Position numbers and translations under genes: made by a program | In this document: positions 1-64,000 of the stretch, piece by piece | How positions within the stretch are numbered: the first letter of the stretch is position 1 | How the letters are laid out: each line of letters starts with the position of its first letter | The notes under the pieces: model-generated | Seen by the model: the letters and a program-made list of their open reading frames with translations, nothing else | The model's database searches: none | What the model was told of the DNA's origin: nothing | Source of the DNA: a virus | Lineage: Duplodnaviria; Caudoviricetes | Strand: one strand, 5' to 3' | Length of the DNA stretch: 64,000 nt | Virus record (IMG/VR): IMGVR_UViG_3300036982_000954 | Coordinates: 3,907 to 67,906 of that record

Positions 1-2
1 CT

Positions 3-65
3 GTAGAGGCTATTGCCTGGGCTGATCGCATTCGCACCGACCTAAACATAATACTGCTGGAGTAA
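3..65 (+). CDS. 3' end of a gene truncated by the window start
   Basis: Open frame VEAIAWADRIRTDLNIILLE ending at TAA 63-65, just before the next ATG at 70. Confidence 0.4.
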   Translation, partial: VEAIAWADRIRTDLNIILLE

Positions 66-69
66 TCTC

Positions 70-312
70 ATGAAGCTGGTCAAACTGATCCTGTACCTCA
101 TCGTCTATGCGGCCCTCTTCGTTGTCCTGTGGGTAGCTGAGCGCTTCTTCCTCGGCTACGAGGGGCTGGCCGTGCTCGCAGTGGTCCTGCTCGTGCATAT
201 TGCCTTCCACGTCGGCCAGAGCACCCTAACAAAAGAGGAACCCAAACATGATTACGCTGTTGAACCTCCACCCTTCCGAAAAGTTACCCTCGACGAAATT
301 GAAAGGGGCTAA
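70..312 (+). CDS. small membrane protein (two hydrophobic helices)
   Basis: 80-aa ORF with two long hydrophobic stretches; tightly packed with neighbours. Confidence 0.7.
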   Translation: MKLVKLILYLIVYAALFVVLWVAERFFLGYEGLAVLAVVLLVHIAFHVGQSTLTKEEPKHDYAVEPPPFRKVTLDEIERG

Positions 313-316
313 TCCC

Positions 317-991
317 ATGAAGCCTATCCAGATATTCCTCATGGCCTTTGCTACCCCGGACTATCTCCCCGATTTGGGGGAGATGGACAAGAGCCTTGCG
401 CGGGTAGCAAAGGAACGCCGGAGCAGAGTCTGCTTTGCTATGGGAGACGAAGTGTTTGTGCATCTGCGCGAACACACCCTTCCCCCCATGACCTGGGCCA
501 GCGCGACATCGAAGAAGGCCGGTCTGGTCCTGCAAACCCTCACAGAGAGCCTGGAATACCCTGACAGTTGGGTTATGTACCTGGACGCCGATGCCCGGTT
601 CATCAAACCCCCGCCGTTTCGCACCCTTCTGGAGGGCGCAGGGGTGGACGGGCTGAACGTCCTAGCCCACCTGTTCCCCCACCCCCGGAAAGGGCCGGAG
701 TTGCTTACGGGCACCCTGTTCTTCCGTTCCTGCCCTGCCGCCCAAGGAATCCTCTATGACTGGGCGGAACGGTGTGAGAACAATACCGGAGTATGGGACC
801 AGCGCCATTTGGAAAACGTGCTGGGCACCCGCTCCGACCTAGCCCCTCTGGTCGGCAACCTGGGCTATCAGTGGTGCTGGATCGACGGCGGCAAGCAACC
901 CGACCTCAGCGAACAGGTATTCGGCCCGCGCCCGGCCGACGTCTGCATTGTGCATACTCAGGCGTCCCGGCGTTTGAAAAACAAGGAGTAG
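317..991 (+). CDS. nucleotide-diphospho-sugar transferase-like glycosyltransferase (GT-A)
   Basis: Start re-chosen at MKPIQ (GAAAGGGG upstream); MYLDADA DxD motif, LLTGTLFF, WDQ and late HTQAS motifs. Confidence 0.7.
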   Translation: MKPIQIFLMAFATPDYLPDLGEMDKSLARVAKERRSRVCFAMGDEVFVHLREHTLPPMTWASATSKKAGLVLQTLTESLEYPDSWVMYLDADARFIKPPPFRTLLEGAGVDGLNVLAHLFPHPRKGPELLTGTLFFRSCPAAQGILYDWAERCENNTGVWDQRHLENVLGTRSDLAPLVGNLGYQWCWIDGGKQPDLSEQVFGPRPADVCIVHTQASRRLKNKE

Positions 992-994
992 CCC

Positions 995-1309
995 ATGTCT
1001 ACCACTTCCAAGCATTACTCCCTATTCACCCCATCCCGCAAAGAGCAGCAGGAGATCCGGGACGCCTACCTACAGAAGAACTTGCGGGAAGTGCTGGTTG
1101 CCCTCTACGGGGATGATGCCCACTTTGTCCCCCTGCTCCTGAAGAACAAGAGCAGCATCCGGCGCTTTATCAAAATAGGCAAAGCCTGGGAGAAGGAAGT
1201 GCTTCGACGGGAGGGGGATACCCCGATCCCCCGAATCTGGTGTAAGTATACGCTTTGCCGAGAGGCGCTACTGCTCTCAGTCGGGCAAAGAAAACCCCGG
1301 CCGAGCTAA
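995..1309 (+). CDS. hypothetical protein
   Basis: 104-aa ORF with AAGGAG RBS, last gene before the convergent junction. Confidence 0.7.
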   Translation: MSTTSKHYSLFTPSRKEQQEIRDAYLQKNLREVLVALYGDDAHFVPLLLKNKSSIRRFIKIGKAWEKEVLRREGDTPIPRIWCKYTLCREALLLSVGQRKPRPS

Positions 1310-1322
1310 GTCCCGACCGGGG
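1287..1322 (-). terminator. intrinsic terminator closing the leftward structural operon
   Basis: Minus-strand RNA CCCCGGUCGGG-ACUUAG-CUCGGCCGGGG (11 bp with two G-U pairs) followed by UUUUCUUU; wobble pairs only work on this strand. Confidence 0.8.
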
Positions 1323-1344
1323 CCTTGGATGAGGTCTAATCCTA

Positions 1345-1629
1345 CTACTTCTCGAACCACTTCAGAAAGGCATATCCTACACCCGCCAGGATACCGCCCA
1401 AAACTCCGCCGACGGCACTATAGCGCGCAATGCGGATTTCTCTGGTGAGGCTATACTTCCAGCACTGGAGCCCCACTATAATAGCGCTGCTATGGGCAGC
1501 ACAAAGTTTTGCCGTAGGGTGGGCAGACATTCCTGGCACAGGGGTTAGTTCACTAATTACCTCAATAGAGTGGTCTATCCTGTCCCGCAACACATGCACC
1601 GCCATATCATTGACTTCATTACCGTTCAT
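1345..1629 (-). CDS. small protein with C-terminal TM helix (holin-like position)
   Basis: 94 aa, C-terminal GGVLGGILAGVGYAFLKW helix; last gene of the structural operon. Confidence 0.55.
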   Translation of the reverse strand: MNGNEVNDMAVHVLRDRIDHSIEVISELTPVPGMSAHPTAKLCAAHSSAIIVGLQCWKYSLTREIRIARYSAVGGVLGGILAGVGYAFLKWFEK

Positions 1630-1638
1630 TCTCGCCTC

Positions 1639-2322
1639 CTACTTGGACTTGGTTCTGGGTTGGTGCTGCTCGACGAAGGCCCGTTCTCCCTTGGACTGCT
1701 CTATTACTGCCTTCAAGGCGGTCCAGGCATCCGGCGCCTTTAGCTTTGCAGCATCCAGGCTGCGGATAACCCCCTTGGCCTTACCAAGGACATGGGTCCG
1801 CCGCCAGCCGTTTACCAAACCGTAGGCTAGAATCAGGCCCGCCGCGCCGCCGCACAGCCATACCACTTGTCGCGGGTACATCGTCAGTCCACCCCCTAAT
1901 CCCAAAGCAATGATGCCCAGCGCCAGGACATCATCGGCCCAGTCACTGGCACGGTAGGTCAGATAACCCCCGATTACCAGCAATAGACCGCCCAGCACCA
2001 TGAAGGGGATACCATACAGGCGCACCGCCGCACGGGCAGCAGCCTCCTCCGCAGCCAGCCGTTCCCTGGCCATGTTTGCCCATTCTGCCCGTTGCTGGAC
2101 CAAAGACTTCCCGCGCAGGCGCTCTTTGGTAATGCCGCCGATCCGGTAGCCCGGCCAGATGGGAATCCCCATGTTGGTTATCTCCTCCCGCGTGACCTCA
2201 ACAGCTTGGCCCGCCTCGGTCGAGGAGACACAACAACCTGCCCCCACAACCAGAAGCAGGAACAGGAAGGTTAAAAACAGCAGCGCATCTACCAGATTTT
2301 GCTTACTCATTTTCTTACTCAT
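1639..2322 (-). CDS. membrane/lipoprotein, possibly lysis-related
   Basis: Start at MSKKM (ATGA overlap with upstream stop); signal-like LFLTFLFLLLVVGAGC and three further TM segments. Confidence 0.6.
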   Translation of the reverse strand: MSKKMSKQNLVDALLFLTFLFLLLVVGAGCCVSSTEAGQAVEVTREEITNMGIPIWPGYRIGGITKERLRGKSLVQQRAEWANMARERLAAEEAAARAAVRLYGIPFMVLGGLLLVIGGYLTYRASDWADDVLALGIIALGLGGGLTMYPRQVVWLCGGAAGLILAYGLVNGWRRTHVLGKAKGVIRSLDAAKLKAPDAWTALKAVIEQSKGERAFVEQHQPRTKSK

Positions 2323-2936
2323 TTCCGGGGTTCCTTTTGCGGGGCCGGTTTCGCGGGTTTTGCCTCCGACCGGGCAGGGGCCAGGGTCGGGGCCGAATCT
2401 TGCGTCTGCGGGGCTGATTCGGTGCCCGCAGGGGCATCCGGCGCCTCCGTGAACTCGATCAGGGAACACAGGGGCACCAGAATGGCGGCGGTCAGGCCCG
2501 GCGGCACCCGCTTTTCGTCCAGCACCAGCTTCCTGACCTCATATTCCTCTTCCTCGTCCAGGAACGCCTGCCACTCCTTGCGCTTTTCATCCATCCCGTG
2601 CTTTTTCTCCAACTCCTTCAAATCCGCCTCGAACTTAGCCCAGCGCTCGGGCGAAATATCAAAGCGGGTGGTCTTCGGCCCGGTAGGAAACTGAATGGCT
2701 TTCCCATTCGCGTCCTTGTTGGAAGCTTCCTCGCACAGGGCAAGCCGCTCCTTGTTGAAATCCTCGGGCTCCCGCAGCACCTTCTCAATACGGACTAGTT
2801 CCGCCCCCAAATGGTCCGCGTTGTAAATGATCGCGTACATTAGTTTGGGGAACTCGCCGCCGACGTGCGGCGCGGCTTGATTGAGGGCGTTCACGATGCC
2901 GGCGACGGTCTTGCGGGGGAGTTTGACTTTCGACAT
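2319..2936 (-). CDS. conserved phage tail-region protein (DUF1617-like), Pro/Ala-rich tail
   Basis: Start at MSKVK; pattern YAIIYN...CEEASNKDANG resembles DUF1617-type proteins. Confidence 0.5.
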   Translation of the reverse strand: MSKVKLPRKTVAGIVNALNQAAPHVGGEFPKLMYAIIYNADHLGAELVRIEKVLREPEDFNKERLALCEEASNKDANGKAIQFPTGPKTTRFDISPERWAKFEADLKELEKKHGMDEKRKEWQAFLDEEEEYEVRKLVLDEKRVPPGLTAAILVPLCSLIEFTEAPDAPAGTESAPQTQDSAPTLAPARSEAKPAKPAPQKEPRK

Positions 2937-2938
2937 GG

Positions 2939-3133
2939 TTAGTCTACCTTCTGTTGGGGTTGCTGGGTTTTGGGGCAAGGCTTAGGCTGAATCCGATCCA
3001 GCACGGCCAGGAACTCAGGCCACGGCCCGCGGAAGTCGGGGCACCGGGAGCACACGCCGCGATGCACCGTCAGCGCCTTCCGGGCGCATTCGATCTTGGC
3101 GCGGGTCAGTTGCTTTCCGTGCTCACAACTCAT
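2939..3133 (-). CDS. small Cys-rich hypothetical protein
   Basis: MSCEH start overlapping the upstream TAA (TAATG); five Cys. Confidence 0.55.
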   Translation of the reverse strand: MSCEHGKQLTRAKIECARKALTVHRGVCSRCPDFRGPWPEFLAVLDRIQPKPCPKTQQPQQKVD

Positions 3134-3684
3134 TAGGCCCATCCAAGTTCTATTTGGCCGGTCGTATCATCGCCATCGTAACGGGTATATGTTCCGACAG
3201 GCAACATGCCAGGACACACCCGCTTTTTCCCCCGCCATATAAAGTGGTGGGTATAGGTTCCGGTGTTCATACAGGCAATCCACAACCAGTACACCGGGTA
3301 ATCCGGCGGAGTTTCGTAGTATGCATTTAATGTCAGATTGGCTAGGTATCCATTGGATGTAGACCATCCCGCTTTATTATTGATAGATACATAACCACTC
3401 ACCGACCATAAGAGCCTGTTGTCACTAGCCAGGGGCCAACCAGGTTGCCGATGCAGCGTGCCATCCCACGCTGGCCGTGCTAACGCAGAACAATCACCAT
3501 TAGCCAGAAGGTCCCCATCCTCATAATCCACCAGGCATATTGGGTCTTTGTACCATACCGGCGCTGTAAGTCCGGGGGCTGGCGGGTATCTATGGTCAAA
3601 TACGTACTTTGACGCATTTGCAGCGCGCACCAGCTTGCCGCCAGCCTGCCAGAGTTGCCCCTCGGTTTTCCGGAGGATCGCCAC
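3133..3684 (-). CDS. hypothetical protein (tail-fibre associated)
   Basis: 183-aa aromatic-rich ORF in an operon-packed position. Confidence 0.65.
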   Translation of the reverse strand: MAILRKTEGQLWQAGGKLVRAANASKYVFDHRYPPAPGLTAPVWYKDPICLVDYEDGDLLANGDCSALARPAWDGTLHRQPGWPLASDNRLLWSVSGYVSINNKAGWSTSNGYLANLTLNAYYETPPDYPVYWLWIACMNTGTYTHHFIWRGKKRVCPGMLPVGTYTRYDGDDTTGQIELGWA

Positions 3685-3687
3685 GGG

Positions 3688-4695
3688 TTACAGCCCTTTC
3701 TTGCCTTCGGCCAATCGCCGCAACTGGTGGCGCGGGTACACGTCGTAACACGCTGCCTCGTGGTAGCGCGAGCCGGTGGGCGGGCGCAGTATCAGCGCCA
3801 GCTTGTACCAGTGCCGGGCCTGCTCTTTCATGTTCCCACTTGCCAGCGCAATGTCGCCCAGTAGACAGTACGCCTCCGCCCGCAGACTGTCAATTTGCAA
3901 CGCCTCTAACGCTTCATACCAAGCCTTGCCCAGGTCAATCCAATACAGGGTGCGCGCCAACTGCAACTGGCCGTAGTAGTGCATCCAGTCGCCGAGCCTT
4001 ACTACCCCCAAGAACTCGCGATAGGTAGCCTCCGCCGGTCCCCAACGCCGGCTATCGTACTGGGCGCGGGCCAGATTGTACAGCAACCGTGACGACCGCA
4101 GCCCGCGCCGATAGTCAGCCTCCAGAATGGCGAGAGCTTGGGCGCTACCCTGACCGGGCCGCCCGCGATGGCCAACCACAAGTTCTGGTAGCTGTTTCAC
4201 CGGCAGTTGAGTAATGACAAACTCATGCGCGGAATGGTCGGGGTCGTACTGCGCCTGCCCGCTGGGCCACACCCGGCACTGGGCGTAGCGCATACCGTCG
4301 CCCTCCAGGTATATCTCAAAGGCAGTGGGCTGAGCAGCCCCCATGATAGTCCCCCGGATTGCGATACCAAACTCTGGTGGAATATCAAAGTCGGGGTCAA
4401 GCACCACAACCCAGTCACCGGTGCAGTAGGAAAGAGCTTCGTTCCGTGCCACGTTGAATCTGAACTCGCCTAATGGGGTGTGGGAATTGAAGAACCGGGA
4501 CGCACAAAACTTGATCTTGGGATTGTTCAGCGCAGCGCGTTGGAGCAGGGTCAAAGAACCATCCGTGCTGCCCGTGTCAACAATTACTACCTCGTCAGCC
4601 CACGGCGCGACGGCAGCCAGGAACGCCGGCAACCATGCCTCCTCGTTCTTGCAGATTGCCGCGACGCTGACGCTAATGGGTGGTGCGGTGTTCAT
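3688..4695 (-). CDS. GT2 glycosyltransferase with C-terminal TPR repeats
   Basis: ICKNEE, VDTGSTDG, FNVARNEAL, VLDPD motifs, then helical TPR-like repeats (LYNLARAQY, AEAYCLLGDIAL). Confidence 0.85.
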   Translation of the reverse strand: MNTAPPISVSVAAICKNEEAWLPAFLAAVAPWADEVVIVDTGSTDGSLTLLQRAALNNPKIKFCASRFFNSHTPLGEFRFNVARNEALSYCTGDWVVVLDPDFDIPPEFGIAIRGTIMGAAQPTAFEIYLEGDGMRYAQCRVWPSGQAQYDPDHSAHEFVITQLPVKQLPELVVGHRGRPGQGSAQALAILEADYRRGLRSSRLLYNLARAQYDSRRWGPAEATYREFLGVVRLGDWMHYYGQLQLARTLYWIDLGKAWYEALEALQIDSLRAEAYCLLGDIALASGNMKEQARHWYKLALILRPPTGSRYHEAACYDVYPRHQLRRLAEGKKGL

Positions 4696-4883
4696 TTGGG
4701 TGGCAACGGGCCGGCTGCGCCTCTTACCCCGACGCCATCGGCGGGTCCTTTTTCGCCCTCCGCGCCCGCCGGACCTTCTTTGCCCAATGGACCATTTATC
4801 AATCCATTGGCGTCCAGGATCTTCCGTAACTCCGCGATCTGCGCCTGTAGCTCGGCCACTTGCGCCTGTTCTTTGGCGTCCAT
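4692..4883 (-). CDS. short coiled-coil plus collagen-like protein
   Basis: QVAELQAQIAELRKIL heptads followed by GPLGKEGPAGAEGEKGPA. Confidence 0.65.
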   Translation of the reverse strand: MDAKEQAQVAELQAQIAELRKILDANGLINGPLGKEGPAGAEGEKGPADGVGVRGAAGPLPPK

Positions 4884-4903
4884 TGGTCGGTCTCCTCTGC
4901 GGG

Positions 4904-5230
4904 TTACGGTTTGGCGACGGGCGCCGGCATCTCGGCCACGGCGGCGGGCGTCACTTGCAGGTCCTTCATCTTGCCGAGTGCTTCGGCCAGGGCGAACCCG
5001 GCCGTTTGCAGCGCGGCCGCGCGGACGATCTCGGCCTGTTTGACGGCGGCCTCGCGGTCGAGCGTGGCGCTGTAGACGGTGTCGCGCCGGACATCATCGG
5101 CCTGGTCGGTGGCGGCCTTTAGTGTGGTGTCTGCGGCGGCCGTGGCGGTGTCGTACTGCGCTTGCGCGGCGGCACAGGCGGCGACGTGTTTCGCGTTTTC
5201 TGCTGTCACTGCATCGGTGTAGGCGGACAT
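4904..5230 (-). CDS. Ala-rich helical protein
   Basis: Start at MSAYT with AAGGGAG RBS; strong GC3 codon bias. Confidence 0.7.
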   Translation of the reverse strand: MSAYTDAVTAENAKHVAACAAAQAQYDTATAAADTTLKAATDQADDVRRDTVYSATLDREAAVKQAEIVRAAALQTAGFALAEALGKMKDLQVTPAAVAEMPAPVAKP

Positions 5231-5246
5231 GGTGGACTCCCTTGGG

Positions 5247-8480
<3,234 letters not shown>

Positions 8481-9452
8481 TCAAAGGGAGGCCGGCAAAC
8501 TCAGGCTCGACCATGCCTTTTCTTCCAAAGTGGCAAACACCAACCAAATGTAGGGGTCGGTTTTGGAGTCGTCAAAAGTACCCGTATCGGACAAAGCCAC
8601 TGGGGTAGGGGGGCGGACTCCGTCGATCTTGATTGCCTTGCGCTTCCCTCCCACCAACTGGGAGTAGCCGACGTTCGCGACCTTGTGCGCCCAGGTTTCC
8701 ATTGGGAGGCTGCCCGCTGTTAACTTGGTAACAATCACCCCGATACGGAAGGTAACAACGTAATAGGTTACATTGTTGCGGACATTCGGCCCGTCGATGC
8801 CGATGTTCAGCATCTTCCCGCACCATTGCTTGACTGTCCTGGCCGCAATCGTTATATCAGCGCTGTTCATCGTATTCCGGTAGGCCCCCAAAGTCTCCGG
8901 GTTAGGAGAGGCTACGTTGTGACTCAGAGTGATAATCTCCAAGTCATCAGATTCCGAAATCGGTGGGTTGAATGCCTCCCCCGACTTCGCCGCAATGGCT
9001 GCCCCGGCCGCCGTTCCTACAATCTTGGTGGCGCCGATGGTTTCGTTCAGCCAAGTAGAAGCGATTAGTGCCTGCTCCCGCACCCGCATACGGGATTCCG
9101 AACTGAAGTTGATCTTCCAAGGATCGTTGGTCGGGTTGGTGAGAACCGGGACGTCGGTTTCCGTATCGTACTGAACCGGCACCCGGTAAATGTACCGGCT
9201 TTGGGTTTCCTCTACCGGACCCACCTGAACCGCAATAGCCCCAGTCTCCTGCGGGTGGGCATCCCCCACAGTGGGAACTGCGTAAGTCCCTGCCCCCTGT
9301 GCTGCGGTAACAATCTCCTGGGTGTTCGGGATACTCCCGGCCATATCAAAAACGACCAGGAAGACCCGCTTCGCACTCCGGCGGCCCGAATAGAGACGGG
9401 TGTGGTCCCGTCCCTCGGTTAGCTCATAGGTTCCGATCAAAGTAGCGGACAT
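8481..9452 (-). CDS. tail tip / distal tail protein
   Basis: 323 aa, lies between tape measure and fibre. Confidence 0.6.
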   Translation of the reverse strand: MSATLIGTYELTEGRDHTRLYSGRRSAKRVFLVVFDMAGSIPNTQEIVTAAQGAGTYAVPTVGDAHPQETGAIAVQVGPVEETQSRYIYRVPVQYDTETDVPVLTNPTNDPWKINFSSESRMRVREQALIASTWLNETIGATKIVGTAAGAAIAAKSGEAFNPPISESDDLEIITLSHNVASPNPETLGAYRNTMNSADITIAARTVKQWCGKMLNIGIDGPNVRNNVTYYVVTFRIGVIVTKLTAGSLPMETWAHKVANVGYSQLVGGKRKAIKIDGVRPPTPVALSDTGTFDDSKTDPYIWLVFATLEEKAWSSLSLPASL

Positions 9453-9461
9453 CGTAGCCCC

Positions 9462-11237
9462 CTATTTCATCTGCACGACTTCCAAACCCTTGATAGTAAT
9501 GCCCTGCAACTTGAAGTCCTGTAGCACGGCATTCATATCCTTGGTGTGAAGCTCGGTTTTGATCTGCGCTTCCTTCATGTCCAACGCCTCGGACGCCCGA
9601 TCAGTGTTCTTCAGCGCATAGGCTTCGGCGGAACCATACTCAATCAAGGGCGCCATGTTGCTGACCGGAAGGTCCATACGCGCACTCTCAATTGCCCACA
9701 ATTGCGCCCGCTCCATCAACTGTGACTTGTACAAATCCTGAATGCGCTTCTTTTCCTTGGGGTCATTCGTCCCTTGCAACATTCGATTCCGTGCTTCCTG
9801 CAAACCGATGAGGGTCTTCTGCTTCTCCGTGGCGGTGTAGAGCTTCAGGTCGTAGGCATACTTATCCTTCAACCCCGCCATAGTCTCGTCGTACTCCTTC
9901 TGCGCCGCCGTCATCTTCCCGGTAGCTACGGACTTACCAAAAAGGCTCTGTTCCGAACCACCCGCATAGCGGGTATATGCTGCTTGATAGCCTCCTTGGG
10001 CGGCTACTAACTTCGCCAGGGCCGCTTCGCGTTCAAGCGCAATTGGACTCTTACGCCAATCTGCCGCGCCCTTCTTGGTCTTCTGTTCCTCTCGACTTTC
10101 CTTGAAAATGTCTTCCACAAAACCCTCGACTTGCTCCTGCATCATCAAACGATCTTGGACTGTCCTATCCTCCACTATGGTCTTGCGCATCTTGACCTTA
10201 TCTTGCTCCTCCTTGAGAAGTTGTGGCCAGGTCTTCCCCTTATCGCTTGCGACAGAACCAGCATTCGCCGCAACGGTCTGCCAAACCTGTTGGGGCTCCT
10301 TACTCCGGTTCTCCCCAAACAAACCGGCGAAGAAGCCTCCAACAGCCCCCCGCTCCGGGAGATTCTTCAAACGCTTCAGAATTTCCGCTCGGGTTTCCGG
10401 CCGGTAGTAACCCTGTTCAGTACCACCCTCAGTAGTCAAACCCTGGACCGTTTCCGCTCCCCAACGTCCCGCTTTAGCCGCCCAGCCTTCCGCCCCTGTA
10501 ATATTCTTATTCATCCACTTTGTTAGAGCAAGTATAACTGGGATAAGTTCTACCCCAAAGGCTTTGACTACATCGTCCGTGACGTTCTTCAACTGGGCCA
10601 TTGAACCTTCGAGGGTATTTGTCTGAGCCTCTGCCATAGGCTGGAACTTGACTCCCTTTTCTGTCATAGCCTGCTGAATATCCTCGACGGACTTCCCCTT
10701 TGTATTGATTCCCAAACGGCGAGCCATGCGCGTATCGCCGTAGCGCGCCCGCGACATCATAGTCATAACCGATTCGGGACTTCCATAACCTGCCGCGCTA
10801 AAGCCTATAGCCGCCTGGGTAGTCTTCTCAATCTGGTCGGGGCGGATTCCCCGCAGCATCCCCGTTGCCATCATACTCTGAACGGCTTCGGAACTGAATG
10901 TGGTAGTCCGTTGCATCTGCTGGGAAAAGGCCATCAATTTGGGCAGGGCTGCCGACGCCTTTACCCCCGACATTTCCAATGCCTGGGCCAGCCGGAACGT
11001 AGCCTGCTCGGCCTGCGACGCTTCCCGCCTAATAGCAACAAAGGCGCCTATCGCGCCCGCAGCACTACCGACGCCCAGCAGCGACCCCCAGCCTAAGCCG
11101 CGGAGAACGCTGCCCCCGACAAGGCCGGCATTTCCCTTGATCGAATTGGCGATGCCGGCCAGTTGGGACTTGATCTTGCTCCCGTCCAGCAGTACTGGAA
11201 GGATTATGGGAGGGAGAGTGGCGGTGTTCTCAGCCAT
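9462..11237 (-). CDS. tape measure protein
   Basis: 591 aa Ala/Gly-rich helical protein directly after the chaperone pair; TMP-like segment QAEAQTNTLEGSMAQLKN. Confidence 0.85.
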   Translation of the reverse strand: MAENTATLPPIILPVLLDGSKIKSQLAGIANSIKGNAGLVGGSVLRGLGWGSLLGVGSAAGAIGAFVAIRREASQAEQATFRLAQALEMSGVKASAALPKLMAFSQQMQRTTTFSSEAVQSMMATGMLRGIRPDQIEKTTQAAIGFSAAGYGSPESVMTMMSRARYGDTRMARRLGINTKGKSVEDIQQAMTEKGVKFQPMAEAQTNTLEGSMAQLKNVTDDVVKAFGVELIPVILALTKWMNKNITGAEGWAAKAGRWGAETVQGLTTEGGTEQGYYRPETRAEILKRLKNLPERGAVGGFFAGLFGENRSKEPQQVWQTVAANAGSVASDKGKTWPQLLKEEQDKVKMRKTIVEDRTVQDRLMMQEQVEGFVEDIFKESREEQKTKKGAADWRKSPIALEREAALAKLVAAQGGYQAAYTRYAGGSEQSLFGKSVATGKMTAAQKEYDETMAGLKDKYAYDLKLYTATEKQKTLIGLQEARNRMLQGTNDPKEKKRIQDLYKSQLMERAQLWAIESARMDLPVSNMAPLIEYGSAEAYALKNTDRASEALDMKEAQIKTELHTKDMNAVLQDFKLQGITIKGLEVVQMK

Positions 11238-11240
11238 AGG

Positions 11241-11573
11241 TTAGCCCTTTTTCTTCTGCTGCGCAAGCATAGCATTGTGCGTCTGGGCATACATGCGCAT
11301 ACTGGCTTCCATCTCATCATGCGTTTGCGGCGGGGCAAACTCCAGCAGGCAGTCGGGTATCCTGGCCCGTGAGCCGCCCAGCATCCGGCGGAGCCAGCAC
11401 ACTATCTGGGCCGCGAGCCAACGGTCTTGGACGTAGGCAGACGGCTCTTCCCTCAAAAAGGCAGCCCATTCAACGAACTCCCGGCTGTCTATCTCTTGCT
11501 GGGCACGGGCTACACTCATGTGAAGATCGCGGGCCAGCCGGAACCAGAGCTTGCGCTCCGGCTGACCCTTCAA
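11241..11573 (-). CDS. tail assembly chaperone, frameshifted C-terminal part (gpT/DUF4035-like)
   Basis: LARDLHMSVARAQQEIDSREFVEWAAF motif; lies in the -1 frame of the upstream chaperone. Confidence 0.75.
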   Translation of the reverse strand: MKGQPERKLWFRLARDLHMSVARAQQEIDSREFVEWAAFLREEPSAYVQDRWLAAQIVCWLRRMLGGSRARIPDCLLEFAPPQTHDEMEASMRMYAQTHNAMLAQQKKKG

Positions 11574-11914
11574 CCTTTTCCCGCTTCATCCAAAGCGGCA
11601 CGGACAGCCAGACCATTCAATTCGCTGGCCTTCTGCGCCAGTTTGGTAATGATAGGGAAGGGAAGCACTTCCGCGAGCCGATCCACTTCGTCGTCCGCAA
11701 ACAGACGTTTGCCCTGTTCGTCTACCAAAGAGCGGACCAGTACATGCGCCTCCATGTTCCGGTCCTTGTTCTTCGGGTCATTCCAAGCGGCGCTGAGCGA
11801 ATCGCGCTCCATCCCGGACATGACGCGCAGGCAAACTTCCCCACCTAACTCGGGAACGTTCTCCTGAGTCAGGGCGGGTTTGTAGGCGAGGATTTGATCC
11901 TTGGTTAGAATCAT
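11570..11914 (-). CDS. tail assembly chaperone (gpG-like)
   Basis: Start at MILTKDQIL; RVMSGMERD and LVDEQGKRLF motifs; position between tube and TMP. Confidence 0.8.
   Translation of the reverse strand: MILTKDQILAYKPALTQENVPELGGEVCLRVMSGMERDSLSAAWNDPKNKDRNMEAHVLVRSLVDEQGKRLFADDEVDRLAEVLPFPIITKLAQKASELNGLAVRAALDEAGKG
11576..11582 (-). promoter_or_regulatory. -1 programmed frameshift slippery site G GGA AAA
   Basis: X XXY YYZ heptamer in the correct phase, two codons before the chaperone stop; -1 slip joins EAGK to RLKGQPERKLWF. Confidence 0.8.
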
Positions 11915-11922
11915 GTTACACC

Positions 11923-12297
11923 TCAGCTGTCGACTTCGACGGTGATTGCGCCACAAGGCGTGATTTCGGCATCCGCCTCCATGCGGTTGTCCACCTGGGC
12001 GTCGGCGCCGTAGTCCGACATAAACCCGGTGAACCGCCAAACATCGCCGCCCTTGAACGTGATGACGATCTGTTCCTTGGCGCTGTTGATGGGCGGTATC
12101 TTGCCCGGATCGAAGGCCAACCGCACCCTCATCGGGGCGGTGTCCGACAAGTCCGCCGGCTCCTTGGTCCGCGTCGTAGTCGTCCCCATATGGGTCGACT
12201 CAATCGCGGGGCGCGTCACCCGCGGGGTGTTGAAGGACAGGATTTCCGCGAAAAACCCTGTTGAGAAGGCAATGGTTGTTCCCTGCGTTGTGTGCAT
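11923..12297 (-). CDS. major tail tube protein
   Basis: 124 aa; IESTHMGT...DPG...FTGFMS...MEADAEITPCG pattern; GAAAGG RBS. Confidence 0.75.
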   Translation of the reverse strand: MHTTQGTTIAFSTGFFAEILSFNTPRVTRPAIESTHMGTTTTRTKEPADLSDTAPMRVRLAFDPGKIPPINSAKEQIVITFKGGDVWRFTGFMSDYGADAQVDNRMEADAEITPCGAITVEVDS

Positions 12298-12312
12298 ACT
12301 GCACCTTTCGTG

Positions 12313-12723
12313 TTAGACTTTCTCGCGCACGGTGGAGAAGTTCATCACAAAGTAGAAGCGACCATGAGCGTCCGACTTCAGGAAGTTCACCGATCCTTGT
12401 TGAAACAGCCCTCCATATTGTGCTCCCCCCGCTGTGAACTGGCCTTTCTTTCCCAGCAAGGTAGCTATCTCCTGTGCTTTGGCCGATGCCTCCGTATAGG
12501 ACATCCCGCGCACCCGCACCTGCACGGTAGGATACTCCGTCGGCGCTAGGTTGGGGTCGACATAAGGGGTAGCGGTCCCCGGCGACGCATCATAGATAGT
12601 CACGCACCGATTCGGAGACTCCGCCGGTTCGTTGGAAACGTGGACTCCCCAGTCCCCAGTGCCGGCAAAGGTGTAGCCCGCCGCAACCAGGACATCCTTG
12701 ACATCAATCGCCGGAGTGTTCAT
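12313..12723 (-). CDS. tail terminator protein
   Basis: PNRCVTIYD, EYPTVQVRVRG, GRFYFVMNF motifs; synteny. Confidence 0.75.
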   Translation of the reverse strand: MNTPAIDVKDVLVAAGYTFAGTGDWGVHVSNEPAESPNRCVTIYDASPGTATPYVDPNLAPTEYPTVQVRVRGMSYTEASAKAQEIATLLGKKGQFTAGGAQYGGLFQQGSVNFLKSDAHGRFYFVMNFSTVREKV

Positions 12724-13193
12724 CTCTTTTTCCTCGCCTCAGCGGCCACAATCCGTAGGAACCGCGCCTTGTTTGCCTCAAAGGCATGTTGCAAAAACTT
12801 CCATTCCCCCACCGGGTGATAGGCTTTTCGATCCTCATGGACATAGAAAGCGTAGCCCGCACCCACCCCGATAGCAACCCCTGGCTTCTCTACGGCCAAC
12901 TGGGCTTCGCTCACCGTCTCTGTATGAGCCTCGGCAACGTCCTTCGCCGTGTTCTTTTCATCAGAAAAGGAGGGACTCAGGTTCATTCCGCCGACCTGAC
13001 CTTCCGGGGTCCGCCAAACCAGAAAGTGACTGGCCCGCAAGTTGCCGGTGTCCACCGGGGTCCGCCGTTGGCTGTCGGCCATTACTACCAGCATTCCTTT
13101 GATAAGGCCCTGGATAGTCCGGCCCTCCACTTTCTGGACTTCTTTAGTCAACTCGCGCATGGCCCGGTCCAGCCCTGGGATGTTGCCGATCAT
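12720..13193 (-). CDS. HK97 gp10-like tail completion protein
   Basis: TPVDTGNLRAS, YAFYVHE, KFLQHA motifs. Confidence 0.85.
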   Translation of the reverse strand: MIGNIPGLDRAMRELTKEVQKVEGRTIQGLIKGMLVVMADSQRRTPVDTGNLRASHFLVWRTPEGQVGGMNLSPSFSDEKNTAKDVAEAHTETVSEAQLAVEKPGVAIGVGAGYAFYVHEDRKAYHPVGEWKFLQHAFEANKARFLRIVAAEARKKR

Positions 13194-13525
13194 ACAAACA
13201 CCTGATAGACGTGTTCCGAAGCGTCGATGCTCGGGGTCTTCGCCCGGCTGAGGATGCGGCGGGCATCCTTATCCTCGGTCGGGTTCGGCATATTGCTACT
13301 GAGGGAGCCCAAGCGAATATAGCCCTCCAAAGATAGCTCTTCCAGAACATAGGCGCTGGCAGTCGAAACTACCTCGCGCCCTTGCGCGTCCACAGTAACA
13401 CGCAGCCGCTCGTCCCACCGGCAAGCCTTTTCTACCGGGAGCGCATAGTTCCAGCCCCCAAAACCGTTCGGGGTACTGGGCGCCCAGTAGGTCAGGACTT
13501 GGTTCAATTTGCTTGCTATGTCCAT
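13190..13525 (-). CDS. head closure protein
   Basis: LNQVLTYW...GFGG, VDAQGREVVS motifs; synteny. Confidence 0.7.
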   Translation of the reverse strand: MDIASKLNQVLTYWAPSTPNGFGGWNYALPVEKACRWDERLRVTVDAQGREVVSTASAYVLEELSLEGYIRLGSLSSNMPNPTEDKDARRILSRAKTPSIDASEHVYQVFV

Positions 13526-13534
13526 ACGCTTACC

Positions 13535-13924
13535 TCACTGATCGCACAAGTCCCATTCGTCCTCGTCATGCAACGTCTCGAACACCACACCTTTCTTACC
13601 CAGCGTAACCAGCGTTCCGGTGGTGTCCATAACCAAGGCTTGCTGGCCATAAGTGGTGGCCTCCAACCGCAACCCTCCCTGCTTTAGGTAGGACTCACTC
13701 GCCCCACCCATACTTTGCGAAGCCTTTTCATTCTGCTTCAAACAAGAAAAGTGGGCGGCGAGGAGCTTCTCGATGACGGTCAACTGGTCCTCTTCCAGCG
13801 TTCCGATAGGGACCAGCTTCTTCTCCACAAGGATATGGGCCATGTCAATGAACGGGGTAGTGCTAAAAGTGAACGTCCCGGACATGATTGCCTTCACCTC
13901 GGCGTCGGTTACGCGATTGCCCAT
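13535..13924 (-). CDS. head-tail adaptor
   Basis: LLAAHF...ASESY...TTYGQQALVMDTTG pattern; synteny. Confidence 0.75.
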   Translation of the reverse strand: MGNRVTDAEVKAIMSGTFTFSTTPFIDMAHILVEKKLVPIGTLEEDQLTVIEKLLAAHFSCLKQNEKASQSMGGASESYLKQGGLRLEATTYGQQALVMDTTGTLVTLGKKGVVFETLHDEDEWDLCDQ

Positions 13925-13931
13925 ACAAACC

Positions 13932-14588
13932 TCACGCTAGCTGTTCTTCCATTGAGATTAGACTCATGCACCGCGGGGTCCACTCCAATCCCAAATCCTT
14001 GACCACTTGTTCAATCTCCGCCGTATTCCCTTGAAGGAAACGGCTGGGGCGGACCTCCAAAGCCTCCGGCAATTCGACAATTTGACCCAGGATGGACTCG
14101 TACCGCCGTGCCCACCTTTCCCATTCGTCCTCGGTCCGAAAGGCATCCATATAGGCCGTATGGACACAGGAAAAGACGATGTTCTCCACCGCCCGGCGCA
14201 CGACCACCCAGCGAGCGCCGGGGAACATCGCCCGCCAGAAAGGATAGGCTCCGGCTATTAGCGGGTGCTTGAGGAACCACGGGCCTTCCGTGTATCCGTC
14301 CGCCTCCGCCGCCGCCCAAATCTGCGTAGCCCACTCTTCAGGACTCAACTTAGCCCACTGCTCCTCACGGGCCATAGGCTTCTGTCCTCGCGGGTCCGCC
14401 CCCATAGCCCGAGCCAACTTGTGAACTACATTCCGAATCGGGATGTTCTCAAAGTTGCCCAGGCGCCGGGGGTTCTCCCGGTGGGGAGCGCCCATACCGC
14501 CGCCCCAGGCGCCGCTGTGGTAGAGCAGGCCCGCAGTCATCGTCGATCCCGAACGCGGGCAGCCGGCCACCAATATCGGGTTAGCCAT
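13932..14588 (-). CDS. PAPS-dependent sulfotransferase-like protein
   Basis: Start at MANPIL; ILVAGCPRSGSTMTAGLL (5'-PSB loop), FLKHP, VVVRR...IVFS (3'-PB). Confidence 0.75.
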   Translation of the reverse strand: MANPILVAGCPRSGSTMTAGLLYHSGAWGGGMGAPHRENPRRLGNFENIPIRNVVHKLARAMGADPRGQKPMAREEQWAKLSPEEWATQIWAAAEADGYTEGPWFLKHPLIAGAYPFWRAMFPGARWVVVRRAVENIVFSCVHTAYMDAFRTEDEWERWARRYESILGQIVELPEALEVRPSRFLQGNTAEIEQVVKDLGLEWTPRCMSLISMEEQLA

Positions 14589-16233
14589 GTTTAGCTCTCC
14601 ACTCCGCAACGTACTGATTCAATAGGGGCACAACGTCCCGCGCATAGCAGTTCAGCACCGCCTCGATCTTGGGCCAATTCTCCGCCGTATGCCCCGGACG
14701 CACCGAATGGCAATCCACCATGTCTCCGGGGATTTTCTCCGGCCACTTGCACCGATCAATACGGTCGTGAGGCGGGCAGCCTTTACGAGGCAGGATGGAC
14801 GCCCGGTCAGCAAAACCCTTCCACCGCTGTATGCGTTTGCCCAGCCACGTCTCGTCGTAACACCAGACCTTGATCGGCTCGGGCTCTTTCTGTGCCTCTT
14901 CCACCAAAACATTCGGGTCCACGCCGTCCAGCAATTCCCGCCAAGTAGCTACGGTGCCGCCGATATAGCAAATCGGATACTGGGCCGCCGGAGTGTAAGC
15001 GTTCCCATAGTAGAGGAACAACCGCTCCGGGTAGTAAGTGCATTCGTGGAAGAAGACTTTGCTCAGGGGCAGCATGTCCGCATCGGAAGTTAGCAAATAC
15101 ACCCCGTCTCCCCAGGGTTTGCAGTTATACGTCCGCCGATACGCAAACAACCGGGCGAACTGTGCCCTATTTGCGGTGTAATTAGGGGTCTGCGGGCGCT
15201 CGAAGTATACCTCCCCGCCTAGACGGCGGGTCCAGCCTAATTCAACGCGATTTGCCCACTCTTCCGGGCTCCCCACCAGGATATGCGTCGCAGTGAATCC
15301 CAAATACCGCCACAAAGCTGTGGTGATGGGCATAAAGAAGCTGTACATCGGGTTAAGGTCCGAGGCCAGCAACGCCCGGCGCTCCGGTTCCTGGCTCTCC
15401 CAGGAGAAATCCCCTGTAATATGACAATCCGTCTCGTCCTCCGCCGCTAGTACCGGGGCAATCTCTTGGGGGAAGCGCTCGGCGAAGAAGTTGTTCACCA
15501 AATGCACATCATACTGGGAGGTGCCGATGAACCGGATAAGATAGTTCACTGCCCAGCCCATTCCCGTGGACTCCCCACTGTAAGTCATCTCCGCCTCGGT
15601 AACTGTCTCTTTCTCCCCATGAGGCGGACAGCCCTTGAAACGGAAAGCCATCCCATCGGTCTGGGCAAAGAAGGACCAGACTACCCGATTCAGCACATGC
15701 TGGTCGCTGCCCTTAGCATCCTCCCAGCCCCCGGTCTGCTTGAACGAATCCCAAGTAGGATACTTGGTACGAAACCACTTGGTGCGGAAACCGCCCATCC
15801 CGCCCATGATACCAATATTGTGCGAACGGTTATCGCTGATCTGCATGATGCTGTGCGGGGACTTTACAAACTGCTCGCAGCACCATTTGTCTTTGGGAAT
15901 CAGGAGCGCATCCACGTCGCGGGGGAACACGAAGTCCGCATCGCTCTCCCAAATAGGACGCATCCTCCACAACATCCCCTCGCAGACGCTCGCGGGCGTC
16001 CCGCCGAACTTCAACTTCAACCAAGGCACCTTCGCCGCGAGGGCGAACAGGGCGGGAGCATACGGCCCGGTGAAGAGCGTCTCGTCGTAGTAGATATGAA
16101 GTTCCCAGATCGGGCGTTCGTAAAGCGCCGCCATTGCCCGCAGGTTACTGCACAAATAGTGCCGGAAAAACTGCGGGGTGATATTACTGGCGGGGGTCGT
16201 CCCGAACAGGGACATACTATAGACACACTTCAT
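14581..16233 (-). CDS. two-domain glycosyltransferase-like fusion
   Basis: N domain SMSLFG...MLWRMRP...RDVDA...MGGMGG; C domain AQFARLF...TSDADMLPL...YPICYIGG...DCHS; each has a DxD motif. Confidence 0.6.
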   Translation of the reverse strand: MKCVYSMSLFGTTPASNITPQFFRHYLCSNLRAMAALYERPIWELHIYYDETLFTGPYAPALFALAAKVPWLKLKFGGTPASVCEGMLWRMRPIWESDADFVFPRDVDALLIPKDKWCCEQFVKSPHSIMQISDNRSHNIGIMGGMGGFRTKWFRTKYPTWDSFKQTGGWEDAKGSDQHVLNRVVWSFFAQTDGMAFRFKGCPPHGEKETVTEAEMTYSGESTGMGWAVNYLIRFIGTSQYDVHLVNNFFAERFPQEIAPVLAAEDETDCHITGDFSWESQEPERRALLASDLNPMYSFFMPITTALWRYLGFTATHILVGSPEEWANRVELGWTRRLGGEVYFERPQTPNYTANRAQFARLFAYRRTYNCKPWGDGVYLLTSDADMLPLSKVFFHECTYYPERLFLYYGNAYTPAAQYPICYIGGTVATWRELLDGVDPNVLVEEAQKEPEPIKVWCYDETWLGKRIQRWKGFADRASILPRKGCPPHDRIDRCKWPEKIPGDMVDCHSVRPGHTAENWPKIEAVLNCYARDVVPLLNQYVAEWRAKHG

Positions 16234-17105
16234 GGAACTACTCCGAATAGATCAAGTCCAGCAAAGCGCTCCGACCCATACTTAGCCAGGAGCCGCCGAC
16301 ACTCCTTGGCAAACCAGCCCGGATCGGTCAGGTTAATTTCCCGATAGGGCAATTCGCCCCACCACGACAGGGGCACCGGGCTAGTCCCCAATCCCTGTTC
16401 ATCCAGCGCCTGCCCATACTTATAATTGAGTACCTCCACACTACTCTTCGGACGGTCGGGCCACCGCACCCGCTCCACCATCTTGTACCAAGCGTGTTTC
16501 GCGGTCAGCCGCGCCCAGTTAGCAAACTGCATATGAAACACCCCGCCCTCACTCTTGTGGAAGGGTGCCCGCCGGCCCGTGATTCCGTTCGGGAGCCGGG
16601 CATGGTGAACATAGCCGTCGACCGCGTTGCGCCAACTCAATTCCGGCCCGGTCTTGACCAGGAGCGAGACAATCCCCCGACTCCACACCGATTGATCGTT
16701 CCGGTACTGCTCCAGACACCGCCAAGTGGGAATCATCGGGACGTCCAGCGCCTCGCCCGGATGCAGGTGTTCATCAGCAATCCGCCGCACCTCCATTCTC
16801 AAGGGATGGGACAGGACTTCGTCGGCGTCAATCAAAGCCAGCACATCCGGCTTGAAAGCCTTGGCCAGTTCATACATATGCTGGCGCGCTTCCATCTCCT
16901 CCCAAAACTCGGACACCAAACCCATAGAAAAGAAGTGCAACCGCTTCCCATACCAAGGGGCATAACGAGTACACAGGTCTTGGGTGCCGTCGGTGGAGCC
17001 GGTATCCACTACCACCAACTCGTCTACCCAAGCCAGTGCTCCGGGTATGGAAAGGGGGAGAATCCACGCCTCGTTCTTGACCAGCATCATTCCGACTATG
17101 TTCAT
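16230..17105 (-). CDS. GT2-family glycosyltransferase
   Basis: MLVKNEA, VVVDTGSTDGT, LIDADE motifs. Confidence 0.85.
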   Translation of the reverse strand: MNIVGMMLVKNEAWILPLSIPGALAWVDELVVVDTGSTDGTQDLCTRYAPWYGKRLHFFSMGLVSEFWEEMEARQHMYELAKAFKPDVLALIDADEVLSHPLRMEVRRIADEHLHPGEALDVPMIPTWRCLEQYRNDQSVWSRGIVSLLVKTGPELSWRNAVDGYVHHARLPNGITGRRAPFHKSEGGVFHMQFANWARLTAKHAWYKMVERVRWPDRPKSSVEVLNYKYGQALDEQGLGTSPVPLSWWGELPYREINLTDPGWFAKECRRLLAKYGSERFAGLDLFGVVP

Positions 17106-17920
17106 TTCAACACCCCGCTAATGAACGGGCAGCTTAGCATAATGCTCTCCTGCCGTCGAGCAACAGCCTCCGGCACACCAGAGTGTGCTTTATACAAACC
17201 CACAATGTCCTCCAAAACCGACTGGTCCCCGGTATCGAAAGACAACCTCCCCTCCCGCCAATCCCGGCAGGTTACTGACCGATGCACACTCATTAGATAG
17301 TCTTCAAACTTCGCCCCGTCCCCTAGAATAGAATCGCTCAGGCGCATCCAAACGTTGGGGACTTGGTAGGCATCGGCGAACACCAACCCGTGCAGGGAAC
17401 TGGAGAACACCACATCACAAGCAACGATTTCGTTCAGGACTTCCTCTAGCGGGGCAAAGACGTTGATAATCTGAACATGCTCTATCCCACCCCACCACCA
17501 CCATGCCCGTTGCATATCAACATAGTGGGGCAGGACGCCCACCCGGAAAGGATGGGGGTCGGTGGGCCGCTCAACCTTGTGAAACCGCGATACCAGCAAA
17601 CCGGGGTCGCCCAAGGAAACCTCCCGCGCCCCCGGCACTTCACAATCCACTGCCCGACGACGGGACAGGGGACCGCGCACCAACCTCAAATCGCATTCGG
17701 GATTAACACAATCCATCTTGTTGGCCACCCCGGCTCCCCAAACAACCCAGCCTTTCTGCGCCCAGGTGAGAATGCTTCCCGCCCCTAGCAAATAAGAACC
17801 TTTTGAGACAGGCTCCGCATAGATTGGGTAGTGCCCGGTGATTTTCTTTATCAGCCAGGGAGTAAGGAAGTCGCCTACATTTGCCGACTGACACCACGTT
17901 GCTGTTACTGGTTCCGACAT
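17102..17920 (-). CDS. polysaccharide pyruvyl transferase family protein
   Basis: Start at MSEPV (GGAG RBS); NVGDFL, GAGSIL, VRGPLS, LGDPGLL, PHYVD, SSSLHGLVFADAY, KFEDY. Confidence 0.85.
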   Translation of the reverse strand: MSEPVTATWCQSANVGDFLTPWLIKKITGHYPIYAEPVSKGSYLLGAGSILTWAQKGWVVWGAGVANKMDCVNPECDLRLVRGPLSRRRAVDCEVPGAREVSLGDPGLLVSRFHKVERPTDPHPFRVGVLPHYVDMQRAWWWWGGIEHVQIINVFAPLEEVLNEIVACDVVFSSSLHGLVFADAYQVPNVWMRLSDSILGDGAKFEDYLMSVHRSVTCRDWREGRLSFDTGDQSVLEDIVGLYKAHSGVPEAVARRQESIMLSCPFISGVLK

Positions 17921-18672
17921 TTGGCACTCCACGTCTTGAGCGTCTCCGCCCAATAGGATAAGCAAATATGCCTCCAACCCCATTCTCCAGAATCCCACTT
18001 TTCAGCCCAGTTCATCAATAGGTCCAAAGTAGCCTCCTCCCACCGGGCAACCTTGATGAGCGGAAGGCCCAGCGCACAGAGCCACTGGGTAAACGGATTG
18101 TCCAGCACAATCGGATAGGCTCCCATATACAACGCTTGCCACGTCCGGTCACAGTCCCACCCGGAGCCGGGCGGACTGCACACAAAGCGATGCCGACGCA
18201 ACTGAAGCAGCCACTCATCCTCAGGCAAGCATTCGGGAGCGTAGGCCCAGTCCTGTTTCCCAAAATACTCGTAGGCTTCGCGCCGCGGATTGTGGTGTTT
18301 CCAGTTGCTCGCGGGAACGCCGTGGCACACCAAAACCCGGTTCATTCTCACCGGCTCCAGATGCACAAGCCGCCGCATACCCCGCGCCGTCCCCTCCGGA
18401 ACCCCAATCGGCATCAGACTGACCTTCGGGAAGCGGATAGCCGCATTGTTGGCGACGATATGAACCACGTTCTCCGGTATCTGCTGGTACAGCTTTTCAG
18501 TCAACTCGGCATCGCTGGGGTGCCGGCCCAGGAGCAGAACGCACGGTCCTGCGGCAGCCACGTCCTCCATCCGCCGGCCAAAGTCCAGGGTCTCCAACGG
18601 GACGTAGCGCACCGGGGGATGTGCCAGCTTAGGAATGTCGTTGGTCACAATCCATTCACAGACGGGAATCAT
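17905..18672 (-). CDS. exostosin-like (GT47-like) glycosyltransferase
   Basis: RFVCSPPGSGWDCDRTWQALYMGAYPIV signature. Confidence 0.75.
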   Translation of the reverse strand: MIPVCEWIVTNDIPKLAHPPVRYVPLETLDFGRRMEDVAAAGPCVLLLGRHPSDAELTEKLYQQIPENVVHIVANNAAIRFPKVSLMPIGVPEGTARGMRRLVHLEPVRMNRVLVCHGVPASNWKHHNPRREAYEYFGKQDWAYAPECLPEDEWLLQLRRHRFVCSPPGSGWDCDRTWQALYMGAYPIVLDNPFTQWLCALGLPLIKVARWEEATLDLLMNWAEKWDSGEWGWRHICLSYWAETLKTWSAKCRNQ

Positions 18673-19403
18673 GCTGGCTCTCCCGTATGCACGTCCCGAC
18701 GCCGGGCGAAGATGTCAATGTTTCCCGAACCTGTCGTAGGCTCGCGGGTCGGGTGAGTGTTCCGGCACACAATAATATCGTGCGTTGAAATGAGGGTGCT
18801 CGTGAACCACGCCGACCACTCCTCGGCCGACGTACAATCGAACCGATGCCCCCAATGCAACTCGCCGACAATAGCCCAGGCTTTCATCAAACAAGCCTCG
18901 GACGGCCAGTGTCCCCGGATTGCGTCCTCACCGCCCTCAGCATCCAATTTGATTAGGACGTTCTTCCCCCAGTCAATTGGAAGGTCACTCAGCCGCAACC
19001 CGACCACATCATAATCCACTTCGCTCTGTGATTTACCATAACGCTGAGTGCCGAGCGACCCACCAGTGGAAAGAAAGTTCGATGCACCGTGGCCCAAACC
19101 GCATTGCAAGGCGCGCACCCCCGGAAGGTCGCCCGCAAACTTCTCCCACAAGTCCATAGCCTTCCTATTCGGCTCGACCGCTAGAATCGGAACTTCAGGA
19201 AAAGCACAACGGGCAGCCAGAGTGAAAATCCCTACATTAGCCCCCAAATCCAGTATCTGCTCCGGCGGCGGGGTCCAGGTCTGGAGTTGGTCAAAACGAT
19301 AGCCGTCCCGCGTCACAATCTCGCCCACCAAACACTCGACCTCCTCGACCTTGAGATCGACATGGCTTAGGACAAACCGTTCAATTTCGGCGCTGGTCTT
19401 CAT
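18669..19403 (-). CDS. FkbM-family methyltransferase
   Basis: ILDLGANVG, VEPN, LIKLDAEGGE, GELH. Confidence 0.85.
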   Translation of the reverse strand: MKTSAEIERFVLSHVDLKVEEVECLVGEIVTRDGYRFDQLQTWTPPPEQILDLGANVGIFTLAARCAFPEVPILAVEPNRKAMDLWEKFAGDLPGVRALQCGLGHGASNFLSTGGSLGTQRYGKSQSEVDYDVVGLRLSDLPIDWGKNVLIKLDAEGGEDAIRGHWPSEACLMKAWAIVGELHWGHRFDCTSAEEWSAWFTSTLISTHDIIVCRNTHPTREPTTGSGNIDIFARRRDVHTGEPA

Positions 19404-20401
19404 CGGCAAATCTCCAACCAAGCGAACATTGCTTTTCCCAAAGTGTTCAGATAAGACCCCAGTTTGCTATCTGATTGCAACCAGCCAGCCAAATGGTCGT
19501 AGATACCAGCCACTGTATCGGACTTCTCCGAAGGAATACTATCCACGATCCTCCAAAAGGACTCGTTGTACAAAATGCCCGGAGCCTCAGCCACCAGATT
19601 ATTTAGCGGGTTGCTCGCTCGGGTATGCTCGACCACAGGCAATCCCGTACAGGCCCTGGCCCCCAAAGTATCCAATACCTTCTTGACCAGGATACCCGCC
19701 CAAATATCATCAAAGCGGTCAAAGGGCTGCCCCTCCCCCATCAAAGGAAAGTACATCGCCGGGATAAGTTCCCGCCGAAATGCTAGGTTCATACTACTCA
19801 TGGGGAAGTATACCTGCGGGGGCACAACGCAATAACTCTCCACTCCCCGACACACCAAATTACTTCCTTGAGAACGACCCCCGGTATACAACTGGGAAGG
19901 GGCATCGTAGTCCAGCGTCCCAGTCCACAAACCATGATTCAACAGCACCTGGACTGGCCGGGTCAAGGCTTGGTAAGGGGTGCCTCGCGCCGGTTTATCC
20001 GGGGACAGCACAGTACAAAACCAAGCGGGCTCCCCGTAGGTTGCAGCCAAATACTTTTGATGTTCGGAAAAGTGATTGGCCCTGACTCGGCAATCATCAT
20101 CCAAGGTAACGATTATGTCCGCCCCTTCCTTGAAGGCCCGCCAAAAGCCGTAAATCCGACAGGCGGCATTGCGCTTGGACAGAATCCAGAAGTTCTCACC
20201 CCAATCACGTCGGGTGTCCTCGCGGCATACCCCCACTATATTCAACTGTTCGTATCGGGGAAGCCGGAGAGTAAACTCCTCCGCATCCTGCATCACCCAT
20301 ACCTTGTTCGGTAGGGGCAGGCAGCCAGCCACACTTGCTAAGCAAGCCTCAAGCTCACTCTGCCGAATGGTAGGAATTACTAGGTGAATCTGGGGGCTCA
20401 T
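19400..20401 (-). CDS. RGP / UDP-arabinopyranose mutase-like protein (GT75)
   Basis: VIPTIR, AACRIYGF, TLDDDC, HGLW...DYDAPSQL, MNLAFRRELIPAMYFPLMGEGQP, RFDDIWAG, TGLP..EHTRASNP match plant RGP motifs. Confidence 0.85.
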   Translation of the reverse strand: MSPQIHLVIPTIRQSELEACLASVAGCLPLPNKVWVMQDAEEFTLRLPRYEQLNIVGVCREDTRRDWGENFWILSKRNAACRIYGFWRAFKEGADIIVTLDDDCRVRANHFSEHQKYLAATYGEPAWFCTVLSPDKPARGTPYQALTRPVQVLLNHGLWTGTLDYDAPSQLYTGGRSQGSNLVCRGVESYCVVPPQVYFPMSSMNLAFRRELIPAMYFPLMGEGQPFDRFDDIWAGILVKKVLDTLGARACTGLPVVEHTRASNPLNNLVAEAPGILYNESFWRIVDSIPSEKSDTVAGIYDHLAGWLQSDSKLGSYLNTLGKAMFAWLEICR

Positions 20402-21012
20402 AGCCGCTCTCTCCAAAGAAACAGACTATCCCAATAGTTGAACACGGACAAACCATGCCGCCGGGAAAGGCTGTGCTGAACCGAAATCATGCCGCACTCC
20501 TTCAAGTGCTGCACAACCTCGTCCACCTCGCCCTGCCACACTGAATAGTCAGGAGCCTCGTGCCCGTGAAACTCCACAGATATTTGAGTGGCTATCGGAA
20601 TCTTTGGCCAGTTCTTCAAAATCCCGATTTCGGCGCCTTCGATGTCCAGCTTCACTAATTCCCAATAACACACATCGCTCCGGGCCATCAAGTCCAGGAT
20701 GGTTATCGTATTCACAGGAATCGTGTCAGGACCGCTTTCCAGGGCTATCCTACGCGCTTGAGGGGGCCTCCCTACATCGAAGTACCCCCGGCCCGAAACG
20801 TGCGACAACGCCGCGCAAAATGCCCGGTCGACGTCCGGTATGTTATCAAACACATCGGGGTCGGCATCCACCGCCACCACACGCTGCTTGTGCTGCATAA
20901 AGTGCTCGGTGAATCCCCAGCCCCGACAGCCCCCATCCAATACCCAGCCAAGCGGGTGCAACTGGTTGGTGGCTACGGTGTGCTCGTGAATCGTCTCGAA
21001 CTCCAGACTCAT
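20398..21012 (-). CDS. FkbM-family methyltransferase
   Basis: VLDGGCRG, LVKLDIEGAE, QISVEFH. Confidence 0.8.
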   Translation of the reverse strand: MSLEFETIHEHTVATNQLHPLGWVLDGGCRGWGFTEHFMQHKQRVVAVDADPDVFDNIPDVDRAFCAALSHVSGRGYFDVGRPPQARRIALESGPDTIPVNTITILDLMARSDVCYWELVKLDIEGAEIGILKNWPKIPIATQISVEFHGHEAPDYSVWQGEVDEVVQHLKECGMISVQHSLSRRHGLSVFNYWDSLFLWRERL

Positions 21013-21024
21013 GGGTAGAGCCTC

Positions 21025-21777
21025 CTAGCAACCTTCGCTGGCAATGATAAGTTCCGGCGGGCTGTTTTCCCGCAGGTACGCCCCGAAACCGTCCCCCAAC
21101 TTCTTGGTCGGGAGTTTGCGTCTCCAGGCTATGTAGGACAGCGCCACCTCGTCGTGCCGGTGGCCATAGCACCGCGGGTCGTCGCTACACGGTCCCTCCG
21201 ACCGCCCTTTATAGCCCGCAGCATAAAGGGAACGGACTGCCTCCGGGTTGCTGGAGTTTATGCACGGGCCATAGATCAAACCCCGCGCATACAATTCCTT
21301 CAACTCAGCAAAAACCTCGTGCGCTAGAGTTTTGGCGAAATCGAAGAGGAAGACCGACCCAGCCAGCAACTCAATATCCTGCGCCCGGTCGCGGGATAGG
21401 TCAAGGATGGCCAGCCCATCATCCGAACAGAAGCGGGACAACGGCGCCCCACCACCCCACAACACAACGCCTTTCTGCTGGGCCTCGTCCACCAAAGGCT
21501 TCGGGTCGCGAATGAGCCAGGAAAAACTGTCCGCCCAAATGACAACCCGATTGGTCTTGCGCATCACCTGCTCCCGAGCCGCCTCCAAAGCATGAATCTT
21601 AAAGGCGTAGGGCTGCTCCAGATGCTGGGGACTGCCCATCGGATACTCCGCCGTCCAGTGCATGTAATCACACCCAAAACGATGGCAGGATTCCCGCTGC
21701 CGCTCCTGCCCTTTGAGATAGGCAGGACGAATCCAATCCGTAACTACGTTTATCACAGTCGGCGACTGGGGATTCAT
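21025..21777 (-). CDS. glycosyltransferase-like protein (GT-A)
   Basis: Start at MNPQ (ATGA overlap); PYAFKIHA, VIWADS, HRHDE motifs; island context. Confidence 0.55.
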   Translation of the reverse strand: MNPQSPTVINVVTDWIRPAYLKGQERQRESCHRFGCDYMHWTAEYPMGSPQHLEQPYAFKIHALEAAREQVMRKTNRVVIWADSFSWLIRDPKPLVDEAQQKGVVLWGGGAPLSRFCSDDGLAILDLSRDRAQDIELLAGSVFLFDFAKTLAHEVFAELKELYARGLIYGPCINSSNPEAVRSLYAAGYKGRSEGPCSDDPRCYGHRHDEVALSYIAWRRKLPTKKLGDGFGAYLRENSPPELIIASEGC

Positions 21778-22487
21778 CCAATGGAGGCTGTACATAGCTC
21801 CCTCTCCGATAACTCGTAGCCAGGGAATCCCTGGGATTGCCGCTCGTGAAACAACTCGCGATCCTGCGCCCAGCCCCGCTGGGCCTTTACCAAATACTCG
21901 GGGCGCGACACCTTGCGCCTACTCCAATGATCGTGATAATGGGTCAGGTCCGACCGTTGCCAAAGCAGGCGCTGCTTATCCGCAACGTTCCTCAATTCCT
22001 CATCGGCAAAGAATTGGTGATACTCGGGCCAGAACACCCCGCGGCCACCGTTAGCCCGCAGAATGTAATCGCGGCCCATCCAGGGTGAACCACAGATACG
22101 CTCGCTCGCGGCTTTCCCGTCCTTATCCAGCATCCACCGATCTCCGGTAGGCTGCATTATCCCGCAGGAGCCGCCGAAATGATACAGGAAGTCCATTTCA
22201 ATCTTCTCGGCTTGGGGATCATGGTCGCCCGGCCACATATCGTCGCCTCCCGTAACGATGGCGGTGCTTTGGGGATCGTGGTTCAGCAGAATGCGGCACA
22301 TCCCATTAACGACGTTAGGCCAGCCAGTGTACACACCCTCCAGCACCAAGTCGATCTGTTTCCGATAAGGCACCGGGGCATGGAGATCGATGAAAGCGCA
22401 CACCTTGTACCCTTTGGCTTTCCACAATGGAAATACCCGCTGGGCATTCTCGGGGTTGGCCGTCGCGATAGCATACCAAACGCTCAT
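21774..22487 (-). CDS. GT2-like glycosyltransferase
   Basis: GWPNVVN, IVTGGDDMWP, ICGSPWMG, YHQFFADEEL, HYHDHW. Confidence 0.65.
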   Translation of the reverse strand: MSVWYAIATANPENAQRVFPLWKAKGYKVCAFIDLHAPVPYRKQIDLVLEGVYTGWPNVVNGMCRILLNHDPQSTAIVTGGDDMWPGDHDPQAEKIEMDFLYHFGGSCGIMQPTGDRWMLDKDGKAASERICGSPWMGRDYILRANGGRGVFWPEYHQFFADEELRNVADKQRLLWQRSDLTHYHDHWSRRKVSRPEYLVKAQRGWAQDRELFHERQSQGFPGYELSERELCTASIG

Positions 22488-23137
22488 GCGGCTACCTCTT
22501 TTGCCAAAGTGCTGCGGCGGAAGAAAGGCAACGCGGTATCTTCAGAAGCATTGACTACCTCGAAGGCGGCGGGCAGGTCGCCCCGCTTCTTGAAGAACTC
22601 GATATTTTCGTGCAGGGTTTCCATATGGTCGAGCCAGACCTTGATCTTCTCCGCATTCGGGGCACGTCCCCGCGGCGGATGCCAATTTGGCTCTCCTGTA
22701 ATGGGCGCCAGCTTGAAGTCGAAACCGACCAGGACCACTTTGCGCGCCCCGAACAGAATGGCCAGATTGATAGCGCTGGTGCCGGTGTTCATATTCCACC
22801 CGACACGGCCGTCGATGAAACAGCCCCGGATTTCCCGGCGCACAACCAAAATGCCCTCACAATCCGTATGCGCACAACGCTCCTGGCACGTTACCTTGAG
22901 GCCCGGAAACTGGTCGAGATCTTTCTCAAAGAGTTCGTACCAACTCCAGTCGCCAAAGTAGCACACGTCGATCCAGTCCCCCAACAGGAAGGCATCGTTA
23001 CAACCGATGACCCTGATCGAGGGGTGGCGAGGGTGTTCGAGCAGCTTCAAGTTAGTACCCTCTAGGGACGGGCCTCCGCCAATGATAACGGCGGTCGATC
23101 CGTCCCATATCTTTGGCGGAGTCCAGTACCCCTTCAT
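22484..23137 (-). CDS. Maf/DUF115- or GT29-like transferase
   Basis: AVIIGGGPSL, IGCND, NTGTSAINLA...ARKVVLVGFD. Confidence 0.7.
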   Translation of the reverse strand: MKGYWTPPKIWDGSTAVIIGGGPSLEGTNLKLLEHPRHPSIRVIGCNDAFLLGDWIDVCYFGDWSWYELFEKDLDQFPGLKVTCQERCAHTDCEGILVVRREIRGCFIDGRVGWNMNTGTSAINLAILFGARKVVLVGFDFKLAPITGEPNWHPPRGRAPNAEKIKVWLDHMETLHENIEFFKKRGDLPAAFEVVNASEDTALPFFRRSTLAKEVAA

Positions 23138-23139
23138 TC

Positions 23140-23445
23140 CTAGCGGCCTTCCACCATCGCTTGCGCTTCCTGCTCGGTCAGCGCCTGGGTGTTGATGCGC
23201 TTGCCCGTGGCCGGGTTCAGCACATCATACCCATCACCAGTCGGACGCACAACGGCAGTCGGGCGTGTCCCTGGGGGAACCGTGCGCCGACGGGCGCGGG
23301 TCTGGTCCAGCGCCGCCGGCTCCAGCACCCGATGAAACTTGCCAGTGAAAATCCGGTCCAGGGGACGGTCACTGTTCACCAGCGCTCCCTGCTCGTACTT
23401 CTTGTTCCCTTCGCGATGATTCCCGCACATCAAACGATACTGCAT
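23140..23445 (-). CDS. small head-associated protein
   Basis: 101 aa right after the capsid gene; AAGGAG RBS; GYDVLNPATGKRINTQALT motif. Confidence 0.65.
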   Translation of the reverse strand: MQYRLMCGNHREGNKKYEQGALVNSDRPLDRIFTGKFHRVLEPAALDQTRARRRTVPPGTRPTAVVRPTGDGYDVLNPATGKRINTQALTEQEAQAMVEGR

Positions 23446-23483
23446 TCTAGGTACTCCTTGTGTAGGAGATTGGGGTTAGGGGA

Positions 23484-23510
23484 AACACCGGGCATGGTTA
23501 GCCCTGTGTT
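23484..23510 (-). terminator. hairpin after the major capsid gene (possible leaky terminator)
   Basis: AACAC-A-GGGC / GCCC-G-GUGUU stem in the intergenic gap, short U run. Confidence 0.4.
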
Positions 23511-23526
23511 GAGGAACGGGGTCCGA

Positions 23527-24546
23527 TCAGGCCATGTGGATGATACCACAGTAGTTGTCCTGATCGCTCCGCATCTGCGGAACCAGGATGGTCATCACCT
23601 TGAAGTGACTGACCATGCCGCCTTCCGTCCGCCACTCGATGGTCTGGACGGGGAGGCCCTGCACCATCCGCACCGTCTCCACGTCCATCTGGACGAGGAG
23701 GACGTTGTGCGCGGTGAGGAAGTCGGCCACGCGGATGCCCGCGATGTTGTCCAACTTCATCAAGCGCTCGCGCACCGTGATGGTGTTCGGGGACGTCGTG
23801 CTGTAGTCGTCGTCCAGCTTCGTCTCGTAGCCGGACGGGACGTACAGCATGTACGGACCATAGCGGCGGTTGTCGATGGCCGCCTGCTTCATGGTCTTCA
23901 CCATGTTCTTGATGTCCTCGCCCGTGCAGGCGGTGGCATCCCACTGCTCCGTCAGCGTGACCGACTCACGGTACGGGTAGTCCATGTACCCGTAGATCGT
24001 GCCGCCACCGTAGGCGAACGTGCTCGCCCCGCAGAACAGCATGTCTTCCGCCTTCTCGGCCACCTTCCTTGCCGCCAACTGCGCCTGCAAGGTATCCAGA
24101 CCGACGTGCCCGCGATTGCGCGACGCGCTGAGGACGCGGATGTTGATCTGGAAGTCCTTGTGGATGATCGGCAAGGGCAGGTACTTGATGCCGAACTTCA
24201 CACGGTCGTTGTTACCCCGCGTAACAGCGTCCATGCTGAGGTTGGCACCGTTCATGTCGCTCACGTCCTCATGCTGCAGGACCGTGGTGCCCATCCCATT
24301 CGGGATGTTCAGCGACAGGCCGCGGCCCATCAGGTCGGTGACACCGACCAGCCGCTTCTGGAAGGCTGCCACGACGGCCTCGTCGTAGTACTTCCACTCG
24401 TCGTGCCGCAACAGGTCGTTCGTGCGCAGGGCGCGGACGTCCATGTTGGTCTGGAGGAGCCGGGTGGCCACGTCGCCGTGACTCTGGCCGTTGTGGATGA
24501 CATCCACGGTAGCCGGGCCGCGAATCCAATTCTTCATTGCGTTCAT
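23527..24546 (-). CDS. major capsid protein (HK97 fold, encapsulin/Linocin-M18-like type)
   Basis: RALRTNDLLRHDEW, LPLPIIHKDF, ARKVAEKAEDM, YGPYMLYVP; extreme GC3 bias; follows scaffold and decoration genes. Confidence 0.9.
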   Translation of the reverse strand: MNAMKNWIRGPATVDVIHNGQSHGDVATRLLQTNMDVRALRTNDLLRHDEWKYYDEAVVAAFQKRLVGVTDLMGRGLSLNIPNGMGTTVLQHEDVSDMNGANLSMDAVTRGNNDRVKFGIKYLPLPIIHKDFQINIRVLSASRNRGHVGLDTLQAQLAARKVAEKAEDMLFCGASTFAYGGGTIYGYMDYPYRESVTLTEQWDATACTGEDIKNMVKTMKQAAIDNRRYGPYMLYVPSGYETKLDDDYSTTSPNTITVRERLMKLDNIAGIRVADFLTAHNVLLVQMDVETVRMVQGLPVQTIEWRTEGGMVSHFKVMTILVPQMRSDQDNYCGIIHMA

Positions 24547-24593
24547 CGTTCCGTCCTTCTCGTAGGGGGGGTTTCGGAGTGCCCAGCTTACGC

Positions 24594-25040
24594 TTAGGCA
24601 ATCTCCACTTCAATGAAGGAATCCGGGTCGGCCTTGCTGGAGTCGGACATGTTGACCGCCTCCAACGAGATGCCTACCAGCGCGCCTTCCTTGACCGTGC
24701 CCGAACCCGTCCGCAGCCGGCCATCGCCGTTACTGTAGACAGGCGCATGTTTCGTCACGTTGTAGCCCTGAGCCACGCGGAGCAACATCACGTCGCCCTT
24801 CTGGGGGGCGCGGAAGAAGACTCGGTCCCCCGCCGCGTAGGCTTCCGTGATTTCGTTGCCCTGGTTCTCGTCCTCAAGCGCCACCAGCAGAGGCTGGCAG
24901 TAGTCGAGGCTGTTCCCGTGCCGACGCACAGTGGCCGCCGCCGGAACCCGTTGGAGGATTTCGCCGGGGTAGATAGCCGCCGCCGCAAGCGCCTCCTTGA
25001 TGGGGCCGTCGCTCTGCAGGGTGATCGTGCGATTTGCCAT
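24594..25040 (-). CDS. head decoration / cement protein
   Basis: 148 aa between scaffold and capsid; EALAAAAIYPG, YAAGDRV motifs. Confidence 0.75.
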   Translation of the reverse strand: MANRTITLQSDGPIKEALAAAAIYPGEILQRVPAAATVRRHGNSLDYCQPLLVALEDENQGNEITEAYAAGDRVFFRAPQKGDVMLLRVAQGYNVTKHAPVYSNGDGRLRTGSGTVKEGALVGISLEAVNMSDSSKADPDSFIEVEIA

Positions 25041-25083
25041 GTTGTGTTTCCTCGTTCTTTGGGGTTGTGGGCCTTAGACGCCG

Positions 25084-26331
25084 TTAGGCTCTCGCGTCCA
25101 GCGTCTTCAGCGCGCCCTGCCAGTCGACCTTCGGCGGCTCCGGCACCTTCTCCGCTTCCTCGTCCTCGTTGGCCTCGAAGCCATACCGCAGGGCCATCGC
25201 CGGACTCACGGTCCGCAGCAGGTCGCGCAGTTCGTTCGTCTCCATCGCCATCAGCGACTTCTCGCTGATCTTGACCCTCTTGGTGGCGGTGATCTCGTCC
25301 ACCAACTCGCGCTTCGCCGCTTCCTCGCCCGCATTCTTCACGAGCATCGGAACCAGCTTCGTCACCTTCTCCTCGACCGCCGCATTGATGCGCTGCTGCA
25401 TCAGGGCCTCGAGTTCCTCGTCGGTGACTTCACGGTCGCCCGCCTGCTCGGCGTTCGCGGCGAGCCGCTTCTTGACCTCAGCCTCAACGTTGGCCTTGAA
25501 CTGCTTCTCGGCCTCCGCCTTGGCATCCGCCTCGGCCTTGTCGTCCGCCTGCTTCTTGGTCGTCGCCTCAGCCTTCGCAGCGGCGGCTTCCTCGCGGGCG
25601 TTCACGACCATCTCAAAGGCGTCGGCGTCCAACGCCTCCAGAATGGTCACTTCCTCGTTCGTGGCGAGATTGCTCTTGACGAGCTTCGCCACTGCCTTCT
25701 TGCGGTCCATCGGGACCTCCTCTTCGGTTTGGGTTGCTTTGCTGTTGGTACGCGGGAATCCTGCCCCCGCCTCCCACGAACACGCGCCCTTTTCGTCGGG
25801 CAGCAATGCCAGGTGGTCGGGTCGGTAGTTCTTACTGATTGCGGAATAGGGCTTGCCCTGCCACTCGCCGTTCTGCACGGAGGCTTCGAGGAACAGTCCC
25901 GTGCTGACCTCGATGGGCTTGCCTGCTTCCACTCGACCGGCCAGTTGCGGATTCAGTTTCCGCAGCTTGGACATCTCCAGCCACAACTCGCCCTTGAGGC
26001 GGGGTGCCTCATAGGTCGTATTGTAGACCACGCCGATGTCCACGCGCTTGAGATCGGGTTGGTTCGCGCTCACGCGCTTCCCAGCCTTCTCCGGGTGTTT
26101 GACCGTAACCGGCCGACCATTCCAAGCCTCGGCAAACTTGCTCAGTTCGTCCCCTGTGTAGAGAATGTCGTTCCAGACACCCTCCCGAATCATTACCACA
26201 GGGCCGACCAAGTAGTGTTTACCATCCAACGATTCCGCCCGCATCTTGCCACTTGGCGAGGCAAGGTGGGTGCAGAACCGCTCCTGCAGAGCCGTCTGAT
26301 TTGTGACTAGGTTTTTGTTCGTCCTCCTCAT
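25084..26331 (-). CDS. DUF2213 prohead protease/scaffold protein
   Basis: Start at MRRTNK; VMIREGV, WNGRPVTVKHP, EVSTG, RPDHLALLP..KGACS, then a charged helical scaffold tail. Confidence 0.85.
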   Translation of the reverse strand: MRRTNKNLVTNQTALQERFCTHLASPSGKMRAESLDGKHYLVGPVVMIREGVWNDILYTGDELSKFAEAWNGRPVTVKHPEKAGKRVSANQPDLKRVDIGVVYNTTYEAPRLKGELWLEMSKLRKLNPQLAGRVEAGKPIEVSTGLFLEASVQNGEWQGKPYSAISKNYRPDHLALLPDEKGACSWEAGAGFPRTNSKATQTEEEVPMDRKKAVAKLVKSNLATNEEVTILEALDADAFEMVVNAREEAAAAKAEATTKKQADDKAEADAKAEAEKQFKANVEAEVKKRLAANAEQAGDREVTDEELEALMQQRINAAVEEKVTKLVPMLVKNAGEEAAKRELVDEITATKRVKISEKSLMAMETNELRDLLRTVSPAMALRYGFEANEDEEAEKVPEPPKVDWQGALKTLDARA

Positions 26332-26513
26332 TGTTTCACCTGGGGGTTGAACTCCGCTGCTTGCTTGTACACGATCCCGCGATCTCCAGGGTAGGGCTTG
26401 TCGTGGACCACCTTGCCCTTGCGAATGTCGCGGGGGATACCGTCCGGGAACGCGGCGCAGCAACCGTCCCGCAGGTATCGCTCACACTGCATACAGAAAA
26501 TTGACCAACTCAC
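26328..26513 (-). CDS. small Cys-rich protein (CxxC...CxAFPDGIP), MuF-locus associated
   Basis: CMQC...CCAAFPDGIP...HDKPYPGDRGI motif. Confidence 0.7.
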   Translation of the reverse strand: MSWSIFCMQCERYLRDGCCAAFPDGIPRDIRKGKVVHDKPYPGDRGIVYKQAAEFNPQVKQ

Positions 26514-26983
26514 CCGAAAGCCTCCTTCAGATAAGAGCGCACCGTCGCGGCATCTTGGGGTCCAATGCGATTCATCGCCGATAGGCGGAAAGCACCGAAT
26601 CCGGCCTTGTGGTACACGGTGGGCGGGCTCGTGCGCCGGTCAAAGGCAAAGGTGTGTCCCTCCGCCCGGCGGGTTTCCTCGGTTACCATTTCCTTGCGCA
26701 AGCGCGATTCAGGATGCGTCGTGATTTTGTCGTTGGCCGCGGTGGGGAAGATGGTTTTGCATTCGATGTGCAGCACCTTACCAGAAGGCAGGTATACAAT
26801 TCCATCCAGGGCACTCTGCCCGCCAACGTGCTCAGCGTCCGGGAACAATTCCATCAGCCACTGTTCATCCGCGACCGCGGCCTCGCGCTTTTCCCGGCTG
26901 GCAGGGACGTAGGAATCAATCGCATCCTGCCGCCGATCCAGCAGCAGTAGGGCACGAATCAATTGTTCCCGGCACGTCTTCAC
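26510..26983 (-). CDS. PD-(D/E)XK nuclease-fold protein
   Basis: ALDGIVYL...HIECKT motif; GTG start overlapping the upstream stop. Confidence 0.6.
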   Translation of the reverse strand: MKTCREQLIRALLLLDRRQDAIDSYVPASREKREAAVADEQWLMELFPDAEHVGGQSALDGIVYLPSGKVLHIECKTIFPTAANDKITTHPESRLRKEMVTEETRRAEGHTFAFDRRTSPPTVYHKAGFGAFRLSAMNRIGPQDAATVRSYLKEAFG

Positions 26984-27684
26984 TAGATGCCCCTCGTATC
27001 ATTGAGAAAGACTTTGTCATTGAGGAAGACTTTGCCCGATAGCGGATACCACCCACTCAAGGCCACAAGGCGCGACCGAATGGACTGATCCTGGTCCAGC
27101 ACAAACCCTTCGTCCTTGAACTTGGCAATCCACCAATCATCGGACTTGTTGGTTACATGATGCCAGCCCGTGCCGCCGTGCCCTTCGGTTCCGTGCGCCA
27201 CTACCACAACCTTGCCCAGCCGCAGGGCCGCGAAGACATTGCCCAGGTACTGCTCCTCAACATGCTCCAGCATATCGCAGCACCAGACCAAATCCACCGC
27301 GAAAGACAAGGGCCAGCACCCGGTTGTGAAGTCGTGCTGGTGACAGCAGATTCGCTTGGTCCGCGCTACGCTCACGTTGCGGTCCAGGCCATCCACCCCG
27401 ATACTGAACACCCCCCGCAGGGCAAACCATTCGGCGGCGCCCCCTTCCCCGCAGCCAACGTCGAGGAAGGTTTTGGGCTGGTAGTACCCCAACAGCCAGG
27501 GCCACAGCGTATGGGGGTAGGACGTGCCAGGATCGCCGCCCTCCAGATTGCCCCCCAAATGGGGTTGCTCCGGGTCGGTCACAAAGGCACAGCCACCCGC
27601 TGCGGATACAATCGTACAATCGTCCCGCCGATTGATCTCCGCCGGCTTGATTGCATCCAGCATCGCTTGGTACTTCGCGTTCAC
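26983..27684 (-). CDS. class I SAM-dependent methyltransferase
   Basis: FLDVGCGEG, GVDG, DLVWCCDMLEHV. Confidence 0.85.
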   Translation of the reverse strand: MNAKYQAMLDAIKPAEINRRDDCTIVSAAGGCAFVTDPEQPHLGGNLEGGDPGTSYPHTLWPWLLGYYQPKTFLDVGCGEGGAAEWFALRGVFSIGVDGLDRNVSVARTKRICCHQHDFTTGCWPLSFAVDLVWCCDMLEHVEEQYLGNVFAALRLGKVVVVAHGTEGHGGTGWHHVTNKSDDWWIAKFKDEGFVLDQDQSIRSRLVALSGWYPLSGKVFLNDKVFLNDTRGI

Positions 27685-29834
27685 TTTGACTCCCCTTTCA
27701 CTACTTCACGAGCCGCCTCCCAAGCGGTCCTCAACTTGGCTGGGACTTGCTTTTCCCGACCCCCCAGCATCAGGGTACTGACCTCGGCAAACAACTCGCC
27801 CTCGTCCTCCACCGCCGCCTCGCTAACGTAGCGGGCATCGCGCCGGAGCACCTTGTCCTTCAGCATTACATCGTCGTAAGCGTCGTATTCGGTGCGCACC
27901 TTCTTCAAGAAAGCCATTGCCACTTCCCCATTCTGCTCGAACAGGGCATGGCTGGCCTCATGGAGAGTCAGGTCGCGCACGGGCGCGGGCGAGTCCATCG
28001 CCGTTGACCACCGCCAGCTACGACCCTCCTTGCGCGAGGCAGCCTTGGACGTGAATCCCTTGCGCTCCTGCCACTTCTCGTGCTTGGTGGCGATTTCCCC
28101 CGCCAGCCACGGCAAGTCAGGGGTCAGCAGGATTTCCCGCTTGCCCTGGCTCTCCGCATAGCCTGCATAACTGCCGCGCATTAGCTCGCCGCCTTCCAAC
28201 CGTACCGCATCCAACTGGACGTCCGCCCCCGCGGGCAGGGCCGCGTCCAAGCCCTCCACAACCTCGCGCTGCAAGAGCAACGGAGTGTCCCCCAAATCGA
28301 ACTCCTCGGCCGGCGCGTAGTCAGCCAACTCCTCGGCCGACATATCCCGGATCTCCGGGTTTGCCTCAGACAAGGGCTCGGCCGGTTCTTCCTGCTCTTC
28401 ATCCCACTCGGTCCGGGCCGGCGCCTCATCCCGCAGATCCTCGCTCGGCTCCTCGACCACAGGAACGCAAGTGCATTTGCAATTCGGGTGCAGGGGAATC
28501 ATATTCTCAATCGCGTCCAGCGTGAACTGCTTGCCCTCTAACTCCTCGCACTCCTCGCAGACATTGTCCAGCCCGCTAGTCAGCCATTCGGCGACTACCT
28601 CGACCCCCACCACACCTAGCTCGCGATAGCTCTGGATGGTAGCAACGTGGTGCGCCCGGACAATCTCCGTGCGGGCCAGGGTGCGCGCCCGTGGCAGTGT
28701 CATCCCCTCCACCTCGTTGGCCAACTCACGGGCAATGGCTTTGGGATTCTTCCCGGCCATAACCCCCTCCGCCATAATCCGGCCGATCTGGGCGTCCATC
28801 TTGGCCGTGACCCCCTTCAAATCCCCATAGGCACGGGTGAACAGCATTTCCGCCCGGTCGCGCATTCCGGCCGTCGCTCCCAGCATTGCCGACGCCTGGG
28901 CATCGTCCGCCGGCAGCCGCTTGCCAAACTTGCTGCCGCGCAAGCGGCCGATAGCCTGCCGCGAACCCCGCGCCATTGCCCCCGCCAAGGCATCGTCTAA
29001 CCAGCCCTTCTCGGCTACCCCACCCTCCTCTTCCTCGACCTCCTTCAGCCAGTCCAGGAACATCTGGGTCTTGGACGGGTTGCGGTTGAAGTCGCCCGGC
29101 GCGTTAGTGACCAGGGAATTAGCCGCATACCCCATCATAACATGTTCACCGATGCGCTCCGAAACCTTTAGCCCCAATCTTTGAAGGATACGCTCCATCG
29201 TAGGAGACACTACATCCAACTTCAAGACCGCGCCCATTTCCTCGACTTCCCGAAATGCCCTCAAACCCTCTTGGGCCAACCTAGTCCCTATCCCTTTCCC
29301 CCCGGCCTTGGGGTCAACTACAATATCAAAAGAGAACTCGCCTCCTACGAGGGAAGTAAAGAGTGCTCCCACTACTTTCTTCCCCTCATAAGCCATCGCA
29401 GTCAGTTCCTTATCCGACAAGATATTGATACCGGACTTTTTTGCAATTTCCCAAGCCTGATCTGCTCCGGGGATTTCCCCTTCCTCATCAGCATACAATA
29501 CTTTGCCTGTCCAAGGCCCACTGCCCCCTACTTCCCCCGGCCTGCCTGCATGGCCAAAGTTACCTGAGCCAGCCCCGCCATGCGTGGCCAGCCCGGCTAC
29601 CTCGGGGAAGAAGTGGGGGAACATCTTCTCGATGCGCTCGGCAAGCCGGCGGAAGCGGGCCACGACCTCCCGAACCAGATCGTCCCGCAAATCGCCGGTA
29701 AGCGTCGGGTCCAGGGGCGAAAGGCCGGAGACTAGGGGTTGGCCCTCGTCGTGCGCCGCAGGGGCCTGATTCAGCGTCTGCGGGGCATTCCCCGCGTTCG
29801 CCCTAAGCGCCCTGACTATGCAACTGCACTTCAT
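27681..29834 (-). CDS. MuF (gp7-like) head morphogenesis protein with GNAT insert and C-terminal zincin peptidase
   Basis: Start at MKCSC (ATGA overlap); ARTEIVRAH, VCEEC, IPLHPNCKC (MuF); VDPKAGGKGIGTRL (GNAT); HEASH...ELFAE (zincin). Confidence 0.85.
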   Translation of the reverse strand: MKCSCIVRALRANAGNAPQTLNQAPAAHDEGQPLVSGLSPLDPTLTGDLRDDLVREVVARFRRLAERIEKMFPHFFPEVAGLATHGGAGSGNFGHAGRPGEVGGSGPWTGKVLYADEEGEIPGADQAWEIAKKSGINILSDKELTAMAYEGKKVVGALFTSLVGGEFSFDIVVDPKAGGKGIGTRLAQEGLRAFREVEEMGAVLKLDVVSPTMERILQRLGLKVSERIGEHVMMGYAANSLVTNAPGDFNRNPSKTQMFLDWLKEVEEEEGGVAEKGWLDDALAGAMARGSRQAIGRLRGSKFGKRLPADDAQASAMLGATAGMRDRAEMLFTRAYGDLKGVTAKMDAQIGRIMAEGVMAGKNPKAIARELANEVEGMTLPRARTLARTEIVRAHHVATIQSYRELGVVGVEVVAEWLTSGLDNVCEECEELEGKQFTLDAIENMIPLHPNCKCTCVPVVEEPSEDLRDEAPARTEWDEEQEEPAEPLSEANPEIRDMSAEELADYAPAEEFDLGDTPLLLQREVVEGLDAALPAGADVQLDAVRLEGGELMRGSYAGYAESQGKREILLTPDLPWLAGEIATKHEKWQERKGFTSKAASRKEGRSWRWSTAMDSPAPVRDLTLHEASHALFEQNGEVAMAFLKKVRTEYDAYDDVMLKDKVLRRDARYVSEAAVEDEGELFAEVSTLMLGGREKQVPAKLRTAWEAAREVVKGESK
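29520..29579 (-). repeat. copy 1 of encoded tag GGAGSGNFGHAGRPGEVGGS
   Basis: Translation inside the MuF gene. Confidence 0.95.
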
Positions 29835-30685
29835 ACTGCCTCGACCACTAATCCTTCGGGGTTGGCCATGCGTTCCGCAAAGGTAGGCTTGCGCCGGCGC
29901 GGCGAACGTTGTGCCGCATTGCCCCTCACCCCTGCCTTGCCCCGGCCCTTGACCACCGAAACCTTCACATTCCACTCGCCCCTCACCTGCGTCACTTTCT
30001 CAATCCGATAGGCGGTCCCGGCGGGGAGCAGCACTTCCTTCTCAAATTCGTCGTTCATAAACCTGGGCACCAGCATTCCTGCCCCCTTCGCGCCCGTAAT
30101 GGTAAGCATCACCCGATCCCCGCTTCGGTTAGGAAGCGGGAAGCTTTCCTCGTGGAGGAGGGCGAAGTCTGAAGCAACCTTCCGCTCGATGCTGGTAGAC
30201 TGAAACCCCCGGTCGGAAATGGTGTTGCCCGGAACCAAGCCCTTCAAGAAGTCTTGACCCTCGCCCTGGGGAAAATACAGTCCCCGATAAACCGTATCCT
30301 GCTTGTTAGCAAACGGGCCGGCGTTGGACACGACTTGGTTCATTAGCTGCTGCTCTTTCCCCATCACCCCCTTGAACCTCAAAGCGTGATTCACCAAAGA
30401 ACAGTCATCGCTGAAGTAGCGGTGCATTACCCCGTCCACCAACTGAACCTGCTCGGGCTTGACTCCCGCCGCCTGGTATAACGCCTTCGCTTGGGCGATC
30501 TCCGACTTATGGGAATAGATCATGTCGAAGTACTGGTCGGTCGACATGCTCCCAGGCAGGAATGAGTCCCCAGAAGAAGTACTCCCCCCGACCTCGCCGG
30601 GCCTACCAGCATGGCCAAAGTTCCCGCTACCCGCACCCCCAAGGGTGCGAAAGACGCGGGTAAGCTGTTGCTTGGTAGTCTTCAC
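29831..30685 (-). CDS. ADP-ribosyltransferase (VIP2/ADPrib_exo_Tox-like, R-S-E type)
   Basis: VNHALR, TVYRG, GFQSTS, EKEVLLPAGTAYRI. Confidence 0.85.
   Translation of the reverse strand: MKTTKQQLTRVFRTLGGAGSGNFGHAGRPGEVGGSTSSGDSFLPGSMSTDQYFDMIYSHKSEIAQAKALYQAAGVKPEQVQLVDGVMHRYFSDDCSLVNHALRFKGVMGKEQQLMNQVVSNAGPFANKQDTVYRGLYFPQGEGQDFLKGLVPGNTISDRGFQSTSIERKVASDFALLHEESFPLPNRSGDRVMLTITGAKGAGMLVPRFMNDEFEKEVLLPAGTAYRIEKVTQVRGEWNVKVSVVKGRGKAGVRGNAAQRSPRRRKPTFAERMANPEGLVVEAV
30581..30640 (-). repeat. copy 2 of encoded tag GGAGSGNFGHAGRPGEVGGS
   Basis: Residues 16-35 of the ART. Confidence 0.95.
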
Positions 30686-30686
30686 G

Positions 30687-32210
30687 TTATGCCTTGCGCT
30701 TTTTGCTCAGGGTCATGGGGACTTTCCCGAAGGTGCCCGTCGCGCCCTTGGGAGCGAAGGGTTTGACCGGGGGAATCCCACGGGCTCCGGGCTGGCCGAA
30801 CTTCGCCTGCAACTTCGCCTGCGTTGCCCGATCCTTCTCTTCCTGCTTCGCCCGCACCTTCTCCTGCTGGTCGGCCTCCTGGGCCAACTCCTCAGCATCC
30901 TGCTCGCTGAAGTTCATCACCTTGATTAGGTAGGTCTCAAAGGTCATCACAGCACGCAGACCGCTCTGGACGTAGCTGGTCAGCATCTGGCTATACTGTA
31001 GCCCTAACGCCGCCTTGTCCGCATCAGTGGGCTCGGCCAACTCCGGCCACGTTACCTCATAGTCGGCTTGGGCGGGCAGCACCCGGTTCTGCATGAGTTG
31101 GTCAATCACCGGGCGCAGGATAACCGGCTCGCAGAACTGCTCCCGGCGCTCGTCCAGGCGCGCAATCCAATTGACCTCATCCTGACTGCTGGCCAACTCG
31201 CCCCGTTCCGCACCCTGGAGGATACGTTTGGGAATGCGCGTGTCAATACTGATGAGGGTCAGGATAACGTCCACGACCCCCGCCGGGTCCGCAACCTGCG
31301 AGGGGAAGTCGTGAATCTGCACTCCCTGGAGACGCATATAGCGGCGCAGCTTGTGAATGTAGTCCTCAATCTGCTCGGTCATCGCCGCCTTATCCGTCGC
31401 CCCCATATCCGCCTCGGGATCGGCGATAAAGGCACTGCCCCGGAAGGCACCCTGCCAGTACATCTCCCCGCTGGACCCGATGGTCTGGTCCAGCATATAG
31501 AGGAAGTTATACAAGCGCTGGAGACGCGGGCGCCCATACACCTCGCTCTCCAAAGGACGCTCGATAACGTGAATGCACCGGGAAGCATGGACCAGCACGC
31601 TCTTGTCCGATCCAGTCATCGCCCCAGGGAGCGTCAGATTGTAGGTCTGGGGTAGCCCATAGCGTTCGTCCTTCGTATCCTCGACCCATTGCTGGGGCAT
31701 CGCGTGGAGTTGGCTCAACGGCACCGCATTGGTCAAAGCCAGGGTCTTCCCGCCCCGCACAGGTTCAATCGGATCGACCCCGTCGTTATAGTTCAGGTAC
31801 AATACCCCGTATTGCCCCACCCCGGTCAAACAGTCCAGGATATGCAACTTCTGCAGGATATGCACCCGCTTGTCCAAATCCTTCCACGCCTTGTTGAGGG
31901 CATCCCCGTCCTTCCCGATAGTAGCCGCTTCCCTCCAGCAACCATCCGGGGCGGCATCCACAATGCGTCCCGCAACCGGGTTGCGCTCGTACATGGCCAG
32001 ATAGTCGTACAGGCTTAGCTCACGCTTCCAGCCAAAGGATTTGTAGTAGTCCCGGTTATCGTTGAAGCTACGCCCCAACAGCCCGGCCAGACTATCACGT
32101 GACCCCAAGACCGTGGACAGGGTTCGCAGCCCCAGGAACGTCGAGGCTTGGGCCTGGGCGTTGGTCTGCATTTCCCTCAGCATCTCGGGGGTATATTTGG
32201 TTCGGCGCAT
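30687..32210 (-). CDS. portal protein (DUF1073-like)
   Basis: 507 aa; YERNPVAGRIVD, VGQYGVLY, VHASRCIH, YGRPRL, IPKRILQG; synteny. Confidence 0.85.
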   Translation of the reverse strand: MRRTKYTPEMLREMQTNAQAQASTFLGLRTLSTVLGSRDSLAGLLGRSFNDNRDYYKSFGWKRELSLYDYLAMYERNPVAGRIVDAAPDGCWREAATIGKDGDALNKAWKDLDKRVHILQKLHILDCLTGVGQYGVLYLNYNDGVDPIEPVRGGKTLALTNAVPLSQLHAMPQQWVEDTKDERYGLPQTYNLTLPGAMTGSDKSVLVHASRCIHVIERPLESEVYGRPRLQRLYNFLYMLDQTIGSSGEMYWQGAFRGSAFIADPEADMGATDKAAMTEQIEDYIHKLRRYMRLQGVQIHDFPSQVADPAGVVDVILTLISIDTRIPKRILQGAERGELASSQDEVNWIARLDERREQFCEPVILRPVIDQLMQNRVLPAQADYEVTWPELAEPTDADKAALGLQYSQMLTSYVQSGLRAVMTFETYLIKVMNFSEQDAEELAQEADQQEKVRAKQEEKDRATQAKLQAKFGQPGARGIPPVKPFAPKGATGTFGKVPMTLSKKRKA

Positions 32211-32278
32211 ATAGGGGGATTTCCTAGCTGTTTCCGGGTTTATTCTAGGTTATGGGCTCGGTGGCCTCATAGCTGGGG

Positions 32279-32737
32279 TTACTCTATCGGATTCCCCAAT
32301 GCCTTATCAAAAACCTTGATGGCCGCCTCCTTCGCCGCATACAACTCCCCTTCCTTGTCCCAAGATTTTCTAGCTGCCTCCATAGCCTTATCCGTAACCC
32401 GATCCACCGTCTCACGACTCCTGACTTGCTGCTCCTGAGATAATTTGCGGAAGCGGTCAAACAATTCCTGTCTAGCCCCCCGGCAAGCCTGGAAGGCAGA
32501 TTCCTTCCTGTCCTGCTCCTCCCTGGTTTCCCCCAAAGAGGCTCCCGCTTCAAGCAGCTTCTCAACTTTCCGGTACTCAGTGCGTCCTTTCAATAACGCG
32601 GAAAGACTGATCTTTTCACCACCTTCGTCGCCGCTGCCGCCTACTTCCCCAGGCCTACCAGCATGGCCAAAGTTCCCTGAGCCAGAACCACCAAGGGTCT
32701 TCAAAACCCTGGTCACTTGCTGTTTGTTGGTTTTCAT
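32279..32737 (-). CDS. tagged helical hypothetical protein between terL and portal
   Basis: Start at MKTNK (TAATG overlap with terL); 152 aa. Confidence 0.75.
   Translation of the reverse strand: MKTNKQQVTRVLKTLGGSGSGNFGHAGRPGEVGGSGDEGGEKISLSALLKGRTEYRKVEKLLEAGASLGETREEQDRKESAFQACRGARQELFDRFRKLSQEQQVRSRETVDRVTDKAMEAARKSWDKEGELYAAKEAAIKVFDKALGNPIE
32633..32692 (-). repeat. copy 3 of encoded tag GGSGSGNFGHAGRPGEVGGS
   Basis: Residues 16-35 of the 152-aa protein. Confidence 0.95.
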
Positions 32738-34068
32738 TACCACGCTCCGGCTCGTTTGCGTTTGCTGACTAACTTCGCATGGGCGGAACTGGCGCAATCC
32801 ACTTGGTCGTCGTGGACGAACTCGGTGGGGAAAGCAACCAGTTCATTCAGGAAACAATCATTCCAAATTCCCCGGACGAGGAGAACCAAACCGCCTTCGC
32901 AAGCTGCGCTCAGGGGTTTAGCCCGTTCGTTCTTCGGCCCGGTGCTGGGTTCCCCATGAAAGGCGTAACCGGCCAGCACATTCCGCTTGTAGTGGTCAAT
33001 GACAATCTTCCCACTGGCTCCCGGCTCTTGCTCCATCCAGATCTCACAACTGATTCCGTCTATCGCCGCAGTGGCGCGAATCAGGCGCTCAGTCATGTGG
33101 GGTGAATACTGGACGCGCTGGACGTCCTCAATCAAGTAGGTATTGTCCTGTAACCAACTCATGCGGATTCCCACCGTCCAATCGCCCGCGTCGTCGGTAG
33201 CCGCTAAATCCCACCAGCGCAGGGTGGCCTTGCGCGCCTTGGCGTCCCCCAAACTGACCAGTTTGAACCATTCCCGGCGGAACATGTTGCCCTGCTGGAC
33301 TACGGACCAATCACCGTACCGCAACTGGCGGTGAGTGACGGGGTCCAGTTTGCTGAGGGACCTCTCGTAAGATTCCCGATCCAGGTACGGGTTGTCCTCC
33401 AACGAGGCAGGCAGGAAGACCTTGGACGCGGTGTTGGGGGAATCAATGAAATGGGTCCGGGTTTCCTCGTGCGCCGGGCCACCAGGATTGCTGGCCAGCC
33501 GATAGCGCAGAGGAATGTCCCCCTTGACCTTCTCCAGGCGGCGGCACCGGCTGAATAGGTAACGCTGCTGATTCCAGGGTATCTGAGTGCTTTCATCAAT
33601 TCCAATAAAGTGGAAGGAAGCGGATTGATACCGCAAATGGTCGCTGGACGAGGCCAGATACCCAAATACCAACTTGGCGCCGCTAGGAAAGACCGCTTGC
33701 TTGGCTCCACCATCCCAGTGGACATCGGTGTTGGCTGCCCATTCCACAAACCGATCCATGATTGCCTCGGGCAGCGCCAAGTCCGCATAAGTCTTACGCA
33801 AAATCAGGGCGCTATAGCCAGGAATATCAACATACTGCAGAGCAGCCATTAGAATGCTATCACTCTTCCCTCCGCCCGCCTGACCGCCGTACAGTACCTC
33901 TAGCACATCGTCCAATAGCAGAAAGGCTTCCTGCTTGGGCGTTGGGCTATGCGGTATGTACTTCGACCATTTCGGTGTCAACAGCCTTCTCAGCCTTGGG
34001 CTTGTTGAGCAAGCCTGCTCCAAGGAGGATAGCTGCGACTTCGGCGCGTCTGCCAGCGCTGAGGTCAA
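32737..34068 (-). CDS. terL: terminase large subunit (true start may lie nearer 33981)
   Basis: YGGQAGGGKS Walker A, IGIDE Walker B, SNPGG, WDLAA, HDDQVD nuclease motifs. Confidence 0.95.
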   Translation of the reverse strand: MTSALADAPKSQLSSLEQACSTSPRLRRLLTPKWSKYIPHSPTPKQEAFLLLDDVLEVLYGGQAGGGKSDSILMAALQYVDIPGYSALILRKTYADLALPEAIMDRFVEWAANTDVHWDGGAKQAVFPSGAKLVFGYLASSSDHLRYQSASFHFIGIDESTQIPWNQQRYLFSRCRRLEKVKGDIPLRYRLASNPGGPAHEETRTHFIDSPNTASKVFLPASLEDNPYLDRESYERSLSKLDPVTHRQLRYGDWSVVQQGNMFRREWFKLVSLGDAKARKATLRWWDLAATDDAGDWTVGIRMSWLQDNTYLIEDVQRVQYSPHMTERLIRATAAIDGISCEIWMEQEPGASGKIVIDHYKRNVLAGYAFHGEPSTGPKNERAKPLSAACEGGLVLLVRGIWNDCFLNELVAFPTEFVHDDQVDCASSAHAKLVSKRKRAGAW

Positions 34069-34561
34069 GGGTAATTTCCTTTTTCTCGGTCACGGTACCA
34101 GAATGGGACACGTCTGCTTTCCCCGTCACATCCATCTTACGGGTCCAGCCAAAGCGATTCTGCATGTTCATCATGTACAGAATCGAATTGAAACGACAAT
34201 TCCAAATGTTCTCCCGGCCAACCTTCAGCCACCAAGCCTGACTGAGCAATTCCCCCACCCGGATAGCGTTGGCGAAGGACGCGTGGACCTTCTGCCACTC
34301 GAAGAGTGTGTCCGGGTTGACCCCCATCTCCAAACACAGTTCTTCCTTGCTGGCCCCCTCAGCCATACAACGCAAAACCAGCAAGGGATGAGCCTGCTCA
34401 TCATACTTGCTGCCGTTCTTACCGTTCTTATGCCCGTTCTTCATGCCCAGGGAGGCCATTTTCGTGGCCGTTACAGCACGATCATGCGGGGGTCCGTGTC
34501 CCGGCGGGGGTATGGTCCTGCGTCGCTTGCAACGTAGCTTTTTTAGGTTCTTGTACGCCAT
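33947..34561 (-). CDS. terS: terminase small subunit
   Basis: HTH ELCLEMGVNPDTLFEW, MNMQNRFGW; directly upstream of terL. Confidence 0.8.
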   Translation of the reverse strand: MAYKNLKKLRCKRRRTIPPPGHGPPHDRAVTATKMASLGMKNGHKNGKNGSKYDEQAHPLLVLRCMAEGASKEELCLEMGVNPDTLFEWQKVHASFANAIRVGELLSQAWWLKVGRENIWNCRFNSILYMMNMQNRFGWTRKMDVTGKADVSHSGTVTEKKEITLDLSAGRRAEVAAILLGAGLLNKPKAEKAVDTEMVEVHTA

Positions 34562-34797
34562 GGTTAGGCTCTAGGGTTAGAAAGACACTGGGCAGGGCAC
34601 CGCGACCCAGAACCGCGAGGGGAGGCCTGGCGATCCACGACGGAGGGCGCAGAGCGTGAGGAAAGGAGTAAGTCACGCATTGCGACGGTATGATTTGCAC
34701 CTGCCCAGTGTTGTTTCATCGGTAGCTTCTATGCAGGAAAGGGGACTTTTCCCTTTCGGTACTCAGTCCCCCAGGCCTGGAGAACCTTGGGATGCGA
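34562..34797 (-). ncRNA. candidate structured RNA / leader upstream of terS
   Basis: No credible ORF; 12-bp perfect inverted repeat 34585-34596/34700-34711 enclosing further stems; hairpin 34741-34771 with GAAA loop. Confidence 0.35.
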
Positions 34798-34920
34798 TTA
34801 CACCCCGAGGGTGCGGATGCGCGCCGCAGCGCGACGGGCGGCAGCGCCCTCGCCGCGGCGCGGCTTGCCGCCGGAGATCAGGTTCATCTTGGCGCGGGTC
34901 TCATAACTGGGGCCGCACAT
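34798..34920 (-). CDS. 40-aa Arg-rich peptide (absent from the ORF track)
   Basis: GAAAGGG RBS; MCGPSYETRAKMNLISGGKPRRGEGAAARRAAARIRTLGV; GC3-rich codons. Confidence 0.6.
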   Translation of the reverse strand: MCGPSYETRAKMNLISGGKPRRGEGAAARRAAARIRTLGV

Positions 34921-34992
34921 GGTTGAACCCTTTCATTGGGGTTTTGTGTTTACCTTCCCCTTACATCACCTGATGCGGGGGAAATCGGAAAT

Positions 34993-35259
34993 CTATCTCG
35001 TGCGGCGCTTCTTCTTCTTTGGTGCCGCACCGCCCCCACCCATCGCTCGCGAAATGCCGAACGCCCGGACTTGTCGGGTCGTAAAGGTGTTACCCTTTTT
35101 GGTTACTATCGTCCCCCCCAGGCGAGAAGGCTTCGGCTCAATCGTCCGGCGGGGAGTCCGCAACGCTCTTGCCACAGCCGCCTTCGCCCCCTTGGTCCCA
35201 CCAAGAAGGTTCTTGGCTGCGGCTTTCGCAAAAGTTGCTTTTGCACCCTTGTTACACAA
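34993..35259 (-). CDS. 88-aa Lys/Arg-rich basic protein
   Basis: GTG start with GGAAGG RBS, downstream of a sigma70-like promoter; nearly no acidic residues. Confidence 0.6.
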   Translation of the reverse strand: MCNKGAKATFAKAAAKNLLGGTKGAKAAVARALRTPRRTIEPKPSRLGGTIVTKKGNTFTTRQVRAFGISRAMGGGGAAPKKKKRRTR

Positions 35260-35293
35260 ACTACACCTTCCACACTTTTTGGGTCACTACTTT

Positions 35294-35322
35294 ACCATAG
35301 CGCGCCCGTGCATGAGAAGCAA
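35294..35322 (-). promoter_or_regulatory. sigma70-type promoter TTGCTT-N17-TATGGT for the packaging/structural operon
   Basis: Canonical spacing; sits at the replication-to-packaging boundary. Confidence 0.55.
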
Positions 35323-35328
35323 ATCAAA

Positions 35329-35982
35329 TCAAACCTTTTTTTCGCCCTTGTCCTTAGCTTCCTTAGCTTGGACTTTTCCCTCTAGAAAAGCGCCGCGCCG
35401 GCCGGGGCGAAGGGTAAACACCCGGCCTGAAACAGTAGGCAGGTCGTCGTGAGTCACAAGAATAAACTGGACCCCAAACTCAACCGCCGCCGTCTCTAAC
35501 ATGCGGCCCAGCGCATCCCGATAAGTGGGGGAAACGAAGCGGAAAGGCTCGTCCAGCACCAGTGTCGAACCGGGCTGCAGTTGCCCCGCCAACCTCAGCG
35601 TGGCCAGCCGCAAGGCGAAGGCCGTAACGTCCACTACGCCCCCACCCCGCGACTCTAGGGCATCCTCGCGGGCGCCCTTGCTTTGGAAAAACAGGCTGGC
35701 TTCGGTCTTCCCCCGCTTGGACTCAAACCTCAACCTAAAGTGAAAATCCTTTCCGAATACCCGTTTGAGGCAATTATTCACCGCGGTCCCTACTGCCCCC
35801 TCAACCCGGCTCTGTAACTGGGTAGCGAACTTCTGAAAGAGCGTCCGGGACTCCGTCAGATTGGAAATACGCCCCCGCGCCTGCCGCAACTTGCTGGTAG
35901 AATGTACCAGCCGCTGCTTAGCCTTGCGACGCTGGGAAAGGGCGGCGGTAGCCTCGGTCAACACAGTATTCCAGTTACTCAT
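35329..35982 (-). CDS. sbcC: SbcC/Rad50 C-terminal ATPase half
   Basis: SRGGGVVD signature variant, LVLDEPF Walker B, ILVTH. Confidence 0.85.
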   Translation of the reverse strand: MSNWNTVLTEATAALSQRRKAKQRLVHSTSKLRQARGRISNLTESRTLFQKFATQLQSRVEGAVGTAVNNCLKRVFGKDFHFRLRFESKRGKTEASLFFQSKGAREDALESRGGGVVDVTAFALRLATLRLAGQLQPGSTLVLDEPFRFVSPTYRDALGRMLETAAVEFGVQFILVTHDDLPTVSGRVFTLRPGRRGAFLEGKVQAKEAKDKGEKKV

Positions 35983-36208
35983 GACTGGTACTCCTTTTGG
36001 CTAAAACAGTCTCTTTAGCTATAGCAGCTTCAAAAAGACCAGTATATGCTTTATTCCAAGCGGCTTCAGCCTTAGCTAAGTTGGCAACGACTTTGGTTTT
36101 CCTGGAAACAGCCCTGGCCAAGTCCTGTTGCGCTTTATCTGTAGCACAAAGGGCTTTAGCTAGAACAGCATCAGCTTTGGTCAAAGCATCGTTTCGGTGG
36201 TTACTCAT
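35975..36208 (-). CDS. small Ala/Lys-rich coiled-coil protein
   Basis: 77 aa; locally AT-richer codons. Confidence 0.6.
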   Translation of the reverse strand: MSNHRNDALTKADAVLAKALCATDKAQQDLARAVSRKTKVVANLAKAEAAWNKAYTGLFEAAIAKETVLAKRSTSHE

Positions 36209-36435
36209 GGGATGATTTCCTTTGCCTTGCTTTCTAGTTCTTCCAATCGTGCCTCCAGCCTTTGCCGCCGGCTGTCCAAACGTTCCCTCAACTTCCCCGC
36301 TGCCTCTAGGGTACTTACCCCAAACTCCCTGGACATCTCTTCACGAATGCGTTGAATCTTTCCCTCAACCTGCTGTTGCTTATCCCGCTCCTCCTCTAGC
36401 TGCTCAATCCGCTGCCTGACTTCAGCGAGCTTCAT
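36205..36435 (-). CDS. small coiled-coil protein
   Basis: 76-aa charged heptad pattern. Confidence 0.65.
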   Translation of the reverse strand: MKLAEVRQRIEQLEEERDKQQQVEGKIQRIREEMSREFGVSTLEAAGKLRERLDSRRQRLEARLEELESKAKEIIP

Positions 36436-37357
36436 CTTTCCACTCCTTCAAAGCCTGCTCCATCACCTTCCGCACAGAATCGGAGCAGCCCTCTGCCGCT
36501 AGGAACTCCCGCAACTGCGAGGAGAAAGACAGCCCCTTCCTCAGTGCCACATCGTCCCGCAATGCTCGATGGAAATTGTTTATCTCGGCTTCCACGTCTA
36601 TGTTGCTCTTCACCGGGACCAGATCAGGGCACTTCTCAAACTTGAGAGCAGTTATCTTAGTGTCCTCGAAAGACACCACATACACCGCCGGAATGTTATC
36701 GCACTCCGCTAGGGTGTAGCGTAACAAATTACCAGGGTTAATCCAAGCCCGACCGGCCAGTGCCTCCCAACGCACCCAACACTCATGGTTATCACCCGTG
36801 ACGACTAGCCCAACGCACTCGTCTATCAAAGGCCACAACTTCTGTGCCGAATAATGACCTTCCCCATGCAGATGCTCCGCCCAAGGCGGGCACTTGTCCC
36901 GCCACATAAGCGTATGTCCCAACACCACGTTGAACTCCGAAGACCAGTTCCGTTTGACAGTAGGAGGCACATTCAAGCCTAGCGGGTAAATCCAAGCGGA
37001 GGACTCCAACTGCGTAGGCTTATGCAGCACCTGAACCGTCCCGGCCACTTCCAGCAGATGCAGCGCACTTTGGGAATAGTACCCCATGCTGTGATAGGGC
37101 AGGTCGTGATTGCCCGGAATACAGAAAACCTTGGGTGGGATGTTCTGAATCAGGAAACTCAAAAAGCCGGGGCGCTGGCGCCAATAGTTGCAAATATCCC
37201 CCGCCACCAGAATCGGGCAATTATCATAACGGATGGACAGGTCGCCCAGCCACTTCAACTTTCGGGCCTGGGTATCCAACCAGTTCTCGTGCTCCGTCCG
37301 GCAAGAGGGTTTGATTTCGTCGAGATGCCAATCAGCCGTGACAATCAAATGGTTCAC
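36422..37357 (-). CDS. sbcD: SbcD/Mre11-like metallophosphoesterase nuclease
   Basis: GTG start; ADWH, AGDI, PGNHD, GDNH, INPG motifs. Confidence 0.85.
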   Translation of the reverse strand: MNHLIVTADWHLDEIKPSCRTEHENWLDTQARKLKWLGDLSIRYDNCPILVAGDICNYWRQRPGFLSFLIQNIPPKVFCIPGNHDLPYHSMGYYSQSALHLLEVAGTVQVLHKPTQLESSAWIYPLGLNVPPTVKRNWSSEFNVVLGHTLMWRDKCPPWAEHLHGEGHYSAQKLWPLIDECVGLVVTGDNHECWVRWEALAGRAWINPGNLLRYTLAECDNIPAVYVVSFEDTKITALKFEKCPDLVPVKSNIDVEAEINNFHRALRDDVALRKGLSFSSQLREFLAAEGCSDSVRKVMEQALKEWKDEAR

Positions 37358-38217
37358 TTGGACTCTCCCAGCGTTTGACCACAGGTCGGGCAAGTATCAG
37401 GCAATCCCTCAGTCAGGGTGGAAACCCGCTCGCTTAGTTCTGCCTCCTCCGCCTCGGCCGCCTCTAGCTCCTCCATGATGGACACAAGACCGGACAGCTT
37501 GACAATCAGTACCTCCAACCGCTTCAATACCTCCAACCTTTCCCCTACGGGCTGTGGCTTTCCTAACTCCCGCAATTCCCCCACCAACCGCGATAGCCGC
37601 TCACCCTGCCCCTCTACCTTTTCCAACTTAGCCTGAACCGCCAGCCCTTCCCGTGCAATGGGAATAGCTTTGTCCGCCCATTCGGATTCCCGCAATTCAG
37701 CAAGGGTCTGTTCCCGCTCCTCCTCAGCCCGCGTCCGCTCCTCGGTAACGGCGCGCAGCTTTACTGATAGCCAGTTGAAAATCCCCTGGATCTCGTCCAA
37801 CCCCGCAGCCCGACTCAACTGCCGCGCCGCCTCGCCCGCCGACCGGGATAGCATAAAGGGCGAGTCCATCTGGCCTTGAAAGTGATCCTCCTCCAAAGGC
37901 AATACTTTTGCCACCGCCTCGGGGACTTCCCCGCGCATCGCCTCCAGCCACTTGCCATTTACCCGATAGCCGTTCTTCCCGTCGCGCTTTCTTACCACTA
38001 CTCCCTTGTCCGTCTCGACCAGCACCCTGGTCTGCTCGGTGCCGTGCCGCCGATAGGATTCCCCCAAAGGACGGTTGAATCTAACCCAACGCAGCCCGCG
38101 CACGATAGCAGTCTTGCCTACATCCGAAGGGCCGATGATAATGTTCACCCCACGGGAAAGACGGAGGCTCGTATCAAAGTGCGACTGGAAGTTCCGCAGA
38201 TGAAGGCGCTTTATCAT
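37354..38217 (-). CDS. sbcC: SbcC/Rad50 N-terminal ATPase half ending in a Zn hook
   Basis: NFQSH, IGPSDVGKT Walker A, coiled coil, CPTCG at the C-terminus. Confidence 0.85.
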   Translation of the reverse strand: MIKRLHLRNFQSHFDTSLRLSRGVNIIIGPSDVGKTAIVRGLRWVRFNRPLGESYRRHGTEQTRVLVETDKGVVVRKRDGKNGYRVNGKWLEAMRGEVPEAVAKVLPLEEDHFQGQMDSPFMLSRSAGEAARQLSRAAGLDEIQGIFNWLSVKLRAVTEERTRAEEEREQTLAELRESEWADKAIPIAREGLAVQAKLEKVEGQGERLSRLVGELRELGKPQPVGERLEVLKRLEVLIVKLSGLVSIMEELEAAEAEEAELSERVSTLTEGLPDTCPTCGQTLGESK

Positions 38218-38867
38218 AGAAAGCACTCCCCTCTCTTGGCAATAGCACGCTTTATCCGTCGCACACTTATCTCAAAGAACTTGTCAACCACTTCCACCCC
38301 CACAAATGGTAAACCCATCCTAACGCAGGCTACTCCCGTCGTGCCACTGCCCATATATGGGTCACAAACGAGTTCACCCTCTTTAGCCTTCAACTGCTCC
38401 AGACACCACTGCATTAACACCAAAGGCTTTTGCGCCGGGTGAACCTTCTCCTCACCCTCCGCCTTATTAACATAAGCATCTATTCGAGACATCCGAAAGA
38501 CTTTGGGGGGCAAGTCCGCCTTTACCCAGGCCAACTCACAATCGGCTCCCCTATTACTCTGCAACTTGTCCCATACAAACCAACACCGAGACACCCCCAA
38601 ATCATAGAAGTTCCCTCCCCAAATAACACAACGATTTGCCTTTGACAACTGCTCCACAAACGGGTCGAGCTTGTCCCACCTTTGCATTTGCCCCCACAAA
38701 GGGGATTTTCCATTCCGACCGTGAAAGCCTCGCTTCCAAGCCTTCCCCAGTCCATAGGGGGGATCGGTGAGAACTATAGGAAACCCCGCTACATCCGACA
38801 AAACCTGCTTTGCCTTCCCTCGGTAGAGTCTCACTCCGTACCGACGATTTTCCCAATCGGGCTTCAC
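38214..38867 (-). CDS. DNA methyltransferase (N6-A/N4-C, beta-class order)
   Basis: TDPPYG, HPAQKP, DPYMGSGTT. Confidence 0.9.
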   Translation of the reverse strand: MKPDWENRRYGVRLYRGKAKQVLSDVAGFPIVLTDPPYGLGKAWKRGFHGRNGKSPLWGQMQRWDKLDPFVEQLSKANRCVIWGGNFYDLGVSRCWFVWDKLQSNRGADCELAWVKADLPPKVFRMSRIDAYVNKAEGEEKVHPAQKPLVLMQWCLEQLKAKEGELVCDPYMGSGTTGVACVRMGLPFVGVEVVDKFFEISVRRIKRAIAKRGECFL

Positions 38868-39139
38868 TTTGTCCTCCTCTGCCGCTTCCCCAAATGGGCG
38901 GTGCGCAAGCGGCGGTGTTGATGAAACCCGCCATCGGAAAACCCACTATCAATCTTGCACGATACCACCCGCTTCAGCAAAGCGTGGTGGGCGGCGAACC
39001 CTTCGTTGGCCGACGCTATCGCGGCCCGAATGCGCCGAACCGCTATGTCAAAATAGTCCTGCTCGATCTCTACCCCCACAAAGGGCAGCCCCATCCTAAC
39101 GCAGGCTACTCCCGTCGTGCCACTGCCCATATATGGGTC
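38314..39139. repeat. identical 50-bp direct repeat (38314-38363 and 39090-39139) in the two MTase genes
   Basis: cccatcctaacgcaggctactcccgtcgtgccactgcccatatatgggtc read at both positions. Confidence 0.9.
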
Positions 39140-39679
39140 GCATACCACAGTGCCCGCCTCTAGCTGAACCAGTTTCATTGCCCACTCCATCAAGGCAATC
39201 GGCTTCTGCGTCGGATGCACCCTGGGAACGCCTTTCTCCGATGCCCGACACATCCCATTCCACATGTGGTGAAACAAACGGCAAGCCATCTTCTCCTTGT
39301 TTACCCAAGCCATTTCACAGTCAGATTGGTCGTTCATTCCCCGCCCCTCCCGCTTATCCCAAACCAGCCAGCCACCGGGGAAGGGCAGTTTGTCAATGTA
39401 GTTATTGGCTCCCCACAACACCACCCGTTCATAGCCCAGCCACGGGGACGGGTCAAAAGGTTTATCATCCCCTACCACCTTGACTTTGGCAAATATGGTA
39501 GGGGCGGCGGCGTTGTTTCGACGCAGGGGACCATTCTTTTCCTTGCCGTGAACATAGCCTATCCCGTAGGGCGGGTCGGCTACAATCGCCTGGATGCCCT
39601 CCAATCGGGGAACGATCTTGAAACCGTCGCCCCGAAACAAACGAATCCCAAACTTCCTATTTTCCCAATCGGGCTTCAT
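38864..39679 (-). CDS. DNA methyltransferase (N6-A/N4-C, beta-class order), paralog
   Basis: ADPPYG, HPTQKP, DPYMGSGTT. Confidence 0.9.
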   Translation of the reverse strand: MKPDWENRKFGIRLFRGDGFKIVPRLEGIQAIVADPPYGIGYVHGKEKNGPLRRNNAAAPTIFAKVKVVGDDKPFDPSPWLGYERVVLWGANNYIDKLPFPGGWLVWDKREGRGMNDQSDCEMAWVNKEKMACRLFHHMWNGMCRASEKGVPRVHPTQKPIALMEWAMKLVQLEAGTVVCDPYMGSGTTGVACVRMGLPFVGVEIEQDYFDIAVRRIRAAIASANEGFAAHHALLKRVVSCKIDSGFSDGGFHQHRRLRTAHLGKRQRRTK

Positions 39680-40257
39680 CGCGTTCTCCGCACTACCCTA
39701 ATCAATCGTCGGTTAATGAAAAACATCTCGGGAGGGACCAACCGCAAAAACTGGGACAGCCTCCAGACATACCAAACCCCAACATCTTTCGTATAGAATA
39801 TAAGCAAATTAGAAGGGGATGCTGCCGATAGAAAGACCGACAACTTCTTGGGCATGATAATAATGGGAACACGGCGGTCGCGCTTCGCAATCACCACCGG
39901 ATGCCGCCGGGCCAACTCCCCCGACTTCATCGCCTGGGACAGGAACTCCTGTATCGTGGTGTTGGTCTTTGCCGGTCGGTCGAGCATGTCCAAGAACGAC
40001 CAGTTCCCATAGCCTATCTTTAGCTCGAAGCAGCATATATCTATCAACGGCTGCCCTATCGGGTCAATCGCCTGCAAATCCCCATACTGATTGGCCGTGC
40101 GCCGGCCCAGCTTAGCCCTACCCGTACCCCAAGCACCGCTGCTCATGGTACGGGCAAATATATCATCCCGCTCCCCTTTAGTCCACCACAAGGAAAGGGT
40201 CCGGGCTATTTCGCGCTCGAAGGCGCTGCCTTTGTGTTTACCTCCACCGGCTCTCAT
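39676..40257 (-). CDS. Holliday junction resolvase-like PD-(D/E)XK nuclease
   Basis: KGSAFEREIA, YGDL, FELK motifs. Confidence 0.75.
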   Translation of the reverse strand: MRAGGGKHKGSAFEREIARTLSLWWTKGERDDIFARTMSSGAWGTGRAKLGRRTANQYGDLQAIDPIGQPLIDICCFELKIGYGNWSFLDMLDRPAKTNTTIQEFLSQAMKSGELARRHPVVIAKRDRRVPIIIMPKKLSVFLSAASPSNLLIFYTKDVGVWYVWRLSQFLRLVPPEMFFINRRLIRVVRRTR

Positions 40258-41132
40258 TCTAACCTCGCAAATAGTTGCTCCCACACTGGGAGGGTGTTAG
40301 CCAGCTTTTTCATTCCATACTCGCGACACACACCAAGAAAGTTGTGGACATCGGGCTGGTCCTGCTGAATAAGCAAGTCCGGGGACGGCCGCCACGGAAG
40401 TCTAACCAACCTTCGATTTGACCTCATCAACTTTTGTCCCTCCTCCGAGGCTATAGCCTTGTATGCCTTGGTTGTCATAGGCAGCACCCCTCTAAGGAAC
40501 TTGCAAGCTGTGGCGATGCCCACCCCAGGAATGCCGGGAACATTATCACTCGCACAACCCGCTATGGCTTTGACATCCGCCCAGGCAGGCGGGGACACCC
40601 CCCACTCGTCCTTCAACTCCTGCTGCGTATAAAGCTTCCCATTCATTCCCGGCTTGCACATCGAACACTGATTGAGTAGCTGGTATAAATCCTCGTCCGC
40701 CGAGACTATGATTCGGCTCGACTCCCACAACCTATAACAACCGCCCAGCTTGCTTAGCAAAATGGCAAACAGGTCGTCCGCCTCCAGGCCCTTCACCCGG
40801 TAGTTATTGCGAAAGCCTATCGCGGGGAGTATCTCCTCCCGCAACAGGTCAAACTGGACATAGGCCGCTTTCATTTCCTTCTCTTGCTGCGGAGTGCGTC
40901 CCTCGCGCCGATGCTCTTTGTACACCGGCAGAGCTTCGCGGCGAAAACTGAACGGGGAATCCCAGCAGAAGAAGACACGGGTGGGCCGCAGGGCGATCAT
41001 CATGGCTCCTAGCTGGTGCAGAAAGCCATAGATAATCCCCGTATGGTGCCCGTGGTAGGACAGGCGGCCTACCCGGTAAAGCGCCCTATGACAGATATAG
41101 GGGCAGTCAATAAGGACGGCTCGCTTACTCAT
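40254..41132 (-). CDS. 5'-3' exonuclease / flap endonuclease
   Basis: LIDCP, EADD, SADEDLYQL, GCASDNVPGIPGVG. Confidence 0.9.
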   Translation of the reverse strand: MSKRAVLIDCPYICHRALYRVGRLSYHGHHTGIIYGFLHQLGAMMIALRPTRVFFCWDSPFSFRREALPVYKEHRREGRTPQQEKEMKAAYVQFDLLREEILPAIGFRNNYRVKGLEADDLFAILLSKLGGCYRLWESSRIIVSADEDLYQLLNQCSMCKPGMNGKLYTQQELKDEWGVSPPAWADVKAIAGCASDNVPGIPGVGIATACKFLRGVLPMTTKAYKAIASEEGQKLMRSNRRLVRLPWRPSPDLLIQQDQPDVHNFLGVCREYGMKKLANTLPVWEQLFARLE

Positions 41133-42135
41133 ATTTGCTTTTCCTCTGCAAACGGATGCTTTCCTCTATCGCTTCCCACACCCGACCAACCTCCCGACGC
41201 AGCCTGTCCTCCATATCGTTATTCTCGACCCAGGCAATCATGGATGATAAACGCTTGCTTACCGGGAGCCAATCGGGCCGGGCCTTCTCCTCCAAAAGGA
41301 ACTCGATACAACTCCCAATGTCATCCACTCCATACTCATAGTAAATCGGGAAGCGCACGTCCCGCAACTTGCCCGTCAACTTGTTTTTGGAAATCTTGAC
41401 CTTCACATTTACCCCTATCATCCGTCCCCGTGACTCGACCTTCTTCTCGCACGAGGCCCACAACTCAACGGTGGAATAGAACTTTAGAGCGCGGCCACCG
41501 GAGCGGGTCTTCGGATTCACTCCCCAGCCGATGTTATCCCGTGTCTGGCTTATGATAATCACCAGCGAATCGTGCTTCTTGACCTTGCTCTTGATTCGCC
41601 GCAGTAGGCTGCTGGCAAACTTAGGCTTTTCCGTCCCGTATGAGGCATCCGTCTCCTTGCCCGCCCGGCGCTTCTGGCGATTGCTTTCCGTCCGTTCCGT
41701 CTCCTCCTCCGACGTTAGCGCATCAAAGCTGTCCAGGACATAGATGCAAGGATTCTCCAACGCCGTAAGAACGTTGTCCTCCCAGTCCTCTATCACGTCA
41801 CTGTTTCCGTGCGCCGGAGACTCCAACCTGGAGGCCAGCCGCTTCCCGAACAGGCGGGCAACATCGAACTCGTTGGCACACTCAACGTCGTCCAGAATCA
41901 GATGGTAATTATCAAAGGCCGGATTCTGACACGCCTCGGCCAGCGCCGTTAGGGCCTCAAACGTCTTACCGCTGCTGCTATCCCCGATCAGGTTGACTAC
42001 CTTGCCCATCGGCCAGCCGCCCCGCACCCGGTCGGACAGGGCCAGATTCAATAGGGTTGAGCCTGTGGGAAGGTACAGCCGGCGGCGGAAGGTCTTCCGC
42101 CGTCCTAGCGCCCGGACGATTTCCTTAGCACTCAT
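41125..42135 (-). CDS. recA: RecA/UvsX recombinase
   Basis: GDSSSGKT, VLDSFDAL, ISQTRD, SGGRALKFYS, KNK. Confidence 0.9.
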   Translation of the reverse strand: MSAKEIVRALGRRKTFRRRLYLPTGSTLLNLALSDRVRGGWPMGKVVNLIGDSSSGKTFEALTALAEACQNPAFDNYHLILDDVECANEFDVARLFGKRLASRLESPAHGNSDVIEDWEDNVLTALENPCIYVLDSFDALTSEEETERTESNRQKRRAGKETDASYGTEKPKFASSLLRRIKSKVKKHDSLVIIISQTRDNIGWGVNPKTRSGGRALKFYSTVELWASCEKKVESRGRMIGVNVKVKISKNKLTGKLRDVRFPIYYEYGVDDIGSCIEFLLEEKARPDWLPVSKRLSSMIAWVENNDMEDRLRREVGRVWEAIEESIRLQRKSKYE

Positions 42136-42154
42136 TTGCCACCTGTAGGGAAAG

Positions 42155-42179
42155 GGGGGAGGAGAGAGGCTCCTCCCCC
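42155..42179 (-). terminator. hairpin terminator after the SSB gene
   Basis: 10-bp perfect stem GGGGGAGGAG/CUCCUCCCCC followed by CUUUCCC. Confidence 0.55.
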
Positions 42180-42203
42180 ATAGGTTGAAACGCCTCGCAG
42201 AGC

Positions 42204-43211
42204 CTAGTCTTCGTCGTCCTCGTCAACTACCTTGCGCTTCTTCCTCGGTGCCTCGTCGAGTTCATCATCATCCTCCTCATCCTCCTCGTCATCCTCGTCC
42301 TCGTCCGCCTCGACGCGGCGCTTCTTCTTCGGCACCTCGTCGTCCTCGTCCTCCTCCTCGTCCTCCTCCTCAACTACCTTGCGCTTCTTCTTGGGGGGAG
42401 CATCATCGTCCTCGTCCTCGGCATTGTCATCGTCTTCCTCGACGCGGCGCTTCTTCTTCGGCACCTCGTCGTCCTCGTCGGCCCCGCTCTCATCAGCCTC
42501 CAGGTAGGCCGCTTTGAGTTCCTCGTAGGACGGAACCACCAGGATTGCATCCAGGTCGACCGCCTTGTCCAGAATGGACTCGTCGTAGTCCTCGTCCCGG
42601 TCCTTGAAGTCAATGCGGTCGGCCTTCAGGAACTTGGTCTTCCCGATAGCAGCCTCGGCCATGCGGACGCGAAGGGTCTGACCACCCTCCAACTCCGAAT
42701 AGCCAGCGACCTTGACATCACCTTCATTGATCTCCTTGTCCAGGACTTCCCCAAAATTGTAGTAGGAAATATCCCACACCTTGATCTTGGGTTTGTCCTC
42801 GGTCCGATCAATAACGTTAAAGAGTTCCCGCTCCCTGGGGGACAGGGCCTTGAGTTCCTCGTCCCCCACCTTCTCGTCGCGGGCCATGCGCTTCCGATCT
42901 TCGCAAATGGGGCAGTGCCCCCGGCGCATCTCCGCAGGGCACAGATACTTCGAGCCGGTCACGCCAACATCGCCATGAACCCAAATGGTCCGGCGCATCC
43001 AGGTGTCCCCCACCGGAACCTTGTCCGGGTGCCGCTTGTCAGACACCCGATAGGGGATAATGTCAATCTCATTGCGTCCCTCCTCGGGGGAGAAGTACTC
43101 CTTGCCCGTCGGGAGCTTCAGATAGTTGGAGCCACGGCGGCCGTGCTCCTTTGCCCGTTGGCGAACCCGGTCCCGCATGGACATCCGGCGTTCTTCATTT
43201 CGTGTCTTCAT
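42204..43211 (-). CDS. single-stranded DNA-binding protein (gp32-like) with charge-block tail
   Basis: Start at MKTRN; IDIIPY, CP...CPIC Zn motif, ELFNVID, very acidic C-terminus. Confidence 0.7.
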   Translation of the reverse strand: MKTRNEERRMSMRDRVRQRAKEHGRRGSNYLKLPTGKEYFSPEEGRNEIDIIPYRVSDKRHPDKVPVGDTWMRRTIWVHGDVGVTGSKYLCPAEMRRGHCPICEDRKRMARDEKVGDEELKALSPRERELFNVIDRTEDKPKIKVWDISYYNFGEVLDKEINEGDVKVAGYSELEGGQTLRVRMAEAAIGKTKFLKADRIDFKDRDEDYDESILDKAVDLDAILVVPSYEELKAAYLEADESGADEDDEVPKKKRRVEEDDDNAEDEDDDAPPKKKRKVVEEEDEEEDEDDEVPKKKRRVEADEDEDDEEDEEDDDELDEAPRKKRKVVDEDDED

Positions 43212-43377
43212 GGTCAGGGCCTTTCCTAGTGTGTCGGTTGAGGAACTCGTCGAGACTTCGGAAAATCGCGGCGCTGGACAAACGTACCACCAAATACAGC
43301 AGCACAAGTCCTAATACACAAAGACAGATACCCGCCGCCACAGTACCTATCCAGTTGTAAATGGACTGCATCATCAC
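43195..43377 (-). CDS. small membrane protein
   Basis: 60 aa with one TM helix. Confidence 0.55.
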   Translation of the reverse strand: MMMQSIYNWIGTVAAGICLCVLGLVLLYLVVRLSSAAIFRSLDEFLNRHTRKGPDHEDTK

Positions 43378-43886
43378 GCTTCCCTGCGGTTATGAACCTC
43401 CTTGACCTTGGTTTGTGCAGACTTGCGAACCTCCTCCCGGAGATTCCGCGGCATCTTGGGTCCGGCAAAGTAGTCCATTGTCAATAACTGCACCAGATTC
43501 TGCAAGGCGTAGCGGCGCTGGTGAATGGCGTCCACTGCCGCCGAATGCAGACTGACCTCCCGCTGGGCCGCCCTCGTGGCCTGTTGCAACTCCAGCAAGG
43601 TTGCGTCCTGGGCTATAACCGAATTGATAGCCCCTTCCGACAGCCTCTTGATCTTGTAGCGTTCGGGTTGTGAGCGTACTTTGGCATCCATCTGGGCCTC
43701 GCGCAACCGCTCGTTGCTCTTGGCGATTTCCAAGCGATGCCGACACCGCTCCAGTTTTGCGGCCCAGTGCGCCATCAGACCGGGCTGGTTTACCCAGGCC
43801 ACGTCCAACGCATCCGGGTCGATTTCCAAACAGGCAGTCAGGTCGTCCAGGTCCGTTCGTTCCTTCATTGTCCTTTCCTTTCTCAT
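43374..43886 (-). CDS. UvsY-like recombination mediator
   Basis: LEIDPDALD...QP, LSEGAIN, helical coiled coil; next to SSB and RecA. Confidence 0.55.
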   Translation of the reverse strand: MRKERTMKERTDLDDLTACLEIDPDALDVAWVNQPGLMAHWAAKLERCRHRLEIAKSNERLREAQMDAKVRSQPERYKIKRLSEGAINSVIAQDATLLELQQATRAAQREVSLHSAAVDAIHQRRYALQNLVQLLTMDYFAGPKMPRNLREEVRKSAQTKVKEVHNRREA

Positions 43887-44794
43887 TTACCACCCTCCAC
43901 GATTTCGTAACAGGCCAGAACCAACCCCGGAAACCCCGTGGCATAGAAGGGCTCCCGCATCGCATCCATCACCAGGAAAGCACGGCTGTTGCCTCCCAAC
44001 AGCACTTTGGAAAAGTAGGCGAGACATAGGCGGCGAATCCCCTCGGGGTCTTGCCCCTCCAACTTCCGCAGCAGCTTGCTGACCTCCGCCCAGCGTCCAC
44101 CCTTTATCAAAAGGCGGCACAATTCAATCGCCTCCTTCTGCTCCTCCTGCATTCTCTCCAGTATTTCCCTGGCCGACGCGGCATCCGCCCCGGCGACCGT
44201 ACCTAACCTAACCAGGGCGGCGCGAGCGCTGCCTGCAGCCCCCGCTACAATCAAATCGGCCGCCTCCGCCTCGACGTGTATCTCCTCGGCTTTGGCCACC
44301 CGCAACACCAACTCCTTGAGTTGCTCTTCCCGTAGGGGCTGCATCTCAATCATCGTGCAACGATTGCGGATAGTGGTAATCAGCCGGCCCGGCTCGGTAG
44401 TGGCCAAAACTAGATAGACGTGACTCGGCGTGTCCTCCAAAAGTTTCAATACTGCGTCCTGCGCCTCACCCGTCAGCCGGTGACACTCGTCCAGTAGCCA
44501 AACCCGCGCTTTGCCTTTCCCCATCGGGGCATAGGCCATACGCTCGCGCAACTCCCGCATGGTATCAATACCCCGGAAGTCGGCGGTGTTCAATTCTTGA
44601 TAATCCTCGCGGGTGCAACCGACCAGCCGCCGGATAATCCGGGCCATCGTCGTCTTACCACACCCGCTAGGCCCGGTCAACAGCACCGCATGGGGGAAAC
44701 CCCGTTCGGCCAACCGGGAAACCGTGGCCACCGCCTTCTCATTCCCGACCACCGCGGACAGCTTGGTCGGGCGATACTTGATATGCAGATTCAT
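43883..44794 (-). CDS. dnaX: clamp loader, DNA Pol III gamma/tau-like AAA+
   Basis: KYRP, GPSGCGKTT, LDECH, LKLLED, ATTEP, TIRNRC. Confidence 0.9.
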   Translation of the reverse strand: MNLHIKYRPTKLSAVVGNEKAVATVSRLAERGFPHAVLLTGPSGCGKTTMARIIRRLVGCTREDYQELNTADFRGIDTMRELRERMAYAPMGKGKARVWLLDECHRLTGEAQDAVLKLLEDTPSHVYLVLATTEPGRLITTIRNRCTMIEMQPLREEQLKELVLRVAKAEEIHVEAEAADLIVAGAAGSARAALVRLGTVAGADAASAREILERMQEEQKEAIELCRLLIKGGRWAEVSKLLRKLEGQDPEGIRRLCLAYFSKVLLGGNSRAFLVMDAMREPFYATGFPGLVLACYEIVEGGK

Positions 44795-46146
44795 TAGCCT
44801 TTTCCTTTCTGAAACCATGAACCATTGACCGGGCAAAGAACGATCTCGACCTCCATCGGTACAATAAGCCAGGGCCAGTGCTTTGGCAATGAAACGGACA
44901 CGAGCCGCCGCAACTTGTCCAGCACCTCCTCCCGTTCATCGGGCACTAGATCAAGGATGATAGAATCGTGAATCTGGCCAATCACAAAGGACTTGAACTT
45001 CCCCTTCACCAGCCAACGATGCAACCGAATCAGCGTCCACAGCAAGCAATGGAAGGCTGCGCCCTGGATCGGATAGTTCACAATCTCATTGCGCCGCAGT
45101 TCACCGCTACACCGGAAACCCGTCTTCATGCACAGCCAGCCCCGCTCAACGTACTTCTCGACACACCGTTTCCGCCATTCCTCATACACCGGGAACCGCT
45201 TGTGCCAAAAGCGGTTTTCCACTTTTTCAATATGCTCCTCGAAGTCCAGATAGGTATGCAGCCCCCGACCCTGCAGGTGCTCGAACAGGCTGGTCCCGTC
45301 CTTTAGCTCCAGCTTCAAGTCCCCTACCGCCGTCCAAAGGGCCGGGGCAACCTGCTTGAAAAAGCTGCCATAGAACTCGGGGAAGACAAACCGATTCTTT
45401 CCTACATAACGCATAGTGTCCGACACCAACTTCGGGTCGCAATCATAACACTCAGCCGCCATCTCCCGGTGCATGTCGTAGTTCTCGCGCAGGTACTTCA
45501 ACATGGTCGGGTCTTTGTGATAGCAAGCCGCTACCCGGACCTCGACCCCCTTAAAGTCCGCCTCCACCAACTGCCGGCCCTCGCGGGGAATGAACGCCGT
45601 CCGAATGTACTCCGCCTCCATTGCATCCCGAATGGGAATGTTCTGGAAGTTGGGGTTGCTGCTGGACGACCGGAAGGTCCGTACCGTATGCAAATTGTAC
45701 GACGGGTGCAGTATTCCATTCGCGTCCGTATAACGGACCAGCCCATCCAGATAAGTGCTCACCACCTTCTGAAGCTTCCGCATCTCCAACAGATGCTTGA
45801 CCAAGGGATTATCAATCCGTGATAGGGCCTCAACGTTCGTGGCCATTTTGCCTGTCGCAGTCCGACATTCAGCCTTAGCCCCCAAATGGTCAAACAGCAC
45901 CCGCCGCAACTGGTCGGGGGAGTTCAACTTTGTGGCATCCCCGTACAGCCGGCGCCAAATCCGGCCCTCTTTGGAAGCTAGGATGCCCTCCCGAATCTCC
46001 TCCACCTTGCGGAGCAGCTTCTTCCGAATCTTACGGCAGTAGCATAGGTCAATCCGAATGCCAGTCTGCTCGATTTCGGACAGAACCTCCGCACCCTCCA
46101 TAAACAAACGGAAGGCGTCGGCCAACATGGGACGTATCTCAGCCAT
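44794..46146 (-). CDS. polA: family A DNA polymerase, polymerase domain only
   Basis: TFRSSSSNPNFQNIP, EADFKGVEVR (motif A), GKNRFVFPEFYG (motif B), VNYPIQG, QIHDS (motif C). Confidence 0.92.
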   Translation of the reverse strand: MAEIRPMLADAFRLFMEGAEVLSEIEQTGIRIDLCYCRKIRKKLLRKVEEIREGILASKEGRIWRRLYGDATKLNSPDQLRRVLFDHLGAKAECRTATGKMATNVEALSRIDNPLVKHLLEMRKLQKVVSTYLDGLVRYTDANGILHPSYNLHTVRTFRSSSSNPNFQNIPIRDAMEAEYIRTAFIPREGRQLVEADFKGVEVRVAACYHKDPTMLKYLRENYDMHREMAAECYDCDPKLVSDTMRYVGKNRFVFPEFYGSFFKQVAPALWTAVGDLKLELKDGTSLFEHLQGRGLHTYLDFEEHIEKVENRFWHKRFPVYEEWRKRCVEKYVERGWLCMKTGFRCSGELRRNEIVNYPIQGAAFHCLLWTLIRLHRWLVKGKFKSFVIGQIHDSIILDLVPDEREEVLDKLRRLVSVSLPKHWPWLIVPMEVEIVLCPVNGSWFQKGKG

Positions 46147-47359
46147 GCCGGAACCCCTTTACACCCATAGCAAAAGACTGCTCTAAGGCCAGCCAATAAC
46201 TGAACAGGGCGTCCATTCCATTATACAACAGTAGCTTATCCCGTGGCATGTCCCTCAGCCGATTGAACCCGTCCGAGCCAGCCTCCATATAAGGACGCAC
46301 CTCGTCCTCGTACCCAGCTATCCCAAAATGAACATAGGTCTGGAACTTCAATCCCGTTACCTCGTGGCGATTATCAAGAACGTGCGCCGCGAGCATCGTG
46401 TCCCAATACCAGCCGCCCATCTTAACCCGAAGATACTCCCGCGACCAGAGCGCCTCAAACTTCAGATTGCTGCCCACCTTCAGAATTTCCGGGTTTTCCA
46501 TTAGTGCGGCCAACGCCGGCCGGACTCCCTTGGTAACGGTAAAGGCATAGGCGCGGGACTCCCGGTCGCACAAGGCAGCGGTGATAATTCGATGTCCCTC
46601 ATCGGGGTAGAGCCCCGTCGTCTCGAAGTCCACTGCCACTGGTAAACGCCCGTGCCGCTGTAGCTGACTAATCACCCGCAACACCTCCTGCTCCCGCTCC
46701 AGCAAAATAACCGACTCGCACTCCGGGGGCAGATTTGGTAAGGGCTTATTTGCCTTAAATACGGCCCGCTGCAGATCACGGCGGAACAGGGGGGAGGCAG
46801 TATCGGGGTAAGCCTCCTCTTGCCTCAGAACGTAGGAAGAATGAAACGTCGGGCATATCCAAGCCCCCAACTTACGGTCGGGGATATTCCACCCCCTCCA
46901 CCGGGAAATACTACCTACCCCCTCAGTCCAAATTGACCCCAAAACCGCAGAAAGTGCAGTACCACCCAACAGGATTATCACCTTTGGCTTGCTCCGCCGG
47001 ATCTCCGCCCACAAAAACTCCTGGCAGCACTGAACCTCCTTCAACGTCGGAGTCCGGTTCTCGGGCGGGCGACAGATAACCGCATTAGTCTTGCGGCAAT
47101 CCCGATCAAGGTCCACCCCTAAAGACTTCAACTCCTCGCGCAGCCGCTGGCCAGCTTTACCAATAAGCTGTATCCCCTGCTCGTCTTCCGAACGCCCCGG
47201 CGCCTCCGCTACCACCAGAATCTGGCGCTTGCCCTCGCCGGAGGGAGGCATATGCGGGTGTAGGCAGCCCCGAGACAACCCGCATCGGTGACAGCGAGCG
47301 TCCTGGGAGCGAAGGTCCACCCTCGATGAACTCTCAAAGTTGAAGAAGCCCTGGGACAT
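46139..47359 (-). CDS. family-4 uracil-DNA glycosylase fused to a DnaQ-type 3'-5' exonuclease
   Basis: CHRC..C Fe-S, AEAPG..ED, NAVICRPP, PTFHSS; then DFETTG, SNLKFE, DTML, YNGMD. Confidence 0.88.
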   Translation of the reverse strand: MSQGFFNFESSSRVDLRSQDARCHRCGLSRGCLHPHMPPSGEGKRQILVVAEAPGRSEDEQGIQLIGKAGQRLREELKSLGVDLDRDCRKTNAVICRPPENRTPTLKEVQCCQEFLWAEIRRSKPKVIILLGGTALSAVLGSIWTEGVGSISRWRGWNIPDRKLGAWICPTFHSSYVLRQEEAYPDTASPLFRRDLQRAVFKANKPLPNLPPECESVILLEREQEVLRVISQLQRHGRLPVAVDFETTGLYPDEGHRIITAALCDRESRAYAFTVTKGVRPALAALMENPEILKVGSNLKFEALWSREYLRVKMGGWYWDTMLAAHVLDNRHEVTGLKFQTYVHFGIAGYEDEVRPYMEAGSDGFNRLRDMPRDKLLLYNGMDALFSYWLALEQSFAMGVKGFRHG

Positions 47360-47586
47360 CAGAAACCTTGGTTTTTACGAGGGACAAAAACAGAGGGGCA
47401 AGCCTCCTCCCTATTCCAAGAAGGAATAAGGCGGCAATGTTTGCCCGGAACTACCAGCCAAGTATGACCTGAAACACAGCGATAGTGGACCAACTTGACA
47501 CAAGAGCATCGCAAAACTGCCCGCTTGTTACAGGCTGGGCATATATCCCAAAGGTTCTCTTGTTCACTCATTTTCAAGGAATCCAT
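47359..47586 (-). CDS. small Cys-rich protein
   Basis: 75 aa, CPAC...CSC...C..GH. Confidence 0.6.
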   Translation of the reverse strand: MDSLKMSEQENLWDICPACNKRAVLRCSCVKLVHYRCVSGHTWLVVPGKHCRLIPSWNREEACPSVFVPRKNQGF

Positions 47587-47821
47587 TTGGCCCGGTTACT
47601 CCAGGACCACCAGCCGAACCAGCCGGACCCGTGACAGGATACTGCGGACCAGTCGGGCCAGTCACTCCAGTACCAATTGGCCTGGGCGCGTCTTTCTGAT
47701 TGTCATTTTGCACTTTCGCCCACAACCAAAGGCCGCGGAACCGCTTCCGACAATCGCGCAGTGCCTTAGCAAAGCGGAACTCCACTACCTCTTGCCGCGT
47801 CGGCTTTTTCTTGTGACTCAT
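47564..47821 (-). CDS. hypothetical protein with a short collagen-like tail
   Basis: [28 protein letters not shown]. Confidence 0.55.
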   Translation of the reverse strand: MSHKKKPTRQEVVEFRFAKALRDCRKRFRGLWLWAKVQNDNQKDAPRPIGTGVTGPTGPQYPVTGPAGSAGGPGVTGPNGFLENE

Positions 47822-48234
47822 GGCTTAGCCCCCACCACCTTAACTGCGATGGCGTATGGTAGTAACTTACCTTGGAAGATCGGGTCACTGTGCAGTAGAT
47901 GACAGGTAAGTCGTCCGGTTCTCTGGTATGATTCGACGGACATTTCAGCCTCCGCCCTGTCCTCACAATAGGCGGCGATAGTGAGACCCCGTATACCATT
48001 GCCGTTGTTAGCGCGAATGAAATCGCCGTGGCAATTAACCCACACAATACCGCTTCTGTCTAGGATTACAGACCATACTTCGGCCTCGAACTCGGGCGCC
48101 GGGTCCACGGGCTGGCATGGATGTCGAGAGACCCGGCATCCATCCACTTCCGCGTGTTCCCGAGCGTGGTAGGTATCCGCGGGTTCGGTCAGATCGGCCT
48201 GCATCATTCGCGGCGGTGGTTCATGCGGTGTCAC
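47818..48234 (-). CDS. hypothetical protein
   Basis: 138-aa ORF overlapping both neighbours. Confidence 0.55.
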   Translation of the reverse strand: MTPHEPPPRMMQADLTEPADTYHAREHAEVDGCRVSRHPCQPVDPAPEFEAEVWSVILDRSGIVWVNCHGDFIRANNGNGIRGLTIAAYCEDRAEAEMSVESYQRTGRLTCHLLHSDPIFQGKLLPYAIAVKVVGAKP

Positions 48235-49261
48235 GTTCAGCGCCCTCCTTCGTCTGGGATTCCTGGCCTTCGGGAGCCAACCGGCAAATCACCCGCACAA
48301 TCTTGGCCTCCTTCTTGTTCGCCCGAAGGCGCTTCTTCCCCACCTCGACCAAGGGGGACAACACCAGCAGGCTCTCAAAGGTGTCCAGCCGCACAAGCAC
48401 CGAATCCTCGCCTTCCGAACGGCAAGCTACCTCTTCCCGATAGGACGTACCCTTCTCGGTCTTGGAATAGAGCACCACCTTGGTCTTGGAAATGGAGAGC
48501 TTGGTCCGGGCCGCACCGGAGCACATCCCGCGCATCCGGCGCACCGCCTGCAGCACCTCCTCGGGGAATTGAACCGGGAAGGACTCCTCCTCCGCCCCCA
48601 AATAGTCGTCCCAGCTAGGATAGTCAACTTTGAGGAGGCGCAAATGCGCTTGCAGCTTACCGTCCGTCATATGCAGCCAGCCAGGGCTGACCGCGACCTG
48701 CTTCATGCCCTTCACCGACAGGAGGGATACCCCCTTAACCACCCCATCTTCAACCGGGCTGTCCCACTTGGCGCGGGTGATTTCCAAGTTGTTAGAAGCC
48801 TCGACGAAGCCCTTGGTCAGGTGGAGGCAGGAGAGCACCGGGTAAATGTCCCCGCCCAGAGAATCGGACACGATTTTCAATCGCATCTGATCGAAGCCCT
48901 TGTCCAGGGTTTCCCAAGTCTCGGGGACCGGGATTGCCGCCACCGGGAGCCGTACCTTCTCCTGCCACGGGAGGCTGAACCGACAGGCTTTCCCGTACAT
49001 CTGGAGACGGCCGTCGACCAAGCGGATATTCAACTCCGCTCCCGGCAACGTGCGGACTTGCAATAAATCCGCCCCGTCCACCGCTCCCTCCAGTTCTTCC
49101 CCGAAGGGGGAGGCAACGGATAAGGCCAGGGAATCGTTGAACGTCCAAACCCGGCCACCGGTGAAAACAAAGCAATTGCTTTGATCGTAAGGCCCTTTCG
49201 CCATTAACGCGGGGGCGAGTTCCTCTAGGACCAGAGCGAGCTTCTTACTGTTCATCAGCAT
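48221..49261 (-). CDS. sliding clamp (DNA Pol III beta-like)
   Basis: 346 aa; beta/alpha repeat pattern, TFND, ASNN, VDYPSW; GAAAGGG RBS; near the clamp loader. Confidence 0.6.
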   Translation of the reverse strand: MLMNSKKLALVLEELAPALMAKGPYDQSNCFVFTGGRVWTFNDSLALSVASPFGEELEGAVDGADLLQVRTLPGAELNIRLVDGRLQMYGKACRFSLPWQEKVRLPVAAIPVPETWETLDKGFDQMRLKIVSDSLGGDIYPVLSCLHLTKGFVEASNNLEITRAKWDSPVEDGVVKGVSLLSVKGMKQVAVSPGWLHMTDGKLQAHLRLLKVDYPSWDDYLGAEEESFPVQFPEEVLQAVRRMRGMCSGAARTKLSISKTKVVLYSKTEKGTSYREEVACRSEGEDSVLVRLDTFESLLVLSPLVEVGKKRLRANKKEAKIVRVICRLAPEGQESQTKEGAERDTA

Positions 49262-49442
49262 ACGGTTGCCCTTTCTTTGGGAATGCGTTGACTGCCCGCT
49301 TGAGCAGCTTTTTGGAGAGGAAGCCGCCCGCCTCGGCCTTGGGCGTCTTTCGGTTTTGGAAACCGCGCAACTCCTGGTCGAGTTCCGCCAGTTCCTGCTT
49401 ACAGCGTCCGACGAGATGCTTTTTCTTTATGCGCTTTTTCAT
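49245..49442 (-). CDS. small basic hypothetical protein
   Basis: MKKRIKKKH start, fills the gap between neighbours. Confidence 0.45.
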   Translation of the reverse strand: MKKRIKKKHLVGRCKQELAELDQELRGFQNRKTPKAEAGGFLSKKLLKRAVNAFPKKGQPYADEQ

Positions 49443-50169
49443 TCCCCGCCTTTCCGTTGTCGATGCCCTCGTAGAGGCAACATGAGATGACTCCAGCGAA
49501 AGGAAAGCGATCAGACTCACCATACACCCAACAGTAGTCGATCCGGTCGCGGGGGAATGTCATCCCCACCACCGGCGCGAAGCTGAATAGGGAGAAAAAG
49601 TCAGCCGTGCGAATGGAAATAGGATGCTCCGGGCCTTTCTCCAAGCTGGCCAGGAAACCCGTGTCCTGCTCCCGCCGCGTAACCTCGACCGTCTGGTGAG
49701 TGGCCACGTCGCGTTGAATCAGGGCAATCTCCCCGCGCTTGACCTGAATCTCCACGTGCGAAAGATCAGGGTCCAGCATCCGCAAGATGCCCTTTTTCCA
49801 ATGCAAATCCTTCCGCTCCGGCGGGCTGTAGGCGTCCCAAAGGTCAGTCACCGCCTGGGCCTTATACGTCGGCGGCAAACACCGCTTCCGCCGATTGTAT
49901 TCCCTGACCGAGGACAGGAACTCAATGCTACCATCCCGATGGGCAAGCAACGTCTTTCCCTCATAATCCCGAATGGAAAAGACTACCTCCGCCCGGAACC
50001 CCCCCTCCCCCGCCTGCAAGGGGAAACGCATGAGTAGGGTGGAAAAGGTGTTCAGTAGCAGGAGGGAATCATGGGTCAGTACCACGACGGCCTCCAAGCG
50101 GGAGGAGGCATCCAAAGCTACCAAACGGTCGAGGATGGTCTGAATGCGCGGGGGAAGTTCAACTTTCAC
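49399..50169 (-). CDS. hypothetical protein
   Basis: GTG start in a GTGA overlap with the radical SAM stop. Confidence 0.65.
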   Translation of the reverse strand: MKVELPPRIQTILDRLVALDASSRLEAVVVLTHDSLLLLNTFSTLLMRFPLQAGEGGFRAEVVFSIRDYEGKTLLAHRDGSIEFLSSVREYNRRKRCLPPTYKAQAVTDLWDAYSPPERKDLHWKKGILRMLDPDLSHVEIQVKRGEIALIQRDVATHQTVEVTRREQDTGFLASLEKGPEHPISIRTADFFSLFSFAPVVGMTFPRDRIDYCWVYGESDRFPFAGVISCCLYEGIDNGKAGNEKAHKEKASRRTL

Positions 50170-51563
50170 AGCAAGTTCTCCCAAGCTACATGTTGATAAT
50201 CAAGATTCCCAACTTCCTTGGACCACACCAAACCCTCTCCCGTATCGGAAACTACCCGAAGGCAGGAAGCCCACAAGTCTAGCGCCCCCGACTCGGGCTG
50301 CATATTCCAAGCTTGCCGAACCTGCCGCTCAATATCCGCAGACAGGAAACCCCCATACTGATGAACCCACCGGGAGTAGTCCTTCCACGAAACAGGTGAA
50401 GGAGAATCCGCGATGAAGCGCACCGCCGACAAAGTACACCCATGACTATAGCGGTCTCCAAATACCGGAGTAGACGCGCAGCATACCGGATAGGCATTGG
50501 AGGATACGAATTGCAGCATGGAAGCGCTGACTTTCATCCCCCGCTGACGTAACTCCTCGACATACTTGTCCAGCAAAGCCGCCTGGAAGAACTGCGTGGT
50601 GCTCATGGAGCGGACACTGGACCTTCCGTCCAGCCCGGCCTCCAAAAACTTGCGATGCACCGAATCACTGTACGATCCAGGGTGGCAAGGGTCAATGGTC
50701 ACGTCCTTGCACCCGGCCTCCAACAAGGACTGGGCATACAAGTCCAAGTCCTCGCGTCCGTCGGTGATAAAGGGCAAGAACGGGCCATGCCTCGCCACGA
50801 CCTGGATACCCGCCGCCGTAAGCCGCTTGATCGTGGCCAAACGCGCCGCAACGCCCGGCGCATGAGGCTCCAGCCGGCCCGCCAAATCGGGATTGGCCGT
50901 TAATAGTGTCATATGCAATGCCGCCCCGCCCTTATTCTCCACCATTGCCGCTAGATACTCGTCCCGCCCCGGAATATCCGACTTGGTGTTTACCATTATC
51001 GGATAGTCCCGATCCCGTAGGTACTGCAAAACGTAGAGGCTAATCCCTTCCTTCACCTCGCGAGGCAGGAAGTTCTCGAACCGTATCCCAAACCGGATGG
51101 GCACCCGCATCGCGATTAGCTTCCCGATGGGGGATTCGGCCTCCTCGGGGAGCTTCTTCAGGTTCTTCATCCACTTATCGAGCTTCTCCTTCAAGAACTC
51201 CTTGGAGCAAAAGCGCAGGCTCTTCTTTACCTCATCATAGAAAGACGTGTAAAGGCTTTCCCGATAACGGTCGGCAAAACAATAGATACATCCGAACGGG
51301 CACCGGGGAGCGTCCCACACATCCAGGTTCAGAGGCATCGGACAAAAGGAGGCGTTGACGGATAGCTCCAAAAAGTGCTTCATCCGCCCTTCCGACAAGA
51401 CACGCTTTCTCGGGGTCCACCCCCCGACCGCCAGATTGAACTCGCGATAATGGGTCTTGCGGCCTTTGGGCCGGAAAGCCTCCTGCAGGGGCTGACAAAG
51501 AGCGGACTCGCGGGGAAAGAACCGTCGGGCCACCGCATCACGAAACTGCCAGTAATTGCTCAT
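50166..51563 (-). CDS. radical SAM enzyme, spore-photoproduct-lyase-like
   Basis: CPFGCIYC cluster motif; NTKSD, LEPHAP...RLATIKRL..AGI. Confidence 0.85.
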   Translation of the reverse strand: MSNYWQFRDAVARRFFPRESALCQPLQEAFRPKGRKTHYREFNLAVGGWTPRKRVLSEGRMKHFLELSVNASFCPMPLNLDVWDAPRCPFGCIYCFADRYRESLYTSFYDEVKKSLRFCSKEFLKEKLDKWMKNLKKLPEEAESPIGKLIAMRVPIRFGIRFENFLPREVKEGISLYVLQYLRDRDYPIMVNTKSDIPGRDEYLAAMVENKGGAALHMTLLTANPDLAGRLEPHAPGVAARLATIKRLTAAGIQVVARHGPFLPFITDGREDLDLYAQSLLEAGCKDVTIDPCHPGSYSDSVHRKFLEAGLDGRSSVRSMSTTQFFQAALLDKYVEELRQRGMKVSASMLQFVSSNAYPVCCASTPVFGDRYSHGCTLSAVRFIADSPSPVSWKDYSRWVHQYGGFLSADIERQVRQAWNMQPESGALDLWASCLRVVSDTGEGLVWSKEVGNLDYQHVAWENLL

Positions 51564-51583
51564 TGTCATTCTCCCAAAGGGAA

Positions 51584-51614
51584 ACCGGGCGGGGGGAAGG
51601 CCGCCCCGCCCGGT
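51584..51614 (-). terminator. hairpin terminator after the charge-block protein gene
   Basis: 11-bp stem ACCGGGCGGGG/CCCCGCCCGGU followed by UUCCCUUU. Confidence 0.6.
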
Positions 51615-51636
51615 CAACCGAATACAGCAGGAGCCG

Positions 51637-52359
51637 TTACTCGTTGTAGGTCAGCACTCCCTTCTTGCTGATGGACACCGTGCCAACGGTGGCCAGGGTG
51701 CCCATCACCTGCATGGTGACCGCGACGGCCAGGGAGCCGGCCATCCCGGTCTTCTTGGACAGCTTCGCCGCCAGGGTGGCGACGTCCGAGTCGCCCTTCT
51801 TCAGGAGGGCAACGGCCACCGCCGCTGCCGTCTGGGGCACCTCCGGCTCGTCCTCGTCCTCGTCGGCGGCCGGCTTCTTGACGGCCTTCTTCTTCGGGGC
51901 GGGTTCCTCATCGTCCTCGTCCGCCTCGTCGTCCTCATCGTCCTCGTCCGCCGCCAGCTTCTTGACAGCCTTCTTCTTCGGCGCCGGCTCCTCGTCGTCA
52001 TCGTCCTCGTCGGCTTCCTCGTCGGCTTCCTCGTCCTCGTCAGCTTCGTCCTCGTCCTCGTCCTCGTCCGCAGCCGGCTTCTTGGCCTTCTTCTTCGGGG
52101 CCTCGTCCTCGTCCTCATCGTCCTCGTCCGCAACCGGCTTCTTGGCCTTCTTCTTCGGGGCCTCGACGGCACCCTGCTCGATCAGGAAGGCGCGGGTGTC
52201 CTCGCTGACCTCATCCGAGGGCGTGACCTCCCCGCCGGCATCGAGGATCTCCTGGAGAAGCTCCTTGTCGGGCAACTCCAGGTCGATTTCCGGGTTGAGC
52301 CCCAAGGTCTTGTTCAAGTCCTTGGCGGCGCGGAGGAGGGTTTTGCGGTTGACCTTCAT
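51637..52359 (-). CDS. low-complexity K/D-E block protein with small folded termini
   Basis: Start at MKVNR (AGGAG RBS); repeats PKKK(AK/AV)K(K)P(A/V)ADED(E/D)n; near-total GC3 bias. Confidence 0.8.
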   Translation of the reverse strand: MKVNRKTLLRAAKDLNKTLGLNPEIDLELPDKELLQEILDAGGEVTPSDEVSEDTRAFLIEQGAVEAPKKKAKKPVADEDDEDEDEAPKKKAKKPAADEDEDEDEADEDEEADEEADEDDDDEEPAPKKKAVKKLAADEDDEDDEADEDDEEPAPKKKAVKKPAADEDEDEPEVPQTAAAVAVALLKKGDSDVATLAAKLSKKTGMAGSLAVAVTMQVMGTLATVGTVSISKKGVLTYNE

Positions 52360-52444
52360 GTACGATACTCCTGTACGGTTAGGGACACTAGGGGAAAGGA
52401 TACCACGTGCCACCCGGCCCGCGGCCTTTCGCCCTTTCCGCCCT

Positions 52445-52473
52445 ACTATACGGCCGAGGGACAGTAGCTCTAA
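52445..52473 (-). promoter_or_regulatory. promoter TTAGAG-N17-TATAGT
   Basis: Same hexamer pair recurs upstream of the primase gene. Confidence 0.6.
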
Positions 52474-52486
52474 GCCTCCAAAACAC

Positions 52487-54058
52487 CTATTCCTTAGCTT
52501 CCTTAGCTTTCGTCTCGCTAGGCGTGTCGAACGACCCCAACACCGGGGAGCCGATTCGCAAACATTGCAATACCGTCACGGTATGCTTCAAACTGAAGTC
52601 GGTCTCACGCGCTACCAAATGGCCCAGCCGCATGAGCCCCCGCTCTTTCTCATCCGGGGACTGGTTAAGCGAGAACATCGAAGTAACATGCCCGTATTTA
52701 CGCTTGTCCTCCGAAAAGTTGCGCATGGACTGCAAATGGCAATCGTAACTGTCCGCGTCCGCCTGGGTCGCGGTGGCCACCAAACAATGCCGTTCCTGAC
52801 TAAGCCCCCGCATTGCCATCCAGATGGAGTTCTGCCCGTGGCGGAAATCGTCCCCGCGCTCGGGCAGCATAATATCCGCATAGTCGAAAATCACCACATC
52901 AGGTACAAACCCCTCGCTGTCCTCCCAAATACGAAGTTGCAGCCGCGCCCGGCTTACGCTCATAGTCTGGGCAGGCACCGCCATAATCTTGAAGTCCCGC
53001 CCCTTTATCATTCGGGCAAAGCGCCGGCCGTTCCTGATTGCTTCCCTCCAGGTCAGGGGGTGGTCGATGCGACGGTGAACATACCACACCGTACCCGCGA
53101 AGCGGTCGGGGTGGCGATGGGCGCACTCAGCACAAGGCCGATAGTTGGACGGCGTCTCCTCCCAGTCTATCAACATTCCCGAATCGGGGTCCACGACGCC
53201 CACCCGGCACTTGCGACACTTCATCGTACAGGTGTCCTGCTGATTCCAAAGGCAGTCGAGCACCGGCACCCGCACGTCTCCGCAATAGCGCGCCCTATCG
53301 GAACGCCCGGCCAAACGGATGTGCTGACGCCGGATGATCTGGCGCTGGCTCATATCCCCACACTCGAAGAAGGCCACGTTGCATCGGCTAAGCGCCGCCC
53401 GGATAGCTATTTCCATTAGATACCAAGTCTTCCCCCGCTTTTCCGGGCCTTGCAACGCCACAAAAGATTCCCGAACAAGCTGGTCGTTTATCATTCTCCC
53501 CAACGCCCCCGGAAAGCGGACCAACGTTTGTGCCTCCTGGTCAAAGGCATCATAGATAGCGTCCGTGTCGGTATACGGATTCACCCCCTCAGCCAGCGAA
53601 CGCTCAGGTTTCCTGAACTTGATCAGCGCCTCCTCCGCCGCTACCAAATCCCGCTCAACCAAAGACGTCGTTATATCCTCGGCCAGGGCCTGGAGGCTGC
53701 GCTCCTTGAAATAGGCCAGCGTCACGTCCATCACATAGTCAACATTGAACGTCCCCCCGCTCTCAAACTCCTGGGAGCACAGGGTCAGCATCGAACCGAC
53801 AATATCCGCCCGTTCATCCTCGGGGTGCTTTCGTCTCCACGAATGGTACATATCCTGGAGATGTCGACCGGGGGGAGTCCCGTAGCGCCGGAAGTAGTCC
53901 AGACACCAAGAGGCAACCAGCCGGGCGTAGGCATTCCGCAGATAACTAGGGTCATACAACTGGGCGACCTGCTGGAGATAGCGGTCGGAAGTGGCCAGAC
54001 CAATGATAATCTGGCGTTCAACATCGGCTTTGATAGTACGGCGAGCGACACGTTTCAT
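52487..54058 (-). CDS. dnaB: replicative helicase (DnaB/SF4) with Cys-rich insert
   Basis: Start at MKRV; GPEKRGKT Walker A, FFECGDM, IFDYAD, TATQAD, FSEDKRK. Confidence 0.85.
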   Translation of the reverse strand: MKRVARRTIKADVERQIIIGLATSDRYLQQVAQLYDPSYLRNAYARLVASWCLDYFRRYGTPPGRHLQDMYHSWRRKHPEDERADIVGSMLTLCSQEFESGGTFNVDYVMDVTLAYFKERSLQALAEDITTSLVERDLVAAEEALIKFRKPERSLAEGVNPYTDTDAIYDAFDQEAQTLVRFPGALGRMINDQLVRESFVALQGPEKRGKTWYLMEIAIRAALSRCNVAFFECGDMSQRQIIRRQHIRLAGRSDRARYCGDVRVPVLDCLWNQQDTCTMKCRKCRVGVVDPDSGMLIDWEETPSNYRPCAECAHRHPDRFAGTVWYVHRRIDHPLTWREAIRNGRRFARMIKGRDFKIMAVPAQTMSVSRARLQLRIWEDSEGFVPDVVIFDYADIMLPERGDDFRHGQNSIWMAMRGLSQERHCLVATATQADADSYDCHLQSMRNFSEDKRKYGHVTSMFSLNQSPDEKERGLMRLGHLVARETDFSLKHTVTVLQCLRIGSPVLGSFDTPSETKAKEAKE

Positions 54059-54139
54059 CGAACGACCTCGGTTAGGGGGAAAGGACTCCCCGGTTAAAAT
54101 GCCCAGCAAGGCCATAGACTAGGCCCGCAAACGCAAAGT

Positions 54140-54469
54140 TCAGGTCAAGTCGGGCAGGAAAGCCGGCTTTTGTTTTCTTTGCGTTAGAAGGCTTTCTTTT
54201 ATTCTCCGCTTGTGTGCTCGCGCATGGCAATCCACACAACGTACCACGCACGAGGCTATCTCTCGAAGTATTCTCAATTCACTCACATCATAAAGTGAGG
54301 CGACGCGGCGTCGCCTCCCTCCACTAAGATGATCGAAATGGAGAAACGCCAGCGGTATATTCTGCCTACCACAATCAAAACACCCAGCCTTACGTTTGAT
54401 TCTTCCCACAAACTTACGCATCTTTGCCCTATGCACCCTTTCCCTCATACTCTGCTTACTAGATTTCAT
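54140..54469 (-). CDS. HNH endonuclease (free-standing, homing-type)
   Basis: Start at MKSSK (GGAGG RBS); CFDC...LHFDH...CVVRCVDCHARAH. Confidence 0.75.
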   Translation of the reverse strand: MKSSKQSMRERVHRAKMRKFVGRIKRKAGCFDCGRQNIPLAFLHFDHLSGGRRRRVASLYDVSELRILREIASCVVRCVDCHARAHKRRIKESLLTQRKQKPAFLPDLT

Positions 54470-55575
54470 CTTGAACCTCCCTCCCCCAAAATGGGGATTT
54501 TGGCCCACTTCTCGAACCAGCGCAAAAAACTGGCCCATGCTGGCCGCCCCGGAAGGATATGCCGCACCTCCTGTAGCCCCCACCGATGGTAGTACTGGGG
54601 CAAGTACTTCAGATAAAGCGCCAACAGCTTGTACCGATGGGAGAAGTGTTCGCCCAGGTTAGGGTGGCGCTTCCACGGCAACTTGGGATATTCGTCGTAG
54701 ACCTTTTCCACCAGCCGGGGAATCATATACTCGTCCGGCACCTTTTGGCCCTTAGCAAGAATGGCCACCTGCTCCCGCACCAGCTTTATCCCTAGCAGCA
54801 CATCACGCTTGGCTCCCTTGGGTGTCCCCCAGGATCTCTGTACCGGGGGAATCATGGCCACCCGCAAAAACCAACTGGTGCCGGGATTTGGGCGGGAATA
54901 GGGGTTATACACCAACTCCGCCAAGTTCTGTTTCCACAATCCTCGCTTGCTTAGGGGCAGATAGTCAGGGGAACTGGCTTGGGAGAGCGCCAGCAAACCC
55001 TGCTGGATTTGTCCCACGGTCCAGCACTTTGGTAAAGTCTGCACCCTAACCCCCCACTTCTCCAACCCACCAATATCTATCCGCCAATCCTTCCATGTCC
55101 CGTTTATCAACTGACACAGCCGGCGTCGGCCCTTGACCTGCACCAACGTCCCCTCAGTGTGGTGCCGAACATAAGGCAGACGGTTCCAGTAGGCCATCAA
55201 CCTACCCGCAGCACTTTGTGGGGATCTCGCCAGGGGCGACCCAACACCAACCTTGGGGGTTTCGATTTGAAGGAAACCATCGGCCCTCACGCGTGTAGGC
55301 GCGGAAGGACGCGCGCTCCCCCCCTTTGAAGAACCTATATGAATAGGTATTCTTCGGATCGGAATAAGCCCCCCCTCAAGGGGGGCATATTCCTTCCTAG
55401 AATACTCTATTCCTATAGTAGCATTTTTTTCCCCCCCGCGGACGGGGGTTAAAAAAAGTGCGTCCTTTCTACTTTGTTTTTTCTTTTTATTCTGGTGTTT
55501 TATCTTTAAGTGCTCCATGACTCGGCAACGGTACAATTCCCCATTTATCTCTACTACAATAATTCTTCTTCTCAT
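54466..55575 (-). CDS. hypothetical replication-region protein
   Basis: 369 aa between primase and helicase; basic; AT-rich 5' end. Confidence 0.65.
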   Translation of the reverse strand: MRRRIIVVEINGELYRCRVMEHLKIKHQNKKKKQSRKDALFLTPVRGGEKNATIGIEYSRKEYAPLEGGLIPIRRIPIHIGSSKGGSARPSAPTRVRADGFLQIETPKVGVGSPLARSPQSAAGRLMAYWNRLPYVRHHTEGTLVQVKGRRRLCQLINGTWKDWRIDIGGLEKWGVRVQTLPKCWTVGQIQQGLLALSQASSPDYLPLSKRGLWKQNLAELVYNPYSRPNPGTSWFLRVAMIPPVQRSWGTPKGAKRDVLLGIKLVREQVAILAKGQKVPDEYMIPRLVEKVYDEYPKLPWKRHPNLGEHFSHRYKLLALYLKYLPQYYHRWGLQEVRHILPGRPAWASFLRWFEKWAKIPILGEGGSR

Positions 55576-56462
55576 CGTAGGAACTCCTTCCTAATCGCCA
55601 GAGCTTCCTTGTAGGTAAGATCAGCAGGGTCCATCTCTTCCCCCAAATCAAGTACCTCAGTTACTCCAGGAAAGACGCTTAACAAATCTGCCAGCTTTTG
55701 AGCTTGGTTGGCTGCCTCCACTTCTCCAGAATCAAAAAAGATGAACCTTCGCTCAAACTCCTTCAACAGGCCCACCTGGGTCGGCGTAAACGCCGTGCCG
55801 TATAAAGCTACGGCTCCGGGGCCAAGGCGCCAGACATCAGGAGGCCCTTCTACCACTATTACAGTGCCCGCAGACGCACGATCAAGGCCATAGATGGTCT
55901 TTTTATGCTTGACCACTTCCTCGGCCTGCGGACAGGCTTTATATTTGAGTTCTGCCCGGCCAGTAACATCCCGGCTAGTATAGCTCACCAAAGCACCCTG
56001 AAAATAGATGGGAATGATAATCCGCCACTTGTAGGAGCCTATCGCTCCCGTGCCCAGCAAACCCCATTCCCGCTCCAGCCTTTCCGGCTCGAACCCCCGA
56101 CTCTCCAAATAATCGTAGTGCCGATGGCCCATTGGATGAGTCCCCAAAGGGTAGCGGATCTCCTTAGCCGCCACCCAAACTGGGGCAGTCTGCCCCGCTC
56201 CGCAGGCCCCATATTCCTGCCACAAACCACGCAGGGACGAGTGGGGGAGTAGGGCGCGCAGGACTTGGTAAACGGCATGAGGCCCACAGCGCCAGCAATG
56301 GAAGGAGCCCCGATTTGAGTTATAGCCAAGGTGGAATCCGGGGTGGCCGGTGCAAAAAGGGCAAACGGTCTGCACCCAGCCGGGGCGGACGTGTTTGTGC
56401 TGTTCCGGGGCGATAGGAAGCCGCTGTTCTGTCAACAGTCGGCGGAAGTCCAAGGTTTTCAT
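55572..56462 (-). CDS. DNA primase (Zn finger + TOPRIM)
   Basis: CPFC...HLG...CWRC, YLESRG, IIIPIY, VVEGPPDV, FFDSG, DPAD. Confidence 0.9.
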   Translation of the reverse strand: MKTLDFRRLLTEQRLPIAPEQHKHVRPGWVQTVCPFCTGHPGFHLGYNSNRGSFHCWRCGPHAVYQVLRALLPHSSLRGLWQEYGACGAGQTAPVWVAAKEIRYPLGTHPMGHRHYDYLESRGFEPERLEREWGLLGTGAIGSYKWRIIIPIYFQGALVSYTSRDVTGRAELKYKACPQAEEVVKHKKTIYGLDRASAGTVIVVEGPPDVWRLGPGAVALYGTAFTPTQVGLLKEFERRFIFFDSGEVEAANQAQKLADLLSVFPGVTEVLDLGEEMDPADLTYKEALAIRKEFLR

Positions 56463-56490
56463 AATCGGCCTTTCCGCATTTCGCGCCGAT

Positions 56491-56520
56491 ACTATACGAC
56501 CGGCGGCGGGCTACCTCTAA
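56491..56520 (-). promoter_or_regulatory. promoter TTAGAG-N18-TATAGT for the replication operon
   Basis: Matches the 52445-52473 element; 28 nt upstream of the primase ATG. Confidence 0.6.
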
Positions 56521-56639
56521 GGCGGCCGGCGGGAAATCGCCGCCGCCGGCGGGGAATTGCCGCTTTTTCCAGCGGCGAAATGCCGCCGCTCACCGAAAAA
56601 GGCGGTTTTCCCGCCTATTCCCCTAGCGGAGGCGATGTA

Positions 56640-56652
56640 TAACCTATTGATT
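56640..56652 (-). promoter_or_regulatory. IHF-binding consensus site
   Basis: AATCAATAGGTTA is a perfect WATCAANNNNTTR, between the divergent promoters. Confidence 0.5.
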
Positions 56653-56693
56653 TTACGCGAGTTAGCCCCTATTCCTTATCTCCCTTAGCCTCC

Positions 56694-56721
56694 TTGTACT
56701 CCCTTAGCTTAGGGTTATATT
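56694..56721 (+). promoter_or_regulatory. sigma70-type rightward promoter TTGTAC-N16-TATATT
   Basis: AT-rich segment upstream of the rightward early genes. Confidence 0.45.
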
Positions 56722-56727
56722 AGGTAC

Positions 56728-57120
56728 AGGGAAGGGCAGCCCTAGAGAAAAGGGGTTGACGCCCAGAGGCCGAAAGGCCCGAAGTTCTTTGACAATTGAA
56801 TCAGCCGGCCGGATAACAGAAAAGCCGACTCCCCTGGAGAGGCCAAATCCGGTACACCTACTGGCATATGCGGCTCGCTAGGCCAGCGAAGGTGCAAGGG
56901 AAAGTAAGGCCCGCCTCCAGTTGATAGGAACGAGCGAAACCAAGCCGGGTATGATGAAGCAAGCGAGGGAAAAAGCGCCGGGCTGACCCCCGGCCGGAAA
57001 TAGTGTGAATATTCCCGGCCGGGCAAGCTTTAGGGGAAGCAACCCGCTAAAGACACCAGAAAACAACCTGCCGCCCTATACCGCCATGGGGCAGGGTGCG
57101 CGCAAGGCCACCCTGCCCCA
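56728..57120 (+). ncRNA. candidate structured leader / ncRNA
   Basis: No credible ORF; several stems with GNRA-like loops, including 56989-57023 and a 12-bp perfect stem at 57087-57120. Confidence 0.4.
56768..56795 (+). promoter_or_regulatory. boxB-boxA-like antitermination site (rrn order)
   Basis: GGCC-GAAA-GGCC hairpin, then GTTCTTTGACAA resembling rrn boxA. Confidence 0.55.
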
Positions 57121-57132
57121 GGTTATTGACCC

Positions 57133-57178
57133 CTGACGAAAGTTGGCACCAGCCTGAAAGGAAAGGAAACCCCCGATG
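57133..57178 (+). repeat. early-region intergenic repeat, copy 1 (core AAAGTTGGCACCA at 57139)
   Basis: ctgacgaaagttggcaccagcctgaaaggaaaggaaacccccgatg. Confidence 0.9.
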
Positions 57179-57478
57179 CCAGGACTGTTTGACCCCTCCG
57201 ATTTTGCTGACCGCTTCGTGGCCTTCCCCTTCTCCGACGACGACGAGGGACACACCGAAACAGCAGATGCCCAGGCCGCCCACACCTTCGAGGATATGCT
57301 AGAACAAGGAGAGGACACCCAACAGGAATTGGCAATGGCCACCCTCCTCCCGGAAGTGCTGGAGGCATTGGAAGACCTAGTCGAGCGCTGCGACGGGAGC
57401 GCTGGTGTTCGTGCGGACGGGAGCAACATTGACACCCGCCGCGCCCATGCAGTCCTCGCCAAGTCCCGCCGAGTCTGA
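57176..57478 (+). CDS. hypothetical acidic protein
   Basis: 100 aa, strong RBS, first rightward gene. Confidence 0.75.
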   Translation: MPGLFDPSDFADRFVAFPFSDDDEGHTETADAQAAHTFEDMLEQGEDTQQELAMATLLPEVLEALEDLVERCDGSAGVRADGSNIDTRRAHAVLAKSRRV

Positions 57479-57484
57479 ACCCGC

Positions 57485-57539
57485 CGCTAACCGGGATGCC
57501 AAAGTTGGCACCACCCTGACGGAAAGGAAAGGCAACATG
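57485..57539 (+). repeat. early-region repeat, copy 2 (core at 57501)
   Basis: cgctaaccgggatgccaaagttggcaccaccctgacggaaaggaaaggcaacatg. Confidence 0.9.
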
Positions 57540-57842
57540 GATTACCAAGACATCCTGAATCAAGCGCAGCGCAAAATCGCCAACCGTTTGCAGGAGCTGT
57601 ACTATCGTTGGCTCGACGAAAGGAAGTACGAGGACTTCAAAGACTATGAGAAGGTCTTGCAGAAGTTTGCAGTATGGGCCTGCCCAAAAGGCTCCCGCGT
57701 TATCCGTTGCCAAAAGCGCCCATTCGGAGTCATCGTCCAGATTCCTAGTGTCCCCTACTATGTGTTGTTCCTGGCCACGGCCAACTATACCCAGTGGAAG
57801 CTGGTCGGGCCGGGTTGGATCCGGCCGGTCCGGCCGGGTTGA
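57537..57842 (+). CDS. hypothetical protein
   Basis: Start at MDYQD after the repeat RBS. Confidence 0.75.
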   Translation: MDYQDILNQAQRKIANRLQELYYRWLDERKYEDFKDYEKVLQKFAVWACPKGSRVIRCQKRPFGVIVQIPSVPYYVLFLATANYTQWKLVGPGWIRPVRPG

Positions 57843-57866
57843 TATCTAACAGAAAGGAAAGGTAAC

Positions 57867-58139
57867 ATGGGCTACAAATACAAGCACTACACCTGGAAAG
57901 ATTGCGGGGACGCGGCCAAGGTCGCGGCCTACCGTGCAGGACAGATAGAGGCAAAGCGTGCCATCGCCGAAAAGCACAAGGCCATTGTCCGTTATACCTC
58001 CGCGCTTGCCGACTGGAGAAAGATCAACGTCCTTTTGACGGGTGCGCTCAATGCTAAGGATAAGGCCGTCATTGATTCTGACAAGGCCGAGGCTGCTCTG
58101 CGCCGCCTGCGCCGCCTAATCCCCCGCGCGCTCCGCTAA
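57867..58139 (+). CDS. hypothetical helical protein
   Basis: 90 aa; GAAAGGAAAGG RBS. Confidence 0.75.
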   Translation: MGYKYKHYTWKDCGDAAKVAAYRAGQIEAKRAIAEKHKAIVRYTSALADWRKINVLLTGALNAKDKAVIDSDKAEAALRRLRRLIPRALR

Positions 58140-58189
58140 CCGGGATGCCAAAGTTGGCACCAGGAATGAAGGAAAGGAAACCCCCGATG
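58134..58189 (+). repeat. early-region repeat, copy 3 (core at 58150)
   Basis: cgctaaccgggatgccaaagttggcaccaggaatgaaggaaaggaaacccccgatg. Confidence 0.9.
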
Positions 58190-58470
58190 TTCAAGTCATT
58201 CCAAAAGGGCTCCTCGACCTATGTCTGCACCTCCTGCGGTAAGCGCACCCGCCACGTGGACCCCGACAACGTGAGCGACGATACCTGCGACGACTGCTAC
58301 GAGTGGCAGGGATGGGATAATGCCCATTCGATGGTGGCCACGAGAAGAACAACGACACCTGGGTTCCCGAGAACTGCCCGGTGTGCAAACACCTCCTGTT
58401 TCACCGGCACCCGAAAGAGCACAAGGACTGCCCCGGCTGCCGTGAGCTTGTGCATGTAACCGGCATCTGA
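58187..58470 (+). pseudogene. multi-CxxC Zn-binding protein gene with a 1-nt frameshift near 58328
   Basis: MFKSF..CTSC..CDDC..NAHS continues naturally in the -1 frame as DGGHEKNNDTWVPENCPVCK..DCPGC..GI, stopping at 58470 just before the next RBS. Confidence 0.6.
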
Positions 58471-58494
58471 ATCTGACGGAAAGGGAAAGTAAGT

Positions 58495-58875
58495 ATGCCC
58501 GGAAACACTCATGGAATGCACTGGATACGCGACGAGCGGAGAATTGCTATCTACGTCCGCGACCACTATCGTTGCGTATATTGCGGGGCGGGCGAACGCC
58601 TGACCCTTGACCATGTAAACCCCCGCTCTACGGCAGGAGTCCTGGGGCGGGCCAACGGGAGCGGAAACCTTGTGACCAGTTGCAGGCCCTGTAACCGCGA
58701 TAAGGGGGAGACCCGGCTAGGACGCTGGGTCCGCCGCCGCTTTAACGGTACAGCCCCGCAAATCATATCCCACGTGGCCCAGCAAGTGGGCCAACCCATT
58801 GACCTTGGACGGGCGAAGCAACTAATCTCCAAATATGGGAGGGCGAACGTCGTCCTTGGCCACCGTACCCGCTAA
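58495..58875 (+). CDS. HNH endonuclease
   Basis: IYVRDHYRCVYCG, LTLDHV, NLVTSCRPCNRDKG. Confidence 0.9.
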   Translation: MPGNTHGMHWIRDERRIAIYVRDHYRCVYCGAGERLTLDHVNPRSTAGVLGRANGSGNLVTSCRPCNRDKGETRLGRWVRRRFNGTAPQIISHVAQQVGQPIDLGRAKQLISKYGRANVVLGHRTR

Positions 58876-58922
58876 CCGCTGACGAAAGTTGGCACCAGCC
58901 TGACGGAAAGGGAAAAGGAATG
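58870..58922 (+). repeat. early-region repeat, copy 4 (core at 58885)
   Basis: cgctaaccgctgacgaaagttggcaccagcctgacggaaagggaaaaggaatg. Confidence 0.9.
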
Positions 58923-59246
58923 AAACGCAAAGCCGCCCCCACCGCTAACGAGATTATCCAAGCTCACACCGACCACGCCTTAGCCCTGGCCGACGCTAAT
59001 GCCAAAGCTGCTGCCCGCATAACCGCACGGGAAAACGCAAAAGCTGCGGACGAACTCGTCAAGAACGCCAGATATGCGGCCAACGAGGTCAACCACATTT
59101 TGGCAGACGCCCTGGATGCCGCCTTCGCCGCCCATAAGAAAGTCACCTACCTTCGTGGTGCACACAGCCTCGCCGTCTCCCGCCTCCTTAGTACCGGCAG
59201 AACCCTGCGCAAGCTGACCCAAGCCCCCACCAAAAAGGAGTCCTGA
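58920..59246 (+). CDS. Ala-rich helical hypothetical protein
   Basis: 108 aa after the repeat RBS. Confidence 0.75.
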   Translation: MKRKAAPTANEIIQAHTDHALALADANAKAAARITARENAKAADELVKNARYAANEVNHILADALDAAFAAHKKVTYLRGAHSLAVSRLLSTGRTLRKLTQAPTKKES

Positions 59247-59248
59247 CC

Positions 59249-59584
59249 ATGCCTACCCTACACCGAGTTGCTCAAGGCAGTATCAGTTGGGGCACCCTGC
59301 GCACCCAGGACTTGCTGGAGGCCTTCTCCGATGCCCTGTTCGATTTGGCGACGGACAACCCCGACCGGGAGGTGAAGTACGAGCATCTGCGGCTGGTGCT
59401 TACCGCACAATCCACCCGGAAGGAGTACGGGGACGGTAACTGCCACGACGACGTCCGCGAGGCGGCCAGCCTCCTGGTCAACGAGGAGTTGCCGGACGCC
59501 CTGAACGAATACGCCCCGGAGGGGTGGTATTTCGGGTCGCATCCCGGCGATGGTTCGGATTTCGGCTTCTGGCCTGAAGAGTGA
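59249..59584 (+). CDS. conserved phage hypothetical protein
   Basis: SISWGTLRTQDL...APEGWYFGSHPGDGSDFGFW; AAGGAG RBS. Confidence 0.75.
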   Translation: MPTLHRVAQGSISWGTLRTQDLLEAFSDALFDLATDNPDREVKYEHLRLVLTAQSTRKEYGDGNCHDDVREAASLLVNEELPDALNEYAPEGWYFGSHPGDGSDFGFWPEE

Positions 59585-59617
59585 TACAACGACTCAACCA
59601 AAAGAGGCAAGACCACA

Positions 59618-60259
59618 ATGAACATCATCAAACACTGCTACACCGATGCGGTGATCGCGACCGGAGAGGAATCCGTCAAGTCCTTGGCGGAAAAGAACAG
59701 CGCTAACCTGAGCGGGGCTAACCTGAGCGGGGCTAACCTGTACGGGGCTGACCTGCACGGGGCTGACCTGAGCGGGGCTAACCTGTACGGGGCTAACCTG
59801 CACGGGGCTGACCTGAGCGGGGCTAACCTGAGCGGGGCTAACCTGAGCGAGGCTTACCTGCACGGGGCTGACCTGAGCGGGGCTAACCTGTACAGGGCTG
59901 ACCTGAGCGGGGCTAACCTGCACGGGGCTAACCTGAGCGGGGCTAACCTGTACGGGGCTAACCTGTACAGGGCTGACCTGAGCGGGGCTAACCTGTACGG
60001 GGCTGACCTCAACTGGTCGAGCCATTATCTGATCGCTGCAATCCTCCACCAGAACGCAGGCTGCAGCGTTCCGAAACGTATGATCGCCGGCCTAATCCTG
60101 GTCAGCCGCGACTGGTGTTGGTCTGCGTTTCTCAAACTACGACTGAAGGAGCGTCGCTGGGCTATCGAGACACTCGCCAAGCTAGGTACGAAGAAAAGTC
60201 CTGTGCCAGAACTGCTCGCTCGCGCCGCAAAGAACCTCAAACCCAAGAAGGGAAACTGA
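59618..60259 (+). CDS. pentapeptide repeat protein
   Basis: A(N/D)L(S/Y/H)G repeats. Confidence 0.9.
59702..60010 (+). repeat. 15-bp tandem array, 20 full units plus one partial
   Basis: gct(a/g)acctg(agc/tac/cac)ggg units counted from the sequence. Confidence 0.95.
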
Positions 60260-60261
60260 CC

Positions 60262-60468
60262 ATGTCCACCAAAAAGCACAAGATGAACGCCGACGCCAAG
60301 GTTCTGTGGAAGACCCGCAGAATTATCAACCGGGCGGCGTTTGACCTGACCCTGATCGAAGCCCACCTGCCCTCCATCGCTCGGGGGGCACACAAAGACA
60401 TCGAGGAGGTGATGGATCGGCTGAATCACATCGACGACCAACTCCTGCAAATCCTGAAGGGACTCTGA
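60262..60468 (+). CDS. small helical protein
   Basis: Start at MSTKK (GAAGGGA RBS). Confidence 0.7.
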   Translation: MSTKKHKMNADAKVLWKTRRIINRAAFDLTLIEAHLPSIARGAHKDIEEVMDRLNHIDDQLLQILKGL

Positions 60469-60486
60469 ACGGAAAGGGAAAGGAAA

Positions 60487-60768
60487 ATGGACCAGTGTCC
60501 GAACTGTCTCATCCCAGCAACTGTCCTTCCTACTACCCGGCAGATTCGCTGTACCCAGTGCGGTGGGACCGAGCACATCGGTCCCACCGGCCCGTATTGG
60601 GAATGGCACTGCCAAAGGTGCGAGAAGGACGTCCCGCCCGGCCAACTGGTCGCCGGAGAGATTCCACACTTGTGCCAGGAATGCGAGGAGGACTACGCGA
60701 ACACCCAAGTCGTCCAGGGTGCTATCTGCATGGTCTGCCACCAACCCATGATTCGCTGCAACTGCTGA
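60487..60768 (+). CDS. Zn-ribbon protein (five CxxC-type pairs)
   Basis: CPNC, CTQC, CQRC, CQEC, CMVC..CNC. Confidence 0.75.
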   Translation: MDQCPNCLIPATVLPTTRQIRCTQCGGTEHIGPTGPYWEWHCQRCEKDVPPGQLVAGEIPHLCQECEEDYANTQVVQGAICMVCHQPMIRCNC

Positions 60769-60805
60769 CGAAAAGTTGGCACCAGCCTGAGAGGAAAGTC
60801 CCATG
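60764..60805 (+). repeat. early-region repeat, copy 5 (core at 60772)
   Basis: gctgacgaaaagttggcaccagcctgagaggaaagtcccatg. Confidence 0.9.
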
Positions 60806-62188
60806 AGTGATTCCCCTGTTCCTACCGCGACCCCCGCCCCGACCCAGCCGCCCCCGCCGCAGAAGGAAACCCCGCCGACGCCCATCGCAGAGGCCCTGGC
60901 CAAAGCCGAGGAGGCAAAGAAGAAAGTGGAGGAGAAGGAACTCCTCCGCGTCCGTGAAACCTACAACCCGACCCCCCGTTCGTTGGAAACCATGAAGCAC
61001 AAAGGAAAGGCCACCCCGATGAAAAAGAAGAGCACCCCGAAGAAGGCCGCTGTCACCAAGAAGGCCCAGCCCAGGAAGGCCACCCCGAAGAAGAAGGTCG
61101 TGGCCCCCAAAAAGGCTGCCCCGCCGAAGTTGACTGCTGCGGCCTGCGCGTCGTCCTGGAAGGTCCACAGCCTCTCTGTCCCTCCCACACCTCCCCTGCC
61201 CCTCCTGCGCGCCCTGCGGGAGAAGCTGCTCAACCGCTTCTACTTCTCCAAAATGCGGGGCGACTTGAAACCGGCCGGCGTTTGGTGGACTGGCCGGGGT
61301 ACGGCCATGTACTACATCTTCCTCCACCGCCCCGAAATGATGGGGCTGCCGGCGAGCACCAAGCCGGCCCTGAAGGCCATGTCTCACGCGGTCGGGAGGC
61401 TGCCCGAATTGGGAACGGACAAGAAGGTCAAAACCATCCTGGAGGTCCAGGTGCCCCGGATCGTATACTACGGGGTGGAGGTGCGACCCACCGCGAAGCT
61501 CCTCCAGATCGTGGAGAACGATCTGAAGCTGTCCCGGCGCCGGCACAAGCGGGCGGAGAAGAAAGAGGCGGAAGTGAAGCGCGCCCCCAGCGTCAAGAAG
61601 CCCTCCAAACACTTCAAGAATGCGCGGACGCGCATCGAGTCGGTGGACGCGCCCGAGCATGATTTGAAGACCGCGCTGCACGAGCCGACGATCTTCCACA
61701 AGCTGGCCCGGCTGAACGACCTGGACCGCTTTTCGGAAGTCTCCCACCTGCTGAAGGACCGGCGGAATCCGATGGACATTAACTCCCGTGACAAAGGGGG
61801 GTGGACCGCGTTGCATTGCGCGGCCCGCTGGTCCGGAACCCCGATGCTGGTCAAGCTGCTCAAGGTCGGCTCCAATCCCAAGCTGCGGACCAAGAACAAC
61901 CTGACCCTGCTGCATTGCGCGGCAATGAACGACGATACCGAAGGCCCGATTGTGTGCCTCCACACCCTGGAGCCCAAGCTGTTCGATCAGATGCTGGAGG
62001 CGCGTGACCGAGACGGGCGCACCCCGTTGCACTACGCTGCTGACGCGGAGAACCTTCGCGCAGTCAAGGCGTTGCTGGATCGCGGGGCGGACAAGACCGC
62101 CACGGACAAGGAAGGCCGCACCCCGCGGCAGTACATTCCGATTGAGAATATTGGCATCATGCAACTCCTGGGCCGCCGCACCAAGTAA
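60803..62188 (+). CDS. ankyrin repeat protein with Pro- and Lys/Ala-rich N-terminus
   Basis: DKGGWTALHCAA, NNLTLLHCAA, DGRTPLHYAA, DKEGRTP. Confidence 0.9.
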   Translation: MSDSPVPTATPAPTQPPPPQKETPPTPIAEALAKAEEAKKKVEEKELLRVRETYNPTPRSLETMKHKGKATPMKKKSTPKKAAVTKKAQPRKATPKKKVVAPKKAAPPKLTAAACASSWKVHSLSVPPTPPLPLLRALREKLLNRFYFSKMRGDLKPAGVWWTGRGTAMYYIFLHRPEMMGLPASTKPALKAMSHAVGRLPELGTDKKVKTILEVQVPRIVYYGVEVRPTAKLLQIVENDLKLSRRRHKRAEKKEAEVKRAPSVKKPSKHFKNARTRIESVDAPEHDLKTALHEPTIFHKLARLNDLDRFSEVSHLLKDRRNPMDINSRDKGGWTALHCAARWSGTPMLVKLLKVGSNPKLRTKNNLTLLHCAAMNDDTEGPIVCLHTLEPKLFDQMLEARDRDGRTPLHYAADAENLRAVKALLDRGADKTATDKEGRTPRQYIPIENIGIMQLLGRRTK

Positions 62189-62218
62189 CCCCAACAGACA
62201 CCAAGTAACCCCAACAGA
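62179..62218 (+). repeat. perfect 20-bp tandem duplication
   Basis: caccaagtaaccccaacaga twice, spanning the ankyrin stop codon. Confidence 0.95.
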
Positions 62219-62229
62219 AAGACTGACCC

Positions 62230-62517
62230 ATGAACCGGCAAGAACAGATCGCTCAGTACACGAAGGAACTCCACAAGGCCCTGCTGGAGGCGCTGCCGAA
62301 GCACCCCGGCCACCCCTTCGAGGCCCTGGAAGAAGTGGCGAAGGAAAAGGAGATCATCCCGGAGGGTGAGAAAAAGTACTCCCTCCGGGGCTACTACAAA
62401 CTGTACCCCCAACGCCGGGAACTGGTCCGGGCCATTCTCACCCAGTGGCAGGTAAACTACCGGGGGGAAGGTATGGCCACCCAGTTGTGGGATAGCTGGG
62501 CGAAGGGCAAGTCCTGA
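62230..62517 (+). CDS. hypothetical protein
   Basis: 95 aa with GC3 bias. Confidence 0.75.
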   Translation: MNRQEQIAQYTKELHKALLEALPKHPGHPFEALEEVAKEKEIIPEGEKKYSLRGYYKLYPQRRELVRAILTQWQVNYRGEGMATQLWDSWAKGKS

Positions 62518-62645
62518 TGATTACCCTGTTGCAACTCGCCGTGGCCTTTCTGCTGGCCTTTCTCATCAGCTGCGCGGGCCTCTCGCTGTGGGAGTTCTGC
62601 CGGGATGCGAACCGGCAGATTAACCGAGGAGACGACGAACAGTGA
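62517..62645 (+). CDS. 42-aa membrane peptide (absent from the ORF track)
   Basis: MITLLQLAVAFLLAFLISCAGLSLWEF...; TGATG and GTGA overlaps on both sides. Confidence 0.6.
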   Translation: MITLLQLAVAFLLAFLISCAGLSLWEFCRDANRQINRGDDEQ

Positions 62646-63412
62646 CCGTCCTACCCTACCAAGAGTTGTGGTGGGCGTTGCCCGAACTCGACCGGGTGCG
62701 CCCTTCCCACTGGTCCTTCTGTTCCGAGCGCGGGCGGGTTTCCGTCACCGCCCACCGCCGGGAAGAGGAAGTGACCTATCTCTTCAAGAACCCCCTAGAG
62801 TGCGAGGAGACACCGAAGCGCCGTGTCTGGCAATTCCAAAATGCCTCCCTCCGTCCTTTCCTTCGCCCGGACGAGGGCGGTGAGAAAGAACTGGTCCTGG
62901 TCAAAAAGGACGGCCGTTCGTTCCTTTACATGAAGGTATCCCACAACAAGGAGATCCATATTAGTGGGAATCAAACGGGAATCCCGCTTGGTTCCTTCCC
63001 CCATCCCCTGCCCCGCCGGACTATGAAATACTCTGACAGGGCTCCCCACTGGTGGGAGTGCTTCCGCGAGGCAGCCCGCTTCGTCGGTGAAGACCGGCAG
63101 TACACCGTCTCTGCAAGGGCCACCCCAACCATCATACCCCTAAGCTACATCCACTACAACTATCGGTGGCTCAAGGCCTCCGACGGCCAACGGGCCGTGA
63201 CCCTGATGTGTGTTGACTCCGTCGCCTTCGAGCACGAGGGCGGGGCGTTCAACATCCGGCCCACCCCGTATCTGCTGAGTAAGAGGAGCACCTTCCCCTT
63301 TGCTAAGATACTGGGGGTGGACCGACACGCCGAGTATCTGATGTTCTGCGCGAAGCCCTGGTACTATTCCCTACCCATCAACTACTGGCCGTATCCTTCG
63401 GCCACCTTCTAG
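62642..63412 (+). CDS. hypothetical protein
   Basis: 256 aa, GTG start with GAGGAG RBS. Confidence 0.7.
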   Translation: MTVLPYQELWWALPELDRVRPSHWSFCSERGRVSVTAHRREEEVTYLFKNPLECEETPKRRVWQFQNASLRPFLRPDEGGEKELVLVKKDGRSFLYMKVSHNKEIHISGNQTGIPLGSFPHPLPRRTMKYSDRAPHWWECFREAARFVGEDRQYTVSARATPTIIPLSYIHYNYRWLKASDGQRAVTLMCVDSVAFEHEGGAFNIRPTPYLLSKRSTFPFAKILGVDRHAEYLMFCAKPWYYSLPINYWPYPSATF

Positions 63413-63421
63413 GAGTGCTGA

Positions 63422-63646
63422 ATGAAAAAGAAAGCCAAGGTTAAGGCCGCCGCCCCGCCCAAAAACCCCACAATCTGTTTTTGGTTGCTGGAGGCGTTCC
63501 CCGCCGACGTGAAACACCGAATCAAGGTACTCGCCTGCGAAAGTGGCCTCAAAACCGCCGAGGTAACGGCCACCATGCTTCAGTCCTGGCTCCAGGACTA
63601 TGCGGGCAAGGAACTTGAAACTTTGAAAGCAAGGATGGTCAAATGA
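63422..63646 (+). CDS. small hypothetical protein, possibly DNA-binding
   Basis: 74 aa; AGGAG RBS. Confidence 0.65.
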   Translation: MKKKAKVKAAAPPKNPTICFWLLEAFPADVKHRIKVLACESGLKTAEVTATMLQSWLQDYAGKELETLKARMVK

Positions 63647-64000
63647 AGCGACGCCCCCAGTACGGTGACTATAGCGACATGCTACATCACCTAGCCTGGA
63701 AGTGGTCCTACGGCGGCGGCGCCGACCACGATACGCTCATGGCCGTGGCGCACACCGCGTTCATGGACGCCTGCAACACCTACCACTCCAAGAAAGGATC
63801 GTTCAGCCATTGGCTGTTCACCGTGGTCAGCAACCGCCTGAATGACTTCACGCAAAGGTGGAATAAAGTTATACCCTCCGATACCGAGACGGTCTTCCTG
63901 GCCGATCTGATTGTGAACCGCCACCCTGAGTGGGAACCGCGGCGGCGGTGCGCCTTCCGGCTCCGCCTGTCCCTGCTCAGCAACGAAGCCCACTACGTCG
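63643..64000 (+). CDS. sigma-70-like factor (region 2), truncated by the window end; absent from the ORF track
   Basis: ATGA overlap; MLHHLAWKW...DHDTLMAVAHTAFMDACNTYHSKKGSFSHWLFTVVSNRLNDF fits the sigma region 2 pattern. Confidence 0.65.
   Translation, partial: MKRRPQYGDYSDMLHHLAWKWSYGGGADHDTLMAVAHTAFMDACNTYHSKKGSFSHWLFTVVSNRLNDFTQRWNKVIPSDTETVFLADLIVNRHPEWEPRRRCAFRLRLSLLSNEAHYV

Follow-up and report, generated by a model that had tools for sequence, protein, structure and literature searches.

Eleven genes located between the capsid and head-tail adaptor genes of an uncultured tailed phage appear to encode a stepwise, cytoplasmic glycosylation of a virion surface protein, with a Maf-like enzyme as the primer and sulfation as the last step, a reading to which we assign a probability of about 0.6. 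The virion would most likely be coated by a charged sugar layer. The phage genome is complete (68 kb, with direct terminal repeats), and the window analysed here is a stretch of 64,000 nucleotides of it. The listing of open reading frames showed that the island, at positions 13932–23137, consists of eleven co-oriented ORFs on the minus strand, which are tightly packed and fill the whole interval. The sequence-only reading had recognised the enzyme island; its title counted ten genes and its own list eleven, and the latter number is the correct one. Neighbouring ORFs overlap by 4–29 nt or are separated by gaps of at most 12 nt, and the overlap at 17905/17998, apparently 94 nt, would be only about 16 nt with the methionine at 17920 as the start of the pyruvyltransferase. 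The genes are translationally coupled, and promoter- or terminator-like sites within the island showed no excess over chance.

Upstream of the island the head module runs through TerL, portal, MuF, protease/scaffold and decoration genes to the gene of the major capsid protein (MCP; 339 aa, 23527–24546, minus strand), which forms the upstream boundary of the slot. The MCP was identified by a match to phrog_771 (8e-23); it shares 36% identity with the protein annotated as MCP in Brevundimonas phage MaInes and 40–58% with the MCPs of hundreds of IMG/VR relatives. Between the MCP gene and the island lies a gene for a small conserved protein of 101 aa (23140–23445, minus strand) with no Pfam or PHROG match; its position is conserved and is occupied in most relatives, island-bearing and island-less alike. 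The downstream boundary is the gene for a head-tail adaptor-like protein of 129 aa (13535–13924, minus strand; phrog_37884 at 1e-8), which is followed by connectors and tail genes, and in island-less relatives the adaptor homologue comes immediately after the small post-capsid gene. The MCP, small-protein and adaptor genes share the orientation of the island, and the earlier statement that the island interrupts the head module was borne out.

The first gene transcribed (22484–23137, minus strand) encodes a Maf/CstII-like transferase of 217 aa with a sialyltransferase fold (phrog_4603 at 1e-26), which we propose as the priming enzyme of the island. Its match to the MptE-like/DUF115 profile (PF01973) is weak, with an E-value of 9e-6 and 26.0 bits, below the cut-off of 34.6; a precomputed PF01973 label is present on many members of the family. 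The AF2 model of the protein (pLDDT 94.7) matched CstII of GT42, Maf (5mu5) and ST8SiaIII of GT29 with a Foldseek probability of 1.0 and TM values of 0.5–0.6, a sialyltransferase-like (GT-A variant) fold. The protein shares 33–43% identity with the products of the first genes of relatives' islands, and its divergence tracks that of the capsid (Spearman 0.58, reached in 0 of 500 permutations), a correlation at least as tight as that of the adaptor gene with the capsid (0.45), although linkage alone could yield the same result. A search for NeuB in 40 related phage records found none, no nonulosonate synthesis genes were seen in the phage's own genome, and the phage encodes neither a sugar-nucleotide pathway nor an APS kinase.

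The inner glycosyltransferases were assigned by sequence profiles, structural comparison or both. The protein of 237 aa encoded at 21774–22487 (minus strand) gave no Pfam or PDB match by sequence; it was assigned as a GT-A, GT2-like enzyme from Atlas feature scores of 0.97–0.99 to phage clusters and TM values of 0.76–0.81 to clusters named GT2, in which PF00535 is carried by 12% and 73% of the members. The following enzyme of 256 aa (21025–21795, minus strand; AF2 pLDDT 95.8) has a GT-A fold of the LH3-GlcT/GT6 type: Foldseek matched it best to the LH3 glucosyltransferase domain (6wfv at E 3e-6), followed by Mimivirus R699 and BoGT6a, and it has 641 representative homologues. A GT47/GT114-like, exostosin-type transferase of 255 aa (17905–18672, minus strand) was recognised by homology to A075L of PBCV-1 (8avq/8q8i), its closest solved relative, with a phmmer E-value of 3e-7 over residues 115–247 in the exostosin GT47 domain; homologues occur in 5 of about 175 related loci. 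The GT2 enzyme of 291 aa (16230–17105, minus strand; phrog_13126) has a borderline PF00535 match (4e-5, barely above the cut-off), and tblastn matched it to GT2 genes of cyanomyoviruses. The largest protein, of 550 aa (14581–16233, minus strand), had no match in Pfam, NCBIfam, PHROG or PDB. Atlas divided it into two structural halves (residues 7–312 and 281–550) that resemble phage proteins of about 280 aa and have GT8/Nucleotid_trans as the nearest named clusters, and stand-alone homologues of one half carry an invariant D-x-D; the protein is probably a double GT-A-like transferase.

Other functions are predicted for the remaining genes. Two encode FkbM-family methyltransferases, one of 204 aa (20398–21012, minus strand; PF05050 at 4e-7, TIGR01444 at 6e-8, phrog_8156) and one of 250 aa (18669–19421, minus strand; TIGR01444 at 7e-9, phrog_8156 at 3e-5, PF05050 at 0.011). 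Between them lies the gene of an RGP/GT75-like protein of 338 aa (19400–20416, minus strand) that matches PF03214 over its full length (9e-34; 117.6 bits against a cut-off of 23.8; residues 9–336 on profile positions 5–336 of 342). Its PDB relatives are 7yua, named 'transglycosylase' (7e-17), and 8cid, a UDP-arabinopyranose mutase (1e-13), which suggests either a UDP-arabinopyranose-mutase-type enzyme or a transglycosylase; homologues were found in 5 of 50,697 phage records and in none of the approximately 175 related loci. The polysaccharide pyruvyltransferase (17102–17998, minus strand; about 272 aa from the probable start at 17920) matches PF04230 at 3e-10 (40.9 bits, cut-off 25.3) and has homologues in 18 phage records, chiefly of huge phages. 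Just after its internal methionine at 17920 it carries an N-terminal NVGD motif, which we take to be typical of polysaccharide pyruvyltransferases (PF04230). The last gene of the island (13932–14609, minus strand; probable start 14588) encodes a PAPS-type sulfotransferase (Sulfotransfer_3, PF13469 at 8e-17). Among 56 relatives its 5'-phosphosulfate loop R19-S20-G21 is 100% conserved, as is R139 of the 3'-phosphate R-x7-S motif, in which S147 is conserved in 96%; no homologue was found in any cultured phage. Altogether, ten of the eleven ORFs were supported as transferases or tailoring enzymes of the types named in the sequence-only reading; its 'two-domain GT' of 550 aa is only probable. Its further observation that export, polymerase and flippase genes are missing also stood, since none was seen in the island, nor was an initiating lipid-carrier phosphotransferase, and transmembrane-like segments are absent from all island proteins.

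A survey of this locus in related genomes, which had been suggested earlier, placed the island in a class. Relatives were picked from IMG/VR by capsid similarity, and 54 of their loci were closed, that is, resolved on both sides. In 45 of these 54 the Maf-like gene is the first in the slot, directly behind the capsid and small post-capsid genes, and 37 of the 54 contain both the Maf-like gene and the sulfotransferase. The two enclose a cassette whose genes are shuffled and number from 0 to about 12; these cassettes are rich in sugar-nucleotide and glycan enzymes, including sugar-nucleotide dehydratases. In three loci (L118, L123 and L153) the Maf-like enzyme and the sulfotransferase are the only island enzymes, and thus the Maf-like enzyme is the only candidate primer there. 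Across hundreds of relatives the slot and its Maf-like first gene are kept, while in some the Maf-like gene lies one gene further along, after the adaptor, between adaptor and connector. The island described here occupies the MCP/adaptor slot, begins with a PHROG 4603 gene and ends with a Sulfotransfer_3 gene bearing PAPS-binding motifs. Its gap between MCP and adaptor, 9.6 kb, is the largest among the closed gaps sampled, and for seven of its nine inner genes the approximately 175 related loci contain no homologue. By sequence comparison the island belongs, as a large example of unusual composition, to a widespread class whose ends are fixed and whose middle varies, and it is not exceptional in kind; this class lay beyond the reach of the sequence-only reading. 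A literature search found no published description of this capsid-side island class.

We suggest that the island operates as a late-expressed, wholly cytoplasmic assembly line that decorates at least one surface protein of the virion itself. A head protein is the most likely target: the capsid, the decoration protein or the small post-capsid protein. The Maf/CstII-like enzyme would put the first sugar directly on the protein, and five to seven further transferases (the two GT-A enzymes, the GT47/GT114-like and GT2 enzymes, with the two halves of the 550-aa protein as probable additions) would lengthen and branch the chain. The GT75/RGP enzyme would supply a furanose donor or add one more sugar, after which the sugars would be O-methylated by the two FkbM methyltransferases, a pyruvate ketal would be added by the pyruvyltransferase, and the product would be sulfated by the conserved last enzyme with PAPS from the host. 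This would give the particle a sugar coat that is anionic and strain-specific, with middle genes exchanged freely among relatives in a manner resembling bacterial O-antigen loci. The analysis shows the enzyme families, their gene order, their solubility and the retention of the slot; we infer the target, the donors, the order of the steps and the biological benefit, and a branched, methylated, pyruvylated and sulfated glycan is predicted from the enzyme families. A broader version of this proposal is tentative, and we consider it somewhat less probable than its negation: that a large global lineage (more than 500 IMG/VR contigs) routinely O-glycosylates its capsid by a Maf-like primer co-inherited with the capsid and then sulfates it, with swapped cassettes giving each phage a distinct anionic 'serotype'. 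On this broader view the phage described here would stand at the extreme, with arabinofuranose-type, methyl, pyruvate and sulfate groups on its glycan; no prokaryotic virus before it would have had a sulfated or pyruvylated particle, and some selective agent that reads phage surfaces would be implied.

The claim in the sequence-only reading that the enzymes act on the virion is partly supported, by the comparative context, with the features of the glycan read from enzyme families alone. The support comes from the conservation of the slot in most relatives, from the co-divergence of the Maf-like and capsid genes, from the homology to a chlorovirus capsid-glycan transferase and from the presence of the Maf-like gene directly behind a head gene in other capsid lineages, those of the Pseudomonas phage D3 and of S20 ('Tetraselmis virus'). 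An unlikely alternative is that the island acts late in infection to remodel a glycan or glycoprotein of the host (LPS/O-antigen, capsule, S-layer, flagellin or pilin), which might keep progeny off debris or block superinfection, the slot being a convenient cargo site. The pyruvyltransferase, the FkbM methyltransferases, the GT2 enzyme and the sulfotransferase belong to families typical of surface-polysaccharide loci, bacterial Maf enzymes, which the first island enzyme matches in fold, act on flagellin, a host protein, and the turnover of the cassette is cargo-like; the slot might just be a permissive site for late-expressed cargo. No target motif was seen on the virion proteins either: no virion protein of this phage has a Ser/Thr run at its C-terminus, and no capsid C-terminal extension or Ser/Thr-rich tail distinguishes island-bearing from island-less relatives. 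However, remodelling of the host is opposed by the lack of a lipid-carrier-initiating transferase, flippase, polymerase or membrane-anchored enzyme in the island, by the retention of slot and first gene in hundreds of relatives, by the divergence of that gene in step with the capsid gene, and by the position of the Maf-like gene within head or tail modules of unrelated phages, as in P1 and CcrSC, where it lies within late or structural modules. The phage also shows no lysogeny genes: neither an integrase nor a resolvase could be detected in the genome, which is complete and bears terminal repeats, and lysogenic conversion is therefore unlikely.

Slightly less probable still is a target other than a head protein: another virion protein, of the tail tube, tail fibre or neck, or else a small molecule or a phage protein that is not part of the virion. 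There would then be no capsid coat. The Maf-like cassette of Caulobacter phage CcrSC comes after the tail genes, the cassette of some relatives sits beyond the adaptor, and mycobacteriophages are described as modifying the tail tube besides the capsid, but the usual place of the Maf-like gene, in the closed relatives as in D3 and S20, is right behind the head genes. Glycosylation of the phage DNA before packaging, as a base hypermodification that shields it against host nucleases, is very improbable. Multi-sugar chains built on 5hmC by phage glycosyltransferases are known (bioRxiv 10.1101/2023.12.21.572611), the island genes are expressed at the time of DNA packaging, and two DNA methylases and a radical SAM enzyme are encoded elsewhere in the genome. 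Against it, the island lies in the head operon, away from replication and modification genes, and no hydroxymethylase was found among the replication genes scanned; we know of no precedent for pyruvylation, sulfation or FkbM O-methylation on DNA glycans. The genome also gave no Tet/JBP match, which says little because the controls of that search gave no signal.

To our knowledge, glycosylation of phage particles has been documented only for mycobacteriophages, with few transferases. If glycosylation of the particle by the island is correct, it would be common in environmental phages and chemically far richer, with methylation, pyruvate ketals and sulfate. A charged, variable coat would alter the sticking of virions to particles, mucus, debris and non-host cells, and would affect recognition by grazers or immune systems as well as behaviour during purification and in therapy. 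Because its ends are fixed and its middle varies, the island offers a concrete handle for study, and its enzymes are a predicted source of soluble glycan-tailoring activities.

Virion glycosylation in mycobacteriophages (cluster O Corndog-type, Che8 and others; Freeman et al. 2023) is among the closest known parallels. As described in PMC11600133 and PMC12619734, genes for soluble phage glycosyltransferases and an O-methyltransferase lie close to the capsid gene within the structural operon, as the transferase genes do here, and the enzymes act on virion proteins, with glycans on capsid and tail-tube C-termini, without export machinery. Those systems have 1–4 transferases and one methyltransferase, whereas the present island has eleven genes, among them enzymes predicted to pyruvylate and sulfate, and is flanked at its ends by the Maf-like and sulfotransferase genes; the capsid protein here has no visible C-terminal glycosylation tail. 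When the Maf-like, GT2, 237-aa GT-A and pyruvyltransferase proteins were searched against 50,697 phage records, tblastn listed no mycobacteriophage homologue. The chlorovirus PBCV-1 (A064R, A075L of GT114, A111/114R) also uses virus-encoded cytoplasmic transferases and methyltransferases, which make an unusual methylated glycan on its major capsid protein. It differs in being a eukaryotic giant virus with another capsid fold, an N-linked glycan and genes that are scattered rather than held in one slot. We know of no sulfotransferase, pyruvyltransferase or Maf-like enzyme in PBCV-1. Its A075L builds the capsid N-glycan (PMC11571054).

Bacterial flagellin glycosylation islands (Maf/DUF115 O-glycosylation) are similar in that a cytoplasmic enzyme with a sialyltransferase fold acts on a self-assembling structural protein and a variable set of sugar-tailoring genes lies beside Maf. 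At about 630 aa, extra domains included, bacterial Maf is larger than the phage enzyme, a minimal domain of 217 aa, and the phage island differs in having no nonulosonate synthesis genes and a target that is not flagellin. O-antigen and capsule loci likewise hold a hypervariable cassette of transferase and tailoring genes between conserved flanks, and share the GT2, FkbM and pyruvyltransferase families and, with the phage relatives, sugar-nucleotide dehydratases; the phage island, however, has no lipid-linked initiation, Wzx/Wzy, ABC export or membrane proteins, and lies inside a virion operon. Among cultured phages, P1 (pmgO), D3 (orf6.5/orf7), PAJU2, S20 and CcrSC carry, in late or structural modules, members of the Maf-like family, PHROG 4603, annotated as 'alpha-2,3-sialyltransferase', for which we found no reported function; the P1 gene is labelled 'putative morphogenetic function'. 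The enzyme as a candidate protein-directed primer could be tested in these five phages, which, unlike the present island, have no sulfotransferase. Their genes match that of the island by tblastn at E-values of 1e-7 to 6e-16 with 26–33% identity, and in S20 the Maf-like gene belongs to an island of about ten GT/MTase genes.

Window 13932-23137, between the capsid and adaptor genes, was filled by eleven ORFs transcribed in the same direction, neighbours overlapping by 4-29 nt or lying no more than 12 nt apart. The single long apparent overlap vanishes if the pyruvyltransferase begins at an internal Met, followed by an NVGD motif. Promoter-like and terminator-like sites were not more frequent than in shuffled sequence, and a transmembrane-like hydrophobic segment was absent from all 11 proteins. 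The sequence-only reading had placed a glycan-enzyme island between the capsid and adaptor genes, and this was confirmed; its count of ten genes has to be raised to eleven. The source record (67,906 bp, of which the window is bases 3907-67906) has direct terminal repeats and is rated complete, and most window genes are carried by the minus strand. Upstream of the island we found genes of the large terminase (32737-34068), portal (30687-32210), MuF-type minor head protein (27681-29975), protease/scaffold (25084-26463), head decoration protein (24594-25040) and major capsid protein (23527-24546), with a small gene for a 101-aa protein (23140-23445) next to the island. Downstream lies the adaptor-like gene (13535-13924) and, beyond it, connector and neck genes, a tail assembly chaperone and a tail fibre.

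The first island gene (22484-23137, minus strand) encodes a 217-aa Maf/CstII-like protein that matched PHROG 4603 at 1e-26 and PF01973 below threshold. It is followed by a 237-aa GT2-like GT-A protein recognized from Atlas features and structure, a 256-aa GT-A protein with 641 representative homologues, a 204-aa FkbM methyltransferase, a 338-aa RGP/GT75 protein (Pfam match over the full length, 9e-34) and a second FkbM methyltransferase of 250 aa. The seventh product, of 255 aa, is a relative of PBCV-1 A075L, whose deposition names it an exostosin/GT47 domain protein, a label since replaced by GT114 (PMC11571054). A pyruvyltransferase (PF04230), a 291-aa GT2 protein, a 550-aa protein that falls into two structural halves and matches no family, and a sulfotransferase (Sulfotransfer_3; 13932-14609, minus strand) complete the island. 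PDB sequence searches with the 217-, 237-, 256- and 550-aa proteins gave nothing significant, and the folds of the 217- and 256-aa proteins were then settled by AF2 and Foldseek. The 217-aa model (pLDDT 94.7) had as its top PDB matches CstII (GT42), a Pasteurella sialyltransferase, Maf (5mu5) and human ST8SiaIII, and the 256-aa model (pLDDT 95.8) matched best the LH3 collagen glucosyltransferase domain, Mimivirus R699 and GT6 enzymes. The PDB relatives of the 338-aa protein were one entry named 'transglycosylase' and one UDP-arabinopyranose mutase, and the sulfotransferase family retains the RSG loop and an R-x7-S motif. The Atlas puts the halves of the 550-aa protein close to phage GT8/Nucleotid_trans-like clusters, and a DxD is invariant in those homologues of one half that occur as separate proteins; the two halves showed no detectable similarity to each other. 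A profile of these stand-alone homologues matched neither the 256-aa GT-A family nor any PDB or Pfam entry. Family or structure matches thus bear out ten of the enzymes named from sequence alone, and the assignment of the eleventh, the 550-aa protein, is plausible.

The nearest cultured phages are the Brevundimonas siphoviruses MaInes and StAshley, with a capsid identity of merely 36%, and in MaInes the capsid-to-neck interval holds small genes only. Six IMG/VR loci were found with the capsid protein alone. One of the two closest, L004, has an island of 7.6 kb in this slot; in the other, L003, the contig breaks off after the beginning of such an island, with the small post-capsid and Maf-like genes in place. 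The first (Maf-like) genes of L004 and the window are 39% identical and the last (sulfotransferase) genes 33%, whereas the middle of L004 is unlike that of the window: besides methyltransferases and two other transferases it encodes two radical SAM/SPASM enzymes, a cupin and an APS kinase. In this island (L004:3430-11050), that of the closest full relative, one of the radical SAM/SPASM enzymes is fused to a methyltransferase, and the short APS-kinase gene immediately precedes the sulfotransferase. Part of the PAPS supply missing from this phage is thus encoded by some relatives.

Scanning IMG/VR with the Maf-like protein as a single query returned no match; with an alignment of 10 Maf-like sequences, at least 512 stretches were confirmed. 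Among the best 80 of these the recurrent gene order was protease/scaffold, decoration, major capsid protein, small gene, Maf-like, variable genes, sulfotransferase, adaptor and connector. Since selection with the Maf-like family biases toward loci that contain it, we also scanned with a capsid alignment, which confirmed at least 527 stretches; the best 80 were kept and 54 were resolved on both sides. The Maf-like gene occupied the slot in 45 of these 54 capsid-selected loci, 37 of which had the sulfotransferase as well, and three loci held these two genes and nothing else. The gap was shorter than 1.5 kb in eight of the 54, six of them with small post-capsid gene(s) only, one with only a sulfotransferase and one with only a Maf-like gene. 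The capsid-to-adaptor gap of the 54 closed loci was 3.6 kb at the median and 9,166 bp at most, compared with about 9.6 kb in the window, a length that a handful of contig-truncated loci match or exceed. The insertion point is not confined to one junction: in six relatives (L169, L176 and L183, which are among the 54, and L171, L178 and L116) the Maf-like gene lies between adaptor and connector, not before the adaptor, and in L171 and L116 so does the sulfotransferase.

Among 138 non-redundant cassette proteins of relatives, the commonest Pfam families were SAM methyltransferases (18), GT2 (11) and NAD-dependent epimerase/dehydratases (9-12), the latter including GDP-mannose dehydratase and PseB/CapD-type enzymes; hexapeptide acyltransferases, GT9, GT11 and radical SAM enzymes were also prominent. 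A methyltransferase-GT9 fusion of about 800 aa (L024:1188-3623, with homologues in at least 13 loci) recurs, usually right before the sulfotransferase, and a large remainder of this SAM-methyltransferase/GT9-like protein has no family assignment. Only two of the nine inner window genes had homologues in the approximately 175 related loci, the GT47-like gene in five and the 550-aa gene in one; the GT75, pyruvyltransferase, both FkbM, GT2 and both small GT-A genes had none there. Among isolated phages, GT75 homologues occurred in 5 of 50,697 records and pyruvyltransferase homologues in 18, mostly huge phages, while no record matched the sulfotransferase or the 237-aa GT-A protein. The island is thus ordinary in architecture and unusual in size and content; it is one of the largest of its class and has one of the most unusual gene sets.

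Pairwise divergence of the Maf-like protein followed that of the capsid in 28 non-redundant loci (Spearman 0.58, reached in 0 of 500 permutations). The corresponding value was 0.45 for the adaptor and weaker, 0.26 (12 of 500), for the sulfotransferase. The correlation could arise from linkage alone, and Maf-like genes in isolated phages are more telling on the tie to the head. The family was present in 72 isolated-phage records. Pseudomonas phage D3, of another capsid lineage, has an intact 198-aa Maf-like ORF immediately after the major head gene and ahead of adaptor Ad1; this single ORF (L009:5813-6409) is annotated as two short genes, orf6.5 and orf7. The D3 neck genes are also interrupted, by a methyltransferase and a 275-aa protein of no given function (orf12, orf13). 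The cultured caudovirus 'Tetraselmis viridis virus' S20 (39 kb) carries a block of about 10 genes (L010:5769-12038), between the gene after the protease and the head-closure gene, with two Maf-like paralogues, two annotated glycosyltransferases and a methyltransferase, and could serve as a laboratory model of this kind of island. Behind the tail genes of Caulobacter phage CcrSC there is a small cassette that begins with a Maf-like gene and contains a methyltransferase. The P1 member of the family is pmgO, which belongs to the same late operon as the glycosyltransferase-annotated pmgQ; our literature search found no relevant publication on pmgO function.

Bacterial enzymes with the Maf-like fold put sugars directly on flagellin, and the sole conserved transferase of the islands shares this fold. 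Because the enzymes are soluble and late, no lipid-carrier or export functions accompany them and the smallest islands consist of the Maf-like gene and the sulfotransferase, Maf-primed glycosylation of a virion protein is the most economical model. A folded or assembling virion protein would be glycosylated directly and stepwise in the cytoplasm: the Maf-like enzyme would prime, cassette enzymes would extend and tailor the glycan, and PAPS-dependent sulfation would be the last step. The product of this phage would bear methyl ethers, a pyruvate ketal, a sulfate and possibly a furanose. The analysis establishes the enzyme families, their order, solubility and conservation; the model as a whole is inferred from these, and the glycan coat proposed in the sequence-only reading is supported in part. 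No convincing capsid C-terminal tail or Ser/Thr insert was tied to the presence of the island. NeuB was found in none of 40 related phage records and not in this phage, whose genome also had no PAPS supply, including APS kinase. The slot might also be one that merely tolerates cargo.

The same enzyme families would fit remodelling of the host surface. That explanation is nevertheless unlikely, as membrane machinery is missing, lysogeny is apparently absent (neither a tyrosine integrase nor a serine recombinase was found) and the fidelity of the islands to their slot does not fit. An acceptor other than the head is also rather improbable. Glycosylation of DNA we regard as very improbable, since no hydroxymethylase was seen among the replication genes scanned and the island is in the wrong genomic place; a Tet/JBP search of the genome gave no match, but its controls were silent too, which makes it uninformative.

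Among known systems, the proposed Maf-primed modification of a virion protein has its closest documented counterpart in mycobacteriophage virion glycosylation. Two papers describe, in cluster O, three tandem transferases behind an O-methyltransferase, acting on capsid and tail tube (PMC11600133; PMC12619734). Logic and genomic position are common to both systems but the enzymes are not, because tblastn with four island enzymes (Maf-like, GT2, 237-aa GT-A and pyruvyltransferase) gave no mycobacteriophage among the matches listed. Chlorovirus PBCV-1 is closest in chemistry, with virus-made, methylated capsid glycans, and has the A075L family in common with the island; flagellin glycosylation islands are closest for the priming enzyme and O-antigen loci in evolutionary behaviour. 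Our literature search turned up no description of a Maf-to-sulfotransferase island within the head operon of a phage. Phage-encoded virion glycosylation is known, and the evidence partly supports a new, Maf-primed, sulfotransferase-capped and hypervariable form of it.

Megablast with 12 kb against isolated phages gave no match. A GTDB genome search for the host returned 17 matches, mostly MAG contigs from many unrelated phyla and probably mis-binned phage contigs, plus one Paenibacillus isolate scaffold; no host was assigned. The window had no tRNA genes. Downstream of the tail chaperone genes (8481-11237), at the expected place of the tape measure, lie genes for 591-aa and 323-aa proteins without a PHROG match, the former of which would be a small tape measure for a siphovirus with a 68-kb genome. 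Elsewhere the window carries replication genes, with a family-A polymerase in two pieces, a clamp loader, a RecA-like gene, a primase-like gene and two DNA methylases. The polymerase is split into two genes (44794-47359), the upstream one a uracil-DNA-glycosylase-superfamily domain fused to a 3'-5' exonuclease. The two adjoining N6/N4 methylase genes (38214-39679) lie beside a PD-(D/E)XK nuclease, a 5'-3' exonuclease and a RecA-like gene, and a 483-aa radical SAM protein with a weak, sub-cut-off Pfam match is also encoded amid the replication genes (50166-51617). The plus-strand AT skew was positive over the island (14000-22000, +0.03 to +0.12) and negative in the flanking structural genes. 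Since replication-gene regions gave values similar to those of the island, the skew may reflect the composition of enzymes versus structural proteins, not foreign origin.

Follow-up and report, generated by a model that had tools for sequence, protein, structure and literature searches.

A glycine-rich tag of 20 residues is apparently a very widespread junction motif of tailed viruses that has so far gone undescribed. The tag and the few residues preceding it may form a portable maturation-cleavage and sorting module for capsid-internal cargo, a reading that is based on sequence comparisons and to which we assign a probability of roughly 0.55. The tag was analysed in a 64,000-nt stretch of viral DNA (hereafter the window), whose record represents a complete virus, not a prophage, and has terminal repeats, and in other viral contigs. 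It was not found in Pfam, NCBIfam or PHROG families, in PDB chains or in the searchable literature, in agreement with the first-pass annotation of the window, which had noted that no functional description of it was known.

Tag copies and their carriers in the window

The minus strand of the window, to which all coordinates below refer, encodes GG(A/S)GSGNFGHAGRPGEVGGS three times. The first copy (GGAGSGNFGHAGRPGEVGGS; 29520..29579) lies at about residue 86 of a MuF polyprotein, between LATH and a GNAT domain. The second copy (30581..30640) has the same peptide sequence and occupies residues 16-35 of an ADP-ribosyltransferase (ART) after FRTL, and the third (GGSGSGNFGHAGRPGEVGGS; 32633..32692) occupies residues 16-35 of a 152-aa protein (p152) after LKTL. 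The three copies in unrelated proteins are thus located as first annotated. A degenerate back-translated pattern matched exactly three sites, against 0.13 expected, and none of 100 shuffled sequences reached three. DNA identity among the copies was 72-84%. Pairwise, they showed 9-15 base differences, corresponding to 8-13 synonymous codon changes and 0-1 non-synonymous change. Since the copies diverge almost only synonymously, selection acts on the peptide, as had been proposed from their codons.

The ART (29831..30685; PF03496, R-S-ExE) retains the conserved residues R134, S163 and E215-x-E217, and its structure model was disordered at residues 1-45 and folded at residues 49-246. The start of p152 (32279..32737), a helical protein of no known family, overlaps the stop codon of the terminase large subunit (TerL). 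The polyprotein (27681..29834) consists of an N-terminal segment, the tag, the GNAT domain, a MuF domain (SPP1 gp7-like) and a C-terminal zincin-like domain with an HExxH motif (HEASH; 27948..27962). The start codon of the polyprotein and the stop codon of the ART overlap (ATGA), and the public gene call begins 48 codons further downstream.

A 15-aa leader had been reported as shared by two carriers and by a nuclease. The leaders of the ART (V/M-KTTKQQLTRVFRTL; 30641..30685) and p152 (MKTNKQQVTRVLKTL; 32693..32737) are indeed identical at 10 of 15 residues. The likeness is weaker for a 157-aa ORF (26510-26983), the supposed nuclease, whose leader-like N-terminus (V/M-KTCREQLIRALLLL; 26939..26983) shares 6-7 of 15 residues with the two leaders and has no tag after it. 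Its identity as a nuclease is unsupported, as the ORF had no Pfam, PHROG or NCBIfam match and weak Atlas leads only. Outside the window, leaders of 8-60 aa precede half of the first tags, and the leader is not a conserved sequence, as first thought, but can be any hydrophobic or amphipathic stretch of short length that has a lineage-specific P4-P1 motif at its end (P1 being the residue before GG).

All the tag carriers in the window sit between TerL (32737..34068), the upstream boundary of the head module, and the gene for a DUF2213 protease-scaffold fusion (25084..26334), confirming the placement between terminase and scaffold genes. The module also encodes a portal protein (PF06381; 30687..32210), which in relatives is fused via the tag to downstream cargo, and a major capsid protein (MCP; 23527..24546) of the DUF6260/Linocin_M18-like HK97 fold. 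A motif seen before tags, [L/F/P][R/K]T[L/N], recurs in four places of these head proteins. In the MCP, LRTN at residues 40-43 (ALRTN/D; 24418..24429) is a candidate propeptide cleavage site directly preceding the HK97-fold domain match, which starts at residue 46; the corresponding N-terminal region of related MCPs has ELRTA/D, GLRAL/S, SLRTL/S or EFRAL/A. PRTN marks the protease/scaffold junction (GAGFPRTN/S; 25744..25755), and in relatives the tag is inserted at this junction, a few residues beyond the motif and shortly past the end of the protease domain. LKTL, the same residues that precede the p152 tag, is found at the scaffold C-end (ALKTL/DARA; 25099..25110), four residues from the C-terminus. 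Finally, LRTL occurs near the portal N-terminus at residues 28-31 (GLRTL/S; 32118..32129). The regular expression used for these other head proteins, composed after the tags were seen, gave 10 matches against 4.1 ± 2.0 in shuffles, a modest enrichment.

Consensus and spread of the tag among viruses

Comparison of 169 distinct viral copies showed the tag to be invariant at 15 positions, with the consensus [P1]-GGxGSGN[F/W]GHxGRPGxxGGS. At an E-value cut-off of 1e-3 a profile search detected 6,209 protein clusters, and at 1e-10 it detected 1,044. Tag-bearing contigs fell into bins of over 12 bacterial phyla and of archaea (Nitrosotalea, Methanomassiliicoccales and Methanospirillum), so that the tag is probably carried by viruses of many bacterial phyla and also of archaea. 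Up to nine tag-matching stretches occurred per protein and many tags per genome; in two genomes (G018 and G019) they were scattered genome-wide on function-unassigned proteins.

The position of the tag follows simple rules. In viral loci, at least 99 residues followed the tag in every complete case except one (69 aa), at least eight residues always preceded it, no ORF started at the tag, and the tag was never found at a true C-terminus. These rules fit a site acting on what lies downstream. In an independent set, the segments between tags were domain-sized (median 202 aa), and the domain architectures around tags were mosaic. The tag was preceded by a short leader (8-60 aa) or else by a domain of the portal, MuF or protease type. 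Of 59 long segments upstream of it, 23 were portals, five were MuF, four DUF2213 and four Peptidase_S78. The domains downstream are effector-like as judged from their family matches, which include ADP-ribosyltransferases, DRAT, Topo IB, zeta toxin, Ntox50, GNAT, NUDIX, PBECR3, glutamine deamidase and zincins. Relatives carry ART-PolyVal, ParB_N, Topo IB and ATLF.

The predicted linkage of the tag to head modules was borne out in other genomes by the portal fusions and by the distance from MuF to the nearest tag (a median of 1.7 kb, and no more than 10 kb for 29 of 30 records). MuF was present in 12 and DUF2213 in 10 of the 15 complete tag-bearing records, and neither is common to all tag-bearing genomes. 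The same applies to any one MCP or portal family. The DUF6260/Linocin-like MCP belongs to one lineage only (above the family cut-off in 8 of 51 records), and tags are fused to two different portal families. At the protease-scaffold junction of close relatives, decayed tags (H to Q, P to A) were found, and the tag is therefore dispensable at this junction.

Structure models of the tag and the DUF2213 protein

AlphaFold gave the tag a pLDDT below 50 in two contexts, in each case next to well-folded domains. As modelled, the tag is an intrinsically disordered linear motif, and AlphaFold did not place it in the fused DUF2213 protease. The DUF2213 domain, which is fused to a coiled-coil scaffold, was modelled with a pLDDT of about 96. 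Its top Foldseek match was T4 gp21 (5jbl; probability 1.00, TM 0.54, although with an E-value of only 9e-3 for the full 665-aa query), followed by herpesvirus proteases. With the predicted T4 gp21/herpesvirus fold and the scaffold fusion in the head module, the DUF2213 protein classifies as an assemblin-fold prohead protease.

The residue before the tag and the prohead protease

P1 was identical in 92% of within-contig pairs against 23% expected, while P2-P4 varied. It is genome-specific and sorts perfectly by the protease family encoded on the contig: D in canonical DUF2213 contigs (28/28), K in contigs with Peptidase_S78 (10/10) or S78_2 (3/3), and L, A, H, N, Q or M in window-like DUF2213 contigs (13/13). 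The preferences at P4-P2 are likewise specific to the protease class. The K in S78 contigs agrees with the known HK97 cleavage at K103/S104 (PMC10275583). The covariation rests on three or four deep lineages, and therefore shared ancestry without functional coupling could also produce it. Eight complete tag-bearing genomes, including G009, G018, G019, G023 and G039, had no detectable DUF2213, S78 or S78_2 protease. The first-pass annotation had suggested that tagged enzymes are handed to the portal or ejection path. As P1 changes together with the protease family, and the motif recurs at putative processing positions of the capsid protein and scaffold, the evidence points to recognition by the prohead protease more than to a portal hand-off.

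Proposed function of the tag and alternatives

We propose a grammar that begins with a carrier domain or with a leader (8 aa or longer) and continues with lineage-specific P4-P1 residues, the tag, a Gly/Ser linker and an enzyme domain. This order, suggested at first from the window, recurs there and in hundreds of other viral contigs, with the cleavage position as its predicted element. Cargo would enter the procapsid by fusion to a head-internal protein (portal, MuF or protease-scaffold), and stand-alone cargo, such as the ART and p152, through leader plus tag. The phage's own assemblin-fold prohead protease, which in the window would be the DUF2213-scaffold protein, may then cut between P1 and the first Gly, as the covariation of P1 suggests. 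Within the head, the cut would release every enzyme domain, which would then begin with the 20-mer and be ready to exit with the DNA.

Proteases normally read 4-8 residues. Cleavage alone does not account for a P′ side with 15 invariant residues in phages whose proteases show no detectable similarity in sequence. The 20-mer stays near-invariant even where lineages differ in their capsid, portal and protease families, and therefore would have an additional generic role. It may be an extended element for protease recognition or docking, or a handle for retention or ejection. A broader claim, which we consider possible but doubtful, is that the 20-mer is an address label, universal and portable, for the interior of tailed-virus capsids in Bacteria and Archaea, whatever the capsid, portal or protease family. 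The label would recruit the attached protein, in the simplest case by docking to the complex of assemblin-fold protease and scaffold, and after the cut would act as a handle for exit with the DNA. If so, the tag would be to phage heads what signal peptides are to secretion, and would offer a ready tool to package chosen proteins into phage particles.

The extreme invariance over 20 residues would suit one fixed binding partner better than a scissile site, and stand-alone cargo with a mere 8-15 aa leader needs a route into the head. The tag could thus be an uncleaved peptide for cargo loading or docking, which binds a component of the procapsid or of the DNA exit path like an encapsulin cargo peptide or a secretion signal and has P1 in its docking surface; the window MCP indeed matches the encapsulin shell family Linocin_M18. 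We consider this improbable, because MuF, DUF2213, the DUF6260 MCP and the two portal families leave no candidate receptor common to all tag-bearing genomes, docking would be redundant on proteins already joined to portal, protease or scaffold, no tag in the viral loci forms a true C-terminus, and P1 follows the protease family.

Cleavage by an enzyme other than the prohead protease appears less probable again. Here the tags would be cut by the zincin-like metallopeptidase domains of the polyvalent proteins themselves, or would be self-cleaving. In favour, the tag has invariant Ser, Asn, His and Arg, and autoprocessing by such domains was predicted by Iyer et al. 2017 (PMC5512222) for polyvalent proteins at large. 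The nearest Atlas clusters of the HExxH domain in the MuF polyprotein include 'Pro-Pro endopeptidase family' (score 0.95), and HExxH in a typical zincin context was found in 16 of 152 tag-bearing ORFs, against about three expected by a rough estimate from typical residue frequencies. However, only 15 of 114 loci have a zincin-like domain in the tag-bearing ORF, and a disordered peptide of 20 residues has no fold to strain a bond. Moreover, P1 sorts with the prohead protease family, and the MCP and scaffold of the window share the P-side motif.

About as unlikely is an uncleaved structural joint, in which the period-3 glycines (GNF-GHx-GRP-Gxx-GGS, five Gly-X-Y triplets) would form a polyproline-II or collagen-like segment that bundles cargo or acts as a hinge, and that spread by easing domain shuffling. 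Gly is invariant every three residues along a 13-residue stretch and semi-conserved in two additional triplets, and the many tags per protein and genome and the mosaic architectures would be in keeping with such a joint. A stable collagen helix needs more than five triplets, however, and AlphaFold shows no ordered structure. A hinge could also do without the specific invariant side chains (N, F/W, H, R, P and S) and without a genome-specific P1, and the obligatory leader of stand-alone genes would be left unexplained.

Finally, a host-directed tag, such as a peptide that makes ribosomes pause or skip between domains, or a target for a protease or chaperone of the host, is very unlikely: a universally conserved cellular partner would account for the invariance across unrelated phage lineages, and 2A and arrest peptides are of similar size, but the host phyla and archaea differ in ribosome tunnels and proteases, P1 covaries with a phage-encoded enzyme, and pausing would be of no obvious use for a leader and tag at the extreme N-terminus of a single-domain protein.

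Comparison with known systems

The tag does not correspond to an AT-hook, which has R-G-R-P with basic flanks. It contains G-R-P only, preceded by A, E, S, K or G and followed by G-E/K/Q, where acidic residues are common. Double-glycine leaders are 15-30 aa long, end in GG and are cut after GG by the C39 peptidase domain of the exporter. The sequences before the tag range from 8 aa to whole domains, and the lineage-specific residue directly precedes GG instead of lying at -4, -7 or -12. No C39 match was found among the scanned tag carriers or cargo.

Encapsulin cargo-loading peptides are also short disordered peptides that address diverse enzymes into an HK97-fold shell, as presumed for the tag, and the shell family is the one matched by the window MCP. 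They centre on GSL-type motifs and are usually C-terminal. We rejected this identity for the tag, as its consensus differs, it never ends a complete protein in the viral loci and the shell family is inconstant.

The cut that HK97 gp4 (Peptidase_S78) makes in the capsid protein at K103/S104 has a parallel in the tag-bearing phages with S78 or S78_2, which always have K before the tag and then a small residue. HK97 substrates lack the 20-mer, and an equivalence in specificity would extrapolate from one characterised enzyme.

Polyvalent proteins (Iyer, Burroughs, Anand, de Souza, Aravind 2017, PMC5512222) and MuF polymorphic toxins (Jamet et al. 2017, PMC5576092) are presumed to enter the head and to be injected, and their predicted processing has been ascribed to zincin domains. 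The multi-tag proteins belong to this type, as they string together MuF, ART-PolyVal, ParB_N, Topo IB, zincin and toxin domains in head modules. The window polyprotein combines GNAT, MuF and HExxH domains and hence is a polyvalent protein in the sense of several unrelated domains in one polypeptide. MuF polymorphic toxins have an N-terminal MuF domain and a variable C-terminal toxin, with an immunity gene next to them, and belong to temperate phages. The window polyprotein is not one of them, as MuF is central, with GNAT upstream and the zincin-like domain downstream, the ART is a separate upstream gene, and the record is not a prophage. A text search of both papers found neither the tag motif nor any glycine-rich junction. 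The tag differs from these descriptions in defining the junction at residue level and in its putative link to the prohead protease, and it also occurs on single-domain stand-alone genes and in portal and protease-scaffold fusions.

The closest parallel is the processing by gp21 and the capsid-targeting sequences of T4 internal proteins (IPI-III and Alt), together with the head-protein propeptides of phiKZ and SPN3US. There is no sequence similarity: the T4 capsid-targeting sequence and (L/I)xE are unlike [K/D/L/N/A]-GGxGSGN[FW]GHxGRPGxxGGS. The T4-type sites are short, degenerate and conserved on the P side, whereas the tag has 20 residues with 15 invariant ones and lies on the P′ side. The tag is also common to lineages with different protease, capsid and portal families, and it has internal copies as well, with up to nine in one polyprotein. 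For T4, targeting and cleavage have been shown experimentally, and for the tag they are predicted from sequence. In both cases, short N-terminal extensions are found on enzymes packaged, or presumably packaged, in the head, ADP-ribosyltransferases are among the actual or putative cargo, and one processing motif, putative in the tag-bearing phages, is common to cargo, scaffold and capsid protein, where an assemblin-fold prohead protease cuts in T4 and would cut in the tag-bearing phages. By this comparison, the T4 capsid-targeting sequence is not a relative of the tag but a functional analogy to it.

Tag copies in the head module

The window was taken from a complete virus genome (67.9 kb, direct terminal repeats), and the head module of the window is encoded on the minus strand. 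In order, this module comprises genes for TerL (32737-34068), a 152-aa protein (p152; 32279-32737), a portal (PF06381; 30687-32210), an ADP-ribosyltransferase (ART, PF03496; 29831-30685), a GNAT-MuF polyprotein (27681-29834), a class I SAM-dependent methyltransferase (26983-27684), a 157-aa ORF (26510-26983), a DUF2213 protease-scaffold fusion (25084-26334), a decoration protein (24594-25040) and a DUF6260/Linocin-like major capsid protein (MCP; 23527-24546). The methyltransferase, located between MuF and the protease, has neither leader nor tag. The genes are tightly packed: the ATG of p152 overlaps the TerL stop codon by one base (32735-32739), the GTG start of the ART follows the portal stop codon one base later, and the MuF start codon shares the tetranucleotide ATGA (29831-29834) with the stop codon of the ART. 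In relatives, the portal and the tagged cargo form a single ORF. The ART ends in residues 249-284 (29831-29940), which are basic and disordered (…RGNAAQRSPRRRKPTFAERMANPEG…), and this tail overlaps with the longest reading frame for MuF.

The first-pass annotation had reported a 20-residue tag, GG(A/S)GSGNFGHAGRPGEVGGS, in the MuF polyprotein (29520-29579), the ART (30581-30640) and p152 (32633-32692). The three minus-strand copies were found exactly at these places and nowhere else in the window, where a degenerate form of the pattern gave three tag sites against 0.13 expected. Between any two copies, 9-15 of the 60 bases differ, amounting to 8-13 synonymous and 0-1 non-synonymous codon changes. 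Since the differences are almost wholly synonymous, selection maintains the peptide, as had been proposed. A recent DNA duplication or a recombination site was ruled out by the same synonymous differences and by a longest identical run of about 14 nt. The further claim of a common 15-aa leader held for the ART and p152 (10 of 15 residues identical); the leader of the 157-aa ORF resembles these more weakly (6-7 of 15), and this ORF carries no tag. The same ORF had been called a nuclease; it had no family match in Pfam, PHROGs or NCBIfam, and a D...ExK-like stretch, LHIECK, is the sole hint of such a function.

The C-terminal ~230 residues of the MuF polyprotein (27681-28400, minus strand) had no Pfam match. 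They contain an HExxH motif (HEASH, 27948-27962), and their nearest Atlas clusters include a "Pro-Pro endopeptidase family protein" (0.95) and Peptidase_M90. This region is probably a zincin metallopeptidase of the kind placed in polyvalent proteins by Iyer et al. The closest isolate relatives of the window MuF are MuF proteins of haloarchaeal viruses (about 29% identity). Whole-protein searches returned just distant MuF and ART relatives, none with evidence of tags.

Distribution and conservation of the tag

A scan of IMG/VR with the back-translated tag core recovered at least 113 contigs holding at least 183 copies. Among the matches listed, 15 of the 20 positions were invariant in 169 distinct copies, and seven of these 15 were not forced by the search pattern. 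From GN onward a glycine occupies each third residue (GNF-GHx-GRP-Gxx-GGS), and a Gly/Ser-rich linker comes after the tag. All copies lay on one strand in 49 of 51 viral records (among the matches listed), and a reversed control pattern gave zero matches in viral records. Of 1.84 billion cluster representatives, 6,209 matched a profile of the tag at E ≤ 1e-3, and 1,044 still did so at E ≤ 1e-10; single proteins contained as many as nine or ten matching stretches. Among 185,579 species genomes, only 62 tag-bearing stretches were found. These were distributed over more than a dozen bacterial phyla and three archaeal bins, namely Nitrosotalea, Methanomassiliicoccales and Methanospirillum (genome-contig loci L148, L160 and L166). 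Metagenome binning may err in the case of an individual contig. Isolate genomes with the tag include those of Oscillibacter sp. PC13, Laspinema palackyanum D2a and Candidatus Desulfosporosinus nitrosoreducens.

When 21 tagged ARTs, otherwise 21-35% identical, were aligned, the sole invariant columns were 14 tag residues, the catalytic S and the ExE motif; tag residue N22 and the catalytic R134 were near-invariant. Decayed tags (H to Q, P to A) occur at the protease-scaffold junction in close relatives. Natural variants in the proteins P0253, P0255 and P0100 and at locus L058 (6015-7319) include H to Q and P to A at this junction, a tagged ART with F in place of N, and a form with H in place of F (GNHGH). 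Such variants could act as natural experiments on the importance of single residues.

No Pfam, NCBIfam or PHROG model spans the tag, and it was absent from all PDB chains in a profile search. A tblastn search against 50,697 GenBank phages gave no match, the low-complexity filter probably masking the tag. The motif was not found in print by a literature search, and the full texts of Iyer et al. 2017 on polyvalent proteins (PMC5512222) and Jamet et al. 2017 on MuF toxins (PMC5576092) contain neither the motif nor a glycine-rich junction.

Architecture of tagged proteins

The first-pass annotation expected the tag to join diverse domains in the vicinity of head genes. A pattern search with the attached domains tabulated bore this out: effector-like domains lay downstream of the tag, portal, MuF or protease upstream, and MuF nearby. 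Among the 176 copies in the viral matches listed, no true C-terminal tag was present, and complete downstream segments were at least 99 aa long with one exception of 69 aa. Likewise, no ORF in the viral loci among the matches listed begins at the tag; half of the first tags are preceded by 8-60 aa of leader. Such leaders vary in sequence but share a hydrophobic or amphipathic character (e.g. MKLTLRFK and MHWLGLLK). In 150 independent multi-tag proteins, the segments between tags were at least 55 aa long (median 202 aa), and fewer than 60 residues followed the last tag in five, possibly by truncation at contig ends.

The commonest domain downstream of the tag was ADP-ribosyltransferase. Other downstream domains were DRAT, Topo IB, zeta toxin, Ntox50, GNAT, NUDIX, PBECR3, glutamine deamidase, PI3/4-kinase-like and ATLF-like zincin domains, and about two thirds of the downstream segments had no Pfam match. 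Upstream, 23 of 59 long segments contained a portal (among the matches listed), and the remainder included NUDIX, MuF, DUF2213 and Peptidase_S78. In four relatives of the window protease, the tag is located shortly past the end of the protease domain (...GACSxxxGAGF...) and before the scaffold part. The distance from MuF to the nearest tag had a median of 1.7 kb and was within 10 kb in 29 of 30 records with MuF above the cut-off, among the matches listed.

In a ~100-kb phage (locus L072, 1850-7947, minus strand), the MuF gene is followed by four tandem paralogous ARTs of ~390 aa. Each ART has a W-type tag (GNWGH) behind an ...RR[FM]D leader of its own, and a further conserved element, GGGxHNRx, lies just past the tag. 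The 22-kb record IMGVR_UViG_3300010353_000664 (G026, locus L038) has eleven tags. Five of them fall in a 1,301-aa polyprotein that lacks any Pfam domain; others are on a protein with ATLF-like zincin and topoisomerase IB and on a GNAT. Two complete genomes with terminal repeats, G018 (77.5 kb) and G019 (74 kb), have no detectable MuF, DUF2213 or S78. Their 5-6 tags (loci L114-L118) are scattered over tens of kb on small proteins with leaders of 8-11 aa (e.g. MKLTLRFK and MTIKLLVCVK), for which family searches returned only two PHROGs of unknown function and one sub-threshold GNAT match.

The residue before the tag and the prohead protease

No structural gene was common to all tag-bearing genomes listed. 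MuF was present in 39 of 50 records and 12 of 15 complete ones (among the matches listed), and its lack in three of the 15 complete records listed rules it out as the tag receptor. DUF2213, present in 27 of 50 records and 10 of 15 complete ones (among the matches listed), is similarly ruled out as a universal partner. A single MCP family was also rejected, because the DUF6260 capsid protein is confined, among the matches listed, to the window's own lineage. The tag-fused portals belong to two different families.

The residue just before the GG of the tag (P1) was identical in 92% of within-contig pairs versus 23% by chance, while P2-P4 vary. Among the matches listed, P1 follows the family of the prohead protease encoded on the same contig, with no exceptions. 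It was D in 28 of 28 cases with a canonical DUF2213 (E < 1e-30), K with Peptidase_S78 (10 of 10) and with Peptidase_S78_2 (XkdF; 3 of 3), and L, A, H, N, Q or M in all 13 cases with a divergent, window-like DUF2213. HK97 gp4, the type S78 enzyme, cuts its own capsid protein at K103/S104 (PMC10275583). Preferences at P4-P2 are class-specific too; those of the window class are L/P/I at P4, R/K at P3 and T/A/V at P2, with L/A/H at P1.

The three window tags are preceded by FRTL, LKTL and LATH. A similar motif, [L/F/P][R/K]T[L/N] with a small or acidic residue behind it, is found four more times in the window head proteins, all on the minus strand (nucleotide positions are those of the four-residue motif): ALRTN|D at MCP residues 39-43 (24418-24429), three residues ahead of the HK97-fold domain match; GAGFPRTN|S at the protease-scaffold junction (25744-25755); ALKTL|DARA four residues from the scaffold C-terminus (25099-25110); and GLRTL|S at residue 31 in the N-terminal region of the portal (32118-32129). 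The regular expression was devised post hoc and is modestly enriched, with 10 matches versus 4.1 ± 2.0 in shuffled sequences. The corresponding N-terminal region of the MCPs of four related genomes contains ELRTA|D, GLRAL|S, SLRTL|S and EFRAL|A, a comparison by eye of only five MCPs whose N-termini align poorly. The motif falls at positions of the kinds known for maturation, as would be expected if a single protease reads them all; the four places in the window are candidate maturation sites of the DUF2213 protease.

In an AlphaFold model of a natural DUF2213-tag-scaffold fusion, the protease domain was confident (pLDDT about 96), and its best structural matches were T4 gp21 and the herpesvirus assemblins. 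The modelled fold thus identifies DUF2213 as a prohead protease. The tag and its flanks had a pLDDT below 50 in both AlphaFold models, beside well-folded domains, suggesting that the tag behaves as a disordered linear motif and not as a mini-domain. The tag of the fusion, modelled in cis, was disordered and undocked in the protease, which says little either way.

A proposed maturation-cleavage and sorting module

The simplest account is that the tag is a maturation-cleavage and sorting module. It builds on the observed motif and grammar, the linkage to head modules, the association of P1 with protease family and the fold of the protease. Cargo would enter the procapsid fused to a head-internal carrier or by means of its leader and tag. 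The prohead protease would then cut, presumably between P1 and GG, and the enzyme domain, now beginning with the 20-mer, would be released within the head, perhaps to be ejected. The 15 invariant residues on the tag side of the putative cut persist across lineages whose proteases, MCPs and portals show no detectable relationship, which suggests a second, generic role. This role could consist in docking to an exosite of the assemblin fold, in acting as a handle for retention or ejection, or in packing of the polyproline-II type.

A peptide that serves for docking only would fit fewer of the observations. The same applies to processing by zincin domains, which occur in 16 of 152 tag-bearing ORFs (among the matches listed), the window MuF polyprotein included, and to an uncleaved structural hinge. 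A host-directed peptide, aimed at a host ribosome or protease, also fits fewer of the observations and is unlikely because the tag is spread over bacterial and archaeal bins.

If read as a cleavage and sorting module, the tag is a sequence-searchable, residue-level marker of capsid cargo in uncultivated viruses, and makes their cargo selection directly testable. It yields a catalogue of thousands of candidate injected effectors, about two thirds without a known domain, and allows the domain boundaries and mature N-termini of giant polyvalent proteins to be predicted. For three families of prohead protease, the P1 pattern amounts to a specificity code that can be tested; we know of no characterised substrates for two of them, the DUF2213 and XkdF-like enzymes. 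Should the 20-mer be sufficient for loading, it could be put to practical use as a tag for delivering proteins with phage particles.

Comparison with known systems

To our knowledge, the way in which proteins are selected to ride in the capsid and reach the host along with the DNA has been worked out only for a small number of model phages, among them T4, P1 and N4. As far as our searches reach, the near-invariance of the tag, its spread through viruses of bacteria and probably archaea, and its association at residue level with protease families are undescribed. The module itself is of a kind already known: protease-processed addressing of head-internal proteins occurs in T4 and phiKZ-like phages, and polyvalent proteins are a further known system to which it can be likened.
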